A DNA stretch of 64,000 bases from Euglena gracilis (taxonomy: Eukaryota), in assembly GCA_039621445.1 (NCBI GenBank), contig CP154954.1, positions 19,888,642 to 19,952,641 on the forward strand. The letters are read 5' to 3'. Positions within the stretch are counted from its first letter, which is position 1. Each line of letters opens with the position of its first letter. Shown in pieces: positions 1 through 64,000 of the stretch. The translations under genes and the position numbers were made by a program. The notes below the pieces were generated by a model. That model ran no database searches and was not told where the DNA came from. It saw nothing but the letters and a program-made list of their open reading frames with translations.

Positions 1-34
<34 letters not shown>

Positions 35-53
35 GGGTGGTTGGTTTTGTGTG

Positions 54-88
<35 letters not shown>

Positions 89-243
89 CGTGTGTGTGTG
101 TGCGTGTGTGTGCGTGTGTGTGGGTGGGTGGGTGGGTGGGTGTGGGTGTGTGCGTGCGCGCGTGCGTGTGTGTGTGCGTGGGTGGGTGGGTGGGTGGGTG
201 TGTGTGCGTGCGTGCGTGCGTGCGTGCGTGTGCGTGCGTGTGT
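1..243. repeat. (TG)n/(TGCG)n/(TGGG)n microsatellite tract
   Basis: Directly visible simple repeat; similar tracts at 1290-1350, 2681-3020 and 3887-4060. Confidence 0.95.
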
Positions 244-277
244 TTGATTGGTTGTTGTGATTGATAGGGTTGACAGG

Positions 278-460
278 ATGGAGGGACATTGCTGCAGGGT
301 TCCCTGCTGAGGAGGCTCTGGGCACTGAAGTGCAGGCGTGGTACAACCGGCTGCCGGCAGGGTCTGCCGCCACGGACAACGTGCCGGCTGGCGAAGCGGT
401 TGGCGGCGCCGCAGCCAGTCCACCCGATGCCCAGCGACCGGATGAGGCCCTGTGGACTGA
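278..460 (+). CDS. Possible exon of an upstream gene of unknown function
   Basis: GC-rich, coding-like stretch (WRDIAAGFPAEEALGTEVQAWYNRLP) after ttgacag; no motif recognised; boundaries approximate. Confidence 0.3.
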
Positions 461-510
461 ATCAATCTGCAATCCCCGCCCTTTTCTGGAAGTCGGAGAC
501 TGGTTGCAAC

Positions 511-611
511 CAGGGTTCAGTATAAGGAGGGTTTACAGGGTTCAGGAGGAGGGGGATGCCCCCCATCCCCCCCCCTGACCCTCCCTCCACCTGCCCTTAT
601 ATTGAACCCTG
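511..611. mobile_element. Short MITE of the CAGGGTTCRATATAAGG TIR family
   Basis: cagggttcagtataagg ... ccttatattgaaccctg inverted termini; imperfect flanking repeat ggttgca; same TIR family as 63130-63574. Confidence 0.7.
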
Positions 612-746
612 GGTTGCAGATCAGGAGAGTGAGAACTGTTAGGGACCGGTGCTGAATCTGAACTCCGGCGTTATTTTTCTCCAAGATTGCTTTCTCCTTC
701 TTTGTGCAATTTTTTTTAATTTTTTCAACTCAATTTAAAAACGGCC

Positions 747-1288
747 ATGGTCGTGGTTGGGGGCAGAGGTTTTTTAAGTTTTGTGCAGGCAGTGCTTCCG
801 GGCACTGCCTCGCCCCGGCCCTGTTGTCCAGCAGCAACGCCGCCCCGACTGCGCCAGCCCCCACCCAGAAGGTGCCTGCCCGTTTGCCCCGGAGCACGCC
901 TCTCCAGCTCCCCCAGCCCGTCCATTTGCGTCACGGCTGCTCAACACAGACTTGGCAACAGTTTCCTCCAGTACGGTGCTGCTTTCCCCTCCCGGGCAGG
1001 CAGGGGACTCGCGTCCCTCGTTCAGGACCGCCCTGGCAGCCCGGCGTTCCACGCCCCCGTGACCCCGAGGACCTCTGGCTTGGTCCGCAGTTTCCAAAGC
1101 GACGGTCCCTGGACCGTACGAGTTGAGCCCCCACTGCAGTATGATGGGGGCTGGGGGGTTTTGTTTTTTTTGTTTCCTGCAGCTGTTCTTACAACGATCA
1201 TTTTTTCCTGGGGAGGGGAAAGAGTGCCGAATGCCATGTCGGATTCACATTTGAACGCACATGCAATTGCCCATTCCCTGATGCATGG

Positions 1289-1359
<71 letters not shown>

Positions 1360-2722
1360 CGCGCATTCGTGCCAGTGTGTCTCTCTTGGCATGGTTGAAA
1401 GTTCGATTGTGCAGAAATACACACACATACATATACATATAACATGCATGCACATATGTTTATACATTATATACATATATGTATGTGTATAATCGAACCT
1501 TCAACCATGCAATTATATATATATTCAACTCTACATGTAATTCAATTATATATTTTATTGCAGGCGCATTTTTCACACCTCGGGTTGGGTTGGAATTTCC
1601 TTCAGCTGAATAATGGGATGCCCCAGACCCCACGTGACACCGCGCTTGAGAATGCGCTGCGTGTGTTGCGCACTGTCCCGTTCGCTGTTGTCTTGGAGGT
1701 GCGGGACGCTCGCATCCCACGGTCAACACACAGGGAGCTCTGGCACCCCATTTTTAAATCAATTTTGAGCTTGACGAGGGCAGGACCACAAGAGCTGCGC
1801 TCCTGCAATGTGCGGGGGAGTGTATGCTTTGTTTTTGATGGGCCCGAGGCCATGGGCTCAGAAGAGCAAAACCCCCTCTCAATATAAAGCTCCCCCAATA
1901 TACACCCTCCAAATATAAGTCCCCCCCGATATGCAAGCAGATGATGGTGCCATTCAGGAAAAATTGCAGAATTTGGGGTGTATACCACATTTTTTCCCTC
2001 CAGAAATGCTCCTTTCTGGATAAAATTGCACATTTTTGGTGAAAATAGGAGGTGCACAACGAAAATTTGGCATAACGTTGGTATTTGACTGCAGTTGAAG
2101 GCCGCCAATGTTTTTATAGTCCACCCAGAAAGTTTGATTCCCCTCCCCCCCCCAATTATATTGCCCTCCCCAGAGGGTATTGAAATCGGTTCACATGGGG
2201 CTTGTTGATTGCGACCATAAAGCAGGGAGCATCCGAACGGGGGGGGGGGGCATCCAATTGAATCACCCGGACCACGGCTGTACGGAATCCCCAAACCCCT
2301 GTGGATGGTGGGTGGCCTTTCCGCCTTTCCGGGGGTGCCAATTTTTAGCCCAGAATTTTCCTTCGGCGCCACCGGGCAGTGCAGTGCTGTGATGGGGGGT
2401 CGCCCCCCCCCCCACCTCCCGGCTGGGGAGGTCGACCGCCCTCCCGCCCGGCCTTCCAGTGCCGCCCTGCCCCCCCCCACCCATTTCTTTCAGTCGTGTG
2501 GCAGTGGGGGGGGGGGGCTGCTGGCCCCGGCCTGTCCCCCTGCGGCCGGCCCACCCGCTGATCGGCAAGGTGGCCCGCCAGGCGGCGGTCCACTTCGTGG
2601 TCTTCACCCATGCAGACCTCCTGCCCCCCGCGGAGCTGCAGCGCGTCACCCGCTGGGCACTGCAGGAGGCCCGTGACAAAGTGGTGTGTGTGGTGTGTGT
2701 GTGTGTGTGTGGTGTGTGTGTG

Positions 2723-2818
<96 letters not shown>

Positions 2819-5800
2819 TGTGTTTTTTTTTTTTTTTTGTTTTTTTTTTGTTTTTGTTTGTGTTTTTTTTTTTTTTTTTTTGTGTTTGTTTTTGTTTTTT
2901 TTTTTTTTTTTTTTTGTGTTTTTGTTTTTTTTTTTTTTGTTTGTGTGTGTGTGTGTGTGTGTGTGTGGATGTGTGTGTGCGCGCGCACGCGTGGGTTGGT
3001 GGGTGGGTGGGTGGGTGGGTGGGTGGCCCATTTTCCCCCGCAGCTTGTGTTTGAATTTGTGCATCTGCACCTGAGCAGCCTGTTTTTTTTTAAGAAAAAA
3101 AGGCACAGAGGGTACGTTTCTGATGTTATTCAAGCCTCCAGCCAACATTCCAATTTTTTGTGTTTCATCTGATCATGCTTGTTGTATTGTTATCTCAAGT
3201 TGAATTTAAATATCCGACCAATTTTGATACTTTTCTGTTGGCCTGTCAAGACAGAGGGGATGATCCTGATTTTTCTGTGTTTAAAACTCTGGTCTTGCTG
3301 TGATAGTTATCTGAGCTGAGATTTGCAAATCTACTTTTCTTCCACTGGGGTTTTCTGTTATCAGCCTGTTGTTGCATTAATTTTTCTTATTCTCTCTCGA
3401 ATCACTGGGCAAGCCATCGCTTGCTTGTGCAATCCTAGGACCCACGTCCACCCGGGTATGAAGAGGATATCAAATGTAATGTACGGAATGCGAATAGAGC
3501 ATGAGGAGTCATGTTCACCGTTGTAAGACAAAAGGACGAAAGCGGCAGATGTACTGTGGTGGGGAAGGTCTGGGGAATGGAAATGCAGGCCCGGGTACTG
3601 GGGAGCAGCGCTGCAGCAACCAAACCGCATAAATCCACCTGATACAACAGAAACAAAGTGTGCCGGATCATAATTATGTCGCCAGACTCCCAAACAGCAG
3701 ATCACACAAGAGTGAAATGGAGGACCCATATGATATGATATAATAGATTTGGAAGATTGAAATAGACAAAAAAGGGGGAGATGGAACAATGCATGAGAAT
3801 CAATGGCAACTGATGGAAAATTTTGTGTGGAAAGCCTGATAAATTTGACAATGTAACTTTGCGGGTGGAGCCCTGTGGTGAATAAATGAGTGGGTGTGGG
3901 TTGTGGGGGTGGTGGGTGTGGGTGTGGGTGTGGGTGTGTGTGTGGGTGTGTGAGTGGGTGTGTGGGTGCGTGTGGGTGTGGGTGTGGGTGTGTGAGTGGG
4001 TGTGTGGGTGGGTGGCTGGGTATGGGTGCATGTGCGGGTGGGTGGGTGGGTGGGTGGGTGTCTCTGCACCAGCCCCGGAACATGCCACCAGTGGGTTGCC
4101 CCCCCCCTCCGTCCCCCTTCAGCGGCAGCACGCCACCTCCGTGTGGTTCGTCAACACAAAGGACGCCCTCACCCTGCCTCAGCGGGAGACGCAGCGCGCC
4201 TTCGGCCGCCTGTACGAGGCGCTGGTGGAGGCATGCCGGCCGGGCCCCCATCGCTGCGATGGAACCGAAGCCGTTCACGGCGGCAACCTTTACCTGGCAG
4301 TCCACTGCTTTGTGGTGATCCCCCATGGGCGGACTGTTTGGTTTGGTGTTGGCTTTTCGGGCTGGCTGGTTTTTTTTTTGGAGTGACTGATTTGGTTCCG
4401 GACCCCCCCCCCAAGAGGGTCGGCAAGGAGTGGCAGAAGGTGATACACCAGGTGTTGAAGGCGCCAGAGGTGTTTTTTTGGGGGGGATGGTCAAATCAAT
4501 TAATTTTAGGATGGATTGGCTGCCCCCCCCCCAAGTAGGGAGGTCGGATGTGAGTGAGTGGTTTTCAAGTGAAGGGACTTTTCCTCTGGGTCGGTGAGTA
4601 GGTGAGGGCCCTGTGCCGATCGCCTCTTCAGTCATTTCGGGTTGGGACAGCGAGTTTTCCAGAAAACACGTTGGAAGAAATCAAGCCAATCATCGCCAAT
4701 AGATGTATAAAAAAATTGATGTCTGAGCAGAGAGGGAAAGGAGGAACCATCAGAGAGGGGGGGGTGCACGCGGCGAGGGGAGGGTAAGGGCCTTGGAGAA
4801 GTGACACCTGGTGCCCACTGTGTCGAGACAGGAGGAAGTGGTCCCGTGGTCCCAATTGAATTGCCAACCATCTCTCTTAAAAAAATGACCAAAACTTGCA
4901 CCAAATGCGCCATAAAAAAGGAGGATTTTTTTTGAGGGGCTAAAAAGGCCATTGTTTGGCCTCAATTTTTTCATCTGTCTTGGGGAGGGGTCATTAGGGG
5001 GGAGGCCTTTAAAAATTGTCATCTGCACAGGGGGGAGGGGTGGTCCCCAAAGAAACACCAACTGTACTACCAACGCTCCCCTGGGCATACTGTGTCAACT
5101 CCCCTGAGAAGCTGTGTCAAAAAATAAGAAATAAAATAAAATACAAAGAAAATTGAAGGAAAAAACATCGAACCATCAAAGAATTAAGAGAAATTATCAA
5201 AATGGTGACGACCTGCTTTCAGAAAGCAACTTTGTGGTGGGGCTCAGAGGTCCCGGAAAATAAAAACAGCCCATTTGGGGCATTTTTTGACCCACGACCA
5301 GACAGGTGGGAGGGGGGGCTGCCCGGTCAGACATTCCAGGGCGCTCCCCCCCCCACCTCCCCCCCCCCGGGTTGGTCAAATTCAGCCGGATGGGGGCCCC
5401 GGAGCGGCGCACGGCGACCGGGATGGTGCTGGTGGCCGGCACGCCCAACGTCGGGAAGAGCAGTCTCGTGGCGATGCTGACGAAGGAGCTGACCGCCAAG
5501 CGGCGCAAGAAGGTCCGCCGGGCCCTCTCTCGGTTGGGGGGGGGGGCGGCCTCGACTGCCCCCCCCAGAGCTGTTTGGGAATCCCCGAAACCCTATGGGT
5601 GGCGGGTGGTGGGTGGTGAGGGAGTCAACCCCCCCCCACCAGGCCCCACCAGGCCGCATCGCCCTGCCCGCCCCAACCGAACGGCCGCCAGGGGTGGGGT
5701 GGAGGCGGCAGAGCGGACGACTGCACTCAACCCCGTGCACGTTTGGCACTCAAACCGGGTGTTGTGGAGCCAAGTATTCCGCCGACACGGGATATTTGGC

Positions 5801-8800
5801 TCCACAGAAACCCGAGTTTGGGGCTGTGGGCTAAGTGTCAATGGAATTTCACCGGAATTGAAAAGTGGTCATTCACTGACGGAATATATGTTGACTTAAA
5901 AGAAGAATGAAGGAGCTGTGCAGCTTCCCACTGTATGTTCTTTTTTTGTTCTCTGGCTTTTCAAGCTTGTGCTTTGACAATCACATTTTGCAATTTCTGT
6001 GTGTACGGTGAATTTTAGATTTTCGCCCATTTTGCATGTGTTAAATTTGGCATTTGTGAGACAGTTTTTTTGCTCGTTGTCAAAAATCGCCTTTTACTTT
6101 TGACCCTTCCGCAGGAAGGCTTTTTTTCGGTTCAATTTTTCAGCAAAATAATAATGGAGACCCCAAAATATGACCCTTGGGATTTTAGCAACTTACCCCA
6201 AAAGGATATTTGGGTCTTATTTATTTAGGGGGACTGCGTGACACATGCTATTTTCCCATTTCCCAATCACGTTAGAACACAGAAGATCCCGAACATTTCG
6301 GGGCATGCCCGCAGTCATTGGCCTTCCATGCCAGCCTCCGCCCCCGCCTTCAATCGGCCCGCCCCTGCGCAGGGGAAGCACCACGTGCCGCGGATCGTCA
6401 ACGCAGCAGGCACCACCCAGGGCAACACGAAGCACTGCTTCATGGAGGACCCACTGCTGTACATGGTGGACACCCCCGGCCAGGACGGCGGGGGGGGAGG
6501 GGGGCGGGTTGGGGGCCAGGCAGGTATTAGGTGAGCGTTGGCTTTGTACAAGGGGCGGGGGGGTCCAACCGCCCCCCCAGGGGGGGGGTGCGGACCATCC
6601 CTCTCTCCAGCAGGCCGGGGGGGGGGGGGGGCTGGGGAACCCCATAGAACCAAAATATCTTTTTCTCAGCGTTTTGCACCCCAAAACTTGTGTTTTTTAT
6701 CACCCAATCTCCCCCGCCCTGCAGCCGGCCTCATGCTGCCACAGGAGGTGTTCCACACCAATGCGGAGCTGTACTTTATGTTGCGGATGATGAACAACTG
6801 CTCGGAGTTCCCCGGGCACGACCCTTATGTATGGCGCTGCCTGCGATGGCTCCTGAACTGGTCAGCTTGAGCATCAGGGCCAAGGTTTTTTTCAGCCTTT
6901 TCGCCTTTGACTCTTTAGAGAGGACCCCAACCATACCGATGGTTCCTACCTGTTCCTCCGACCTGTTCCTGATTCCTGATTTTATTAATTTTTCACTCTC
7001 GAAAAAAGATGTCTATTTTGTTGCCTGGTGAATTTTTTTATGAAAAAAAACTCAACGATGTTTTACAAAGAGTTCAATCTCAATTGGACTCAAGAGTTTT
7101 CTTTGGCTACAGTATTTTAAACTCCATTTCCAGAATGTTGGGCTAAAATGTGACATCTCAAAACAGCATGTTCTGAACAGATTAACCGTTTGATCTCTGG
7201 AACCCTTAAAATGGGAATTCGACTTGGAAATTCATTTCGTGCATTTTTTTTTGCTTTTCTGCGGCTTCGTGCCAAGGATTGGGATGGCAGAGTGGACCTG
7301 CAACGGCCCCCAAAACAGGCCCCTCGAACCCCCACTCCCAGATCAGTGGATACCGCCAAACCGGAGGTTCTCATGTCCAGCCGGGGTAACGTTTGCACCG
7401 CAGAACGCGCCTTCTTTCAACGCTCGACCTAATCATTCCCCTTATTAACTGGTCCATCCAGCCAGCCGTTTTTTTTCTTTAGAACAATCTCCCGTCCGCC
7501 GCGCCTCCGCCACGCCGGCACACGCACGTCACAGGTGTTCTGCGAGTACCTCATCTGGAAGTGCCGCCGCCTCCGCTTCACGTCTTGGCTGGCCGACCTC
7601 CGCCTGCCGGACACCGCCACGGACGTCAACCTCATCCTGGACCGTATGGACCCGGACCCCGTCCCCGAGAGGCGGCCAGGGCTGCGGCTGGAACTGGGCA
7701 GCAAAGGGTTGGTTGCCATGGTGGGGTGGTGGAACCACAATGTGAGTTAAGAATCTGCACCACACAATGTAGGACATCCGACACACAACCTGATGCCCAT
7801 CATGACCGCCGGGGTTGTAGGGTTCTGTTTAATACTCCCTGGGGCTGTTAAATGTTTGCAAAAAAATGTTTTTCATTCTTGAAATAAAACATATAATTAA
7901 AATAGGAGTATAACATGGATAACAGGATATAACGAGGCCTTGTCGAAAATTTTGAGCTTTTTCAAAAAAATAAAAAGGATGGTTTGTGTGAGCCATGTGC
8001 ACCTATTTTTTGGCGTGAGATATGAAATTAGTGTGTTTGCCCTGCTGTTTCAATTTCATTCCCTCTGGAGCTTCTAAATTCCAAATTCTAAATTAAGTTT
8101 CAGTGATTAGAGGGGGATAAGTAGGGGGAGGTGAAGATTGGATGGGAAAGTTTGCTATGAAAAAGTTCTGCACAAAATATCTGCCAGATTTCTTGCCATG
8201 TTAAGGATCCGTCCAGGATTTTCCCGCAACTTTTGCAACAAAGAAAAAAGCACACTTCGTGCCAACTTTTGATATCTGGAACTCCAATCTGCTTATTCAC
8301 AAGTCTCTTGGTTTTTATTTGCGAAAAGGCAATTATTTTGTATTACTTTGTTTCGCCTGTAAAACTTAGGTTTCCTTTTGAATTTTTGGAGAGAATAACT
8401 TGTGCACCCATGTTTAAAGGATTTCCATGAGGATTCAAAGGATATTTTCCTGGATGAAGATTCACTAAGTTGCAAAACTTGTCAAGGTCATTTTTATATT
8501 TGGTACTTTCTCAGACGCATGGGTTAACTTGTTTCTTTCTCTTGGTATTTGCGCTAAAAAAAAATGAGACTCCTGACACGGCACCCAGTTCAATGCAATG
8601 AAACATAGCAAACAGCAGACCACAGTTTACATTTTTGATGAACATTTTGAGGAACAACGATGAACAAAAATGCGCGAAGCATCAGAGAATTGGTGCCTGT
8701 AAGTGGCATGAGATCGGCATGCGCAAACAATAAAACAACCCATACCTTTACAAGTTGACCATCCAGTGGAGGTATGTGGCCAGACTGGAGGCATCGCTGC

Positions 8801-10124
8801 CGCTGCCCCTTCAAAAGGGGGGAGAGCGGGAACGAAGGGACTGTGCGTCGCTCAGCCCAGCCCTGGGACGGAGCCAATACCGCCCGCCGCTTCCATGAAA
8901 TGCTGCTGGGGAAGGGCCTGGCCGGGCTCGTGTGCGACGACCTGCCTGCCCTGCCCGCCGAGGCCAGCTCCGCCCTGGCGCCGTATGAAGGGATACTCAT
9001 GTGCAAAGTGCAACTGCACGCAGACGTTTGTTTTGCCATGCAATGCATGCGTGTGAATGTAAGCAGGAGAGTTGGGTGAGCACAGATGTCCAAAGTCGTC
9101 TGTGCTCACCCAACTCACCTTCCCGCACGCACATGCACGCAAAGGCATGCACACACACACACACACATCACATCACATCACATCACATCACATCACATCA
9201 CATCACATCACATCACATCAAGCAGGCAGACGCCTGAATGTATCCATATGCAGTCCAATTGCATCATACATTTTGAAACCTACTGCACGCAGCACGAAAA
9301 TCACCGCTGGAGAGATTACTGGCAGTGGCTGAAAACTCCCCCCCCCCCCTAGGGCCGCATTTTTCGGACCATTTCAGGGGGGGGGGATTTTCGGACCCCT
9401 GGGAGCTCAAGCCCCGCCCGTGTCACAGAGAACCATGGAATCTGAACCTAAGATGGACATAGCACCTGTTGGTGCACGAAACTCAAATATGGCTGTTTGT
9501 TGAAGACCATTTTGCATTGGACTACAACATTTGTTTCATGATGGTTCACAAGGACAAAAAATCGCTACCACGGCATGTATAAAAAAAAGAATTCCTTCCA
9601 AAAAGCCCTTGCCTTGCGCCTTTGTTGACTTTTTTGGAGGGGGGACCGGGCTTTTTCAAGGGGGGGGAAATTTTCGGACCCCTGGAAGCATAAGGTAGAA
9701 CCGCCAAAATCTGGCCGATTTGAGGGGGGGGAATTTTCGGGGGGGGGGGGTTTCAGCCACTGCCAGTAATTGTCATCCTGATCATGCTGGGTAAATTGTC
9801 AATCGTTTTTTATATAAAAACCAAAACGGCTTTCGTTAATTGTCTTTCCATTAAAATAGCCGCGCTTCTATTGGGACGGGGGGGGTTCGCCCTCAGAATG
9901 ATCACACACATGGATCACGGGGGGTGGGGGGTGGCGGCTGGTCGGGGGGCATTCGCCGCCCTTCCCCCGGCTTCACCGCCGGCCCCAGCCCCGCCGCCCC
10001 GCTGCCCGTCTTCCCCGACCGGCTCGTCCTCGCCACCGACTACGAGCCGGGCCACTTCCGCGCCATCCAGCCCGTGGACCTGCCGCAGCCCACCGGGAAG
10101 GTGCCGAAGAAGCTGCAGCGCTGA
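747..10124 (+). CDS. RbgA/YlqF/MTG1-family circularly permuted ribosome-biogenesis GTPase, 10 exons: 747-1115, 1627-1727, 2548-2668, 4123-4237, 5406-5512, 6373-6477, 6727-6828, 7535-7673, 8871-8982, 9989-10124 (1407 nt, 468 aa)
   Basis: Spliced frame has EVRDARIP, a G4-position THAD, G1 GTPNVGKSS, G2 GTT, G3 DTPG and a C-terminal ARRF...G.L...CDD, in the permuted G4-G1-G2-G3 order. All nine junctions keep frame. Exon 1 and the exon 2 acceptor (1627 vs 1606) are least certain. The R/S/P-rich N-terminus may be a mitochondrial presequence (inference). Confidence 0.85.
1627..1727 (+). CDS. GTPase exon 2 (RDTALENALRVLRTVPFAVVLEVRDARIPRS)
   Basis: EVRDARIP motif typical of YlqF/MTG1. Confidence 0.85.
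1728..2547 (+). other. Nonconventional (euglenid-type) intron 2
   Basis: ACA-CAGGG ... CCCTG-CGGCC; removal gives in-frame RST-AHPLIGK. Confidence 0.8.
2548..2668 (+). CDS. GTPase exon 3 (AHPLIGKVARQAAVHFVVFTHADLLPPAELQRVTRWALQE)
   Basis: G4-position motif; probable GC donor GAG|GCCCG (alternative GT donor at 2681). Confidence 0.8.
4123..4237 (+). CDS. GTPase exon 4 (RQHATSVWFVNTKDALTLPQRETQRAFGRLYEALVEAC)
   Basis: C-rich tract plus ttcag acceptor; in frame with both neighbours. Confidence 0.75.
4238..5405 (+). other. Nonconventional intron 4
   Basis: 5' GGGCCCCCATC pairs with 3' GATGGGGGCCC in the +5/-7 register; splice gives EACRRTATGMVLVAGTPNVGKS. Confidence 0.75.
5406..5512 (+). CDS. 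GTPase exon 5 with P-loop (GTPNVGKSS)
   Basis: G1 motif; GT donor AAG|GTCCG. Confidence 0.9.
6373..6477 (+). CDS. GTPase exon 6 (GKHHVPRIVNAAGTTQGNTKHCFMEDPLLYMVDTP)
   Basis: G2 and G3 motifs; gcgcag acceptor. Confidence 0.9.
6478..6726 (+). other. Nonconventional intron 6
   Basis: GGC-CAGG ... CCTG-CAGCC; splice gives DTP|GLMLP. Confidence 0.85.
6727..6828 (+). CDS. GTPase exon 7 (GLMLPQEVFHTNAELYFMLRMMNNCSEFPGHDPY)
   Basis: Continues DTPG; GTATG donor. Confidence 0.8.
7535..7673 (+). CDS. GTPase exon 8 (VFCEYLIWKCRRLRFTSWLADLRLPDTATDVNLILDRMDPDPVPER)
   Basis: tcacag acceptor; GC-rich third codon positions. Confidence 0.8.
7674..8870 (+). other. Nonconventional intron 8
   Basis: 5' CCAGGGCTGCGGCTG pairs with 3' CAGCCCAGCCCTGG; splice gives ERRANTARRF in frame. 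Confidence 0.8.
8871..8982 (+). CDS. GTPase exon 9 (ANTARRFHEMLLGKGLAGLVCDDLPALPAEASSALA)
   Basis: Resembles the RbgA/MTG1 C-terminal A..F...R.G.LG...LD motif; GTATG donor. Confidence 0.8.
9319..9766. mobile_element. TA-flanked MITE (Tc1/mariner-type) in GTPase intron 9
   Basis: ta|ctggcagtggctgaaa ... tttcagccactgccag|ta perfect TIR. Confidence 0.8.
9989..10124 (+). CDS. GTPase last exon (PAAPLPVFPDRLVLATDYEPGHFRAIQPVDLPQPTGKVPKKLQR*)
   Basis: ccccag acceptor in the matching phase 2; ends at TGA. Confidence 0.7.
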
Positions 10125-11342
10125 CGGGACTGTGACAGTGCCGCGGTTGTCCGAGGCAACCACACAGTCCGTGGGTCGGTTTGCGTGGTGCACAGTCTGG
10201 GGGGACCCCGGCCTGACTTCGCATCGAAGGTGTCCGAGCTGCTGGGTTATGGAACTCAGGGTTGCAAGAACCACAGGAACCATCCCACTGCTCAGCCTGT
10301 GCCTCGTGGAAGTGACCGGTTGTTGTAGTTTATTCCCAACGTGGTAGGGAAGTAAGAGTCGATTCCTGAAATAGCCAAGGTGATGCACCTCAGGAACTAA
10401 TGGCTGATGAGGCTTCACAATGAAGAAGAAAGTGAATCCTCCCCCCAAAACAGTCAGGGCATAGATTTGCCATTTTGCTTGAGTGAGCAGAAGACGACAT
10501 ATGTGTATTTTCATTCCTAGGTCGGTTGACAAATCGTTTTCTGAGGAGCTGGATTCAGGAGAGAGCTTGGATGTCAGGTGTATGTGGTTGTATGATGGGC
10601 AATGCTATTTTGGTCTTGGACATCTGTTGCTGTCCGTGTTTTTGGGGGGGAGAAGAGGAATGGTGTTAGGCTCACGGGTTTAAGCCAAGTTTTCAAGACA
10701 TCCACCCATCCATAATCAAAACCTCAATGTCACACTTTGCCTGTGTACCATGCATCATTGAATAGCCGAGAAACCTTTTGCTGGAGCACACCACTCCGAC
10801 CCCATCCAGGGGTTTTCTGAAGCCGGCGGGGACCCTGCTGCCCGGGGGGGGGGGGTCCAGCCAGCCAGCACCTTTTTCCAGTCAGCACCTCCCAGTTGGG
10901 CTGCGGACCCCCCCCAGGGGTCCGCGAAATAAGTTCAGGCCAGCCCCGCAAAGCTGGCCTGGACCAAAAAGTTTTCGGCGCATTGCGCCAAAAAAAATTG
11001 GGAAAAGCGGGTCAAAAATGGCCAAAATGGTGATTTTTTGGGGTATTTTTCCGCCCAAATTTGGCTGAAAAACTCCAACCCAGCTGGATTTGGGCTTTTT
11101 TTTTGCTTTTGGGGCATTTTTTTTGGGTAGCCACAGGGTCCAGCTGCCAGCCGGGTTCGAACCACCCCTTCCTGGGCCCCCATCCCCAGGGAAGGGTCCA
11201 GCCAACACCTTTTTCCAGCCGGCCCACGGGATATCCCCCGGTCCTCAAGAAAACCCCAACCCCATCAAACCCAACCCACCAACCCGGCCAGAATCCCCCC
11301 ACCCACCCATCTCCTTCCGCAGTTCCCGCCTCTCCTTGCCCA

Positions 11343-13447
11343 ATGGCGTCCAGGGAGGCGATGCCCCCCCACGAGCTGGCGACCCTGTTGGACCTGGTCA
11401 AGGCGAAGCGGTCTGCCCCAGCCAGCCAGGTAGGGGTTGCGGTGGTCTCAGGAGACTCCGGGCGATGCTGGTATTCCAGTGTGCCAGCCAGATGAGTGCC
11501 TACGGGCGAAAAAAAAATATGCGGATGTAATAGATTTTTGCAAATTCGTACAAATTTTGAAAGAATCTGGGACCAAAAATGTCAGTACCACTGGGCCAGC
11601 AAACCTGGGCCCATGTAAACCCGTCATATAGCCTTCAAACTGGAAACCGATTGTTCCCATTATGTACCCCTGGATAGGTGTTCCAGTGTGCCGGCCGGAT
11701 TAGTGCCTACGGGCGCACGCACACATATGCGCGTGCACGCGCGACACATTCTGGTCTAACGTCGTGGCGCATCTGCCCCGGAGCTTCGGTCCACGTTTGT
11801 GTTGCATGCGTTGGCGTTGGTGTGTTGGCGTGGAGGTTGCGCTTGGCTTGTTTGAAAACGGGTGGATTGTTTCAAAGCAGACAGTCGTCCCACCTAGAGG
11901 TTGGGAGCGAGGGTCCGGTAAAAAAATTTATTCTGACGCACAGCACCAGAAAATAAGCAAAAAAAATCATTTTAGAATCATTTTCAAAGAACAATCAGGA
12001 TTTTTAACCAATTTTGGCCTGGTTTCCAGGCTTTTGCCAGTCCACAAAACCAAATATTTTCCCGGTCCCCTTCAGTTTCCCCTTCAGTTTTGAGGTGGGG
12101 GGGGTCCGGCCCACCTCCTTGTTTAGAGGGGTCCGGACCCCCCCCAGTGCACATTTTGGCGACGACTGCCCGAACATCCCTCACTGCCCCCCTCCCCCCA
12201 CCACGCCCAACCCTGGGGCCACTCTGACGGCGGAGGAGGCGACCCAGTACTGGCTGGACATGGCGGTGGAGGAGGTGAACACGCAGGCCCTCGCCGCGGA
12301 GACCAGGCTGGATTTTGAGGCGAGGTCGACCCCACCCCGGGCGGCTGCCTGCGTGCCGGGGTAGGCACTCCAGGGCAGGGGGGGTCCCTTCAGGGCAGGG
12401 GGGGGTTCGCCACATGGCCAAAGTTCCTGGGCACTCAGCCAAGGCTCTTCCGGCACCAAAGTCATTGGGAGTCCAGGAATGGTCTGCTTTTTGAGCACTT
12501 TCTTTGTGGCCCACAACCAGGCAGACACAACCCCCTGGGGGGCTCCCCGGGTTGGTCAAATGCAGCCTGTCACAGGCGGAGGTGGAGAGGCTGCGGAAGG
12601 AGCTCGCAGCGACGACAACAAAATGGGGCCGATGTGGCGGCCAACCTGAGTTTTGAGGCGGCGCCAACCCCACCTGAAGGGGGGGGGGGGTCTGCCTCGG
12701 CGCGGGCAGGAAGTAACCCCCAAAAAATGGATTTTCCCCAAGGCAGTGTTGGTCGTTATGTAGACAGCGCCGTGGGCACGGACTCATCGTAACACCTCTG
12801 ACAATGGGGGGGGGGGCTTTATGGGGCGAAGCCAGCTACACATCGCAGCAACGACAAAAGAGGGAGGGACCGGGAGTGGATCGCTTACCTGGTTGCCCTG
12901 AACGAGGTCCAAGGCACTCCATGCCTCTGATTGGCTGACCCTCGGCCCGGGCAGTGGCTTCCATTGTTCTTGCCCACTTTCGTTTCCTTGACGAAAGCAC
13001 CTTTCTCTTCAGCACATCCCCACTCGATAAATTGCAACGCAGTCTTGAAACAAAACAGGCCGGATACCCATTTTCTTTCAATCATGAAGATTCCGGATCA
13101 GCTTGTGATTGCTCTTTGTAACAAACCAACAGTTTGCATTTGATGGGTGGGCAGGGGTTTTTTTTAGTCTCGGACCCCCTCCTCCCCCCCGGGGGAGAAG
13201 GGGGCCGGGGGGGGGGGCACCCCAGGGGGTGGGTGGGTGGGTGCCAACCCCCTGCCCCCCCCTGGTCTTAAAAAACCCCCCTGTGGGCGGGGTTATGGAT
13301 CTGGCCAGGACAGCCGCCAGGCCAGAAACGAGCAGCTCCTTGCCAGGTGACATGGCACAGCACGTGGAGCGGCGGCGCACCGAAATTATGGAGTTGGAGA
13401 AGGATGTTGCGGAACTGGAAGCGAATATCAACCATCCTGTCGCTTGA
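11343..13447 (+). CDS. Coiled-coil protein of unknown function; exons 11343-11423, 12221-12319, 12576-~12660, ~13347-13447; possibly frameshifted or a pseudogene
   Basis: MASREAMPPHELATLLDLVKAKRSAPA | TLTAEEATQYWLDMAVEEVNTQALAAETRLDFE | AEVERLRKELAA ... VERRRTEIMELEKDVAELEAN. Nonconventional intron 11424-12220 (AGC-CAGG...CCTG-GGGCC) and GC-AG intron 12320-12575 both keep frame; the 3' part is unresolved. Confidence 0.55.
13152..13283. mobile_element. hAT-like MITE with CAG...CTG termini
   Basis: caggggttttttt ... aaaaaacccccctg; 8-bp TSD tgggtggg/tgggcggg. Confidence 0.75.
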
Positions 13448-16400
13448 AACCACCAGATGATAACCAAAGGAGCTCAGGATTTTTAGATAATTGTGCTGGA
13501 TTCTTTTCCAATTGATCAAAATTTCTAAGATCACAGATGGCAGAACCCGCATGAGGGCAGAGGGGGTAGGAGGGTGGTGTGGAACCGATATTTTCCAATT
13601 TGGGGGCTTGGGTGCAGAATAGGGTTTAGGTTTAGTTTTAGGGTCAGCATCAGGGCTTGGGTTATGAACAGATTTTGTCCAAAACCAGCAAACAAAGCAC
13701 AACACCTGAATTGAGTTTGGGTTCGTTTTGTTTTTTTTTCCCATTCAAAGTTGTGTATCTATACTCCATCAGAAAACAATATTTTAGTAAGACACGGAAC
13801 AAACTCAAACCCCTGCCCCCCCCCGGGGGGTCTGTTTTGGGTCCAGTTTTTGCATTTCAACCTCTTGTTGAGTTTCGGCAATGTGCTCAATTTAATGGGA
13901 ATTGGACGCATGGGGTGGGGTTGGGGCAAAAAGCCCCACCCCAAACTCCGGTGGAGGGGTCAAGGTCGGGGCTCCAGCCACGAATGAGAGGGGGCAACCA
14001 ACCCACTACTCCTCCCAGATGACGCCCCCCGATTTGCCGTTGTTTCTTCTGCTTTTGGTGTTCGTATTTCACATTTGTTTTTTTGGGGGGGAAGATAGGA
14101 GTGCAGCCCGGTGGGTGTACGAGGACATGATTATGATTTGCACCCACCCCCACTAAATAGACCCAAAAACAAGCCGTGAGACCCCACCTTGGGGTCATTC
14201 ATAGGGGGGTCCACAGGTCACACAAGCCAAAGTGTAAAGCCCTAGGGTGTGGGTGACCCCACAAGCGAGGCATACCCCCCAAGGGAAGCTGGGAAAAGGC
14301 ACCAGTACCAAGTCGATGCACACCTCATATCCGAGCCACTCACTCAAACTTGAGTGAAGCATCCAGCAAGGGAAGGGGGAGTGCACGCTAACTCCTGTTG
14401 TTTCAGAAAAATGTGGGTTGAGTTTAAATTGTGGGTTAGGTCGGAAGTCGCATTCGCATCATGTGCCTCGTGGGAGGGACCATGGGAAAAAACTTGGCAA
14501 AAGGGAGAGTTTTGGCTCTGATTGTTGTTCTGGACATTTGAGTTTACAAGACACACTGTACAACACAGCATAAGTGCAGAACTTGGTCGCGAAATGTACC
14601 CTGTTTTATTTTTATTCATTTGTTTTTGATGCTTCTGCGAACAATTCAAGTGCAATGCTTCGAATGTCCGCACCATGGCCCCGAGGTACACATGGTGAAC
14701 CCCACACACGCCAAACGTAGTAGCACACTCGGCACATGCAAAAAAAACTGGGAGGGGTTTTCGACTCATTTCATTCAAATGCATTCATTATTGATTTTGG
14801 TTGGATTTTGGTTGTGCAAGGTTCAGCTCAGTTCCACAATGGAAATGTCTGGAAACGTCTAGAGAAAAGGTGACAAAATTGTTTTTGAACCATTTGGGAC
14901 ACTCTCAAATAACTCCTCCCCAAAATGACATGCGGCATGGACAAAATGACATTTGGGTTTTTAGAGAAGCCATTTTCTACACTTTCGACAGGAGGGCAGG
15001 AAGACTTTCGAAGGAGGGCATTTCGGGGGGGATTAAGGTTGGTGAGAAGGTGGATTTTTTTCTTCTCCCCTCAGTTTGAGCCCGCAGGATGGCATGGGCT
15101 CCCAGGGCTGAGGGTGGCTCGGGGGGCTCGTTGCTGCCAAACTGCTCCGCACTCCCCGCACCCTCACCAGGAGCTGCTTAGAAGCGTTTTGTCCAAACCA
15201 TTGTTGAGTGTGTGTTCCAGCCCACCACCCCCAGGGGAGGGGGTGACTTGCTGTTGTTGTTTTTTCTTCGAAAGTGACCCCCCAGACCGACCCTGGGGGG
15301 AGTACTCAGGATCCCCCAAAGGGTTTCCTCCCGGCACCAAAATTTTTGGCAATTTTTTTGAAAAGTTTTTGCGACGTGCCATTTTGGGTCGATGACCACA
15401 CGAAGGTGTGGGGACTCCGGACCAAAATCATAATTTTGTCTTTCCACTGTTCAGGGGGTCAGACCCCCCAGGTGACCTGGGGTCCCTTACGCTGGGCCAT
15501 CCATGCATACATGCAGCCCTTTTTGGCGCCGCCCCCCCCCCCAAATCAAAATTGGTATATTTTAAATGCAGAGCAGACCCCACCAACATTGTGCCACTCT
15601 GTTGGAACCAATTTGGTTCAGACGTTCATCCTGGCCTTGTTGTTTGCGATGGTAAAGTTTTTATTTGGCAAAGGCCTCTCGGGGGGGGGGGGGGTTGCTG
15701 AGCACATATTTTGCGTATATTTTGCATATTTATGCATATTCAGGGCATATTCTGAGTTTTTCAGGATTTTCCCACTGCATACTTTGTTCGTTCCCGCTTA
15801 TTTTTTTGAATGTTTTCTTCATCTTATTCGGGCCGTTTTGAATTGCTTCCAACCATTTCAGGCCATTTACTTCCATTTTGGGGACGGATTTTCGACCTTT
15901 TTTTTGGGCGATTTCGGACCCTTTTTTTTGCCATTTTGACCAAAAAGTAGTCAATAAGTGGTCTAAAACGGCCCCAAAATGGCGAAAATGGTGGGAAATG
16001 GTCCGAAAACAGCTGATCGTGGCTGGGTTTGGGCTGAAATGGCCCTAAAATGGCTTGAAATGACTTGCTGGGTCACCTGAATATTTCCAGTTCCCGAAGA
16101 ATTGCATATTTTCTGCATATTTAGCACACATTCCCACATATCTTAACGCATATTTGGGGGGGGGGCTTTTAGCACATATTTCCCCTGCCCTGTTATCTGT
16201 CGCAGAAGGCTGTCAGCTTTGCTCTCAGCCTTTCGAACCAGACTTCTTTTTCCTTTTTTTTGCATTTGCAACCAACACCACACAGTTATGTATGGCCATG
16301 AACCAATTCGTCGTGCAGATAAAAATTATGGCAAGTTCTTCTTGTCAGTTTCAACGTGGCGAACCTGCCCCCATCCAAAAAAAAAATTCATCAGCAAGCA

Positions 16401-16836
16401 ACCAAACCCATTGAAGGCCCAGCAGTGGGCAAGAAGCCCAGACAACAACAGAACACCATTCCGTTGTCATCAGCAAAGACCCAAAAAAAATTCAAGTTTG
16501 GGCACAAAAAACCTTCAGACTGGCAAGCCCAGCCCGCAAGGCAAAGGGCCCCTGCATGCCCAGATGGAATCAGGGGCAAGGCATTGGAAAGCCAGGGCCA
16601 TGGAGGCCACGTCCCGTCGGACGGGGGAGAAAGGCAGGAGGGCACAAGAAGACTCAGGCAGCGCGAGTTCCCCAAAAATTCTTGACCCTGGAAATTCTGG
16701 GCCCCTTGCGGGGCACAAAATTGCCAAGAGGACAGGAATTGTTTCCTTAACAGAAATTGGCCAGATCTTTCCTTCGCCTGCTAAAGGAGTTTGTGGCACT
16801 CAAAAAGATGATTGCTGCCGCCCGGGGCCTGTGTTT

Positions 16837-19800
16837 ACACCTCGGGCTCCGCACTTTGCCCTTGCGAGGCCATGCCTTGATCGCCGGCGGTGCTGCCTGG
16901 ATTGTTTTCTGCGTTGGGTTAGGAGTCCTTGCTTAGTGCCTTTTTTTGCCAGACCTGGCTGATTCCTAATTTGCCCTTCGACACCCAGAAGACAGGAGCA
17001 TCAAATACCACACCAATTGAGAAAAGAAGAAGACAATCAATCAATTCAAATTATCGTGCAGAACCTCAAATTAAAAGTTGCTGAATTTTTCGACAGCATT
17101 CAATGAAAGATGAAACTTCAAAGAAGCACCGCGCTGGAGAACTTCAAGCGGGAGCAGCAGCAGAAGCTGGACAACCTGACGACGCGGGTCGACTGTTGGC
17201 GAACCCTGGCTGTCCCTTCCCCAAAAGAAACTTCCCCCACAAAATTTTCAGCTCCCAAACCCCCCAAAGTGATGGCCACGGACCCTGGCAGACAGTGGTC
17301 AGAAGACCCCGCAAAGGGGCAGAAGCAACATCCACCAGAAGGCCACTACGGCCATTGGCTCCAGGGCCATGGGGGCCAACATTACACAACACACAATGCA
17401 TCCAAGCGGGGCTATGGCAGCTAAAACCGCACAGGCCATGAAGGCAGCAAAGGCCATGAAGGCACAACCGGCCATGAAGGCATCTACATCATCAAAAGTC
17501 GCTGGAACAAAGGCCAAGGGGGCCACCAGTACCAAGGCCCCACAGGACATGGCAGGTGCAGAAAAGTTCAAACACACAGACCCCATCCTTTCTCACTCAC
17601 ATCACCCCTCAGGGGTCAAGGGTGGGGCCCCAAGAACCCCTCAAGGCTTCAAACGGGCTAGGCAGCCAAACCACCTCAGGAGTAAAGGAGTAGCCACCAG
17701 AGGCCCCCCAAGACTTTCAATGCGCATGGCGTCCCAAATCAAAGAAAAGTGAATGGAGCCAAGATTGTTATCAACCAGACCAACCGTTTCAAGGCCATTG
17801 GGGCCATCAATTATCAGAAGGGGCGCAACCCCAGAAGCTAAAAGATTGTCCCCCAACAGGGGAATTGTATATACTACCCCAGTGGCAGGCCCAGGAGGAT
17901 GCCCCCCAAGGGGCAGTGGAGGACAAGGGGGTAGCCCCCCCTCAAGTTTCTTGTTCAATGCCCATGGAAGGGGCAAGTCAAAACAAGGGGGATACCCAAC
18001 AAGGGGCTACTATGGTATGTCTAATGACAACACCAATGACAAAGTGGAGGATCAGAGAGTCTGTGAGAAGAGCATGCACACCCCCCCAGCAACCCTTGCG
18101 GAATGTTCAATCCCAAGGGGCAATGTCCAACACCCCCCACCCAAGCCCCAGAAAACCACCTGATTGGGAAAATAAATCCATGGAGGAAAAATGAGGAGAC
18201 ACCCCCCTACACCAGAGGCTTCAAAAAAGTCTAAAATGGTGGTCAAAAAATGCCCCCCCCCCCAGCAAAATGTCAATTGATAAAAAATGGAATTCAACCC
18301 CCCTCGGTGAATCGCCCAAAATTGTCCACCCACCCAAAACCCAGAGCCAACCTGGACCTGAACCAAGCAGAAAAAATTCTGCTGGATTACAAAAAAACTG
18401 GGTAAGTGAAACCAGTTTGGGATTCAGAAACCCAGCATTTGATCCCATGGATTTTAATTTCAAAACCAGAGGGGGGAACAACCAAGTAAAGAATGATCAG
18501 CGACTGCAGAGAAATCAATCAGAAATTTCAAGTAAAACCTTTCAAGCTGGATCATATCCAGCACATCTTTCCAGTTTTGGAAAAAGGCCACTGGGCAGCA
18601 AAAATAGACCTCAGGGATGCCTGTTTTCATATTCCAGTAAGTTCAGGCCTAACGCCATTTTTGAGACATCAGGTGGGGGGGGGGGCAGACCTGCGGATTT
18701 CAAACAGGCTGCTTTGGGCTAAAAGTAATGCCCCAAATTTTCATGTCAGTCGTGAAAACTTTCGAAAAGCTCTGGAGGAAAAGGGGCATCCAGGTGTGTG
18801 TTTTCCTGGACGACATTTTGCTGGTGGCCCCCGCCAAAAACACTTTGCAAAAGCACCTGAACACAGTTGTCAAATATTTGCTGGATTCTGGGTTCATAAT
18901 CAATGTGAAAAAGTCCACCCTCCAGCCCGCCCAAGTAGTTACCCATCTGGGTTTTCAACTGAACTTCCAGGAAGGAAAGCTACAGGTGCCTCCTCAGAAA
19001 GTCAAAACCATCAAAAAGGAACTGGGAAAAATTGTGAATAAAGATTACGTGTCAAAAAGGCAGTTGGCTGCCATTTTGTGTCAAATAAGATGCAATCTAA
19101 TTGCCCTACCCTTTTTAAGGGCTTTTACGGACACCCTGGCAATTTTTTTGGTGGCAAAGTCCACAGCCCCCTGGGACTCAAAACATCCCATTTCTCAGGA
19201 AATCAAGGCCCAGTTAAGGGAAATAAAAATTCTGCTGGACACCTGGTGGGGAGGGGGGGGGGCAGACCCTTCCCCCAAAATGCAACCAGAGATTTGCACT
19301 TAGACAGCAGCACCAATGCCTGGGGGGGGGGCTGGACATCCACACAGGAGAACTAGTGCAGGAATTATGGAGAAAAGACTCCATTTTACACATAGATGTA
19401 AAGGAGCTCAGTGCAGCAGCTCAGTGCAGCAATCAGCACTGTGAAAAGTTTGAGCAAACCTGTGGAACAGTTTCTTTGTCTGTAGACAACCAGGTAACTT
19501 ACTATTACCTGACCGAAGGGGGGGGGGCAAAAAGGACCCTTTCAACACAATGTTAAGCCCATTTTTCAAATGGTGCATAGAGCACCAAGTAAACCTCCAA
19601 GTCAACTGGCTGCCTTCAAAAGAATGCCGGCAGACCCCATAATCAGATGAAAAACCGACAAGGGGGATTACTCCTTGGACCCCCAACTTTTTCAATGGTT
19701 AAGACAGCAATTCCAAAATTGCAGAAATTTGGAAACAGATGTATTTACCTCCCAGGCAACAATTTTGTGGCCAGATGGCCCCACTTGGATGCCACAGCCG

Positions 19801-21343
19801 TAAATGCATTACAATGTCCACTGGAAAACATGGGGGATCTTTATGCAACCCCCCCCCCTTGATCAAAAATTCAAAAAATTTTACCCAGGTCGAGAATGTT
19901 TCCCCAGACCAAAGTTTTGATGGTCACCCCCTACTGGTATTCAGCCACCTGGTGGCCCCAGTTAATAAAAATGAAAGTTCCAGGGACCCCCTCCCTTAAA
20001 ATCACCCCCACAAGGGTATGTTAACCAATTGCAGGGGGGAACAAATGCCACCCCCCAGGTGGCCCCTTCTTTGCATGATTTTTGCTCAGGCAAGCATTGG
20101 AGGAGAAACAAATTCAGGTTAAAACCATTAGCGATTTCCTGGGGAGAAACCCCAGTTTAAAACGTTATCAGAGTGCTTTTGCACTTCTGTGGGTTGGAGC
20201 AAATGGGGGTGCCCCCCCTGAAGCCACCGCAGACGATGTGGCTGACGCTTTAATACAATTATTCCAATTATTCAAGGCCCAAGCCGGTAATGCATATAGT
20301 GCAATGATTTTAATTCCTGGGTTTGGTGGGCTAAGATTTCACACCATGTTGAACCCTTACAAGAGGTTTTGGCACCAAAATCTGGAGAAGCCTCCTGGGG
20401 CTGGCCAAGGGGCCAATGCCCACTGATATTTGTACATTGCGTACACAACTTATTTTTTTATCACAAATACTGTGTTTATAAAGGTCCTCTGACTTGGCAC
20501 AAGTCAAACGTACCACCAGTGTGCTGGGAAGGGCACCCTATACAAAAAAGCGTAAACGCCAGAAGTTTTACAAGTGGGAGACGGTGGTGTCCATTCCCAA
20601 ATGTCCACAAATAAGCCCCTTTCATTTAATGATGTCTTATGTGGCTGCCACACGTTCATTCGTCAGATAGGGGGGGCCCTTCTGATTTCATTAAAACCCC
20701 TCTTCAGGGCCATAAGTGCAGACACCGTGGCTTCTATCACAAAAGACTTTTTGGCAAAAAAGGGGTACCCCCCCAAGTGTGGAGGGCACACTCCACCAGA
20801 TGATTGGTTTACTCAAAAAAATGGGCCTTTCGGCCCAAGAATTTTGTGAAATTGGCCAGGGGAAGGGGGTGGAGCTTTTACAGCCCACTATCAACGACTT
20901 AGTGCCCAAGGTGCTCTGGAAAATGCCCTGGCCCCCCTAATTTCAGTGCACAGTCCGGCCTCACAAGGGCAAAGTGCGGAGCCCGAGGTGTTTCGTACTC
21001 CTTCGAGGAAAAACGACCAAGGAGGAAGGGACACCGAGGGCGAAGCACAAATACCTTGTGAGCCCGACCCCCCCACCCGCAGAAGAAGAAATGTCTTCAA
21101 AAGCCCTCGGTCAGAAAACGGGGCCAGGGGGGGCAGAGGGGGGGGACCCCCAGGTGCAAGAAGTCACGTCGCCAGGTCGGAGCAGCATCGTCAGCCAACT
21201 CCGGCGAGTCTGCACTAAGCAGGGACTCCTAACCGAACGCAGCAAACAATCCAAACAACACCGCCGGCATGGCCTCACAAGGTCTTTGTGCTTCGCCCTC
21301 GGTGTCCCTTTCTCCCCGGTCGGTTTTCCTTGAGGGAGTACGA
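16837..21343 (+). mobile_element. DIRS1-like retrotransposon A1 (family A), full length but frameshifted
   Basis: Left ITR acacctcgggctccgcac...; RT FLDD (ORF 18728-19303), RNase H, MTase and YR remnants; ICR 20957-21064; right ITR ending gggagtacga. Confidence 0.92.
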
Positions 21344-21385
21344 TTTTTTTAACCCTCAGCCCCACTGCTGGGGAGATAAGGCAGA

Positions 21386-24300
21386 GACCATTCGGGCTCC
21401 GCACCTCGAGGTGGTGAGGTGAGGTCCTGCTTTCCTTGCCGGCTGTTCTGTTCCGGTGTGTTTGTGTGCGGGGGGGGGAGAAAGAATTTGACTACTACGA
21501 GTTCAACTGAAATCATTGAAGAGAATTATTCCACTCACGAAGTCCATCACTTTTTCAACTGGTGGACCAAACTTCTTTTTGCGGACCTTCGATTTCCAGG
21601 AAGAAGAATTCACCTCTGTGAGTTCAACTGGAATTATTCCTCAAGTGTTGCAATTACGAAATTAAGCAACAACTGGACTTCCATGAAAGAATGAACTTCA
21701 AATAAATTCAGCCTGCCAAGAAGAACTTCAAAGAACTCCAAGGGAGCAGCTGAAGTTGGGAAGGTGGAGACACCGCAGCAGCTGCAGAAGCTGGAGGGGC
21801 GGCAACACGTCAGTCCGTGGCCATCACAAACACCCCCCCCCACCCCCCACCACATCAGATATTTCAAAATCCCCCCACTCAATGTAATAATGGCCATATA
21901 CCATGGACAACTGTGGTCAGGAAGACAAGAAGACAGAATGGAAATACCATCACAGGTCCAACATACTCCCCCCTTTTTCTCTCTCCCCCCCTTCCAGGGG
22001 ACAAGGCAAGGGATATGGCAGCCTTTCAAGAAATATAAGAAATTCAAGGGATTCAAGTCAAAATCAAGGCTATGGCAGCCATCATCCAAAAGGACTTGGG
22101 GTCCGGAATAAAGGCTATGGCAGCCATCATTCAAGATGGCACTGGGCCCAGGTGCAAGGCTATGGCAGCCAGCATCCCAGCCTGGAAAGATCCCATTGGG
22201 AAAATGAATATCCAACTTTCCCTCCAGCATCTTCAAACACAAACCCCCCAAGATCAGCAAGACAATGCCAAAATCAGGCCATGGTGGCTTATATGGTGAA
22301 TCAAGAGGGACAGAGAGAAGAGACAACAGAAGTTCTGGAGAGAAGGCCAATGGAGCCCAGGCAGGCCTATATGCCAATGGAGGCCAAATGGCCCTGAAGA
22401 CAAATGGTGGCCAATACAATCAAGGCCATCCTCACCACATCAGCCCTTGGGGGGGGAGGCCCAAGATTGGCTCAGAAAGGCCCCTCCCAGAAGATAACCA
22501 GCCCAGACACCCCAGCTTTATTTGTACCACCCCACTGCAGACACAGACTTTCCCCCATCAATTAAAAACAGGGGGAAATCCTGTCTTTGGGAAGCCCTAT
22601 TGCAGGGCCAGCTGCATCCCCGGTGATGGGGTAGCCAGAGGTGACCCCAGTGATGGGGCAACCAGGGGGAAGGACCCCTGTGATGGGGCCTGTGGAAACC
22701 CCAGACACATTACACCCAGCGGTGCCCCCTCACAAGCCCCTGCAGTCCAGCATTCCCCATTCTGTCAAAGCAGGTGCCAGCAGAGAGGTATTGAACCTGA
22801 TAAGGGAGGGGGTTATGGCAGATCTTCCCCTCCCCCCTCAGATCTCCTTAAAAGTTCCCTTCAAAAACCTCCAAGAAATAGTGACTGCCCAGAAAATTCT
22901 GAGAGAATACGAATGTGCGGGGGGGGCAAATCCCCCCATAAGTGGCAAAACATTTCGCACCTTACTTCATAATTTCCAAAAAAAAAGAGGGGAAAAAGGA
23001 AAAAGGAGAGACTAATTTCAGATTGTCGACAGTTAAATCACCATTTCACCCCAGACTTGAACACATGGCAAACATCTTCCCATACTTAAGAAAAGGTTGG
23101 TTCTGTGGAAAGATCGATCTGAAAGACGCTTATTTTCACTTAAAGCTGCACAGCAGCCTAGAAAATTTTTTTTGCATGCAAGTGGGGGGGAAATTTTGCA
23201 ATTTCAAGCTGCATACTTTCGTATAAGCAGCCTGCCACAATACTTATTGACTCCATTGAGAGTCTGGGGAAGAAAATGGAGAAAGGAAGGAAAGGTAGTT
23301 TTTATATACCTGGACGTCATTTTGGTGTTAGCCCCCAGCAAAAAGACAGCAACCCTGCATTAGGCAGAAGTGAAAAAAGATCTCTTACCAGCAGGTTTCA
23401 GAATAAACCTCCCCAAATCATGTCTGGAACAAACACAGGAAATACAGCATTTGGGCCAGTGGATCAATTTGAAAAAAGGCCAACTGGAATTTCCACAGGA
23501 AAACTAACATACTTAAGAAAGGAGTTAGGAAAGGTGCTGACAGCACAAAAAATGAGCTGCAGAAAACTCAGCTCTATTGTGGGGCAAGTCAGAACCTATT
23601 TACTTTCAATGCCTTTTCTCAGAATTATGACAGATCAACTCTGCAAAATGGTGGATTCGCACACCAAGTGTTGTTGTGACCACACCTTGACCATTCCCCA
23701 GGGAGTCGAAGATCAAATTGTGGAGTTAAAAGCGTTTTTGCAGCCAGGTGTGGGCAGAGACTTTCAATCCCAGCATCTCAGGAACTCTTCTCAGCAGCAC
23801 CTGGCAATGGGGGGGGGCTGTACAAAGATTAAGGCCAAAAGGTGCAGGACTTTTGGAGGGACCTGCATGTCCTTCATATCAATCAAAAAGAGTTGCATGC
23901 TGCAGTGGAAACTGTAAAAGCTTTGGCCAAACCAAAAGCAACATTTTTGCTTCATGTGGACAGCCAGGTGGCTGTCAGTTACTTAACAAAATGGGCAGGC
24001 AAAAAGCCATACCTAAATTCCGTCCTGAAACCACTGCTGTATCATTGTCAGTAAAAACAGATCAATCTGCAGGTGGTTTGGGTTCCCACAAAGGAGCAAT
24101 TGGCAGACTCCTTGACCAGGGAACAAAAGGATACAGGTGATTATCCCCTAAACCTGAACATCTTTCACAAAATTGTGCAAAATCTCAGAAAGGACATAAC
24201 CCCAGAGGTGGACATGTTTTGCACCCCCAGGAATAAAAAATTCACCAAGTTCGTTTGTCGATACCCCCACAAAGGAGCTTTGCTGGTGGATGCATTGATG

Positions 24301-25947
24301 GCAAATTTGAGGGGCCTCCCCCCAGTTTATGCAAACCCCCCCTGGAGCACAATTCCCCAATGGGTTCAGAAATTAATGTTAAACCCAGACCTAACCTGTC
24401 TGTTGATTGTACCCCACTGGGCTTCGATATTGTGGTGGCGCCAATTAATGTCAATCAGGCATCCAGGCAGCAAGGTCTTGCTGATGCCCCCCCCCCCAAT
24501 GGGGTCTGTTCACTAACTCCTAGGGAGCAGATGCCCCCCCAAGGTGGAATTTGGCCTGCTTGATTGTATCAATCAAATATTACAATCCCAGGAAGTTTCG
24601 ATGTCCAGTGTCGACACTTACATAAAACACCTGGGAAATGTCAGGAGATATGACTCAGCATTTAGGGCATTGGTGGGCCAATTGTTGCACAAAGGGGAGC
24701 CCCTGCAGGACTGCACAGTCCACAGGATGGCTGATGCCATCCTTGATGTGGCTGTTCGCAGCCTCAACACTGCACGAAATGCATATGCAGCAGCCTTGTT
24801 AATCCCAGGGTTTGGGTCATTGAGATTATCCCCTCTTCTGGCTCAATTTAAAAGAAAATTGAATTCCAATGTCTGCAAGTATGCAGATTTTTTGGACCCC
24901 ACTGATTTTCCAGAAAACATCATCAGAAAATATAAACTCCTCTCAGAACTATCTGTGAAAGAGCTCAGAAACAGACTCATCATTTGTTGGAGGCTTTTGG
25001 TCCTCCACAGGGGGGTTGATCTAGCCAGGACACAGCGAAAAATCAGTTTCGTGGGAGAAATTTTTTTCATTTTTTTGCAAAGGAAATGGTGGCAGTTCCC
25101 AAGGTGGGATGAAATTTTTAATTTGCCACACACACCCCTCATAACCCCCTGGAATTTATTGAAAGAGTACGTGGAAAGGACAGCCCCCATGTTTGGGCAC
25201 AAAAATAATTTGTTATGGTCTTTGGATGGTAAAAGACCGTTAAAATAAGAAAGAGTAAATTACCTTACCAAAGAAACTGCAAGACGGGTGGGGTGGACAC
25301 CACCCTGAAAACCCCACAGCACCAGAAGAGCTGGGGTTTTATGGCGGAAAAATGCTGATTTGCAAGTGGAAAAATTTTGGAGCTTTCCAAGCTCATTACT
25401 TGAGACTGGGTGTCGTATCAAAAATTCAAAACGTTATGGACAAAGGGGGGTGCACAGTACCTCACCATCTCGCATTGCGGAGCCCGAATGGTCTCGGACT
25501 CCCACGACGAAGGAAGGGGGAGGAAGGGACCATGGTCAGAGGGCGAAGCACAAGAAGATGGTGAGCCCAAGGTCCCCACCCAAGAAATCAGCAGAAAGAG
25601 AAAAACATCCCAAACAGAAAAGTGAAACCCGACCAAGAAGCCCCAACTACCCACCCAGAAACACACCAGAAATTTACAGCCATCCCCACCTCCGGATGGG
25701 CCCCCCACCCAGCGACCATATGAGAGGGGGGGGACGGGGCCACGACGGTTCAGCTTCGCCAAGGTGTCGGAGGAGGCTTCATCATCGCCAACTCCGACAA
25801 CGAAGGCGCAGTAAGAAGCACCCCCTCCCACGCACAAACACACCAGAACAGAACAGCCTGCAAGGAAAGCAGCACCTCACCTCACCATCTTCTTGTGCTT
25901 TCCACTCTTGGTCCTTTCCTCCCCCTTCCTTCGCCGTGGGAGTCTGA
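21386..25947 (+). mobile_element. DIRS1-like retrotransposon B1 (family B), full length, degenerate
   Basis: Left end gaccattcgggctccgca; RT (KIDLKDAYFH, YLDV), MTase (DMFC...ANPPW, ORF 24073-24516), YR (ORF 24544-25248 and on); ICR ~25459-25565; right ITR ending gggagtctga. Confidence 0.92.
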
Positions 25948-27548
25948 CACTTTAGTGTCTTTAAACAAAAATTTCTCAAGTCTTAGACGGCTTTTGGGTT
26001 CATTCTCGTATTAGGGGCCCGACCCCACAATGATGGAAGCTCAGAAATGCTTTTAGATTTGGTCAGCGGAAAACTGTGGAAGCCTACTTTTCCCCTTCCA
26101 GGTGTTTGGTGCCCAAGAGAGATTTGGGGCACGCTTCGGGACGAAAAATTTGGTGCAGCCCCCCCCCCCTCCTTCCAGCATGGCTTCAAAGTATACTTCA
26201 ACTTTGCGGAAGTGCCCCTCGAGGCACCTCGGGGGAGTGCCTCGGGCACTAAGAGGGGAGGAAGGGACACCTTGGGCTCAGCACTTTGCTCGCCGGCGGT
26301 GCTGTGTGATTGTGGGTCAGGAGCCCCTGCTTATTTTGTGCTTTTTTTTTCGCCGGAGATGGCTGATTCCTAACTTGCCCTTCGAAACGCAGAGGAAAGG
26401 AAAAGAGTTCACCCACAAAGAAGAAAAGAAGGAAGGAACTTAGGGAAGGAAAAGAAGTGAATATCAATTCAATATCGAGAAGGACACGAACCAGACGAAT
26501 GTAAACTGAAAAGTACAATATCAAATTTCAATTTCGACTTCAACGAGCAATGCAGTGGAGAAGAAATTGGAATTATATGACCGCGGACGTCCTGGAGCAG
26601 TGGCCGCAGCAGCTGGAGATCTTGGAGATGCGGTCAATGCGTGGCAAACCGTGGCCGTTCTTCCCCCCCCCCCCAGGCACCCTTCCCAGAAATTTCCCAA
26701 CCCCCCCCAGTTCCTTGTATTCAGAAGGCCCAGAAGACAGAAGTCAGTTCCAGCCGTTGGTGGGCAAATGATGGGCCCTGGGGCCCAAAATGCTTCACAA
26801 TTGGACAACCAAAACACACGCATCAGGGGCATCTCCCCCACAGGCGCCCAGTCGCCTATACACAAATTGTCCAAAGGATGGAGATGGTATCAAGGCCAAG
26901 GAGGTCAACACTACAGGGCCATGGGGACCAGTTTTACAAGCAATTCACCTCAGGAAGTGGCAGAAAAGGTCTTTCTAACCCCCCCCGATTCTTCTTAAAC
27001 AACAACCCCTCTCGTGGGGAAAAAGGGGGCCACAACAGCCTCCCCAGACTTACAGCGAGGTTGGAGGCCAAGAATAACTCAAGGCCCGGAAGACCAACAG
27101 TTGGATTATGGCAAAACTATACATGGAGACTTTGGAGGCCAGCAGGGTAGACCCACAGTGGCCACCAAGAAGCTAGGGGACATCATCCCCAAGCTGCCGG
27201 AGAAATCCCCAAGGGACCCACAGAGGCCCTCTGCCAAAACAGGGGGGGGAAGGGACCCACAGTGGCCCTTTCAGTGACCCAGCACCACGAGGAAAAGGGA
27301 CCCACAGTGGCCATTTTGGAGGGAGGCAGGACCCCCTCCAACATTTATTTCTCAATTACAGATTATTCAATCAAGGAGGGGACCCACTGAGGCCCCCCTA
27401 TGGTATGTCAACCAACCACATCAACATGAAGAAGACCAGATAGGCAAAACAGGAGCATTAAGCCCTGAGGTATGTCTTCCAACAACAAAGGTGCATGCAT
27501 ACCCCAAGAAAAACTTTATTTTACAAGGGCCAAGCCCTAGGGGACCTA

Positions 27549-27998
27549 AACACCCCCTGAATAGAAGCCCCCCCCCCGAATAGTGACCCCCGAATAGTGC
27601 CCCCCCCCCGAATAGAAGCCCCTCCCCCTCGGTTTTCGACCAAAATTCCGAATAGTGCCCCCCCTCCCGAATAGTAGGCCCCTGCCCGTGGATCTGTCAA
27701 CTGGGACGGATGGCAATTTGGTTTCTTCAGGCATTGCTTAAATAAGGGTTGGCTGATTTTTTCTTTCATGATCCAATGCATCCACAAGAGTAACATTTGC
27801 AGCAAATTTGACATAGTTTGGAAAGGTAGGACATGTGGAGCCACAAATAATTTTCTTCGATAAATCTCGGACCCCATGGTTTTCGACCACTTTTCCGAAT
27901 AGTGACCCCCCCCCCCCCCGAATACAAGCCCCCCTCCCGGTTTTCGTTTTCGGCGAACGCTCCGAATAGAAGCCCCCGGGGCTTCTATTCAGGGGGGT
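27549..27998. mobile_element. TA-flanked MITE inserted in DIRS copy C
   Basis: cccctgaatagaagcccc ... ggggcttctattcagggg TIR, internal ccgaatag repeats, TA on both sides; absent from family A copies. Confidence 0.75.
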
Positions 27999-30900
27999 TA
28001 TGGGTGCAATGTCCAACACCCCCAGCCCAGCCCCCGCAAAATCATCTCGTCCAGGAAATAAATTCCATGGAGGAAAAATGGGGAGACACCCCCCTCCATC
28101 AAAGTTTGCAAAAGAGCCTAAAATGTCCAACATTCCCACCCCAGCCCCCCCAAAATCATCTTATCCAGGAAAAAAATTACATGGAGGAAATATGGGGAGA
28201 AACCCTCCTTCATCAAAGGTTGCAAAAAAGCTTGACGTGGTGGCAAAAAAATGCCCCCCCCCCCCAACAACATGTCAACTCATCAGGGCTAGCATTCAGT
28301 CCCCCTGGTTAAGCCCACCAAAATTGTCCACCCACCCAAAGCCCAGAGCGAATTTGAACCTACCCCAAGCAGAAAAAATACTGCAGGATTATGAAAAATC
28401 TGGATCCGTTAAGAGGGTGAAGGAATCAACCACCCAGCACCTGATCCACTGGTTTTTGATTTCAAAACCAGAGGGGGGGGGGCAGACAAAATGGGGCTTA
28501 ATAAGCGATTGCAGGGAATTAAACCAAAGGTTCCACGTGAAAGCTTTCAAGCTGGATCACATCCAGCACATTTTTCCAGTGCTGGAAAAAGGCCACCGGG
28601 CAGCAAAAATATACCTAAAAGATGCTTACTTCCACATCCCAGTGATCCAGGCCCTAAGGCCATTTCTGAGACATCAGGTGGGGGGGCAGACCTGGGAATT
28701 CCAGGCAGGCTATTTTGACCTGAATGTAACCCCCAAATTTTCATGTCAGTAATAAAGCTGTGGAGGAAAAGGGGCATCCAGGTATTTATTAACCTGGACG
28801 ACGTTTTACTGGTGGCCAAAGCAAAACAAAATCCTACAAAATGACCTGAACACAGTGGTAAGGATTTAATCAAATCAGGATTCAAAATCAATGTAAAAAA
28901 GTCCACCCTGCAGCGCACCCAAATCGTATATCATCTTGGGTTTCAACTAAACTTCCAAGAGGGAAAATTACAGTAAAAACAGACAGAAAATAAAAACAGT
29001 AAAAAGGACGTGGGGAAAATGGTGAAAAAAGATTACATGTCAAAAAGGCAGTTGACTGCCATTTTGGGCGAAGTCAGATGCAACCTAATTTGGCCCTTTC
29101 TAAGGGCCAAATTCTCTGGAGGAAAATTCCACAGCCCCTTGGGACTCAAAACACCCCATTATCCAAAGAAAAAAGGACCAATTAAGAGAAATAAAAATCC
29201 TACTGGACTCCTGGGGGGCAGACCCTTCCCCAAATTGCAACCAGAGAGTTGCACTCAGACAGCAGTACCCATGCCTAGGGGGGGGGGGGGCTGGAAATTC
29301 GAACAGGCAAAATTGTGCAAGAATTTTGGAGGGAAAGCTCCATTTTGCACATAAATGTCAAATAATCGAGTGCAGCAGTAAGCACAGTACAAAGCCTCAG
29401 ACAGCAAAGAGAAACTGTATCCCTGTCAGTAAACAATCAAGCAATTTACTACTATTTAGCAAAAGGGGGGGTGGCACAAAAGACCCCTTCAATTACATGC
29501 TAAGACCATTTTTCAAATCGTGCATGGTACACAACATAAACCTGCAAGTAACGTGGGTCCCTTCACAGGAATGCCTAGCAGACCCCATAAGCAGGTGGGA
29601 AATTGACAGGGAGGATTTTTCCCTGGACCCCCAACTTTTTAAATGGCTGAGGCGGCAGTACAAAAATTTGATAATGCTGAAAACAGACGTTTTGCCTCAC
29701 CAGGCAACAAAACACTGCCACAATTCCTGGCCAGGTGGCGCCACTGGCAAGCCACAGCAGTGGATGCAATACAATGTCCACTGGACAACATGGGGGATCT
29801 TTATGCACCCACCTCCCTGGTCAGTTATTCAAAAATTTCTATCCACATTAAAAATGTTTCCACTGGCCAGAGTTTTGATGGTCACCCCCTACTGTGATTC
29901 AGCTGCACGGTGGCCCGAGTTGATAAAAATGAAAGTACCAGGAACCCCTGCCTGAAAATATCACCCCTTACAAGGGTATGTTCACCAAGTGCAGGGGGGG
30001 GGGGATGCCGCCCCCAGGGGGCCCCTGCGTTGCATGATTTGCTCAGGCAAATTCTGGAGGGGAAACAGATACAAAATAAAATCATTACCTATTTTCTGGG
30101 AAGAAACACCAGTTTAAAGCGTTATCAAAGTGCGTTTACGCTTTTATGGGTGATTTTGGAAAAAATGGGGGTGCCCCCCCAAAAGCCACCACTGACCAAG
30201 TGGTTGACGCTTTAATTCAACTATTTCAATTTTCAAAGGCCCAAGCACGCAATGCATACAGTGCTATGTTTTTGATCCCTGGCTTTGCTGTCCTAAGGTT
30301 CCATGCCATGTTGGCACCTTATAAAAGGCTTTGGAACCAAAATTTGGGAAAATATGGTGCATTCTGGGATCCCCTCCCAATCCTCCAGGGGCTGGCACAG
30401 TCCCCCCTGCCCTCTGAAATATGTACCTTGCGTACACAACTCATTTCCTGTTCACGAATCCTCTGTTTTTACAGAAGTTCAGATTTGGCACAGGTCCAAA
30501 GAACCACCAGTGTGTTGGGGGGGGCACCCTGCATCAAATTAAACGTAAAGGTAAAAAACTCCATAAGTGTGCACAAAAAATTAACAAGTGGGAGAGAGTT
30601 GTCTCCATTCCGCACTGCCCCCAAACCAGTCCCTTTCATTTGATTATGTCTTATGTGGCAGCAACCCGTTTCTTTGTGAAACGTGGGGTCCCCTTTTAAT
30701 TACGATAAAAAAAACCCCAAAGCTAATAAGGCAGATACCATTCCTTCTATCGCCAAAATAATTTTCGACCAAACAGGGGATACCCTCCTGGTTTGAAGAC
30801 CCCACTCCACCAGAGGGGCAGGGGTTTGTTTGCTGAAACAACTGGTACTTTTCCCCCAAGAAGTTTATGAAATTGGTCAGCGGAGGGGGTTGGAGGCTTT

Positions 30901-32276
30901 TACAGCCCATTATCAAAGACTTGGTGCCCAAGGTGCTTTGGAGAATGCCCTGGCCCCCCTTTCTTCGGTGCAGAATCCGGCCTCACAAGGGCAAAGTGCG
31001 GAGCCCGAGGTGTCTCGCACTCCCTCGAGGAAAACCGAAGAGAGAGGAAAGGACACCGAGGGCGGAGCACATAGACATTGTGAGCCCGACCCCCCCCACC
31101 CACATAAGAAAATTTGTCCTCAAACGCCCTCGGTCAGCAGAAGACGGGGGCCAGGGGGGTGGGAGAGGGCCCCCCCGGAGGAAAAATCGGACTCCCACGA
31201 CAGAGGAAGGGGGAGGAAGGGACCAAGAGGGCGAAGCACAAGAAGATGGTGAGGTCCTGCTTTCCTTGCCGGCTGTTCTGTTCTGGTGTGTTTGTGCGTG
31301 CGCGGTGGGTGCTTCTTACTGCGCCTTTGTTGCCGGAGTTGGCGATGATGAGGCCTCGTCCGACACCTTGGCGAAGTGGAACCGTCGTGGCCCCGCCCCC
31401 CCCCCCCTCACGCATGGTTGCTTGCTGGGGGCCCCCCCCTCGATGGGGATGGTGGTCTCTTTCTGATGTTTTTCCGGGTGGGTGGTTGGGGCTGCTTGGT
31501 CGGGGGTCCCCTTTCTGGTTGGGATGTTTTTCTTTTTCTGTTGATTTTTTGGGTGGGGGGGTTGGGCTCACCATCTTCTTGTGCTTCGCCCTCTTGGTCC
31601 CTTCCTCCCCCTTCCTCTGTCGTGGGAGTCCGAGACCATTCGGGCTCCGCACTGCGAGATGGTGAGGTACTGTGCACCCCCCTTTGGGCCATAATATTCT
31701 GAATTTTTGAAACGACACCAAGGCGCAAATAATGAGCTTGGAAGGCCCCAAACTTTTTCCACTGACCCAGCTGCTGGACTTCTTCCACTTGTAAACCAGC
31801 ATTTTTCCTCCATAAAACCCCAGCCCCTCTGGTGCTGTGGGGTTTCCAGTGGGTGGTGTCCACCCCCCCCCTCTTGCAGAATTTCTTTGGTAAGGGAATT
31901 CACTCTTTCTGATGTCAAAGGTCGTTTACCATCCAAAGACCATAACAAATTATTTTTGTGCCCAACCATGTGGGCTGTCCTTTCCACATACTCTTTCAAT
32001 AGGTGCCAGGGGCTGATGAGGGGGGTGTGTGGTAAATTCAAAACTTCCTCCCTTCTTGGGAATTGCCACCCTTTTCTTTGCAATAAAATGAAATTTTTTC
32101 CCCACGAAACTGATTTTTCGCTGTGTCCTGGCTAAATCAACCCCCCTGGGAGGGCCAAAAGCCTCCAACAATGGATGAGTCTGTTTCTGAGCTCTTTCAC
32201 AGAGAGTTCTGAGAGGGGTCTTGATTGTCTGATGATGTTGTTTAGAAAATCAGTGGGGTCCCAGAAATGGGCATAC

Positions 32277-33928
32277 TGTGAGCGCGGGCCAGATTTGAGA
32301 TTCATTTTTGTAAGAGATGCCAGCAGAAATTAAGTATTGCCTCACAGAGATTTGGGGGAATTAAATTTTTCACAGGCAAGCTGGAAAACAGTGTACAAGT
32401 TTGCGTGGGACTCTGAACTGGATTCAAAGTATCAAGTCTTGTCTTCTGGGGTGCTGTGTGGGGAAGTTTAGGAAGAAGACCCTTGAAGGCTGAAAAGTTG
32501 GAATTGGCCAGAAGTCTGATGTGGTGAAATTATCTGGACACACTGGACCATCCCCCAACTTGCACAAACTTGTATGAGATTTGCAGTGCAGAAAAGCCCC
32601 GTAAAAACGTACCTGTGGAGCCGGGGACTCTCAGAAGTGAAAAGGCATGGAAGTGGCAGGCCAGCTCAGCAGCAGAAGGGGGACAAGGCAGAGGAAGGCA
32701 TCAGTTGGCACACAGTGAGATGCTGTGTTTGCCACCATGATCAACTCTCCAGATCAAGCAAGCAGCAGGTGATCCTGGGGTTGGTGCTGCTGTGGATCTT
32801 GGTTGGAGCCTGGGCTGAAGGACAGACGAATGTCAATCACAGCCCGCCATCATCATCAATGATCTATCTCAATCTCCAAAATGTCTGTCAAGATGTCATT
32901 TCAGGGTCAAGTTCAATTTCAAGATTCCAAGGAATCTGTGGTGGAAGAAAGTTGTCATGTCAAGATTTCAATTTCTCAAGGTCAATCTGTGAAGGAGTTC
33001 TGTCATCATTTCCAAGATTCCAAGTTCCCAAGGTCAATCTGTGGAGGATCCAAGGTGTGATGCCCAGGATTTCAAGTTCCCAAGTTCAAGATGTCAAGTT
33101 TCAACGTCATTGGTCAAGTTCCCCCTGGAGATTTCGGCGCGAGGAGCCTGACCTCGTAAAAAACAGTGATCAGGGTTGTGCAACAGCCCTACAAATGCAC
33201 ATCTGGTGATCAACTTCAAGTTCGTCAACCTGTTGCTGCTGTGATGGCTGTGGTGTGTGCCGCCTCCCCGTTCGGTGCTGGGCCGCTTCAAGGGGGCTCT
33301 GCTCCGGTTTGGCTCGGCGGGGCTTGCCGAAGCCCCGGATGGACCCCATGGGGGGTCATGTTGTACGGGGTAGGTCGTACGACATGGCTCTCTAAGGTGG
33401 AAAGGCTGGGGTGGAGGTAGGCGGGCCCCACATGGTATTTATATGTGGATTTGGACGTGTTTACGATTATCTGTGGATTCGAAGATTTGGCAATTTAAAT
33501 TCGAGAACCGCCATTCGTCACTCTTCCATGTCGCTGCTGCGTGTGTGTGTGTGTGTGTGTGTTGAATTTTTATCTCCGGCCCGCTCATTTTTTACTTTCG
33601 TTTTGGACAATTGCCTGGCAATTGTTTTTGGGAAGGGGGGTGTGAGCGCGGGCCAGATTTGAGATTTATTTTTGTAAGAGATGCCAGCAGAAATTAAGCA
33701 TTGCCTCACAGAGATTTTGGGGAATTAAATTTTTCACAGGCAAGCCTGCAAACAGTGTACAAGTTTGCGTGGGACTCTGAACTGGATTCAAAGTATCAAG
33801 TCTTGTCTTCTGGGGTGCCGTGTGGGGAAGTTTGGGAAGAAGACCCTTGAAGGCTGAAAAGTTGGAATTGGCCAGAAGTCTGATGTGGTGAAATTATCTG
33901 GACACACTGGACCATCCCCCAACTTGCA
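32277..33928 (+). mobile_element. Non-autonomous LTR retrotransposon (TRIM-like), 288-bp LTRs at 32277-32564 and 33641-33928
   Basis: TG...CA direct repeats with about 8 differences by eye, 4-bp TSD atac, PPT gggaagggggg (33630-33640); no RT or integrase motif inside. Confidence 0.93.
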
Positions 33929-34185
33929 ATACTTGCAGACATTGGAATTCCATTTCCTTTTCAATGGAGACAAAAGAGGGGAAAACCTCAATGACCCAAA
34001 CCCTGGGAGTAATAAAACTGCTGCATATGCATTTCGTGCGGTGTTGAGGCTGTGAACAGCCAAATCAAGGATGGCCTCGGCCATCTTGTGGACTGTGCAG
34101 TCCTGCAGGGGCACCCCTTTGTGCAACAATTGGCCCACCAATGTCCTGAAGGCTGAATCATATCTCTTGACATTTCCCAGATTTT

Positions 34186-35175
34186 TTATGTAAGTGTCGA
34201 TACTGGACATCGAAACTTCCTGGGATTGTAATATTTGCCTGACACAATCAAGCAGGCCAATTTCCACCTTGGAGGGGGCATCTCCTCCCCCCAACAGTTG
34301 GTGAATAGACCCCATTGGGGGGGTACCAACAAAACGTTGCTGCCTGGCTTTCTGATTGCCATTAATTGGCGCCACCATGATGTTGAAGCCCAGTGGGGTA
34401 CGATCAACAGACAAGTCAGGTCTGGGTTTACCATTAATCTCTGAACCCATTGGGGAATGATGCTCCAGGGGGGGTTTGCATAAACTGGGGGGAGCCCCCT
34501 CAAATCTGACTTCAAGGCATCCACCAGCACAGCCCCTTGGTGGGGGTATCGACAAACAAACTTGGCGAATTTTTTGTTGCTGGGTGTGCAAAACATGTCC
34601 ACCTCTGGGGTGATGTCCTGTCTGAAAAATTTCAGAATTTGGTGAAAGATATGTAGGTTTAGGGTATAATCCCCTGGGTCCTTTTGCTCCCTGGTCAGGG
34701 AGTCTGCCAATTGCTCTTTTGTGGGAACCCAAACCACCTGCAAATTGATTTGCTTTTCTTGGCAATGATACAGCAGGGGTTTTAAAATGGAATTTAGGTG
34801 GGGCTTTTTGCCTCCCCATTTTGTTAGATAACTTACAGCCACTTGGCTGTCCACATGAAGATTTATGGTTTGTTTTGGTTTTGCCAGACTTTTTACTGTC
34901 TCCACTGCTGACATCAATTCTTTTTGGTTGATGTGAAGGATGTGCAGGTCCCTCCAAAAATCCTGCACTTTTTGGCCTGAGTTTTTGTCCAGCCCCCCCC
35001 CCACTGCCAGGTGCTGCTGTCTGAAAACAGATCCTGAGAGGCCTGGGATTGAAAGGCTCTGCCCACACCTGGCTGCAAAAACGCTTTTAACTCCACAATT
35101 TGATCTTTGACCCCCTGGGGAATGGTTAGGGTGTGGTCCCAACCCCACTTTGTGTGCAAATCCACCATTTTGCAA
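34186..35175 (-). CDS. B2 RNase H plus N6-adenine methyltransferase part of pol
   Basis: HINQKEL...VDSQ (RH); EVDMFC...VYANPPW (MTase). Confidence 0.8.
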   Translation of the reverse strand: MQNGGFAHKVGLGPHPNHSPGGQRSNCGVKSVFAARCGQSLSIPGLSGSVFRQQHLAVGGGLDKNSGQKVQDFWRDLHILHINQKELMSAVETVKSLAKPKQTINLHVDSQVAVSYLTKWGGKKPHLNSILKPLLYHCQEKQINLQVVWVPTKEQLADSLTREQKDPGDYTLNLHIFHQILKFFRQDITPEVDMFCTPSNKKFAKFVCRYPHQGAVLVDALKSDLRGLPPVYANPPWSIIPQWVQRLMVNPDLTCLLIVPHWASTSWWRQLMAIRKPGSNVLLVPPQWGLFTNCWGEEMPPPRWKLACLIVSGKYYNPRKFRCPVSTLT

Positions 35176-35260
35176 AGTTGATCTGTCAGAATTCTGAGAA
35201 ACGGCATGGAGACTAAATAGCTTCTGACCTGCCCCACAATAGAGCTGAGTTTTCTGCAGC

Positions 35261-36070
35261 TCATTTTTGTGCTGTGAGCACTTTTCCCAGCTCCTTTCTT
35301 AAGGATTTTAGTTTTTCCTGTGGGATTTCCAGCTGGCCCTTTTTCAAATTGACCCACTGGCCCAAATGTTTTATCTCCTGTGTGGGTTCCAGACAGGATT
35401 TGGGGAGGTTTAATCTGAAACCTGCCAATAAAAGGTCCTGCTTTATTTCTGCCAAATGTTGGGCTGCAGTCTTTTTGCTGGGGGCTAACAGCAAAATGTC
35501 GTCTAGGTAGATGAAAACTACCTTTCCCTCCTTTCTCCACTTCCTTTCCCAGACTCTCATGAGAGTCATAAACTTTTGTGGCAGGCTGCTGATGCCAAAA
35601 CATGCAGCTTGAAACTGCCAAGTTTCCCCCCCCCCACTTGCATGCAGACATGTTTTTCCAGGCTGCTGTGCAGTTTTAGGTGAAAATAAGCATCTTTCAG
35701 ATCTATTTTTCCACAGAACCATCCTTTTCTTAGGTATGGGAAAATGTTTCTCATGTGTTCCAGTCTGAACTTCTGGGGGGTGAAATAGTGATTTAACTGT
35801 CGACAATCTGAAATTAGTCTTTCCTTGGTCTTTTCCCCTTCTTTTTTCGAAATTATGAAGTAAGGGACAAAATGTTTTGCCTCCTCTGGGGGGATTTGCC
35901 TGGTTGCCCCTGCACATTCGTATTCTCTCAGAATTTTTTGGGCAGTCATTACTTCCTGGGGGGCTTTGAAGGGAACTTTTAAGGACATTAGAGGGGGGAG
36001 GGGAAGATCTGCCATGACCCCTTCCCTTATCAGGTTTAATACCTCTCTGCTGGCACCTGCCTTTTCCCAA
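35261..36070 (-). CDS. B2 reverse transcriptase part of pol (frameshifts at homopolymers)
   Basis: WQFQAACFGISSLP, FIYLDDILL; KIDLKDAYFH lies in the adjacent frame. Confidence 0.8.
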   Translation of the reverse strand: MGKGRCQQRGIKPDKGRGHGRSSPPPSNVLKSSLQSPPGSNDCPKNSERIRMCRGNQANPPRGGKTFCPLLHNFEKRRGKDQGKTNFRLSTVKSLFHPPEVQTGTHEKHFPIPKKRMVLWKNRSERCLFSPKTAQQPGKTCLHASGGGETWQFQAACFGISSLPQKFMTLMRVWERKWRKEGKVVFIYLDDILLLAPSKKTAAQHLAEIKQDLLLAGFRLNLPKSCLEPTQEIKHLGQWVNLKKGQLEIPQEKLKSLRKELGKVLTAQK

Positions 36071-37707
36071 TGGGGGATACTGGCCTGCAGGGCTTTGTAA
36101 GGGGGCACCCCTGGATGTAATGTGTCTGGGGATCCACAGGCCCCATCACTGGGGTCCTTCCCCCTGGCTGCCCCATCACTGGGGTCCTCTCTGGCTGCCC
36201 CATCACTGGGGTCACCTCTGGCCCTGCCATAGGGCTGCTCAAAGACAGGCTTTCCCCCTGTTTTTGAAAGATGGGGGAAGGTCTGTTTCTGCAGTGGGGA
36301 GGTACATATATAGCTGGGGGGTGTGGGCTGATTATCTTCTGGGGGGGCCCTGGTGTAGCCAATCTTGGGCCTCCCCCCCAAGGGCTGTGGTCTTGAATGC
36401 ATTGGCCTCCCATGGCCACCTGATTTTGATTGAAACGGCCTCCATTGGCCTTGATATTTTCCCTCTGGCCTCCATTGGCCTCTTGGATATAATGGCCTCC
36501 ATTGGCTTTCCCCTGAAGGGGGGGCCGCTTGCTTGGATGGGCAGCTCCTGAGGGGTTTTTGTTTGAGGGAGCTGTGGGGTAAGTTTGACATACCTTCCCC
36601 CAGTGGGATCTTCCCAGGTTGGGATACAGGCTGCCATAGCCTTGCAACTGGGCCCACTGCCCTCTTGAATGCTGGCTGCCATAGCCTTGATTCTGGGCCC
36701 CAGGCCCTGTTAAATGATGGCTGCCATAGCCTTGAGTTTGATTTGAATCCTTTGGATTTCTGATATCCCGAGAGAGGCTGCCATAGCCTTTGCTTTTTCC
36801 CCTGGAGGGGGAGGAATTGGGAAAAAGGGGTGGAGTCTGTTGGACCTGTGATGGTAGTCCCCCTCTGTCTTCTCTTCCTGACCACTGCTGTCCATGGTCC
36901 ATGGCCATCCTTTTGAGTGGGGGATCCTGAAAACTTTGAATTGCTGGGGGGTGGGGGGGTTGCGATGGCCACGGACTGACGTGCTGCTGCCGCCTCATCA
37001 CCTTCTGCAGCTGCTGCTGTGTGTCCACCTTCCCCAGCTGTTTTCTTGGAAGTTCGTTGGAGTTCTTCTTGGCAGTCTGAATTTCTTTGCAGCTCATTCT
37101 TCATGGAAGTCCAGTGTGATGCTGTCTTCTTAATTGAAATATTTCTGGGATAATTCCAGTTGAACTCGAAGAGTTGAATTCTTCCTCCTGGCAGTCGAAG
37201 GTCAGCAAAAACTTTTGATCCACCAGTTGATAATTTGCCGGTCTTCGGTGAATGTAATGCTCCTTGTAAATATTTTCCAAGTGAACTCGTAGCAGTAAAA
37301 TTCTTTCTCCTTGAGGTCGAAGGGCAGAATTAGGAATCAGCCAACTCCGGCAACAAAAAGCAGTAAGAAGCACCCCCCGCGCACGCACAAACACACCAGA
37401 ACAGAACAGCCGGCAAGGAAAGCAGGACCTCACCATCTCGCAGTGCGGAGCCCGAATGGTCAAGACAGCGCCATGGTCGCCGCGTCGGAGACAATTCAGC
37501 CAACTCGGGCGAGGCGGCATTAAGTAGCGGCCCCTAACCCAACGCAGCGACGAATCGCCCAGCACCGCCAGCGAGTAAGGCATGGCCTCGCAATGTCTTT
37601 GCGCTCCGCCCTCGATGTCACTTCCCCCCTTGTCGGTTCGCCTCGTGGGAGTGCGAGGCACCGCGGGCGAAGCGCAAGCACAAAGTGAGGCTTCATTGCC
37701 CTTCTTC

Positions 37708-40700
37708 TTAAAACCGCGAGGACGTTCCCACTGGAGCGGCGAGCCGGCCAGCTCCGGAAAATCGCACTGCCAAATCGTACTCCCTCGAGGCAAGCCGACC
37801 AGGGAGGAAGGGACACCGAGGGCGAAGCACAAAGACCTTGTGAGGCCATGCCTTGCTCGCCGGCGGTGTTGTTTGGATTGTTTGGGTGCGCTGGGTTAGG
37901 AGGTCCCGCTTAGTGCCGCCTCGCCGGAGTTGGCTGACGATGCTGCTCCGACTTGGCGACGTGGCTTCTTGTCCCTGGGGGGTGTCCCCCCCTCCCCCCC
38001 CCCTGGCCCCCACTCTCTGACCGAGGGCTTTTGAACACAAATTTTCTTTTACGGGTGGGGGGTCGGGCTCACAAGGTCTTTGTGCTTCGCCCTCGGTGTC
38101 CCTTCCTCCCTGGTCGGCTTGCCTCGAGGGAGTACGAGACACCTCGGGCTCCGCACTTTGCCCTTGTGAGGCCAGATTGTGCACTGAAATTAGGGGGTCC
38201 AGGGCATTTTCCAGGGCACCTTGGGCACCAAGTCTTTGATAACGGGCTGTAAAAGCCTCCACCCCCTTCCACTGGCCAATTTCGCAAACTTCTTGGGCAG
38301 AAAGGCCCAATTTTTTGAGTAAACCAACTCCTGCTCCTCTGGTGGAGTGGGCCCCCCACACCTGGGGGGTCACCCCATGCTTGGCCAAGAAATCTTTTGT
38401 GATAGAAGCAATGGTGTCTGCACTTATGGCCCTGAAGGGGGGTTTTAATGAAATCAGAAGGGGGCCCCCAGGTCTGACGAATAAACGTGTAGAAGCCACA
38501 TAGCACATCATTAAATGAAATGGACTTATTTGGGGACATTGGGGAATGGACACCACCCGTTCCCATTTGTGAAATTTTTGTCCTTTACGCTTAATCTTGA
38601 TGTAGGGTGCCCTACCCAAAACACTGGTGGTTCGTTTGACTTGTGCCAAATCTGAGGATCGATATAAACAGAGGATGCGTGAACAAAAAATCAGTTGTGT
38701 ACGCAATGTACAAATGTCAGTGGGCATAGGCGCCTTTGCCAGCCCCAGGAGGATTGGGAGGGGATCCCAAAATGCCCCATACTTCTCCAAGTTTTGGTTC
38801 CAAAGCCTCCTGTAGGGGGTTAACAGAGTGTGGAATCTCAGCCCACCAAACCCAGGAATCAAAAGCATTGCACTATAGGCATTACGGGCTTGGGCCTTGG
38901 AAAATTGGAATAATTGAATTAAAGCGTCAGCCACCTGGTCTGTGGTGGCTTCAGGGGGGGGCACCCCCATTTGTTCCAAAATTACCCACAGAAGTGCAAA
39001 GGCACTCTGATAACGCTTTAAACTGGGGTTTCTCCCCAGGAAATCTTCAATGGTTTTAACCTGAATTTGTTTCCCTTCCAAAATTTGCCTGAGCAAATCA
39101 TGCAAAGGAGGGGCCACCTGGGGGGTGGCATTTGTTCCCCCTTGCAATTGGTGAACATGCCCTTGTAGGGGGTGATTTTCAGGCAGGGGGTCCCTGGAAC
39201 TTTCATTTTTATTAATTGGGGCCACCAGGTGGCTGAATCCCAGTAGGGGGTGACCATCAAAACTTTGGTCTGGGGAAACATTTTCAACCTGGGTAAAATT
39301 TTTTGAATTATTGACCAGGGGGGGTTTGCATAAAGATCCCCCATGCTGTCCTGTGGACATTGTAATGCATTTACTGCTGTGGCTTCCCAGTGGGGCCACC
39401 TGGCCACAAATTTGGGCAGTTTTTTGTTCCCTGGGGAGGCAAATAAATCTGTTTCCAGGTTTATGAAATCTTTGAACTGTTGTCTCAACCATTGAAAAAG
39501 TTGGGGGTCTAAAGAATAATCCCCCCTGTCCATTTCCCACCTGCTGATGGGGTCTGCTAGGCATTCCTTTGAAGGCACCCAGTTGACTTGGAGGTTTACT
39601 TGGTGCTCCATGCACCACTTGAAAAATGGTCTTAGCATTTTGTTGAAGGGGTCCTTTCTGCCCCCACCTTTTGTTAGGTAAAAATAAATTACCTGGTTGT
39701 CCACTGACAAGGAAACGGTTTCTCCAGATTTGCTCAAACTTTTCACAGTGTTTATTGCTGCACTGAGCTCCTTTACATTGATGTGCAAAATGGAGTCTTT
39801 TCTCCAAAATTCCTGCACAATTTCTCCTGTGTGGATGTCTAGCCCCCCCCAGGCATGGGTGCTGCTGTCTGAGTGCAACATTCTGGTTGCATTTTGGGGG
39901 AAGGGTCTGCCCCCCCAGGTGTCCAGCAGAATTTTTATTTCCCTTAATTGGGCTTTGATTTCCTGGGAAATGGGGTGTTTTGAGTCCCAGGGGGCTGTGG
40001 ACTTTGCCACCAGAAAATTTGCCAGGGTGTCTGTAAAAGCCCTTAGAAAGGGCAGGGCCATTAGATTGCATCTTATTTGGCCCAGAATGGCAGCCAACTG
40101 CCTTTTTGACATGTAATCTTTTTTCACGATTTTTCCCAGCTCCTTTTTTATGGTTTTGACTTTCTGGGGGGGCACCTGTAGCTTTCCTTCCTGGAAGTTT
40201 AGTTGAAAACCCAGATGGGTTACCACTTGGGTGGGCTGGAGGGTGGACTTTTTTATATTGATTTTGAACCCAGAATCCAGCAAATCTTTGACAACTCTGT
40301 CCAGGTGATTTTGCAATGTGTTTTGGGTGGGGGCCACCAGCAAAATGTCGTCCAGGTAAATATACACCTGGATGCCCCTTTTTCTCCACAGCTTTTCGAA
40401 CGTTTTCATCACCGACATGAAGATTTGGGGCATTATATTTAGCCCAAAGCAGCCTGTTTGAAATTCCCAGGTCTGCCCCCCCACCTGATGCCTTAAAAAT
40501 GGCTTTAGGCCTGGACTTACTGGAATATGAAAATAGGCATCCTTTAGGTCTATTTTGGCTGCCCAGTGGCCTTTTTCCAAAACTGGAAAAATGTGCTGGA
40601 TGTGATCCAGCCTGAAAGGTTTTACTTGAAACTGCTGATTTATTTCTCTGCAGTCGCTGATCATTCTCCACTTGGTTGTTCCCCCTTCTGGTTTTGAAAT

Positions 40701-42084
40701 TAAAAACCATGGGATCAAATGTTGGGTTTTTGAATCCCAAACCCGTTTCACTGCCCCAGTTTTTTCGTAATCCAGTAGGATTTTTTCTGCCTGGTTCAGG
40801 TCCAGATTGGCTCTGGGTTTTGGGTGGGTGGACAATTTTGGGGGATTTACCCAGGGGGGTTGAATTCCATTTTTGATCAGTTGACATGTTGCTGGGGTGG
40901 CATTTTTTGACCACCATTTTAGACTTTTCTGAAGTCTCTGGTACAGGGGGGTGTCTCCCCATTTTTCCTCCATGGAATTTATTTTCCCAATTAGATGATT
41001 TTTGGGTTGCTGGGTGGGGGGTGTTGGACATTGCACCCCTGGTGCCACTAGGGATTGAGCATTCTCTGAAGGTGGCTGGGGGGGTGTGCATGCTTTGCTC
41101 ACAGACTCTCTGATCCTCCACTTTGTCATTGGCGTTGTCGATTGACATACCATAGGGGCCCCATCTTGGGTCTCCCCCTTGTTTTGGTTTGCCCCTGCCA
41201 TGGGCATTGATAAAGAATATTGAGGGGGGGTTGCCCCCTTGTCCTCTATTGCCCCTTTGGGGGCATCCTCCTGGGGCTGCCACCGTACATTGAAACCCCC
41301 TGCTGGGGGACAGCCTTTTAGCTTCTGGGGTTTTTCCCCTTCTGATAATTGATGGCCCCAGTGGCCTTGAATTTGTTGTCGATGGTGTTGAGCCCAATAA
41401 GAATGACAATGGCCCCAGTGGCCTTGATGATAATTTTGGGCCCACTGGCCTTCTTGATGTCCCCATTGACTTCTCTTTGATCTTGGGCGCCATGCCCATT
41501 GAAAATCTTGGGGGGCCTCTGGGGGCCAATCCTTTTCCCCTGATGGGGTTTGTGATGATGAAGAAATGATTGGGGGGGTGTTGGACCTGCCCTGCCTGCC
41601 CCTGCTGGGCATTTGTTTTGTGGAATCGGCCACCCTGGCCTTGGTAATGTTGGCCACCCTGGCCTTTGTTCCATCGGCCACCATGGCCTTTGCTGTTTTG
41701 GCCGCCATGGCCCAGCTTGCTGTTTTGGCCTCCATGGCCCAGCTTGAACAAGGTATTGGTGTAACTGCGATTTGGGCCTCCATGGCCCTTGCCGTTGTGG
41801 CTTGACAGCTGCCTTGGCTTTGGTGTCCTTGGGTTTTTCTGACCACTGTCTGCCAATTTCTGTGGCTGTCCTGGGTGGGTTTTCAGAAATTTTTTCTGGT
41901 GTGGAGGGACAGCCACTGATCGCCACGGTTGCACCGCGCCGTCAGGTCGGCCAGCTGTGGCTGCAGCCAGTTCTTGGTTCAGCGACGCCTTTGTGTTGAC
42001 AATTGCATTTCTCATTGAAGTCTTGAATATGTCAACTTTGGCTTTGGCCTGGCAAGGGGGAGGTATTGGGTGGTTTTTTTCCAT
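37708..42084 (-). CDS. A2 long ORF (1458 aa): gag-like N-terminus, linker overlapping pol, tyrosine recombinase C-terminus
   Basis: YR catalytic set LYRSSDL, IKRKG, HSTR, GQW, ARYQ; the stop lies outside the element. Confidence 0.88.
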   Translation of the reverse strand: MEKNHPIPPPCQAKAKVDIFKTSMRNAIVNTKASLNQELAAATAGRPDGAVQPWRSVAVPPHQKKFLKTHPGQPQKLADSGQKNPRTPKPRQLSSHNGKGHGGPNRSYTNTLFKLGHGGQNSKLGHGGQNSKGHGGRWNKGQGGQHYQGQGGRFHKTNAQQGQAGQVQHPPNHFFIITNPIRGKGLAPRGPPRFSMGMAPKIKEKSMGTSRRPVGPKLSSRPLGPLSFLLGSTPSTTNSRPLGPSIIRRGKTPEAKRLSPSRGFQCTVAAPGGCPQRGNRGQGGNPPSIFFINAHGRGKPKQGGDPRWGPYGMSIDNANDKVEDQRVCEQSMHTPPATFRECSIPSGTRGAMSNTPHPATQKSSNWENKFHGGKMGRHPPVPETSEKSKMVVKKCHPSNMSTDQKWNSTPLGKSPKIVHPPKTQSQSGPEPGRKNPTGLRKNWGSETGLGFKNPTFDPMVFNFKTRRGNNQVENDQRLQRNKSAVSSKTFQAGSHPAHFSSFGKRPLGSQNRPKGCLFSYSSKSRPKAIFKASGGGADLGISNRLLWAKYNAPNLHVGDENVRKAVEKKGHPGVYLPGRHFAGGPHPKHIAKSPGQSCQRFAGFWVQNQYKKVHPPAHPSGNPSGFSTKLPGRKATGAPPESQNHKKGAGKNREKRLHVKKAVGCHSGPNKMQSNGPALSKGFYRHPGKFSGGKVHSPLGLKTPHFPGNQSPIKGNKNSAGHLGGQTLPPKCNQNVALRQQHPCLGGARHPHRRNCAGILEKRLHFAHQCKGAQCSNKHCEKFEQIWRNRFLVSGQPGNLFLPNKRWGQKGPLQQNAKTIFQVVHGAPSKPPSQLGAFKGMPSRPHQQVGNGQGGLFFRPPTFSMVETTVQRFHKPGNRFICLPREQKTAQICGQVAPLGSHSSKCITMSTGQHGGSLCKPPLVNNSKNFTQVENVSPDQSFDGHPLLGFSHLVAPINKNESSRDPLPENHPLQGHVHQLQGGTNATPQVAPPLHDLLRQILEGKQIQVKTIEDFLGRNPSLKRYQSAFALLWVILEQMGVPPPEATTDQVADALIQLFQFSKAQARNAYSAMLLIPGFGGLRFHTLLTPYRRLWNQNLEKYGAFWDPLPILLGLAKAPMPTDICTLRTQLIFCSRILCLYRSSDLAQVKRTTSVLGRAPYIKIKRKGQKFHKWERVVSIPQCPQISPFHLMMCYVASTRLFVRPGGPLLISLKPPFRAISADTIASITKDFLAKHGVTPQVWGAHSTRGAGVGLLKKLGLSAQEVCEIGQWKGVEAFTARYQRLGAQGALENALDPLISVHNLASQGQSAEPEVSRTPSRQADQGGRDTEGEAQRPCEPDPPPVKENLCSKALGQRVGARGGGGGDTPQGQEATSPSRSSIVSQLRRGGTKRDLLTQRTQTIQTTPPASKAWPHKVFVLRPRCPFLPGRLASREYDLAVRFSGAGRLAAPVGTSSRF

Positions 42085-42494
42085 GCCACCTTGCCTTGTC
42101 TGCTTTTTTGCCTGTTTTTGACGTTTTTCTGTGGCTCAGGACTTTTTCTAGCCTTCGCCACGGCAACCCGTTCGCAGCTTGTGGCACCAGTTCTTGTTGT
42201 TCAGCGAGGCTCTCTTCGTGTTGACAATTGCATTTCTCATTGAAGTTTGACATGTCCATTGTCACGAGTGTCACCTTCCGGATAATTCGATTGGTTCAAT
42301 TCTTTGAAATTCAATAAGCAGCTTCTTTGAATTGAAGTTCCTTTCTTCTGGGTTGTCGCAGGGCAAATTAAGAATCAGCCAACTCCGGCGAAAAAAGGCA
42401 CAAGTCAAACGAACCACCAGTGTTTTGGGTAGGGCACCCTACATCAAGATCAAGGCATGGCCTCACAAGGGCAAAGTGCGGAGCCCGAGGTGTC
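37775..42494 (-). mobile_element. DIRS1-like retrotransposon A2 (family A), 4720 bp, intact ORFs
   Basis: Left ITR 42375-42494, ICR 38066-38173 (complementary to both element ends), right ITR 37775-37937; no TSD seen. Confidence 0.96.
39018..41846 (-). CDS. A2 pol (942 aa): reverse transcriptase, RNase H, DNA N6-adenine methyltransferase
   Basis: KIDLKDAYFH, CFGL, YLDD; HSDSS..AWGG, HINVKEL, VDNQ; DLFAS...YANPPW. Confidence 0.95.
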   Translation of the reverse strand: MVRKTQGHQSQGSCQATTARAMEAQIAVTPIPCSSWAMEAKTASWAMAAKTAKAMVADGTKARVANITKARVADSTKQMPSRGRQGRSNTPPIISSSSQTPSGEKDWPPEAPQDFQWAWRPRSKRSQWGHQEGQWAQNYHQGHWGHCHSYWAQHHRQQIQGHWGHQLSEGEKPQKLKGCPPAGGFNVRWQPQEDAPKGAIEDKGATPPQYSLSMPMAGANQNKGETQDGAPMVCQSTTPMTKWRIRESVSKACTPPQPPSENAQSLVAPGVQCPTPPTQQPKNHLIGKINSMEEKWGDTPLYQRLQKSLKWWSKNATPATCQLIKNGIQPPWVNPPKLSTHPKPRANLDLNQAEKILLDYEKTGAVKRVWDSKTQHLIPWFLISKPEGGTTKWRMISDCREINQQFQVKPFRLDHIQHIFPVLEKGHWAAKIDLKDAYFHIPVSPGLKPFLRHQVGGQTWEFQTGCFGLNIMPQIFMSVMKTFEKLWRKRGIQVYIYLDDILLVAPTQNTLQNHLDRVVKDLLDSGFKINIKKSTLQPTQVVTHLGFQLNFQEGKLQVPPQKVKTIKKELGKIVKKDYMSKRQLAAILGQIRCNLMALPFLRAFTDTLANFLVAKSTAPWDSKHPISQEIKAQLREIKILLDTWGGRPFPQNATRMLHSDSSTHAWGGLDIHTGEIVQEFWRKDSILHINVKELSAAINTVKSLSKSGETVSLSVDNQVIYFYLTKGGGRKDPFNKMLRPFFKWCMEHQVNLQVNWVPSKECLADPISRWEMDRGDYSLDPQLFQWLRQQFKDFINLETDLFASPGNKKLPKFVARWPHWEATAVNALQCPQDSMGDLYANPPWSIIQKILPRLKMFPQTKVLMVTPYWDSATWWPQLIKMKVPGTPCLKITPYKGMFTNCKGEQMPPPRWPLLCMICSGKFWKGNKFRLKPLKISWGETPV

Positions 42495-43201
42495 GGGACA
42501 AAAGCCTTGCCTTCCCAAGAGAATTCACGCGCAAAAACCGGGAGACAAGCCCCCCCCCCCCCCCCCGCAGTCTGCCGCGGGGAGGGCGAGGTTTTCAGCA
42601 GCTCCTCGCCCAGCCTCCCTTTTGGAGGCTGAGGTAACCAAAAGTCAGTGTTCCACATTTCCGTGCCCCCCCCCCCCAGCAAGAAACCCCAGCAGCACCC
42701 GCCCCGTGCGCACTAACACTTTGTTGGCCAAAAAATGATAAAAAAGTGACAGTATAAAAAGTCCCATCCACCCCTCAGACACAAAAAGTTATACCCCCAA
42801 CAAACAAAATTTCATCTCCCGAAAAGGGGGGGAACCACATTTTTTTGTGGTTTTTTTTGCATTTCTCAATTTTGGCTAAATTTGCAGGGGTTTTGCTCTT
42901 TTGCGTTTTTTATTCCCAGTGATTTTTGAGTCTTTCACTGGAAATTTTTTTGACTGAGAAAAATTCCGTGTTCTGGCCTGCAAAGCAAAAACAAAACCGC
43001 AGCACCCACTCACATCAAAGCCAATCCAGAATGACAAACAGACTGCAATGACAGAATTTTGGAAGGGCGGGTGAGCCCATCACTGCGCAGTCAGACACGT
43101 CAGCAGGAGCCAAGCCCGAGCGACTTGTCTACAGCAGAAGGATGGCAGCCTCTGTCGTGTGTTTTGGATCCCAAAAAACTCCGCTTAAGAAGGGAGGGGT
43201 G

Positions 43202-43430
43202 CAGGCTGTTTGTTACCAACCCGGGGGGGGGGGAGGGAGGGTCCTTTGAAAATGGGCCATTTTTGGCTCCCCGGCGCCTTTGGCGCCGGGTCTGTGCTAG
43301 AGGGCACTTTTGGCCGTGTGCCCTACATCCCCCCGGGGGGGGGTCGGATCGGGAGTGCCTTGGAGTGCCTGCCCAGGCAGGCACTCCCCCCCCCCGGGGT
43401 GGGGTCGGCACCCGACTAAAATACGGCCTG
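43202..43430. mobile_element. hAT-like MITE, CAGGCTGT family
   Basis: caggctgt ... atacggcctg; perfect 8-bp TSD gaggggtg. Confidence 0.88.
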
Positions 43431-44755
43431 GAGGGGTGTCCCCTTTTCCAACATATTTTTTGAACCCTCCCAACAAGTTTTTTTTAGCACTGGGTGCTCC
43501 GGACCAACCGCCACTGGTGCATCAACACCAGTGGTGCAGACCACCCCCCCCCCCGAGGGGGGGCTTGGGGGGATCCACTTTGGGGGTTTCAATTTTGGGG
43601 TCCAATTTTTTGGCACTTTCCACCAAAAAAAGAGGAACCCCCCCTCCGGGGCACCCACTCTGCCCAGGGGGGAGGGCAGATCCACGCTCCTCCTGGGGTC
43701 AAAAAAAACTGAAAAAAAAGCTTCAACACAAATGGGATTCTTTTTACCAACCGGAGGGCCTTGTGTTATGGGGTGCTTGCCATAACAGGCTCATCCCCCT
43801 CCAGGGGGGGTCAGTTTTGGGTCCCGGTGCCTAAAAATACCCTTTTGGCCATTTCTCCACCTCCAGCACCGAGGGATGTGGCACTGCCCCCCAAAACCTG
43901 GGTGGGGGGGGTCGAAAATGCCCTCCTGCCCACAGCACCCACCTCCCGGATGGGGAGGGGGGGGGGCGACTTTCCTTAAAAAAAGCCGCACACCAAACAA
44001 CCTGCCCACCCGAAACGCGTGTGTTAACCTAATGTCAGTGATTTGTTTGTAGATGAGGCAGGAATGCATGATGTGCAAACAATCAGAGGCCGGCATCGCC
44101 ACAGAAACAAAGACCACAGAGGCAGAAAAAACAACTGGTGCAGCCAAGGAATGCCAGCCATACAGGGGTTCAGCACTGCACCATTTCCAAACAAAAACGA
44201 ACGAAAACAACGACGATGGGGCGGGGGGAACCACCCCTAATTACCGTCCACCCCACAGTCAGGGGTTGAAGGGGACCAAGGAAAAATAGGGGGGTTGCAG
44301 GTCAGGGCCCAGGTTGTGGGGGGGTTGCACCCCCCACCCAGGAGCACCTAAAGACCAAAGAAAACTCCGAAGGCGTCAAAAAAAAACTTTGACCTACACA
44401 TCGGCGACATCGGCGACCACCCATAGGGTTGCAGGGATCCCCGTACAGCCCTGCCCTTGTTGGGGTTGCAGGACCCCCCCCCCCGAACAAGAAATGCAAA
44501 TTGCCAAGCCGGCCAAGGGGAAAGGAAGTGAAAATTTCCAAATTCAGTTGGCGAAAAGGCTGCCCATGGCTTCAGTTTGCAATCGGAATGTGGTTTTCAA
44601 CATGTCACTCGTGTGGAAATCAGGAAAGGAAAAGAATGTCCTCATGTTGCCCATAAAGGTCTATGCATTTTGCAAATGTGAAGAACCAGGAGGATGGGGC
44701 TTATCTGTTGCTGCTGTTGGAATGTTGAATCAAATTCAAACTTTGTCCAGAAGTT

Positions 44756-45248
44756 CAGGGGGGGGGGAATTGATATCGGAGGCCTTCGGAAAAATTGCGG
44801 AAAAATTGCGGAAATTGCGGAAAAATTGCGGAAAAATTGATATCGGGTATACACATTTCTGCTTGAGGGGACTTAGAAAATTTCCAATTGTGAGGTTCAG
44901 AACACCGCAACACCCACGTCGATGCAGGCGAGCACAAATCAACACGCTTGATGTTCTTTGCACAGGTGGGACGCACCCAATCCTGTGACCAGTGGTGCAC
45001 CTGTGAGAAAAATTGGTCAACTGGGGGGGAACAACAAAACGCAATAGCACACCTGTTGATCCATTTGAAGAATGGCTTGAACTCATTGCATCTTCCATCT
45101 TCGGTGGTGGGGAAAAAATTCTTCAAAAAAATGGTGAAAAATTGCGGAAAAATTGCAGAAATTGCGGGAAAATTGCGGAAAATTGCGGAAATTGCGGAAA
45201 ATTGCGGAAATTGCGGAAAAATTGCGGATATCAATTCCCCCCCCCCTG
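44756..45248. mobile_element. MITE with aattgcggaa subterminal repeats
   Basis: caggggggggaattgatatc ... gatatcaattccccccctg TIR; flanking cagaagtt repeat offset by 3 nt. Confidence 0.7.
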
Positions 45249-45787
45249 CTTCAGAAGTTGCAATTTGTGTATCCCCCGGGGAAGTCTATAGCAGGGCTAG
45301 CACGTGGAAAATTTTTTCCTGTGACCAGCGCGAAGCACCGAAATATTAAAAAAAAGATAAGGAAAAAGATAAAATTTCAGGACCAAAAACTGGCCAAAAA
45401 TGCCCATTTTTGGCCGACTTTGGAATTTTTTTGGGAACAAAATCAGCAAAATTTCCAGTTGGGGGGACCCCAAACCTGGGGGAGGGGGGGGGGGGCAAAG
45501 AAAATTTCTCAGACTGCAGAAATAAGCATTTTGTTAACCAAAAAGTGCCAAAAAAATGTCAAAATATTGACAAGATTTTTTGTCTCGGGGGGAAAGAAGG
45601 GCCAAAACGAGGAATATCAAAATATCCGCATCAAAATATTTCTCCAGGAAAAAAAAACCTCAAAAAACACAAATTTTGCAAATTGAAAGACGTAAAAAAA
45701 ACGCGGTCGTTAGACAAGAGGGGTGGACCCCAGGTAGTCTTCTTTGACCCCCCCCCAAATGCCCATTGACCAGACTGGGATGGGAAG

Positions 45788-46072
45788 CAGGCTGTTTTTA
45801 CCAACCCCGGGGGGGGAGGGGGGGTCCGGAGTGCCTGCCCAGGCAGGCCCCCCCGGGGGGGTCGGATTTCGGCCTGTGCCCAGGCACATTCCTTTGAAAA
45901 TAGGGTATTTTTGGCTCCCCGGCGCCGGGGTTGTGCTTGGGCACTTTTGGCCGTGTGCCCAACCCCCCCGGGACCGGGGGTCGGATTGGGAGTGCCTTGG
46001 AGTACCTGCCCAGGCAGGCACCCCTCCCCCCCCCCCCGGGGTGGGGTCGGCACCCGACTAAAATACAGCCTG
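45788..46072. mobile_element. hAT-like MITE, CAGGCTGT family, second copy
   Basis: Same termini and internal sequence as 43202-43430; TSD atgggaag/atggggag. Confidence 0.85.
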
Positions 46073-49000
46073 ATGGGGAGAGTCTCCGACGTGTGACTTG
46101 GGGCTGCCACTCGATGTGTCATTCTCCCTCTCCACAGTGTCGTTCTCTTTCTCTCACGAAGCACAGAAAGAAGACAAAAAAACACTTGCTTCATGGCTGG
46201 GAGGAGAAAACATACAACAATCAAAAAATTTTGGACGGAAAATTTTTCAAAACGCAAGCCCTTTAATTTTGAGAAGGATGAGGAGAAAAGTGATGCCGAA
46301 ATCTGGAAAGTGCCCCCACCTATTAACTCAAATGCCTCAAAAATGTTTGGAGATGATACCTCCCCCCCTGTCTAAGGATCGGAAAAGATGGGTTAGAACA
46401 AGGGGGGTGGTGCTTAATTTGCCAAAACATGGGTAAGAAACAGGGGGGCTTAGACAAAGCGGAAAATTATTTCTCCCAAGGAAAATCCGTCACTTTGCGC
46501 CAAAGAAAAATCCACCTGATCTTGGATATCCACTGTAAAGGCATGTGCCTAGGAATGTACAGGCATTTATCTCTCCATTCAGAAATTTCTGAAATTTCGA
46601 AACTTTCGAGAAACTTTTTGAGAGCACACATGTAAAATAAGTCTCCCCAAGGGGATGACCTTTATTAATATAAAAAAAACCTTTATTAATATAATAAAAA
46701 AAAGAGGTGAGAACCGGGGGGTGGTGCTTCGACAGGGGCGGGGGAGGTATTTGCCTGACCCCCCCCCTGTGGTGACCCCTGACATGCAACCCCTGACCAG
46801 GGGGTGGTCGTATTGGTCGTATTCCCAAATGCCAAAAAATCCCACTTTCCAAGGCCACCAACAACCCCTGACCAGGAGGGGGGGGAGTCGTGCACACCCC
46901 CTGACGTGCAACCCCCGAATGGGTGGCAGTCGGGGAACACAGGTGGTCGGGGGCAAGTGGTGGGGGCGGGTGACATAATGCCATCCTATCCTTCAAAATC
47001 TGATGGTGATGGAGCAGTGCAAGGACATTGTGCAGATTGGCAACCCGCATCACTCCACCGTCACCGGCAACGGTGCGGGCAGCGGATGCGCCATGGCAAA
47101 GCCCTCAGACGCACCGGTCCATGCGCTGCATCATACGCATCGCAAGCCAACCAAGGCAGTGCCATACGTTGCCGGTAAACCCAGCCAGGGCTGCCGAATT
47201 GAACAACAGTCCTAAATGCCTAAGTCCTAAATGCACACACTCCTCCATCGCAACGGTGAACGGGTTTGCAGCCCCCCATACGATTACACCCGGGTTTTTT
47301 TTAAGGGGGGAGGGGGGGAGAGGGTCGGCACCCACCCACCCCCTGGGGTGGGGCCCGACACACCCACGTTTGCCCGAAAATGGCCAAAAATGCTAAAAAT
47401 AGCAGCTTTTTCAATTTTTTTGGAGCCTTCGGCACCAAAAAAGATATACCCACCCCCTGCCTCCACCCCCCCCCCGGGGGTGGGGGGGAGGGGGTCCAAG
47501 ACTCTAAAAAAACCCCCTGAAACTACACCCAACCTATTTGTTTTGAGCAGCACCTCCCCTCCTTGTGGCCACCAAAGCCCAGAGCGGAAAATCCCGTGGG
47601 AAAAATGTTTCTTTGATGTGTGCTTTCCTCATCCACTTCTGCCATTGACGAGGCAGTGATTGGAAAAGGTCTGCAAGGTCTTGTGCTGGATGATTTTGAG
47701 GTGCTTCTCCCAGCTTTGAACAATTGTTGGTTGTTGGCCAGAATCCCAATTAGGAATGCACTTCGCTTCGTGGTAAAGAATTGAGAAACCCTGCTGGGAG
47801 ATTCTGGTTTGCCTTCCCTGTGACAACAGAGCAGAAATACCCCCCCCCAAAATCAGACCCTCCTGGGCCAATCGAGCAAAAATCCAAAATAGGACCCTTC
47901 CCATAAATGAGACCCCCCTGACGGCGCGACAATACAGCGAAGCGGCACGGGGATCGGTGAAATTGAAAAAATTTTCCCCCCTGACGCCTGATGCGCGAGC
48001 GCGCGGGGGGGGGGGGGGGTTGGAGGGGAGGACGGTGAAAAATTTCCCCCACAAAATCACCAAAAACCCCAATTTCATACAAAAAAAAGTGCAAAAAGGG
48101 CAAAAGCATTGGAAATTTCAACCAGGGTTTTTTTTGAACCGCCCCCCCCCCCCGGTCCCGGGACAGCCAAACCCACTTTTCCCCGAAAAGGCCCAAAATT
48201 GCGAAAAATGCTAAAAATAGCACCTTTTCAAAAATTTTCGGCGCTTTGGCGCCGAAAAGTACCTCCCCCCCCCTTGTCTAAGCACCGGAAAAGATGGGTA
48301 AGAACCGGGGGGGTGGTGCTTATTTTGCCAAAATATGGGTAAGAACCAGGGGGGGGGTGCTTAGACAAGGGGGAAAAATTTGACTGCAAAAAAAAATCCG
48401 GCGCTTCGCGCCAAAAAGGAAAAATTCCCCTTATTTTGGAGGTCCACTGTTGAACTTACACACATATGGATGAAGAAATCAACAATACCTCACCAAATCA
48501 GGTCTCAGAAATTGCAGAAATTTCGAAATTTTTGAGAAATTTCCCTTAAAAATGCACACAAAATAAACCTCCCCGTGACGATGACCTTTAAAAAGATGGG
48601 TAAGAACCGGGGGGGTGGTGCTTAGACAAGGGTGGTGCTTAGACAAGGGGGGGGGAGGTACATTCCACCCCCTCAGGGGGGGGACCCCCCCCCCGGGGAG
48701 CTCGGCCGGACCCACCCACCCCCACCCGGGGTCCAAGACTATAAAAAAACCCCCGATTTCAACACGTATCAATTTAAACATGGCACGAAGCGCCAAAGGA
48801 AATTTTTTGCGGTTTTTGGGAACCCGAAAAATTATGTTTTTTTCAGGGCCCAAGTCTGTCAAGAAAAAATCCAAAAATAACCCCCCAAAGTCAAAATAAG
48901 TCCCCTGCAGGTTTCCAGCAACGGACCCAAAAACAAGACCCGGGTCTTATTTTGAGGGTGGGCTTCAGGGGCGAGTGTTAAGGATTGCTGCAGAGGGACC

Positions 49001-49909
49001 AGGAAAAAGCTGTGCGCAATTCCAATCTTTCATTCGGGGTCATATTTTCCTTTAAAAGAAGTGACACAAGAATCAAAATTCTCCATGTATTTATCAGAAG
49101 CCAAAAGCTCAAAATCTGCCGAAGAATGATTGGAGGGCAGGGTAGTGGGCGGAAAGGTAGGAGATCGTTTCCCAGAACAGGTCAGCGAGTGCAAAGCATG
49201 GAGGACAGCTTCACCACGGAGGGTATCACGCGGTGTTTAAACCCTGGCCCCCAAAAAAATACGTCTGTGCAGCCCTGCACACCACCAACACAGCCAGCAT
49301 CACCCCAAATGGAATGTACCAGGAGGTGGACAGCCGCCACCCCCAGGCAATGCCGGTTGCCAGATTCATCAATGCCAAGGGGCAATTGGCTGGACCTCTG
49401 ATGGGTCACTTCCATTCTTCCAAAACCACTCAACTCCAGGGTTCAATGAAGGGTCCAGACCCGCCCCCCTCCCTGCCCCCCACCCTACCCCGCGCACCCT
49501 CCTTTCATCGAACCCGATGAAAGGAATGTGAGGTAAAATGGCAGGGAATTTCTGAATGAAACCCCTGGGGTTCCAGCTGGCCGGCTGGGAAAAGGTGTTG
49601 GCTGGAAAAAAAGATGGACTTTCCCCCCACCGGACTGCGGGGCTGGACCTGGCGGGGACCCGAAACGCCTCCTGCGGGGTTGGAGTTGTTCACCAAAACG
49701 TTCAAATTTTTGAAAGAAAAAAACCCACAAAAACCATAAAAACCACCGCTTCCGAACTATTTTTGACCACCCAATTTCTCAAAATCTTTTGGTGTTCTGA
49801 CTGAGAAAATATTTGCCCCCCCCCCCCGGGGCAAATATTTCATCGGGTATTGTATCTCTCAGTTCCACTACAGCGGATTCCTACCGGTGGGGGGGGGGGG
49901 CAGTGCCTG

Positions 49910-50072
49910 CCCGAGAGGCATGGGCCGTCTGCATGTCGATGAACCGGCTCAGGGCTTCCTCGAGGGCCGTGATGCGCGAGTCCACCAGGGCCTGGAACCG
50001 CCGCTCCGCCGCCCCCACCCGGGCCTGGAGCTTGTCAAACATCCCCCCCTGGGCCGTGCCAGCGAGAGTCAG
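49910..50072 (-). CDS. Exon of a minus-strand coiled-coil protein (MFDKLQARVGAAERRFQALVDSRITALEEALSRFIDMQ)
   Basis: ttttcag acceptor on the minus strand, GC-rich third positions, heptad-like pattern; 3' boundary approximate. Confidence 0.6.
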
Positions 50073-50122
50073 CTGAAAAGCAACCTGTTCATTGGGGGGG
50101 GGCAGCCGTGATATGCCATGAA

Positions 50123-50340
50123 CATGTAATTTTTTTACCGACCCCAGGAGGGGGGGGGGGTCAAATTTTCCGGCACCTTCAGCACTTTACCTTCAGCACT
50201 TTACCTTCAGCACTTTAGTGGTTTTTTTGCCACCCCCCCCCCCAGGGTCTGGGCCAAAAACCAGTCAGTCAATCTGAAAAAAACCAGTCACCCACCCCCC
50301 CCCTGGGAGGGGGGTCAGCCAGTGACTAAGTGATTGTATG
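50123..50340. mobile_element. MITE with CAT...ATG termini (P-element-like or hAT)
   Basis: Perfect 8-bp TSD gccatgaa; homologous to 56963-57300. Confidence 0.8.
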
Positions 50341-51291
50341 GCCATGAATATGAATGCGAAACCTTTGAAACTCCTCCCAACTGTAGTGTCTGGGCTTATT
50401 TGCAACGTTTCTGGAGTTTACACCACCTCTTGATACAACACCTCCCAGAGGGGGGGGTCTGGCCAACATCTTTTTCCCAACCATTGAAACCCTGCCTTTC
50501 ATCTCAGCTCACAGCGCCGGAGGAAAACTCCCCCCCCCCCTGGGGGGGTCCTAGCAGGTGGCTTTTTTGTGTCCTGCCGGCTGCCAGCACAGACCTGGCT
50601 CGCAACCGAAAACAGGCAAGAAAGCCGGCCCAGCTGGGTTGGATTGTTCAAACCAAACCTTTGAAGTGAAACCCTCAAAAAAGTAACCAAGGGGCCATTC
50701 TTTGGAAATTTTTGACCGTTTTTTTTTTCATGGTGCAGCCTGCTTCGCTGCGATGACTTTCTTTCCACTCGACCCCGGAGAGGGGGTCTGCAGCCTGGTT
50801 GGGAACCGGCCGGGGAAAAAAAGTACTGGCTGGTCGGGCCCCCCGGGGTTGTTGTTGGGTCCCGGCTTGGGTAATTCCCTGTGTCAAACCCATCATTTAC
50901 CAGTTTTCATTTAAGGCATGGATTGGTCACAAAAAATCTTGTGTCGGAACCGCAAAGCCCAGAGCATGCCCTCAACGGTGGCCTCCAACACCCCCAAGCT
51001 TCCCTCCAGCTTGTGCCAGCTGTTGTGAGCAGGGCGGTCCACACAACGCATGCAAGTCACACTCCACAATAGCAGTGAGCTGAGCAACAAAAATACCTTG
51101 CAACACCTACCCTCAATTGTCTGGGAGGGCCAGAGGGGGGGGGGGGCTTTTGGGTGTCGATTTTAGGTGCAAAAATATATGTCGCTTCACACCAAAAATC
51201 AAAACCTCTTCCCTAAATTGTTTTTGCATGATTATGTCATCCATGGCACCATCTTTTATAAGTCATTGTAAACAGAAATGATGACTCATTG

Positions 51292-52002
51292 GCCTCCCCA
51301 GAGCCCCCTCCATTTTAAAGATTTTGTGTGCGGGCTAGCTCCTCCATCAAACCACTCCGTATCTCATTGTCACACATTGTATCACGCAATCCGTTCCATG
51401 CGATATTTTGCTGCTCTTCATGGCACCCATTCGCTTGGGTCGAATGGGTGCCATGAAGAGCAGCAAAATATCGCATGGAACGGATTGCGTGATAAACCCC
51501 CCCCCAAATAATACCCCCCCCGGGGTATTATTTTTTCGCCCGAAGTCCCGGCCCGAGGGGGGGGGGGTATTATTTGGGGGGGGTATTATTTTCCCAAAAT
51601 TTTCGAAATTTTCCGAAGTCCCGTGAAACCCAAAATAGCACCCAAAACCGCCCTTTGGGGTCATTTTTTGCACTTTCTTGTGAAATTTACCATTTTTGGA
51701 GGTCAGATGAGCCAGAAAAATCCATTTTTTCCATAATTTGTTGTCAGAAATTGTGATTTTTACCTACATTTTCAGGTCAAAAATCCGGGCCTTCGGCCCG
51801 AAACCGGGGGGGGGGGGGTATTATTTTGGCGGCCGAAGTCGGACCCCAAGGGGGGGGGGGGATTATTTGGGGGGGGGGGGTATTATTTGGGGGGGGGTAT
51901 TATTTGGGGGGTTACAATGTGTGACAATGAGATACGGAGTGGTTTGATGGAGGAGGTAGCCCGCACACAAAATCGTTAAAATGGAGGGGGCTCTGGGGAG
52001 GC
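51292..52002. repeat. Long palindrome (~142-bp arms, 7-nt loop); right arm split by a TA-MITE (51495-51912)
   Basis: 51380-51433 is the exact reverse complement of 51441-51494; 51292-51381 matches 51913-52002 with about 2 mismatches. Confidence 0.9.
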
Positions 52003-52049
52003 TCCTCGGGTGACCAGCCTCCGGGGAGGCTCCCCATGCGGCCCCCCTG

Positions 52050-52238
52050 GGGGCGCTCCGCAGTGGCAATGCGCTCCAGCAGGTGGCGGTTCTCCTCCGC
52101 CAGCGCCCCGGAGTTCAGCCGCTCCAGGGCCGCGAGGCGGTGGTCGAGGTCCGCCTCCAGCATGGCGTGGAGGCGGTGCTCCAGGTGGTGGATCCACCGC
52201 ACACCGCTTTGCTCCCTTGGCGACCAAGCACCAACCTC
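52050..52238 (-). CDS. Exon of a minus-strand coiled-coil protein (WIHHLEHRLHAMLEADLDHRLAALERLNSGALAEENRHLLERIA)
   Basis: GC-rich third positions, heptad-like; preceded by a nonconventional-type intron end CTG-CCCGG; probably the same gene as 49910-50072. Confidence 0.6.
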
Positions 52239-52290
52239 CCGGGCAGGGTTCAATATCTACATAAGCATAAGAATATAATAATATATGAGT

Positions 52291-52690
52291 CATGGCACAA
52301 AGTGAAGCCCCCTTACCACCCCCTTACCCCTTACCCCCCCCCTTACCCCCTTACCCACCCCTTACACCAAGTCATGTGGGACAAAATGTTTCAAATGCAT
52401 CATTTTGATGGCAAGTAGCGGGACCCATTGAACTGCTCCATTGCCCGGGGGGGGGGGGGGCTCCCGCCCCCCACCCCCGGCAAAAAAATAAACCTCATCC
52501 TCGTCTCTGGTCAATTTTGAGGGCAAAGAGCGGAAACTATTCAACGAAATGCACCACCTCACCCTCCCCAACCTCTCTTACCCACCCCTTACCCCCCCCC
52601 TTACCCACCCCTTACCCACCCCTTACCCACCCCTTACCCACCCCTTACCCACCCCTTACCGGGGAAAGGGGGCCTGACTTTATGCCATAT
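52291..52690. mobile_element. TIR element carrying a (CCCCTTACCCA)n minisatellite; second partial copy at ~61226-61500 in opposite orientation
   Basis: atggcacaaagtgaagcccc ... ggggcctgactttatgccat; shared internal aaataaacctcatcctcgtct. Confidence 0.7.
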
Positions 52691-54333
52691 GTGTAATATA
52701 TATATATATAGAATAATATTATAAGATTGTATTATTTCTTTTATATATTTATACATAAGAATATATAAATTCTTATATGTTATAAAATAATGTATAAGAA
52801 TGTGGGCAGGAGGGGGGGTTGGACCCCCCTGCAGTCCTGCAGGGAATTGGGAGGACACCCCCGACTCCTGAACAGTGGCGCAGTCAGGGTGACCGAAATT
52901 CAGCCCGGAGCGAAGCACTGGGCCGAAAAAGTTTGCCCCCCTCGGCCAAATCTGCCATTTGGGGCACGTTTTGGGGCAAAAGAATTGCCAAAAATACCAA
53001 AAAATTTTCTGTGGAAAGTGCCGGCAGAAAAAAAAATGACCTTTTGGGGGAGGGGTCGGGTATCCCTCCTGGGGTCGGACCTGGCAGGTGGGGCAGGTGG
53101 GGGGGGGGTTTAAGGCACCTTTTTTTGAAGGTGCCTTAAAAAAAATACTTAAACCTTAAACTGTCTCAAAATCCTTAAAAAATCTTAAACCTTAAACCGC
53201 CTCAAAATGCACCTGAATTTTTTTGCCAAAATACCTGAAAAATGCCCCAATGATCAAAAATTGGGGGGTTTTTCTGCAACCAAGCAAAAATGAAATGTGC
53301 AGAATCTTGGGGGAAAAAATCAAATCCAGGAAGGAAAAAAATGGTTTCTGGCATCGCTGGATCATTGTCCATCCAACCAAAACTCCAAAAAAATGCATTT
53401 CTTGACTTTTTAAAAGCCTCAAAATTTGGAAAAAAATTAGCCTGAAAAATAACAATCATGATGATCCCTGGTGGTCTGGACCAGGCACCTATGGTCACTT
53501 TCCATTTTGGTGCTCTGGTCGGCCCTGGTCGGCAAATAGTCGGCCATAGGTGGGGGTATCCGTCACAGAAAAAAAGATCGTGAAAAATGACCCAAAATTA
53601 CCAAAAGGGCACAAAATGGCCAAAATGCCATAAAATATGCTCATGTTGACCCAAATTAGCCCAATATTTGCCAAATCAGTGACTGCGGTCGGCTGAAAAT
53701 GGTTAAAATGGCCAAAAATGGGCAAAAGCCAAAGAAAAGCTGTTTTGGCCACTGTTTTTGCGAATCCAGAAGCTGCACCTGGCGCAAAATGCTCAAAAAT
53801 GGTCAAATTGGACCAAAAAAAGACAAAAAAAATGGGCAAAATAACAAAAAAAAGGTCGAAAATGGCTTTAAATGGTCAAAAATGGCCCAAGAGCAGGACA
53901 AAATGGCCCAAAATTACAAGAAGTGCGCAAAAAGTGGCCAAAAATGGTCAAAATAGGTCAAAATTGGTGAATTATGGTGACAAATGGGCCAAAAGGAGAC
54001 AAAAGCGACCTAAAATGGCCAAAAGCGGCCAAAAGTAGCCAAAAGTAGCCAAAAGTGACAACATGAGCCAGATGAGCCAGAAAAATCTCAAAATCTGGGA
54101 TAAAAATGAGCCCAATTCCTCATTCTCACTGAAAAATTGACATCAATTAGAAAAAAGTTGCGCGGTCGGCTGCGGTCGGCTGCGGTCGGCTGCGGTAACC
54201 CACGGTCGATGCTGCCGGGCCAGCATCGCCCTGCATCGCACAGCACCGCCCAGCATCATCAGAGGTGCTTGGTCCAGAGGGAAAGCTGCTGAATTCCTTC
54301 ATCCATTCCCCTTCCGTCGGCCAACCATATGCA

Positions 54334-54470
54334 AGTCGGCCCTGGTCGGCCCTGGCCGGCCCTGGTCGGCCCTGGTCGGCCCTGGTCGGAACCCCCACCT
54401 ACGGGGGTCCTGAAACTCATAGTCGGCCCTGGTCGGCCCTGGTCGGCCCTGGTCGGCCCTGGTCGGCCAT
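54334..54470. repeat. (GGTCGGCCCT)n 10-mer tandem repeat
   Basis: Directly visible; related units at ~53515-53550. Confidence 0.8.
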
Positions 54471-56962
54471 AGGTGCCTGGTCTGGACCCCTTCCGGTCCA
54501 GGAGGGAGGAGGTGGAGGAACACCCTCCCCACTCTGACCCGCACACCGTCCATGTATCAAATCCTGGGGTGAGGTTTGTTTTGAGATCTACAGAGCAACC
54601 CCCCAGAAAACCTTCAAAAAACAACATTTTGTCCACGTTTGAGCCCTTTCTGCCAAAAGAATTTGTTGAGTCGTACCAATGTTTTTTTCAGCTCCCGACT
54701 GCACTGGGCTGGCCCAAACTTTATTCCAGCGGATCCTGGAGGGGGGGGTCGGCAGTCTGGCTGGGAGCTGCTGACTGGGTGCTGGGCTGACCCCACCCCT
54801 GTGGTCACCTCCGGATTAAGAAAACCCCTCGTTGTCGCTCTGGGGTAAAAAAAAGCCCAGGGGAAAAATTGGAGGGCTTTTCAAGGACATGAAATTTTGG
54901 ATATTCGTGGGACAAAAGCAGGAATTATGACTGTCAAATTGAATTGAAAATCAAATCAGGTGCCAACACAAGAATATGAATTTTCAGGTCCCAAAATCAG
55001 GAATCACCTCCAAAATTTTGTCAAAATGATGGAGAAAACGGTGAATTTTTTTGGGGGGAAATGTAGTGATAATTTTGGAGGCCAAAACTGAAAATACGGG
55101 GGGGGGGGGGGGGGGGGGAATTTCCTTTTGCTAATTCGTTCACCCCAATTTTGTGCGCCTCTGATTTCCTCCCTACAGAGGGGGTCCGGGGGGACCCACT
55201 TCAGGGGGGTCAATTTTCGGACCAAACACCGAAAGTCGTAAAATCAGCCAGTCGGTGAAACAAAAAGAAAACCCCCGGGGGGGGTTTGCATTTGACCCCC
55301 GAAGGGGGGTTGGGCCCAGGGCTGTATGGGAATGCCGGGTGGGGGGTGGTTGACCCCCCACCAGGGGTTTTTTAAGACCGGGGGGGAGGGTGTGTCCCCC
55401 CCACCCACCCCCCCCTGGGGGGGGCCCGGGGGGGGGGGGGGTCCCAGGGGACCCACAAAAAAAAATGGCCGAAAATCGCGAAAAGTGCCAAAAATAGCAC
55501 TTTTTCAAGAATTTTCGGCGCCTTCGGTGCCGAAAAGTATATATCACCCCCCTCGCGGGGGGGACCCCCCGGGGGGGGCCCAGGGGGTGGGTGGGTGGGT
55601 GGGTGGGTGGGTGGGGGGGAGACCCCCCACGGTCTTAAAAAAAACCCCTGGCTGTACGGGAATCCCCGCAACCCTGTGGGTGGGGGGCAGGGTTATTTTT
55701 TACTCGTGGACCCCGGGGGGGGGGTGGGTGGGTGCGGCTGAGCCCCCCCCCCCCCCTCCCGGGGGACCCACAAAAAATGGCCGAAAAATCGCGGAAAGTG
55801 CTAAAAATAGCATTTTTCGGCGCCTTCTGCACCAAAAAGTATATCCCACCCCCCTCCGGGGGACCCCCCCAGGGGGGCTCGGCCGGACCACCCACCCTAC
55901 CCCCCCCCCGGGGGGTCCACGACTAAAAAAACCCTCTGCCCCTGCATACAGCCCTGGTCAGGCCTCCGGGCAAACCGTGGAGCAAAGGCATGGTCCGTTG
56001 CCGGGAGACCCGCTCCTCCTGCTGCACCTCTGTCAACATCCGTCCCACCCAGGGAATGTCTCAAGCCCGCCCCCCCAGAGGGGAGGAACCCAGCCGGCTG
56101 GAAGGTCCTGGGCAGAAAAAAGGTGCTGGCTGGACCGCCCTAGGGGGGATCCGGGGGGGATTCCTACCGGCTCCCGGGCTGGACCTGGAGGGAACCCCAA
56201 AAACCGTCAAAAAAGCCTAAATCCAGCTGGGTTGGATTCTTTTCAGCCAAATTTTGAGGAGTCAAAAAACAACCAAACCTGGACATGTTTGGCCATTTCG
56301 GACCCCTTTTTTAAAATTTTCGGATTTTTTTTTTGTCCAGCCTGGCTTCAGCAGCTGCGAAAACTTTATTACTGCTCGAACCCGGGTGCTCCGCAGCGCG
56401 GCTGGGAGGTGCTGCCTGGAAAAAGCTTGCTGGCTGGATCCCTGGGGGGGGGGGGTGAGATGGGGGGTCCAGCTTAAGAGATTCCCTGGCCCCACCTCCT
56501 CCTGGATTGGCCACGGGGCTTTGTTGTGACAAAAGGGTCGTCTAACGCTTCCCCAAAAAGTTTCTGGTGCTTTGCACCGGAACCAAAATCAACTTTCAGT
56601 AACCTTGGGAACCAAGACCCCGCATCAATTTCACCAGAGATCAATTTGAAAAAAATGCAGATTTCCATTCATCGGGACCAAACACCAATAGGAGTCATTT
56701 TTTCCATTCCACTCAAAAAAGTCCCAAATCCAATGAAATGATGCTCCCAATGGTTGATGAGGCTTTGTTCTGGAGTCTCTGGCGGAAAAAATCCACTGGA
56801 GTGCAAGAAAACACAACATTGAAAATCATTTGAGGGACAACAAACCAGAATTCTTTTTAACAACCCGACAGGGGAGATTGTGCTATGGGGTGCTGGACAT
56901 TCACAGATGGGTATGTATTATTGAAAATAATAACAATAATAATAATAATTGGCCGTCCTTTC

Positions 56963-57300
56963 CATACTTTCTTACCGACCCCCCCCCCCCCGGGGGAGGG
57001 GGGTCACTCCACTCTTTGAAAAACCTTTTTGGGGGAAACCAGTCAGTCACTACCCCCCCGGGGGGGGGGGGGTCGGCCATACTGGAATCCAAAGGAAATT
57101 TGACCAAGAACATGAAAAAAAGACAAAAAATTCCGGCACCTTCGGCGCCGGATCACTTTAGTGGTTTTTTGCCGACCCCCCCCCCACCCCGGGGGGGGGG
57201 GAGGAGGGGGTCCGGGCCAAAGACCAGTCAGTCACTCTGAAAAAACCAGTCACCTCCGGGGGGGGGGGGGGGGGGGGGCCAGTGACTAAGTGATTGTATG
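56963..57300. mobile_element. MITE with CAT...ATG termini, second copy
   Basis: catac ... gtatg; TSD gtcctttc/gtccttcc. Confidence 0.78.
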
Positions 57301-58748
57301 GTCCTTCCTGTCGCATGATGGAAATCCCCAAAAATTGGAGAGGAGAGATCACACAGGGAAGAATTCACTCAACACCAATTTAAAAAAAAATTGGGTTGTG
57401 ACCGTTGCATTTGCATTGCGAACACAATCCTGTCCTGGTGGAATTTCCTTGAGTACGCTTGCAAAGAAGATATTTTCTTGAGATCCCATACACCAAGCCC
57501 CTCACCCCTCCCCAGGTCAACAACTTTTTCAAAATATCTGTTGCACTATGGATATTTCCCACACAGGGGTTCATGCCCACGATGCAAAGTATGGAAAGGC
57601 CCCGCAGCATGCAAAAAATCATCTGCTGTGACCATGGCCACATCGTGCGTGTCCGCCTTCGGCCCAGAACAGGCCATTTCTGTATGAAACTTCATATCAA
57701 CTTCCAGCAAAAAAAGTTCAGAATTTCAGAGTCCAGCTGATGGATTGAGGAACAGCCCGGTCCTGATATTGCCAGCAATCCCACATGTGCAGCAGCCAGC
57801 CAACCCGCTGGCAGTGTGAAATCCTCATGTGTATGCACGAGGGCACAAGGCTGATACACACCCCGGCTCCAGGGGTCAACCTCTACAAGGGCGTGTTTCC
57901 AGGGCTGCCTTGGGCAATTGTAATTGTACTTGACAGTTGGCTGTTGCAATCGACTGGTGCAAAACTGGACCCTGACATTTGGGCACCTCGGGAGCAGATT
58001 TTTGCTCAAGGATCTGGGGGGTCCACTGTCTAGACACTACAGAAAAAAGCCACTGGCTTGGTCCAGGGGGCTCCCAACTGGATAAAAATTTTGGCCCTGC
58101 ACGCCGCGGTGGAAATGAGGTTTTATAACTGTTTTTGGCTGATTTTGTTCCCAAAAAATACCAAACATGGCCAAAAACGAGCATTGTGGCAGGCATTAGG
58201 GCCCTCAAAAAAATTCGGCACTTCATGTTGGTCACTGGCAGGCCATTGCTCAAAGACCCGGGGGGGGGGGTGCACTGGCTCGCCAAGTTGCTTGATGATG
58301 GATAAAAGGGACCAGCTTGACCCCCTCCCCAGAGCAGAACGGGAAGGCCTGGTGGGGGGGTCGACCCCCCCCCACCCACCACAGCATTTTCACCAATTTC
58401 GCCCAACAGGGATGTTGGCCGGGGGAAATTTTTGAATTTTTTTTGAAAAACGAACCCAAAATACATGATTTTTTGACGGAAAACCACATTTTTTCACAAA
58501 AAAAATCTCAAAAATTTCAGGTTAAAAATTGGTAGATTTTTGGAGGGGGTAAAAAAAAAACGAAGCTCAAAAAAAAATGAACAAAATTTTGGCACAGTCC
58601 AATTTTACTGAGTTTTTTCTCTTGGAATTTTTTTTGATTTTCAATGGCTTTTTTTGCATCAAAAACCACTCAAAATCAAAATTTCGAGAAAATGTTGAAA
58701 TTTTGGAAGGTGTGAAAAAAATGGGGTTTTGGGGTGTTAGGCGCAAAG

Positions 58749-59657
58749 CGGTAGACTGGGGGGGGTAGTGGGTAGTCGGCCGACTAGTCAGCCGACTACA
58801 CAATTGGTCGACCGACTGGGCCTGGTCGGTAGCTAGTCGGCGAGACATGGGGGGGGGGGGCAGTGGGTAGTCGGCCAACTAGTCGGCCAACTACCCACTC
58901 TAATGTACTAACGGGTCCAAACCGCCGACTTTTAAGCCCCCCCCATGAAGAAAATCCAATGCAAACTAGTCGGTGGCTAGTCGGCGGTCATAAAAATGGT
59001 CTGTGGCGGGCCCAAATCACCCGGAAATGGTCCGGATGGGTCCAAATAAGTGTCTTACGCCTGAATAAACACCCCCAGATGGAAATCTTTGGTCGGTGGG
59101 GGGTCGGTGGGCCCTTGATGGGGGTCCGGAGGTGTAAAAAACCAATGATGAAACAGGGATTACATGAAAATCCTTTAGAAATGCAACATACTCAGGGGCT
59201 AAGTCGTTTGTGGCTCACTTTGGCATAGGCGGGGGGGGGGGGGGCTCCGCCCCCCCCCCTCAAATAACAAAATCCCTTCTATGTTGGCAATAGACTTGGA
59301 GGGATAAGACCTTTTTGTGCAAATTTTGACTTATATTGAAAATCCAATGGGGAGAGGTGTTCTTTTGTCAAAAGTGGCCCAAAATGGACATTTTCCCCCA
59401 ATTTTTTTTTTGCATATTCACCCCCGATTGGGGAGTTCTGGAGCCATTTGGGTGGGTTTGACTGGTGTTGAGGTGATTTAAACAAAAGTTTTTCCGGGGG
59501 GGGGGGGGCTTAAAAGTCGGCGGTTTTGACCCGTTAGTACATTAGAGTGGGTAGTCGGCCGACTAGTCGGCCGACTACCCAATTGGTCCGCCGACTAGTC
59601 GGCCGACCAATTGGGTAGTCGGCCGACTACCCACTACCCCCCCCCCCCCGTCTACCG
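58749..59657. mobile_element. Foldback-like element with ~150-190-bp inverted termini built from palindromic gtagtcggccgactag units
   Basis: actacccactctaatgtactaacgggtc...ccgccgacttttaagcccc is inverted at ~59505-59560; no clear TSD. Confidence 0.7.
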
Positions 59658-62600
59658 TTTGGCACCGGGGTTTTGGGGGGACCTCGTGTATGGGTCCCAA
59701 AATGGGTCAAAAAAAAACACCCGGCGCCGAAGGCGCCGGAAAAAATTTTTTGGGGTCCAAAAATTGGTGCACCAGAACAACGGGAAGAGGTGGTGGGGGG
59801 GGTCGACCCCCCCCCCACCCACCATGCAGGGGGTGGGGGGGTGGTTGACCCCCCCCCACCCACCACCCTGGCCGCGAGGCCGTTTCCCGTTCTGCCCTGC
59901 CCCTCCTCCTTAGTTGCACTAAGGCTTCTTGTCTGTTTATGGCCGGCGCTAACTTCGCTTCTGGCCCAGTTTGCTGCGTGGTGAGTGGCCAGGGACCTGC
60001 CCCTCCCCCCGGGGGGGGGGGGGGTGTTTGGGAAGAGGAATGAAGGGGGGAGTCAGACCATTGAGACCACGAGGTCTAAAGGGTTCGGGAAGCAGCAGCA
60101 GCAGCAGACCAGCTAGCAGCAGCGGAAAGTATTTTCTTCTCAGGGGGACCAGCGGGGAGGAGTAGGCCCCTTGCCACCCCGAGCACCTATTGGGAACGAA
60201 ATTGAGCAAACAAAAGCAGCAGCAGCAACAGAAGCAGCAGCAGCAACAGCAAGAAAGGGGAGCCAAAAGCCCAAGGGGGAGGGGGAGGGCAAAGAAAACA
60301 CAACATGGAAGAAGAAGAAAAACGAAAGAATGAAGTCCCAGTGAATATGGAATCGGACAATTATTGGGAGTTGCTCCGAAGAAAGGGCCAGAAGCGGAAT
60401 GCAGCGCCTTAAACCAGACAGAAGCCAAAGTGCATCTAATGGGGGTAACACCCCCCCCCCCTGACACCGGGGGTTCGGAGGGGGGGTGCCTTGTGCTCTG
60501 GGTGCCTGCCTATAGCAGGCACCCCCCCCCCGCCGACCCAGCCAATTTTCCTTTGAAAACGGCCATTTCGGGCCCCTTCGCCTTCAGCGCCAGGGTGTGC
60601 TCCAGCACTGCCCACCCCAAAACCCGACCCCCAGGGGGGGTTGAAAGTGCCCACCCCCCTGCCCAGGGATGGATGGGAAGCCTTGAGGGGGGGGGGGTGC
60701 GACCCCCCTCCCGACACGGAGGGGGGGGTCGGACCCCCCCTCCGAATCCTTGAAAATCGATCCAAAAATGCTCGTTTTTTGAAATTCTTTGAACGTTTTT
60801 TGGGGGGGAAACACCAACACATCAAAAAAATGGGCAATATGTCCAAAAGTCAGCAAAGGGGGTGTTTTTGCTCATTTTCCAGCGCGCAGCGCCGGAAGAA
60901 AATTTTCTGCTGTTTTTGGCACCTGTCAAGGAGGGAGGGTGGGGGGTCCGGACCCCCAAACATCTGGGGGGGTCCGGACCCCCCTCCCCACCACCTTACC
61001 CCCCCGGGAGGGGGGGGTGGTCCGGATCCCCCACCACCTACCTCAATACCGAAGGGCTTCCCATCCATCCCTGCCCCTGCCTGTCCACAGCACCCAATCC
61101 CCCCCGGGGGGGGTGCGCGCTTCCTTAAAAAGAAGCCTGGTTCGGACCAGTTCGGACCCCTCTCCTCCCTCAAAACTGACATGGGCCTGGAGAGTTTTCG
61201 GTTTTCGGACAATCAAAGGGCTGTACATATGGCATAAAGTCAGGCCCCCTTACCCAGGTAAGGGGTGGGTAAGGGGTGGGTAAGGGGTGGGTAAGGGATG
61301 GGTAAGGGGTGGGTAAGGGGTGGGTAAGGGGTGGGTAAGGGGTGGGTAAGGGGGGTTGGGGGGGGTGAGAATGAAGTGTATGGGGATGTTGTTTATTACG
61401 TTGGTTGACAAAATCCGCTCTTTGCCCTCAAAATCGACTAAAGACGAGGATGAGGTTTATTTTTTTGCCGGGGGGGGTCCGGGGGGGGGGGGCGGGAGTG
61501 TTGACCAAAAAATGCAAAAAAAATGGCAAAGAATTGACAAAATTTTGATCTCATGGGAAATCAGGGCCAAAACGAGGAATTTTTAAAAGTCCAATTTTTT
61601 TCCAGCAAAAATCAAAAAATCGCCAGAAAAAAACGCATTAAGCCACATGAGGCTATGCGCAGTTTGGATATTTGTATGTGGAATTATTTGAAGTCGGAAT
61701 GATTTCCCAGCAGAAATTGCCAAATTTTGTCAAAATTTTTAAAAATTGGCAATATTTGGCAAATCTGCAACAAAAAAACAAAAAGCACCTGGGTTCCCTT
61801 ATGAACGGTTCAAGGAATGGCCGGAACTCATTTCGTCTTTCAGGTTCATGCGGAAAAATTGCAGAAAGGGAGGAAACTGTGGGGAAATTCGGGAAACTCG
61901 CGGGAAAATTGCCGAATATTGCAGAAAATTGTGGGAAAATCGCGGAAACGGCGGGAAAATTGCGCACATCAATTTCCCCCTGCAAATGTCCCCATGTATT
62001 TAGGGACATAAAAGCATCTGATAGGGTGGGGTGAGAAATATTTTTGCCACTGTGTGTTTACAAATCACTCTCAAACAGATCCAATTAAGGCGTCGCTTAG
62101 CGACTCCTGGAGAGAAGTTCCAGCTCGAGGCTGGAAATTTTGCTCAAGCCAGCCCTGTGTGGGAGGCCAAGATGGCCAGCTTGACTGATGCCCACCGCAC
62201 AACGTTGAATCCTTCTTGGTTGATAGCACGAATCAAAAACAGGTCATTGCTGTCATTCATGACCCCCCCCCTGACCCATGAAACTTAGACCGCAAAAGAC
62301 AATTTTGCTGAAAATCCCGTCTGGGAGAACTGATTGAAAAAAAATCACAGCAAATGCTGGGATCTATTGGCAGGTACGCCACAGGCTGTGTGCAGTGGGA
62401 AGAAATGCAACATGGACCCCCAAAGCAAAAAAAAATTGAATGAAATTCTGGCTTTTGGAAGAAGCTCCAGAGACTTATGAGGCAGCCTCCAACTAAAGGG
62501 ACCCCCCCCCCGGGGGGCTTTAATTGGATCAGGGGGAGGCAATTTTTTTTTGTGTTATTGAAGGAATAGGGTTAGGGGTACGACTTAGGGTTAGGATGAG

Positions 62601-63129
62601 GCCTAACTTACAGATTACTGTACAAGTTAGGCCTGAAGTTAGGCCGAATTTGTAACCCTGACCCCACTCCATCATGAACGCAAAAAAAAAATCATCGGGG
62701 GTGGGGGGGGTGGGTGGGTCGGGGGCTGTAGTCCCCAGGGGTGGGGGGGGGGAATCCCAGGACGGTGGCCCAAGCCAGTCTTAGATTTCGGCGCTTTGCA
62801 CCGAAAATTAAGGAGGGGTTTTTGGAAATGCCCTTACCAAAGCCATTACCCACAACCCGACCAAACCATCCCCGATTTTTTTTGGGGGGAAACCACCCCT
62901 TGGGGTGTGTTGGGTTTCCCAAAACACTGGTTTATAGCCTTAAAAAAAAAGCCTCGCGCTCATGTCATTGTCCAGTTTACAATAGCCACCGGGGAGTTGC
63001 TTAAGCTGAAGGACACCCCATCTCTGGGGGGTCCAGCCAGCCAACCAGCAGCCTTTTCCACCCTCCCCCCATCGACAAGTTACCCATTTATTTTCCAGCC
63101 ACCCGAAGTGCCGCCCGAAGTAACGGTGG

Positions 63130-63574
63130 CAGGGTTCGATATAAGGAGGGCGTACATGGTTTAGGTGGGGGGGTGTCCCCCCCCCCCCCCCCCCCCCCCT
63201 GGCCCCCAGGGGGGGCCCTTGCCCCCCCCCCCCCACCTGCCAGGGGGGTCCGGACCGACCCTCGGGGGGGTTCCCGGGACCCCCCCCCCAAAAAGGGTCA
63301 ATTTTTTCCTCTGGAGCTTCGCGCCGAATTTTTTTTTGCATTTTTGGCACATTTTTGCCCAAAAAGTGCCCAAAATGGCACTTTTGGTCGTTTTGGGGGG
63401 TCAAAATTTTTCGCCCACCCTGACCGTGCACGTTTACCGACAAACACCTGTGGGGGGTGTCCCTGGGGGGGGTGTGCCTTCTCCCCCCCACGCCCCCCCC
63501 CCCCCCCCCCCCCCCTCTGGCCCGCAGGGGGGGTCCGGACCACCCCCCCCCTCCTCTCCTTATATCGAACCCTG
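63130..63574. mobile_element. hAT-like MITE with CAGGGTTCGATATAAGGAG TIR
   Basis: Perfect 19-bp TIR and perfect 8-bp TSD aacggtgg. Confidence 0.92.
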
Positions 63575-63836
63575 AACGGTGGTGCAAAAAATTGGCCTAA
63601 ATGATATCATTTTTTTTTGCAGTTTTGGGGTAATTTTGCAGTTCCGTTTTTTTTTCCCTTTTTGGTGCCTGGTTTGTTCCTGGGTTCAACCCTGTGGGGG
63701 GGGGGGCAGCCCCCATATTTTAGCCCCTCAGCTCGACCCCCCCCCCGCAGGGGGGGTGGTTAAGTGACGCTCTGATTGTCGCCCGACCCGGTCACACGCA
63801 GCACCCGACCCAGGTCATGCCCTCCCCATCCCGCAG

Positions 63837-63940
63837 GGGGGCTCCTGCTGCTGCCCGGCTGCTACAGCGGCTTCATCCTGCTGCAGTACCTGCGGGGCGT
63901 GCCGGGCTTCTCCCCCAACCAGCTGCCGCACTTCGAGTGA
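63837..63940 (+). CDS. Last exon of a TMEM230/TMEM134 (DUF872)-like membrane protein
   Basis: ccgcag acceptor; GLLLLPGCYSGFILLQYLRGVPGFSPNQLPHFE* fits the family pattern G..hhhPG.Y.......hRG..GhS...hP from memory; upstream exons not located. Confidence 0.65.
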
Positions 63941-64000
63941 AGCTGACTGGCCGGGGCACGCCGCCCGTGCCCCGCCACTCACCCTCCGCGCTGATACGCT

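What the first reader, a model, noticed from the sequence alone, without database searches (positions are those of the whole stretch)
1728..12220. Nonconventional introns have the geometry of the local hAT-like MITEs: a candidate intron-generating (introner) system
Seen: five introns (1728-2547, 4238-5405, 6478-6726, 7674-8870, 11424-12220) lack GT-AG and consist of 3 nt + paired CAGG...CCTG ends + 5 nt (intron 4 is a variant with the same register). Also seen: MITEs in this window (13152, 43202, 45788, 63130) end in CAGG...CCTG and make 8-bp TSDs. Since 3+5=8, excising such an intron removes the element plus exactly one TSD equivalent and restores the exon. Residual TSD-like similarity is 6/8 (cccccggc/cagccggc, intron 6), 4/8 in two introns and only 1-2/8 in the other two. 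Known: euglenid nonconventional introns have this CAG/CTG consensus and a transposon origin has been suggested. Inference: these MITE families are pre-adapted to be spliced out and are the source of the introns.
Basis: partly seen in the sequence, partly recalled or inferred. Interest (0 to 1): 0.88.

Follow-up and report, generated by a model that had tools for sequence, protein, structure and literature searches.

The report
Odd introns shaped like local transposons
In a Euglena-type gene, introns that ignore the usual splice signals have the same end structure as small jumping-DNA elements nearby, which supports but does not prove the already published idea that such elements seed these introns.

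Summary
The observation mostly holds. For 11424-12220 no joint was listed, so it stays unverified. Of the 7 RNA-verified NC introns, 3 have the exact 3 nt + CAG...CTG + 5 nt layout, 3 have 3+4, and 1 has no such motif. All four named MITEs are real, and I count 12 with CAG(G) ends and 8-bp target-site duplications (TSDs).

The 3+5=8 arithmetic matches the experimentally defined Euglena NC splicing code N3-CDG...CH'G-N5-6|R (PMC12501133). All 11 MITEs with both ends intact fit that code in at least one orientation.

The window does not show descent. Intron ends match no MITE family, and flank identity is no higher than between unrelated introns (P 0.28).

One new lead is a family-B MITE copy at 12304-12569 that sits where an intron of the second gene is predicted. 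A GT-AG alternative is equally in frame there.

A MITE origin of these introns has been in print since 2013. The 8-bp TSD link appears to be new.

The parts
327..10121 (+). Gene 1: GTPase gene (MMR_HSR1 P-loop; MTG1/YlqF-like by my reading of motif order). 12 exons lie in the window and the gene continues upstream of it.
   Evidence: RNA joints and a loose end at 327. The joined exons give one open frame with a terminal stop. MMR_HSR1 hits exon 5405-5512 at E 2.1e-5, 25 bits against a cut-off of 21.9; the other 6 exons tested had no family.
429..811 (+). MITE 511-611 is nested inside it.
   Evidence: Joint 428->812, slide 4, 11 raw reads and 1 contig. Register.
1142..1634 (+). It has no CDG/CHG motif in register; its ends TGGGGGCTGGGG / CCCCAGACCCCA pair.
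   Evidence: Joint 1141->1635, slide 3, 9 raw reads and 1 contig. Duplex -27.0 kcal/mol, z -3.6. No code placement found.
1728..2547 (+).
   Evidence: Joint 1726->2547, slide 1, 3 raw reads and 1 contig..
4238..5405 (+). A fragment like a family-B MITE terminus lies at 5340-5387, inside the intron.
   Evidence: Joint 4236->5405, slide 4, 14 raw reads and 1 contig.. BLAST to MITE-B termini, 79-82% over 38-48 nt.
6478..6726 (+). NC intron: ggc-CAG...CTG-cagcc | G. Flanks are 6/8 alike. Its core 6481-6721 passes the relaxed MITE criteria.
   Evidence: Joint 6475->6725, slide 6, 41 raw reads and 1 contig.. In the relaxed scan, 3 of 83 pairs passed and this core is one of them.
7674..8870 (+). NC intron: ggc-CAG...CTG-ggacg | G. 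Its ends pair over about 13 nt.
   Evidence: Joint 7674->8879 with 7 unmatched letters between the sides, 21 raw reads and 1 contig.. Duplex -31.4 kcal/mol.
8972..9992 (+). An inverted-repeat element (about 9315-9771) is nested inside it.
   Evidence: Joint 8969->9991, slide 5, 23 raw reads.. Nested inverted repeat.
872..1025 (+). Conventional GT..AG intron.
   Evidence: Joint 869->1024, cut +2.
2681..4122 (+). Conventional GT..AG intron with long (GT)n, T-rich and GGGT repeats. The ends are inferred.
   Evidence: The joint row was dropped at repeats. A contig piece starts at 4123. GT at 2681 and AG at 4122 keep the frame.
5513..6372 (+). Conventional GT..AG intron.
   Evidence: Joint 5510->6371, cut +2.
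6829..7534 (+). Conventional GT..AG intron.
   Evidence: Joint 6828->7535.
11424..12220 (+).
   Evidence: Register. No joint listed. No protein relatives found for the downstream exon.
511..611 (.). MITE of the same family as 63130. The flanks GGTTGCA(A/G) are offset by 1 nt.
   Evidence: Termini match M63130 at 17-18 of 20.
10807..11257 (.). MITE-like element with a CAGGGGTTTT start; the 3' CTG is lost. The flanking ACCCCATC is 8/8. Its interior is related to 56050-56488. It lies 86 nt upstream of the gene 2 ATG.
12304..12569 (-). Third copy of MITE family B (with 43202 and 45788), lying where gene 2 needs an intron: gac-CAG...CTG-tcaca | G. Candidate MITE-derived intron.
   Evidence: Whole-length alignment A1. 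Termini score 16/20 and 13/20 against family B. Code check. Flanks are 4/8 alike (read by eye). No RNA joint seen.
13152..13283 (.). MITE with TSD TGGGTGGG / TGGGCGGG.
43202..43430 (.). MITE family B with TSD GAGGGGTG, 8/8.
45788..46072 (.). MITE family B with TSD ATGGGAAG / ATGGGGAG.
53482..54479 (.). MITE-like element with TIR 13/14 and TSD GTCTGGAC, 8/8.
55317..55956 (.). MITE-like element with TIR 12/14 and TSD 6/8.
56050..56488 (.). MITE-like element with TIR 12/14 and TSD 7/8.
58330..59899 (.). Longer TIR element (1570 bp) with TIR 13/14 and a C-rich TSD at 7/8.
60664..61073 (.). MITE with TIR 14/14 and TSD CCCCTGCC, 8/8.
63130..63574 (.). MITE with TIR 14/14 and TSD AACGGTGG, 8/8.

Best explanation
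The region holds a euglenid-type nuclear GTPase gene. In the window it is cut by 7 nonconventional (NC) introns and 4 conventional ones. A small second gene follows it.

The window also carries at least 12 non-autonomous DNA transposons (MITEs). Their inverted ends begin CAG(G) and end (C)CTG, and they duplicate 8 bp of target on insertion, which is a hAT-like signature.

Proposed mechanism. When such an element lands in a transcribed exon, the two ends pair in the pre-mRNA. The non-spliceosomal NC splicing machinery recognises the paired CAG/CTG triplets. It cuts 3 nt upstream of the CAG and 5 nt downstream of the CTG. This removes the element plus 8 nt, which is one TSD copy, so the original mRNA is restored whatever the TSD sequence is.

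I think it most likely that CAG/CTG-class NC introns descend from, and are replenished by, MITEs of this kind. On that reading the introns of this gene are old, diverged examples that no longer belong to any recognisable family.

Shown here: the RNA junctions, the intron geometry, the MITE ends and TSDs, and the fit of the MITEs to the published code. Inferred: that MITEs inserted in exons are actually spliced, and that these introns began as MITEs.
For: - Junctions of 7 NC introns are seen in RNA, and the joined exons give a continuous open frame.
- 3 of the 7, plus the predicted one, have N3-CAG...CTG-N5|R.
- 10 of 163 CAG...CTG inverted-repeat candidates have 8-nt flank identity of 6/8 or more, against 0 of 163 in the offset control.
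- A scan that did not fix the terminal letters found perfect TSDs only at CAGG...CCTG elements, all of 8 bp (53482, 60664, 63130). The other rows were palindrome or homopolymer artefacts.
- All 11 MITEs with both ends intact fit the code in at least one orientation, and 15 of 22 orientation cases fit.
- The published code came from knock-in mutagenesis. The 5' spacer must be 3 nt and the 3' spacer is best at 5 nt (PMC12501133, sections 8 and 11).
- A recently gained NC intron in one E. agilis strain carries 8-nt direct repeats (PMC4770533).
- NC intron ends pair at -15.7 to -33.2 kcal/mol (8 introns), against -3.6 to -18.3 for 4 conventional introns and -14.6 to -40.6 for 8 MITEs.
- A family-B MITE copy lies exactly where gene 2 needs an intron, fits the code and keeps the frame.
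Against: - 3 of the 7 verified NC introns remove the inverted-repeat core plus 7 nt, not 8. One has no CDG/CHG motif at all. A plain 8-bp-TSD insertion cannot give these without a further change.
- None of the 10 termini of the five CAG-type introns clearly matches a MITE terminus. Best scores are 10-14 of 20, with null median 10, 95th percentile 13 and 99th percentile 14. One terminus reached 14.
- No whole intron is repeated in the window.
- Flank identity of 27/53 beats random window sequence (null 13.5, P 1e-4). It does not beat pairings between different introns (null 24.8, P 0.28). It therefore reflects a shared junction consensus (roughly CC|GGC at both ends) that MITE TSDs do not show.
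- The code tolerates N6, so the machinery is not strictly tuned to 8.
- For the MITE copy at 12304-12569, a GT..AG intron 12359-12575 is also in frame, and no RNA joint was seen.
- No transposase was found, so 'hAT' rests on the TSD length and the end motif only.
Confidence: 0.5

Rival explanations
1. Convergence without descent. NC introns arise by other routes, such as filler DNA at repaired double-strand breaks or conversion of conventional introns. They acquire CAG/CTG pairing and the 3/5 spacing only because the splicing machinery demands it. The MITEs share CAG...CTG ends and the number 8 by coincidence.
For: - Flank identity is not intron-specific (P 0.28).
- No family membership for the verified introns.
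- 4 of the 7 verified NC introns deviate from core + 8.
- The authors who saw the 8-nt repeat at a new intron read it as double-strand break repair (PMC4770533).
- CDG/CH'G variants such as CGG-CCG and CTG-CAG also splice (PMC12501133, section 11).
Against: - Two independent features coincide: the CAG/CTG termini and a spacer sum equal to the TSD length.
- MITEs of exactly this type are the only ones with perfect TSDs found in the window, and there are at least 12 of them in 64 kb.
- The MITE copy at 12304-12569 sits at a predicted intron position.
Confidence: 0.3
2. The MITEs are real but belong to another superfamily that also makes 8-bp duplications, not to hAT. Merlin is the DNA transposon superfamily documented in E. 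gracilis. This changes the name, not the 8-nt logic.
For: Two Merlin families with 8-bp TSDs are reported in E. gracilis (PMC8101967, passages read). No hAT transposase was seen in this window. 4 of the 12 MITEs begin CAGGC, which departs from the hAT end motif as I recall it.
Against: Merlin ends are described as starting 5'-GG (PMC8101967), whereas all elements here start CAG. The CAG start is the usual hAT end; this is recalled and was not tested by any search.
Confidence: 0.2
3. The introns merely accumulated MITE debris. Similarity between introns and MITEs reflects ordinary insertion of MITEs into pre-existing introns.
For: MITE 511-611 is nested in NC intron 429-811, and an inverted-repeat element is nested in 8972-9992. 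A MITE-B terminal fragment lies at 5340-5387, 18 nt inside the end of intron 4238-5405. Short hits occur in conventional introns as well.
Against: This explains the internal similarity. It does not explain why the intron borders themselves carry CAG/CTG at +4 and -8, or why the spacers sum to the TSD length.
Confidence: 0.15

Closest known systems
Euglenid nonconventional introns (Milanowski et al. 2013/2014, PMC3935182; splicing code of Nomura et al. 2025, PMC12501133)
   Same: Borders are not GT-AG. The ends pair. CAG sits at +4..+6 and CTG at -8..-6. A purine starts the downstream exon. Direct repeats make the borders slidable. NC and conventional introns are mixed in one gene.
   Different: Nothing essential differs for 3-4 of the introns. 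Three verified introns here have a 4-nt 3' spacer, which in the published assay gave only about 20% of wild-type transcript. One has no CDG/CHG motif.
hAT-superfamily MITEs
   Same: 8-bp target-site duplication, short terminal inverted repeats that begin CAG, small size (99-1570 bp), no coding capacity, several families.
   Different: No autonomous partner or hAT transposase was seen. 4 of the 12 begin CAGGC. The hAT end motif is recalled, not tested.
Introners: transposon-generated spliceosomal introns in Micromonas, Aureococcus, dinoflagellates and others. Huff et al. 2016 and Gozashti et al. 2022 were seen only in reference lists. The review PMC11282704 was read in passages.
   Same: A DNA transposon whose ends, together with the TSD, supply what is needed for exact removal from the mRNA.
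   Different: In introners the spliceosome and GT/AG are used and many near-identical intron copies exist. Here removal would be by the non-spliceosomal NC route, and no intron family is shown.
Merlin transposons of E. gracilis (PMC8101967)
   Same: 8-bp TSDs in the same organism group.
   Different: Merlin ends begin GG. The elements here begin CAG.

Membership tests
Euglenid nonconventional intron | Removed from mRNA at borders that are not GT/GC-AG | tested here: met
7 joints with non-canonical ends in RNA reads.
Euglenid nonconventional intron | Intron ends pair and bring the two junctions together | tested here: met
   Duplex energies are -15.7 to -33.2 kcal/mol for 8 NC introns and -3.6 to -18.3 for 4 conventional ones. 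Only 3 of the 8 have z of -2.6 or lower against mononucleotide shuffles.
Euglenid nonconventional intron | Published code N3-CDG...CH'G-N5-6|R | tested here: inconclusive
   Met by 3 of 7 verified introns and by the predicted one. 3 of 7 have N4. 1 of 7 has no motif.
Euglenid nonconventional intron | Released as a full-length circular RNA | not tested
   No circular joints were looked for. Known to me only from the review PMC11282704.
hAT-like MITE | 8-bp target-site duplication | tested here: met
   Flank identities for 9 elements are 7, 8, 7, 8, 6, 7, 7, 8 and 8 of 8. The offset control gave 0 of 163 at 6/8 or more. The bases beyond the 8 do not match.
hAT-like MITE | Short terminal inverted repeats with the hAT-type end (recalled as YARNG) | tested here: inconclusive
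   All 12 begin CAG. 7 begin CAGGG, one has CAGAG at one end and CAGGG at the other, and 4 begin CAGGC. The consensus itself is recalled.
hAT-like MITE | An autonomous partner that encodes a hAT transposase with the same ends | not testable with these tools
   No whole genome is held. All elements in the window are 1570 bp or shorter.
Introner (intron-generating transposon family) | Many introns in unrelated genes that are copies of one element family | tested here: not met
   None of the 8 introns is repeated as a unit in the window, and their termini match no MITE family. Only 64 kb could be searched. One candidate exists at 12304-12569.
Introner (intron-generating transposon family) | Intron borders coincide with the element ends plus the TSD | tested here: inconclusive
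   The geometry fits for 3-4 introns, but the flanks are no more alike than between different introns.
Introner (intron-generating transposon family) | Recent gain shown by presence or absence between strains or species | not tested
   Only a literature case is known to me: E. agilis gapC intron 4 with an 8-nt repeat (PMC4770533).

The most novel reading that the evidence does not exclude
Euglenid nonconventional splicing is an RNA-level precise-excision system for hAT-like transposons. MITEs with CAG...CTG ends and 8-bp TSDs would be the main source of the hundreds of thousands of NC introns. The machinery would cut both TSD copies at the same position (after TSD base 5), so any such insertion in an exon is harmless on arrival. 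This would be a non-spliceosomal introner system. It would also explain why both junctions share one consensus and why new introns carry 8-nt repeats.
Probability: 0.4. Interest if true: 0.85.

Novelty: new variant of a known kind. Interest (0 to 1): 0.6.

Why it matters
The origin and removal mechanism of euglenid nonconventional introns are open questions, and these introns make up 71.8% of introns in E. agilis (PMC12501133).

A MITE origin has been proposed since 2013, at a time when no transposons were known in euglenids (PMC3935182). In the papers I could search, that proposal has stayed an argument from inverted repeats.

Concrete MITE families now exist whose ends and TSD length match the genetically defined splicing code. 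That turns the idea into countable predictions:
- NC introns that can slide by 8 nt;
- intron families that share MITE ends;
- precise splicing of a knocked-in MITE with its TSD.

If the predictions hold, a whole second splicing system would be explained as a host answer to one transposon class.

Tried and rejected
- Whole genome: none is held for this window, so no genome-wide test was possible.
- Run index: no RNA holder listed. RNA runs of the same species label were laid instead.
- Loose-end consensus strings were searched in the window with up to 4 changes, and one of them in 12-16-nt pieces. Only two isolated 12-nt matches turned up. The contig that leaves the window at 12596 stays unexplained.
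- Protein searches with the gene 2 exon 12221-12358 found nothing. The word-index search of longer proteins had 41 candidates and none scored. The full HMMER scan gave 0 hits.
- A metagenome scan with a 21-nt MITE-end pattern gave one contig (L001). It is a bacterial-looking contig with a repeat array, so this is a chance match and of no use.
- Earlier findings of this scan: nothing to show.
- Comparing the two large repeat copies (17.8-26 kb and 31.2-41.4 kb) for MITE presence or absence failed. They are retroelements and their indels are not MITE-like.
- Open frames across reconstructed empty sites of 12 MITEs were 131-230 codons long. They were judged not clearly coding by eye, since chance frames of this length are plausible in this G+C-rich DNA.
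- Sensitive BLAST of introns against MITEs gave many short hits in both NC and conventional introns. Most are G-run/C-run modules such as GGGGTCCGGACCCC, which is 8-13 times enriched. The mononucleotide shuffle control (0 hits) is too lenient to count this as homology.
- A Y|R preference in MITE TSDs was checked by eye only. 5 of 11 fit in at least one orientation, which is about chance.
- Supplements of PMC12501133 and PMC4770533 (sliding-distance charts, intron tables) were not opened. They may already hold the 8-nt statistic.

Full report
WHAT THE REGION IS

The window has about 50% G+C with long (GT)n tracts. I laid three raw-read RNA runs (about 5% of each was read) and the contigs of a fourth run on 300-20299.

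The reads join exons from 327 to about 10130 on the + strand. A loose end at 327 shows that the gene continues upstream of the window. Joining the RNA-supported exons gives a single open frame with one stop, at its end.

The exon 5405-5512 carries a P-loop and hits Pfam MMR_HSR1 (E 2.1e-5, 25 bits, cut-off 21.9). The other six exons tested hit nothing. From the motif order I read the protein as an MTG1/YlqF-like ribosome-assembly GTPase. That is my inference.

The introns described below are of the kind known from euglenids, so I take the organism to be a Euglena or a close relative. No call names it.

THE FIVE INTRONS

One search lists these joints:
- 1726->2547: slide 1; 3 raw reads and 1 contig.
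- 4236->5405: slide 4; 14 raw reads and 1 contig.
- 6475->6725: slide 6; 41 raw reads and 1 contig.
- 7674->8879: 7 unmatched letters lie between the two sides; 21 raw reads and 1 contig.

In the fourth, the 7 letters differ from window 8872-8878 at 3 of 7 places. The reads also carry many exon differences (table 3). They therefore come from a diverged allele or copy, and the joint agrees with 7674-8870 give or take 1.

For 11424-12220 no joint was listed. Depth there is about 0-0.5, and 18 joints were not shown. Two protein searches with the downstream exon found nothing. This intron remains a prediction based on frame.

The same gene has three more RNA-verified non-GT-AG introns: 429-811, 1142-1634 and 8970-9990 (slide 5). 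It also has four conventional introns: 872-1025, 2681-4122 (ends inferred), 5513-6372 and 6829-7534.

I placed each NC intron on the published code N3-CDG...CH'G-N5-6|R:
- 1728-2547, 6478-6726 and 7674-8870 fit with N3 and N5 and a G at the exon start. So does the predicted 11424-12220, with an A.
- 429-811 (CAG/CTG), 4238-5405 (CGG/CCG) and 8972-9992 (CTG/CAG) have N3 but only N4.
- 1142-1634 has no such triplets, although its ends pair well.

The 3+5 layout therefore holds for 3 of 7 verified introns.

THE MITES

A scan for CAG...CTG inverted repeats (at least 11 of 14 matching, 50-2500 bp apart) gave 163 candidates. Ten had 8-nt flanks alike at 6 or more of 8. None of 163 did in a control that used flanks offset by 10 nt.

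The bases outside the 8 do not match.

A second scan fixed no terminal letters (exact 9-nt inverted seed, exact flanking repeat). It found perfect duplications only at three CAGG...CCTG elements, all of 8 bp. Its other rows were palindromic or homopolymer artefacts.

Three more elements came from other evidence: 511-611 (same family as 63130, nested in intron 429-811), 10807-11257 (3' CTG lost, flanks 8/8), and a copy found by alignment (see below). That makes 12 elements in 64 kb, in several families that share little beyond CAGG.

All 11 with both ends intact satisfy the published splicing code in at least one transcription direction, and 15 of 22 orientation cases do.

DO THE INTRONS DESCEND FROM THESE MITES?

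(a) Termini. The first 20 nt of each end of the five CAG-type introns were compared with the 24 terminus strings built (two of these, for the 10807 element, were misplaced). The best scores were 10-14. The null from 2514 other CAG-starting 20-mers has median 10, 95th percentile 13 and 99th percentile 14. One of ten termini reached 14. That is no family membership.

(b) Whole-intron repeats. None is present in the window.

(c) Flank identity. Taken in register, it is 27 of 53. That is far above random window sequence (13.5 +/- 3.4, P 1e-4). Pairing the left flank of one intron with the right flank of another gives 24.8 +/- 2.8 (P 0.28). The likeness is therefore a junction consensus shared by all these introns, roughly CC|GGC on both sides. 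It is not an intron-specific remnant of a duplication. The MITE TSDs do not show that consensus.

(d) The core of intron 6478-6726 passes relaxed MITE criteria. So do 3 of 83 pairs in the first 14 kb, and one of those looks spurious.

(e) Internal similarity. Short BLAST hits between introns and MITEs are frequent, but they also occur in conventional introns. Most are G-run/C-run modules.

(f) A new lead. Region 12304-12569 aligns over its whole length with MITE family B (43202, 45788), in reverse orientation (alignment A1; termini 16/20 and 13/20). It reads gac-CAG...CTG-tcaca|G, which is the code exactly. Removing 12301-12574 keeps the frame of the predicted gene 2. However, a GT..AG intron 12359-12575 is in frame as well, the flanks are only 4/8 alike, and no RNA joint was seen. 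It is a candidate, not a case.

WHAT IS IN PRINT

- Milanowski et al. proposed a MITE-like origin in 2013 from the inverted repeats alone. They noted that no transposons were then known in euglenids (PMC3935182, passages).
- The 2016 paper reports an intron present in one E. agilis strain only, with 8-nt direct repeats. The authors read this as double-strand break repair (PMC4770533, passages).
- A 2024 review speaks of TIRs at +4..6 and -8..-6 and of 'TSD-like' repeats. The passages I read give no length for those repeats (PMC11282704, passages).
- Nomura et al. 2025 defined the code by knock-in mutagenesis. The 5' spacer must be 3 nt. The 3' spacer is best at 5 nt and tolerates 6, and 4 nt gave about 20% of wild-type transcript. 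61.2% of NC introns fit the code and 84.4% of all introns are slidable. They repeat the MITE idea without data (PMC12501133, abstract and sections 5, 8, 11, plus discussion passages).
- Merlin elements with 8-bp TSDs and GG ends are documented in E. gracilis (PMC8101967, passages).
- Five full-text searches turned up no paper that links the 3+5 spacers to an 8-bp TSD or describes CAG-ended MITEs in Euglena.
- I did not open supplements. Fig. 1B and the datasets of the 2025 paper may already contain the sliding-distance statistic.

MECHANISM AND RIVALS

My best reading (0.5) is that CAG/CTG-class NC introns come from hAT-like MITEs. The ends pair in the pre-mRNA, and the NC machinery cuts 3 nt before the CAG and 5 nt after the CTG. 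Both TSD copies are thus cut after their fifth base, and the element leaves with exactly one copy.

The structure is shown here. The splicing of MITEs and the descent of these particular introns are inferred.

The main rival (0.3) is convergence. In that view, introns of other origin are shaped by the machinery, and the match with MITEs is a coincidence of two features. The N4 introns, the motif-less intron and the lack of intron-specific flank identity speak for it.

Two side issues remain. The superfamily could be Merlin or another 8-bp-TSD group rather than hAT (0.2). The internal similarity could be ordinary MITE debris in old introns (0.15).

VERDICT

The underlying hypothesis is 13 years old. 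The new element is the concrete MITE population with the right ends and the right TSD length, plus one candidate MITE-family intron. The window cannot prove descent, but a genome-wide count could settle it quickly.

Noticed in passing
window 17788-25950 (+), 31187-41371 (-), 28002-31169: Two large inverted copies of a retroelement are 86-88% identical, and a third partial copy is 76-79% identical. Reverse transcriptase is confirmed (RVT_1, E 1.3e-22 and 3.7e-14). One ORF has a weak Dam-methyltransferase hit below the cut-off (E 6.5e-4). The second copy carries a 1656-bp insertion at 32278-33933, bounded by 296-bp direct repeats.
   Followed up: partly
window 9429-9533, inside NC intron 8972-9992: 16-23 reads per RNA run start to match at 9429 and carry about 112 unmatched letters before it. 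A contig leaves the window at 9533. This looks like a short transcribed piece, either an exon of another transcript or a repeat copy expressed elsewhere, sitting inside the intron.
   Followed up: no
window 9315-9771: An element with about 26-nt inverted ends (ATTACTGGCAGTGGCTGAAA...) is nested in the intron. Its ends are not of the CAGG type, and I saw no clear 8-bp duplication.
   Followed up: partly
window 346-8957 (exons of gene 1): The RNA reads differ from the window at many exon positions, often in about half of the reads (for example 7645-7646, 8953 and 8957). They also differ at 3 of 7 bases just after intron 7674-8870. Two diverged alleles or copies of the gene seem to be expressed.
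   Followed up: no
window 12596: An RNA-run contig follows the window up to 12596 and then continues for 255 or more letters that occur nowhere in the 64 kb. It may be a paralogue, a chimeric contig, or an exon outside the window.
   Followed up: partly
window 12636-12674: A second stretch like the family-B MITE end, including 6 nt of flank, lies 66 nt downstream of the first copy (74% over 39 nt). This hints at a local duplication of exon end plus MITE start.
   Followed up: partly
window-wide, e.g. 4397, 12101-12132, 45821, 60943-61019, 63245-63534: The module GGGGTCCGGACCCC and its relatives are 8-13 times more frequent than composition predicts. They occur in MITEs and in introns alike.
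   Followed up: partly
L001 400-2100: A metagenome contig, bacterial by its look, holds an array of about 270-300-bp units. Each unit contains a conserved roughly 45-nt block that happens to share 21 nt with a MITE end. It is unrelated to the finding.
   Followed up: no

What the first reader, a model, noticed from the sequence alone, without database searches (positions are those of the whole stretch)
32277..32574. LTR element with no tRNA primer site but a candidate self-priming site
Seen: the 5' LTR is followed not by TGG but by caaacttgta (32565-32574), the exact complement of tacaagtttg inside the LTR (32394-32403), which lies ~25-35 nt after an AT-rich aattaaattttt box. Known: Tf1/sushi-type Ty3/gypsy elements prime reverse transcription with the first ~11 nt of their own transcript. 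Inference: a self-priming non-autonomous LTR element in a euglenid-like host, here with a 4-bp TSD.
Basis: partly seen in the sequence, partly recalled or inferred. Interest (0 to 1): 0.75.

Follow-up and report, generated by a model that had tools for sequence, protein, structure and literature searches.

The report
Small LTR retroelement, likely self-priming
This is a real, multi-copy, 1.65-kb non-coding LTR retroelement that lacks the usual tRNA primer site and instead carries a 10-base match to its own LTR, so it probably primes its own reverse transcription as the yeast element Tf1 does, though this could not be tested on other copies.

Summary
Window 32277-33928 is a complete LTR element:
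- two 288-bp LTRs, 280 of 288 bases identical, with TG..CA ends
- an 11-nt polypurine tract touching the 3' LTR
- a 4-bp target duplication, ATAC.

Contigs of four public runs contain the uninterrupted target, missing exactly 1656 bp. That proves the insertion and the duplication. The 1076-bp interior has no recognisable coding capacity, and the family is multi-copy.

The first 10 nt after the 5' LTR (32565-32574) are the exact complement of 32394-32403. The first TGG lies 52 nt downstream. A match this long at that position arose in 66 of 100000 dinucleotide shuffles. In-window mock sites, which are rich in inverted repeats, gave about 1%.

Tf1-like self-priming is therefore the best reading (about 0.55), but it remains an inference. 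I could not test:
- the transcript start
- conservation or covariation among copies
- the autonomous partner
- host tRNAs
- the "euglenid" host.

No whole genome is held, and six collection scans and one protein search found no other copy.

Self-priming is already predicted for fungal, vertebrate, moss and plant elements, so this is at most a new member of a known kind. Interest is modest.

The parts
32273..32276 (+). 5' copy of the 4-bp target-site duplication (ATAC)
   Evidence: The empty-site joint 32272->33929 skips 1656 bases in all 4 runs laid.
32277..32564 (+). 5' LTR, 288 bp, TG..CA
   Evidence: 97% identical to 33641-33928.
32359..32370 (+). AT-rich box AATTAAATTTTT, a candidate core promoter (contains ATTAAA, so it could also be a poly(A) signal)
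   Evidence: Read directly. The family majority has C at the position equivalent to 33728. Its function is inferred only.
32394..32403 (+). Candidate self-primer TACAAGTTTG, proposed start of R
   Evidence: Exact reverse complement of 32565-32574. It is paired with that site in the MFE and centroid folds. The transcript start was not tested.
32565..32574 (+). Primer-binding site CAAACTTGTA, directly after the LTR. It does not start with TGG. Pairing can extend by two G-U pairs to 32576.
32575..33629 (+). Non-coding interior. It holds a diverged ~90-nt internal repeat (32913-32994 / 33006-33098) and a (TG)n run near 33541-33562.
   Evidence: No Pfam family at E<=1 in 10 of 11 ORFs; one hit of E 0.17, far below its cut-off.
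33630..33640 (+). Polypurine tract GGGAAGGGGGG, the plus-strand primer site
   Evidence: Read; it abuts the 3' LTR.
33641..33928 (+). 3' LTR, 288 bp, with the second copy of the 10-mer at 33758-33767
33929..33932 (+). 3' copy of the target-site duplication (ATAC)

Best explanation
A non-autonomous (TRIM-like) LTR retroelement of a multi-copy family, inserted into a DIRS-like retroelement. It most likely starts reverse transcription by self-priming, as follows. A stretch of its own RNA from the LTR (UACAAGUUUG, 32394-32403, at or near the 5' end of the transcript) folds back over R-U5 (about 160 nt). It anneals to the 10-nt site that directly follows the LTR. The partner element's RNase H then cuts it off, and its 3' G is extended into U5. 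The strong-stop cDNA moves to the 3' R, which must therefore reach beyond 33767. The polypurine tract at 33630-33640 primes the plus strand. Reverse transcriptase, RNase H and integrase come in trans from an unidentified autonomous element. Shown: the anatomy, the insertion, the copy number and the complementarity. Inferred: the transcript start, the cleavage and the use of the duplex as primer.
For: (1) Bona fide LTR-element anatomy and a proven insertion with a 4-bp duplication. (2) No TGG within 52 nt of the LTR end. (3) An exact 10-nt complement that starts at the very first base after the LTR: 66 of 100000 shuffles at offset 0; duplex energy reached by 6 of 3000 shuffles. (4) Within the whole 1652-bp element, the LTR site is the best duplex partner of the first 20 nt after the LTR: -14.1 kcal/mol in the 5' LTR and -16.8 in the 3' LTR, next best -12.3. 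(5) The duplex is kept in both the MFE and the centroid folds of 32394-32600 and of 32360-32640. (6) The geometry fits known self-primers: the primer lies inside the LTR, 24-35 nt after an AT-rich box and 161 nt upstream of the site. [quoted passage not shown] An element without a TGG site is therefore more often a predicted self-primer than anything else. (8) None of the 40 best-supported sequence differences among the contigs laid falls in either 10-mer or in 33758-33767. This is weak, because 150 further rows were not shown.
Against: No copy other than this one could be read, so neither conservation nor covariation of the two sites was tested. The transcript start is unknown. Laid contigs cannot show starts, and the runs labelled RNA are only guessed to be RNA. 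Under the in-window control the match is only about 1 in 100 (192 of 20487; 149 of 9095). The whole R-U5 fold is no more stable than shuffles: z -1.31 with 18 of 200 shuffles as good, and z -0.58 with 54 of 200. The AT-rich box is altered in most copies (33728 A>C) and could be a poly(A) signal, which would place the 10-mer near the R/U5 border and not at the start of R. Host tRNAs could not be compared: 0 tRNA genes in the window and no genome held. The 4-bp duplication differs from the 5 bp I recall for Tf1.
Confidence: 0.55

Rival explanations
1. The site after the LTR binds a host RNA: a tRNA half, an internal tRNA fragment or another abundant small RNA ending in ...CAAGUUUG. The match inside the LTR is then a coincidence.
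For: Half-tRNA primer sites exist in Ty1/copia lineages (PMC6317226 passage). The in-window control shows that matches of 10 nt or more occur at about 1% of mock sites. Host tRNAs could not be checked.
Against: No TGG, so no full-length tRNA 3' end. If the 10-mer is read as the end of a 5' tRNA half cut after a UUG anticodon, position 32 would be G, where tRNAs carry a pyrimidine (general tRNA architecture, my own knowledge; not a tool result). The distant TGGAGCCGGGGACTC at 32616 is 52 nt from the LTR, and as a tRNA end it would lack the conserved C61 (same basis). Rfam found no RNA-family similarity in 32200-34000 that approaches a gathering score (11 matches at E 0.44-9.5).
Confidence: 0.2
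2. The complementarity is real and selected, but it serves as an RNA structure: a long-range R/U5-leader stem that presents the primer site, or that aids packaging or dimerisation. It is not the primer itself, and the true primer is unknown.
For: The duplex closes a multibranch R-U5 fold in both the MFE and the centroid structures. Long-range 5'-leader pairings are known in retroviruses and Ty1 (my own knowledge).
Against: The duplex starts exactly at the first base after the LTR, where a primer's 3' end must sit (offset 0). No alternative primer site is visible. The overall fold is not unusually stable.
Confidence: 0.1
3. Pure chance in a decayed element, with no function.
For: The LTRs differ at 8 of 288 positions, so this copy is not brand new. 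Only one copy was seen in full.
Against: 66 of 100000 shuffles. The family is multi-copy, and the other contigs are close to this copy (X1 laid 9778 contigs on the stretch with its flanks; the private changes of this copy are few).
Confidence: 0.15

Closest known systems
Tf1 / Tf2 (S. pombe), Tj1 (S. japonicus) and the Tf1/sushi group of Ty3/gypsy chromoviruses (Maggy, Skippy, Cft-1, Boty, sushi)
   Same: No tRNA-type primer site. The site directly after the 5' LTR is complementary to a short stretch inside the LTR that is taken to be the 5' end of the mRNA (passages in PMC4600332, PMC6934838 and PMC6317226).
   Different: This element has no gag-pol, so its lineage cannot be placed. The match is 10 nt, against the 11 nt I recall for Tf1. 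The duplication is 4 bp, against a recalled 5 bp. The host is an unidentified eukaryote, not a fungus or vertebrate as far as can be told. The transcript start and the cleavage are untested.
Plant lineages with predicted self-priming: Tcn1 (moss and club-moss chromoviruses) and TAR (Ty1/copia: Houba, Osr-1)
   Same: Self-priming is inferred from sequence alone, by the same criterion used here (PMC6317226 passages).
   Different: Those are autonomous elements placed by RT/RH/INT trees. Here there is no protein to place.
TRIMs (terminal-repeat retrotransposons in miniature)
   Same: A small non-coding LTR element with a primer site at the start of the interior and a polypurine tract at its end, mobilised in trans (definition in a PMC6934838 passage).
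   Different: It is 1652 bp with 288-bp repeats, larger than the definition quoted there (<1000 bp, repeats of 100-250 bp). The primer site is not complementary to a tRNA.
Dictyostelid Skipper elements
   Same: A protist LTR element that lacks the TGG signature (PMC5006619 passage).
   Different: Skipper has a polypyrimidine stretch and no complementary region in the left LTR. This element does have one.

Membership tests
LTR retrotransposon (integrase-type) | Two long direct terminal repeats ending TG..CA | tested here: met
   288-bp repeats, 97% identical, TG..CA.
LTR retrotransposon (integrase-type) | Short target-site duplication, with an empty site elsewhere | tested here: met
   ATAC on both sides. 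The empty-site joint skips 1656 bases in 4 of 4 runs laid.
LTR retrotransposon (integrase-type) | Polypurine tract directly upstream of the 3' LTR | tested here: met
   GGGAAGGGGGG at 33630-33640.
LTR retrotransposon (integrase-type) | gag-pol coding capacity (autonomy) | tested here: not met
   The interior is 1076 bp. No Pfam family at E<=1 in 10 of 11 ORFs; one hit of E 0.17. The element is therefore non-autonomous.
Self-priming LTR elements (Tf1-type mechanism) | No tRNA-type (TGG...) primer site next to the 5' LTR | tested here: met
   The first TGG is 52 nt downstream.
Self-priming LTR elements (Tf1-type mechanism) | The site directly after the LTR is complementary to a stretch inside the 5' LTR | tested here: met
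   10 of 10 nt at offset 0. 66 of 100000 shuffles; 192 of 20487 in-window mock sites.
Self-priming LTR elements (Tf1-type mechanism) | The complementary stretch is the 5' end of the element's mRNA | not testable with these tools
   Only contigs could be laid, and they cannot show starts.
Self-priming LTR elements (Tf1-type mechanism) | Complementarity kept (covaries) among copies of the family | not testable with these tools
   No genome. No second copy in the window. 0 hits in six collection scans. No protein candidate. One search lists 40 of 190 variant rows, none of them in the sites.
Tf1/sushi clade of Ty3/gypsy chromoviruses | RT/RH/INT (and chromodomain) that branch within the clade | not testable with these tools
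   The element has no coding sequence and no autonomous partner was found. No rve/integrase Pfam hit in the 160 window ORFs scanned.
TRIM | Under 1000 bp, terminal repeats of 100-250 bp, primer site complementary to a tRNA (as quoted in PMC6934838) | tested here: not met
   1652 bp, 288-bp repeats, a non-tRNA site. It is TRIM-like in design only.

The most novel reading that the evidence does not exclude
A recently active, multi-copy family of self-priming LTR retroelements in a protist lineage (possibly a euglenid) outside the fungi, vertebrates and plants where self-priming is known. Its miniature non-coding members carry the whole priming device (primer plus site) in cis. If the host trans-splices its mRNAs, as euglenids do, the element would also have to protect its own 5' end from leader addition for the primer to exist.
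Probability: 0.4. Interest if true: 0.45.

Novelty: new member of a known kind. Interest (0 to 1): 0.3.

Why it matters
If it is confirmed on other copies and by transcript mapping, self-primed reverse transcription would extend to another deep eukaryotic lineage and to a non-autonomous element. That bears on whether the mechanism is ancient, arose repeatedly or spread horizontally with Tf1/sushi-like elements. It would also give annotators of a very repeat-rich genome a second criterion, besides tRNA matching, for recognising intact LTR elements. It does not open a new kind of mechanism.

Tried and rejected
**Searches that found nothing**
- Whole-genome search for copies: no genome is held.
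- Other copies in the window: none. blastn with word size 9 and E<=0.01 returned only self hits, the LTR-LTR hit and one internal repeat.
- Collection scans with three LTR patterns chosen outside the two 10-mers: 0 matches each in viral contigs, metagenome contigs and prokaryote genome contigs.
- Protein route to other copies, through the 75-aa minus-strand ORF that covers the primer site: no candidate.
- Earlier findings of this scan: nothing for this sequence or genome. Word look-ups returned only unrelated items.
- Rfam: nothing at gathering score in the window. In 32200-34000 there were only 11 chance-level matches at E 0.44-9.5.

**Other repeats in the window**
- The two shorter repeat pairs, 43302/45939 and 46359/48265, were aligned. 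They show no LTR-element anatomy.
- The pair of 3-kb repeats 10 kb apart (18.2-21.1 kb and 28.1-31.1 kb) was not examined for LTR anatomy. I read it as two copies of a DIRS-like element.
- There was therefore no second LTR family from which to learn the host's primer usage.

**Readings considered and rejected**
- A MITE with 10-bp inverted ends. One end lies inside the LTR and is present in both LTRs, while the other lies outside the LTR, so a later insertion cannot explain it.
- A wrongly set LTR border. The empty-site joint fixes it.
- Run X17 record 18 joins 33588-33718 to 32355-32625, an interior-LTR-interior layout. That could be a tandem array or a 1-LTR circle, but it is also the expected de Bruijn path through a collapsed LTR, so I give it no weight.

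**Run evidence given no weight**
Nothing is concluded from it.
- The lack of cover over 32305-32385 in runs X15 and X19 is not evidence for a transcript start. Contigs that contain U3 were placed on the 3' LTR, and these runs are only guessed to be RNA.

**Host identity**
- Not established. An Atlas look-up of the flanking ORF gave eukaryotic DIRS-like RNase H/Dam clusters of mixed phyla.

Full report
**What is there**

Window 32277-33928 is a complete small LTR element.
- Two 288-bp direct repeats lie at 32277-32564 and 33641-33928. They are 97% identical; blastn gives 97.2% over 288, i.e. 8 differences.
- The repeats begin TG and end CA.
- The four bases ATAC stand directly before the first repeat (32273-32276) and directly after the second (33929-33932).
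- An 11-nt purine run, GGGAAGGGGGG (33630-33640), abuts the 3' repeat.
- The interior is 1076 bp. Of 11 ORFs of 52 aa or more scanned, none matched a Pfam family at a meaningful level; the single hit had E 0.17, far below its cut-off. The element cannot encode its own proteins.

**Independent proof of the insertion**

I laid contigs of four public runs (coded X1, X15, X17, X19) on 31900-34300.
- All four contain a joined form that runs from 32272 straight to 33929 and skips exactly 1656 bases. That is the element (1652) plus one copy of ATAC. It was seen in 8, 1, 2 and 1 contigs respectively.
- The flanking sequence is itself a very abundant repeat, so these are other, uninterrupted copies of the target. 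They fix the LTR borders and the 4-bp duplication.
- Contigs also leave the LTR end into unrelated sequence: loose ends at 32565, 33928 and 33929 in X15 and X19. X1 laid 9778 contigs at 80-100% likeness on the stretch, flanks included. The element is therefore multi-copy with different insertion sites.

**The feature in question**

- The 5' LTR is followed at once by CAAACTTGTA (32565-32574), not by TGG. The first TGG is 52 nt away, at 32616.
- That 10-mer is the exact reverse complement of TACAAGTTTG at 32394-32403 inside the LTR. The 10-mer is present again at 33758-33767 in the 3' LTR. Two G-U pairs could extend the duplex to 12.
- The AT-rich box AATTAAATTTTT is at 32359-32370, 24 to 35 nt upstream of 32394.

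**Is it chance?**

| Control | Result |
|---|---|
| Dinucleotide shuffles of the LTR, exact complement of 10 nt or more starting at the first base after the LTR | 66 of 100000 |
| Same, offsets 0-3 | 106 of 100000 |
| Same, offsets 0-3 | 27 of 20000 |
| Duplex energy of the first 12 nt against the LTR: -12.7 kcal/mol against -7.05 +/- 1.39 for shuffles | reached by 6 of 3000 shuffles |
| Every mock position of the window, with its preceding 288 nt as a mock LTR, offset 0 | 192 of 20487 |
| Same, offsets 0-3 | 149 of 9095 |

The mock-position control is the harshest and gives about 1%. The window is packed with inverted repeats, which inflates it. There is only one LTR element in the window, so this is essentially a single test. 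The match is real evidence but not overwhelming.

**Folding**

- RNA 32394-32600 folds so that the 10-mer pairs with the site and closes a three-stem R-U5 domain, in both the MFE and the centroid structure.
- The same duplex appears when 34 nt are added upstream and 40 nt downstream.
- The folds as a whole are no more stable than shuffles: z -1.31 with 18 of 200 shuffles as good, and z -0.58 with 54 of 200. The structure adds consistency but not proof.
- Across the whole element, the LTR site is the best duplex partner of the first 20 nt after the LTR: -14.1 and -16.8 kcal/mol, next best -12.3.

**Most likely mechanism**

The anatomy matches what is described for self-priming elements. A 5' segment of the element's own mRNA, from the left LTR, loops back to the region just downstream of the LTR and primes reverse transcription after being cut off (passages read in PMC5006619 and PMC4600332).

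On that model:
- U3 is about 32277-32393.
- R starts at or just before 32394.
- The primer is cut after 32403.
- Its 3' G is extended through U5.
- The strong-stop cDNA transfers to the 3' R. The poly(A) site must therefore lie beyond 33767.
- The polypurine tract primes the plus strand.
- The enzymes come from an unseen autonomous partner.

The start need not be exactly 32394. Any start at or upstream of it would work, provided RNase H cuts after the duplex.

I put this reading at about 0.55.

**What I could not test, and why**

- No whole genome is held.
- The window has no tRNA gene and no second copy.
- Six scans of public collections with three LTR patterns gave 0 matches.
- A search for translated copies of the LTR found no candidate.
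- The laid runs are contigs and cannot show RNA starts. Their variant table shows only 40 of 190 rows. None of the 40 lies in either 10-mer, which is only weak support for conservation.

**Points against the reading**

- In nearly all the depth of run X1, the AT-rich box reads C at the position equivalent to 33728 (30 contigs). The family's box is therefore AATTACATTTTT.
- In this copy the box contains ATTAAA. From my own knowledge, that is a common poly(A)-signal variant. If it acts as one, the 10-mer would sit near the R/U5 border and not at the start of R.
- PMC3601003 (passages) stresses that U3/R/U5 borders cannot be set without RNA data, and that one AT-rich motif can serve both roles.

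**Rivals**

- A host tRNA half or other small RNA as primer, with the LTR match a coincidence (0.2). This could not be excluded. It is disfavoured by tRNA architecture: reading the 10-mer as a 5' half ending in a UUG anticodon puts G at position 32 (my own knowledge).
- A structural long-range stem that is not the primer itself (0.1).
- Pure chance in a decayed copy (0.15).

**Comparison with what is known**

- Self-priming is established for Tf1 and inferred for Tf2, Tj1, Maggy, Skippy, Cft-1, Boty, Grasshopper, Afut1 and vertebrate sushi elements (PMC6934838 and PMC4600332 passages).
- In plants it is inferred for the Tcn1 chromoviruses of mosses and for the TAR lineage of Ty1/copia, and was predicted for 12% of the plant elements surveyed (PMC6317226 passages).
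- The present element works like these. It cannot be filed in the Tf1/sushi clade, because that clade is defined by protein trees and this element has no proteins.
- It is TRIM-like in design but exceeds the quoted TRIM size limits and lacks a tRNA site.

**Host**

- The flank is a DIRS-like element with reverse transcriptase, RNase H and Dam-methylase signatures.
- A 2026 preprint reports Dam-bearing DIRS and LTR elements in Euglena gracilis, among many other eukaryotes (passages). The E. gracilis assembly paper reports 22-33% LTR content (passages).
- This is compatible with a euglenid host but does not identify one.
- Three full-text searches combining Euglena with LTR retrotransposon, primer binding site or Ty3 found 19, 1 and 1 papers. 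Judged from titles and abstract starts, and from passages of two of them, none looks like a description of primer-site types of euglenid LTR elements.

**Verdict**

- If the reading is right, this is a new member of a known kind.
- Interest is 0.3.

Noticed in passing
window 31100-37330, minus strand (interrupted at 32277-33928): The LTR element sits inside a DIRS-like retroelement. RVT_1 is found in 35264-36145 (E 8e-10). Weak RNase H and Dam-methylase matches lie in 34189-35298 (E 0.0095 and 0.00065, below Pfam cut-offs), backed by Atlas look-alikes that carry RT_RNaseH and Dam. In the laid runs this flank has about 5 times the summed contig depth of the LTR element.
   Followed up: partly
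window 18167-21074 and 28054-31096, plus strand: Two copies of a ~3-kb repeat, 74-88% identical and 10 kb apart. The first contains an RVT_1 fragment (18665-19300, E 4e-14). They are probably further copies of a DIRS-like element, so the window is a nest of retroelements.
   Followed up: no
window 37711-42135 and 39021-41882, minus strand: A 1475-aa open frame with no Pfam match overlaps, in another frame, a 954-aa open frame with a full RVT_1 domain (E 1e-22). Two long overlapping open frames are unusual. Biased composition or a frameshifted retroelement may explain them.
   Followed up: no
window 32558-32564 and 33931-33937: The last 7 bases of the LTR (ACTTGCA) recur 2 bases after the 3' LTR in the native target (ATACTTGCAG). 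The sequence after the 5' LTR (CAAACTTGTA) also resembles the LTR end (CCAACTTGCA). This may be chance, or a hint of target preference or microhomology.
   Followed up: no
window 33588-33718 joined to 32355-32625 (run X17, record 18): One 436-nt contig has the order interior end - full LTR - interior start. A tandem array or a 1-LTR circle would give this, but so would an assembly path through collapsed LTRs.
   Followed up: no
window 1-300, 1270-1420, 2650-3090, 3840-4090: Long arrays of a short (about 8-14 nt) degenerate repeat, seen as 32 and 52 overlapping copies of the repeat families D1 and D2.
   Followed up: no
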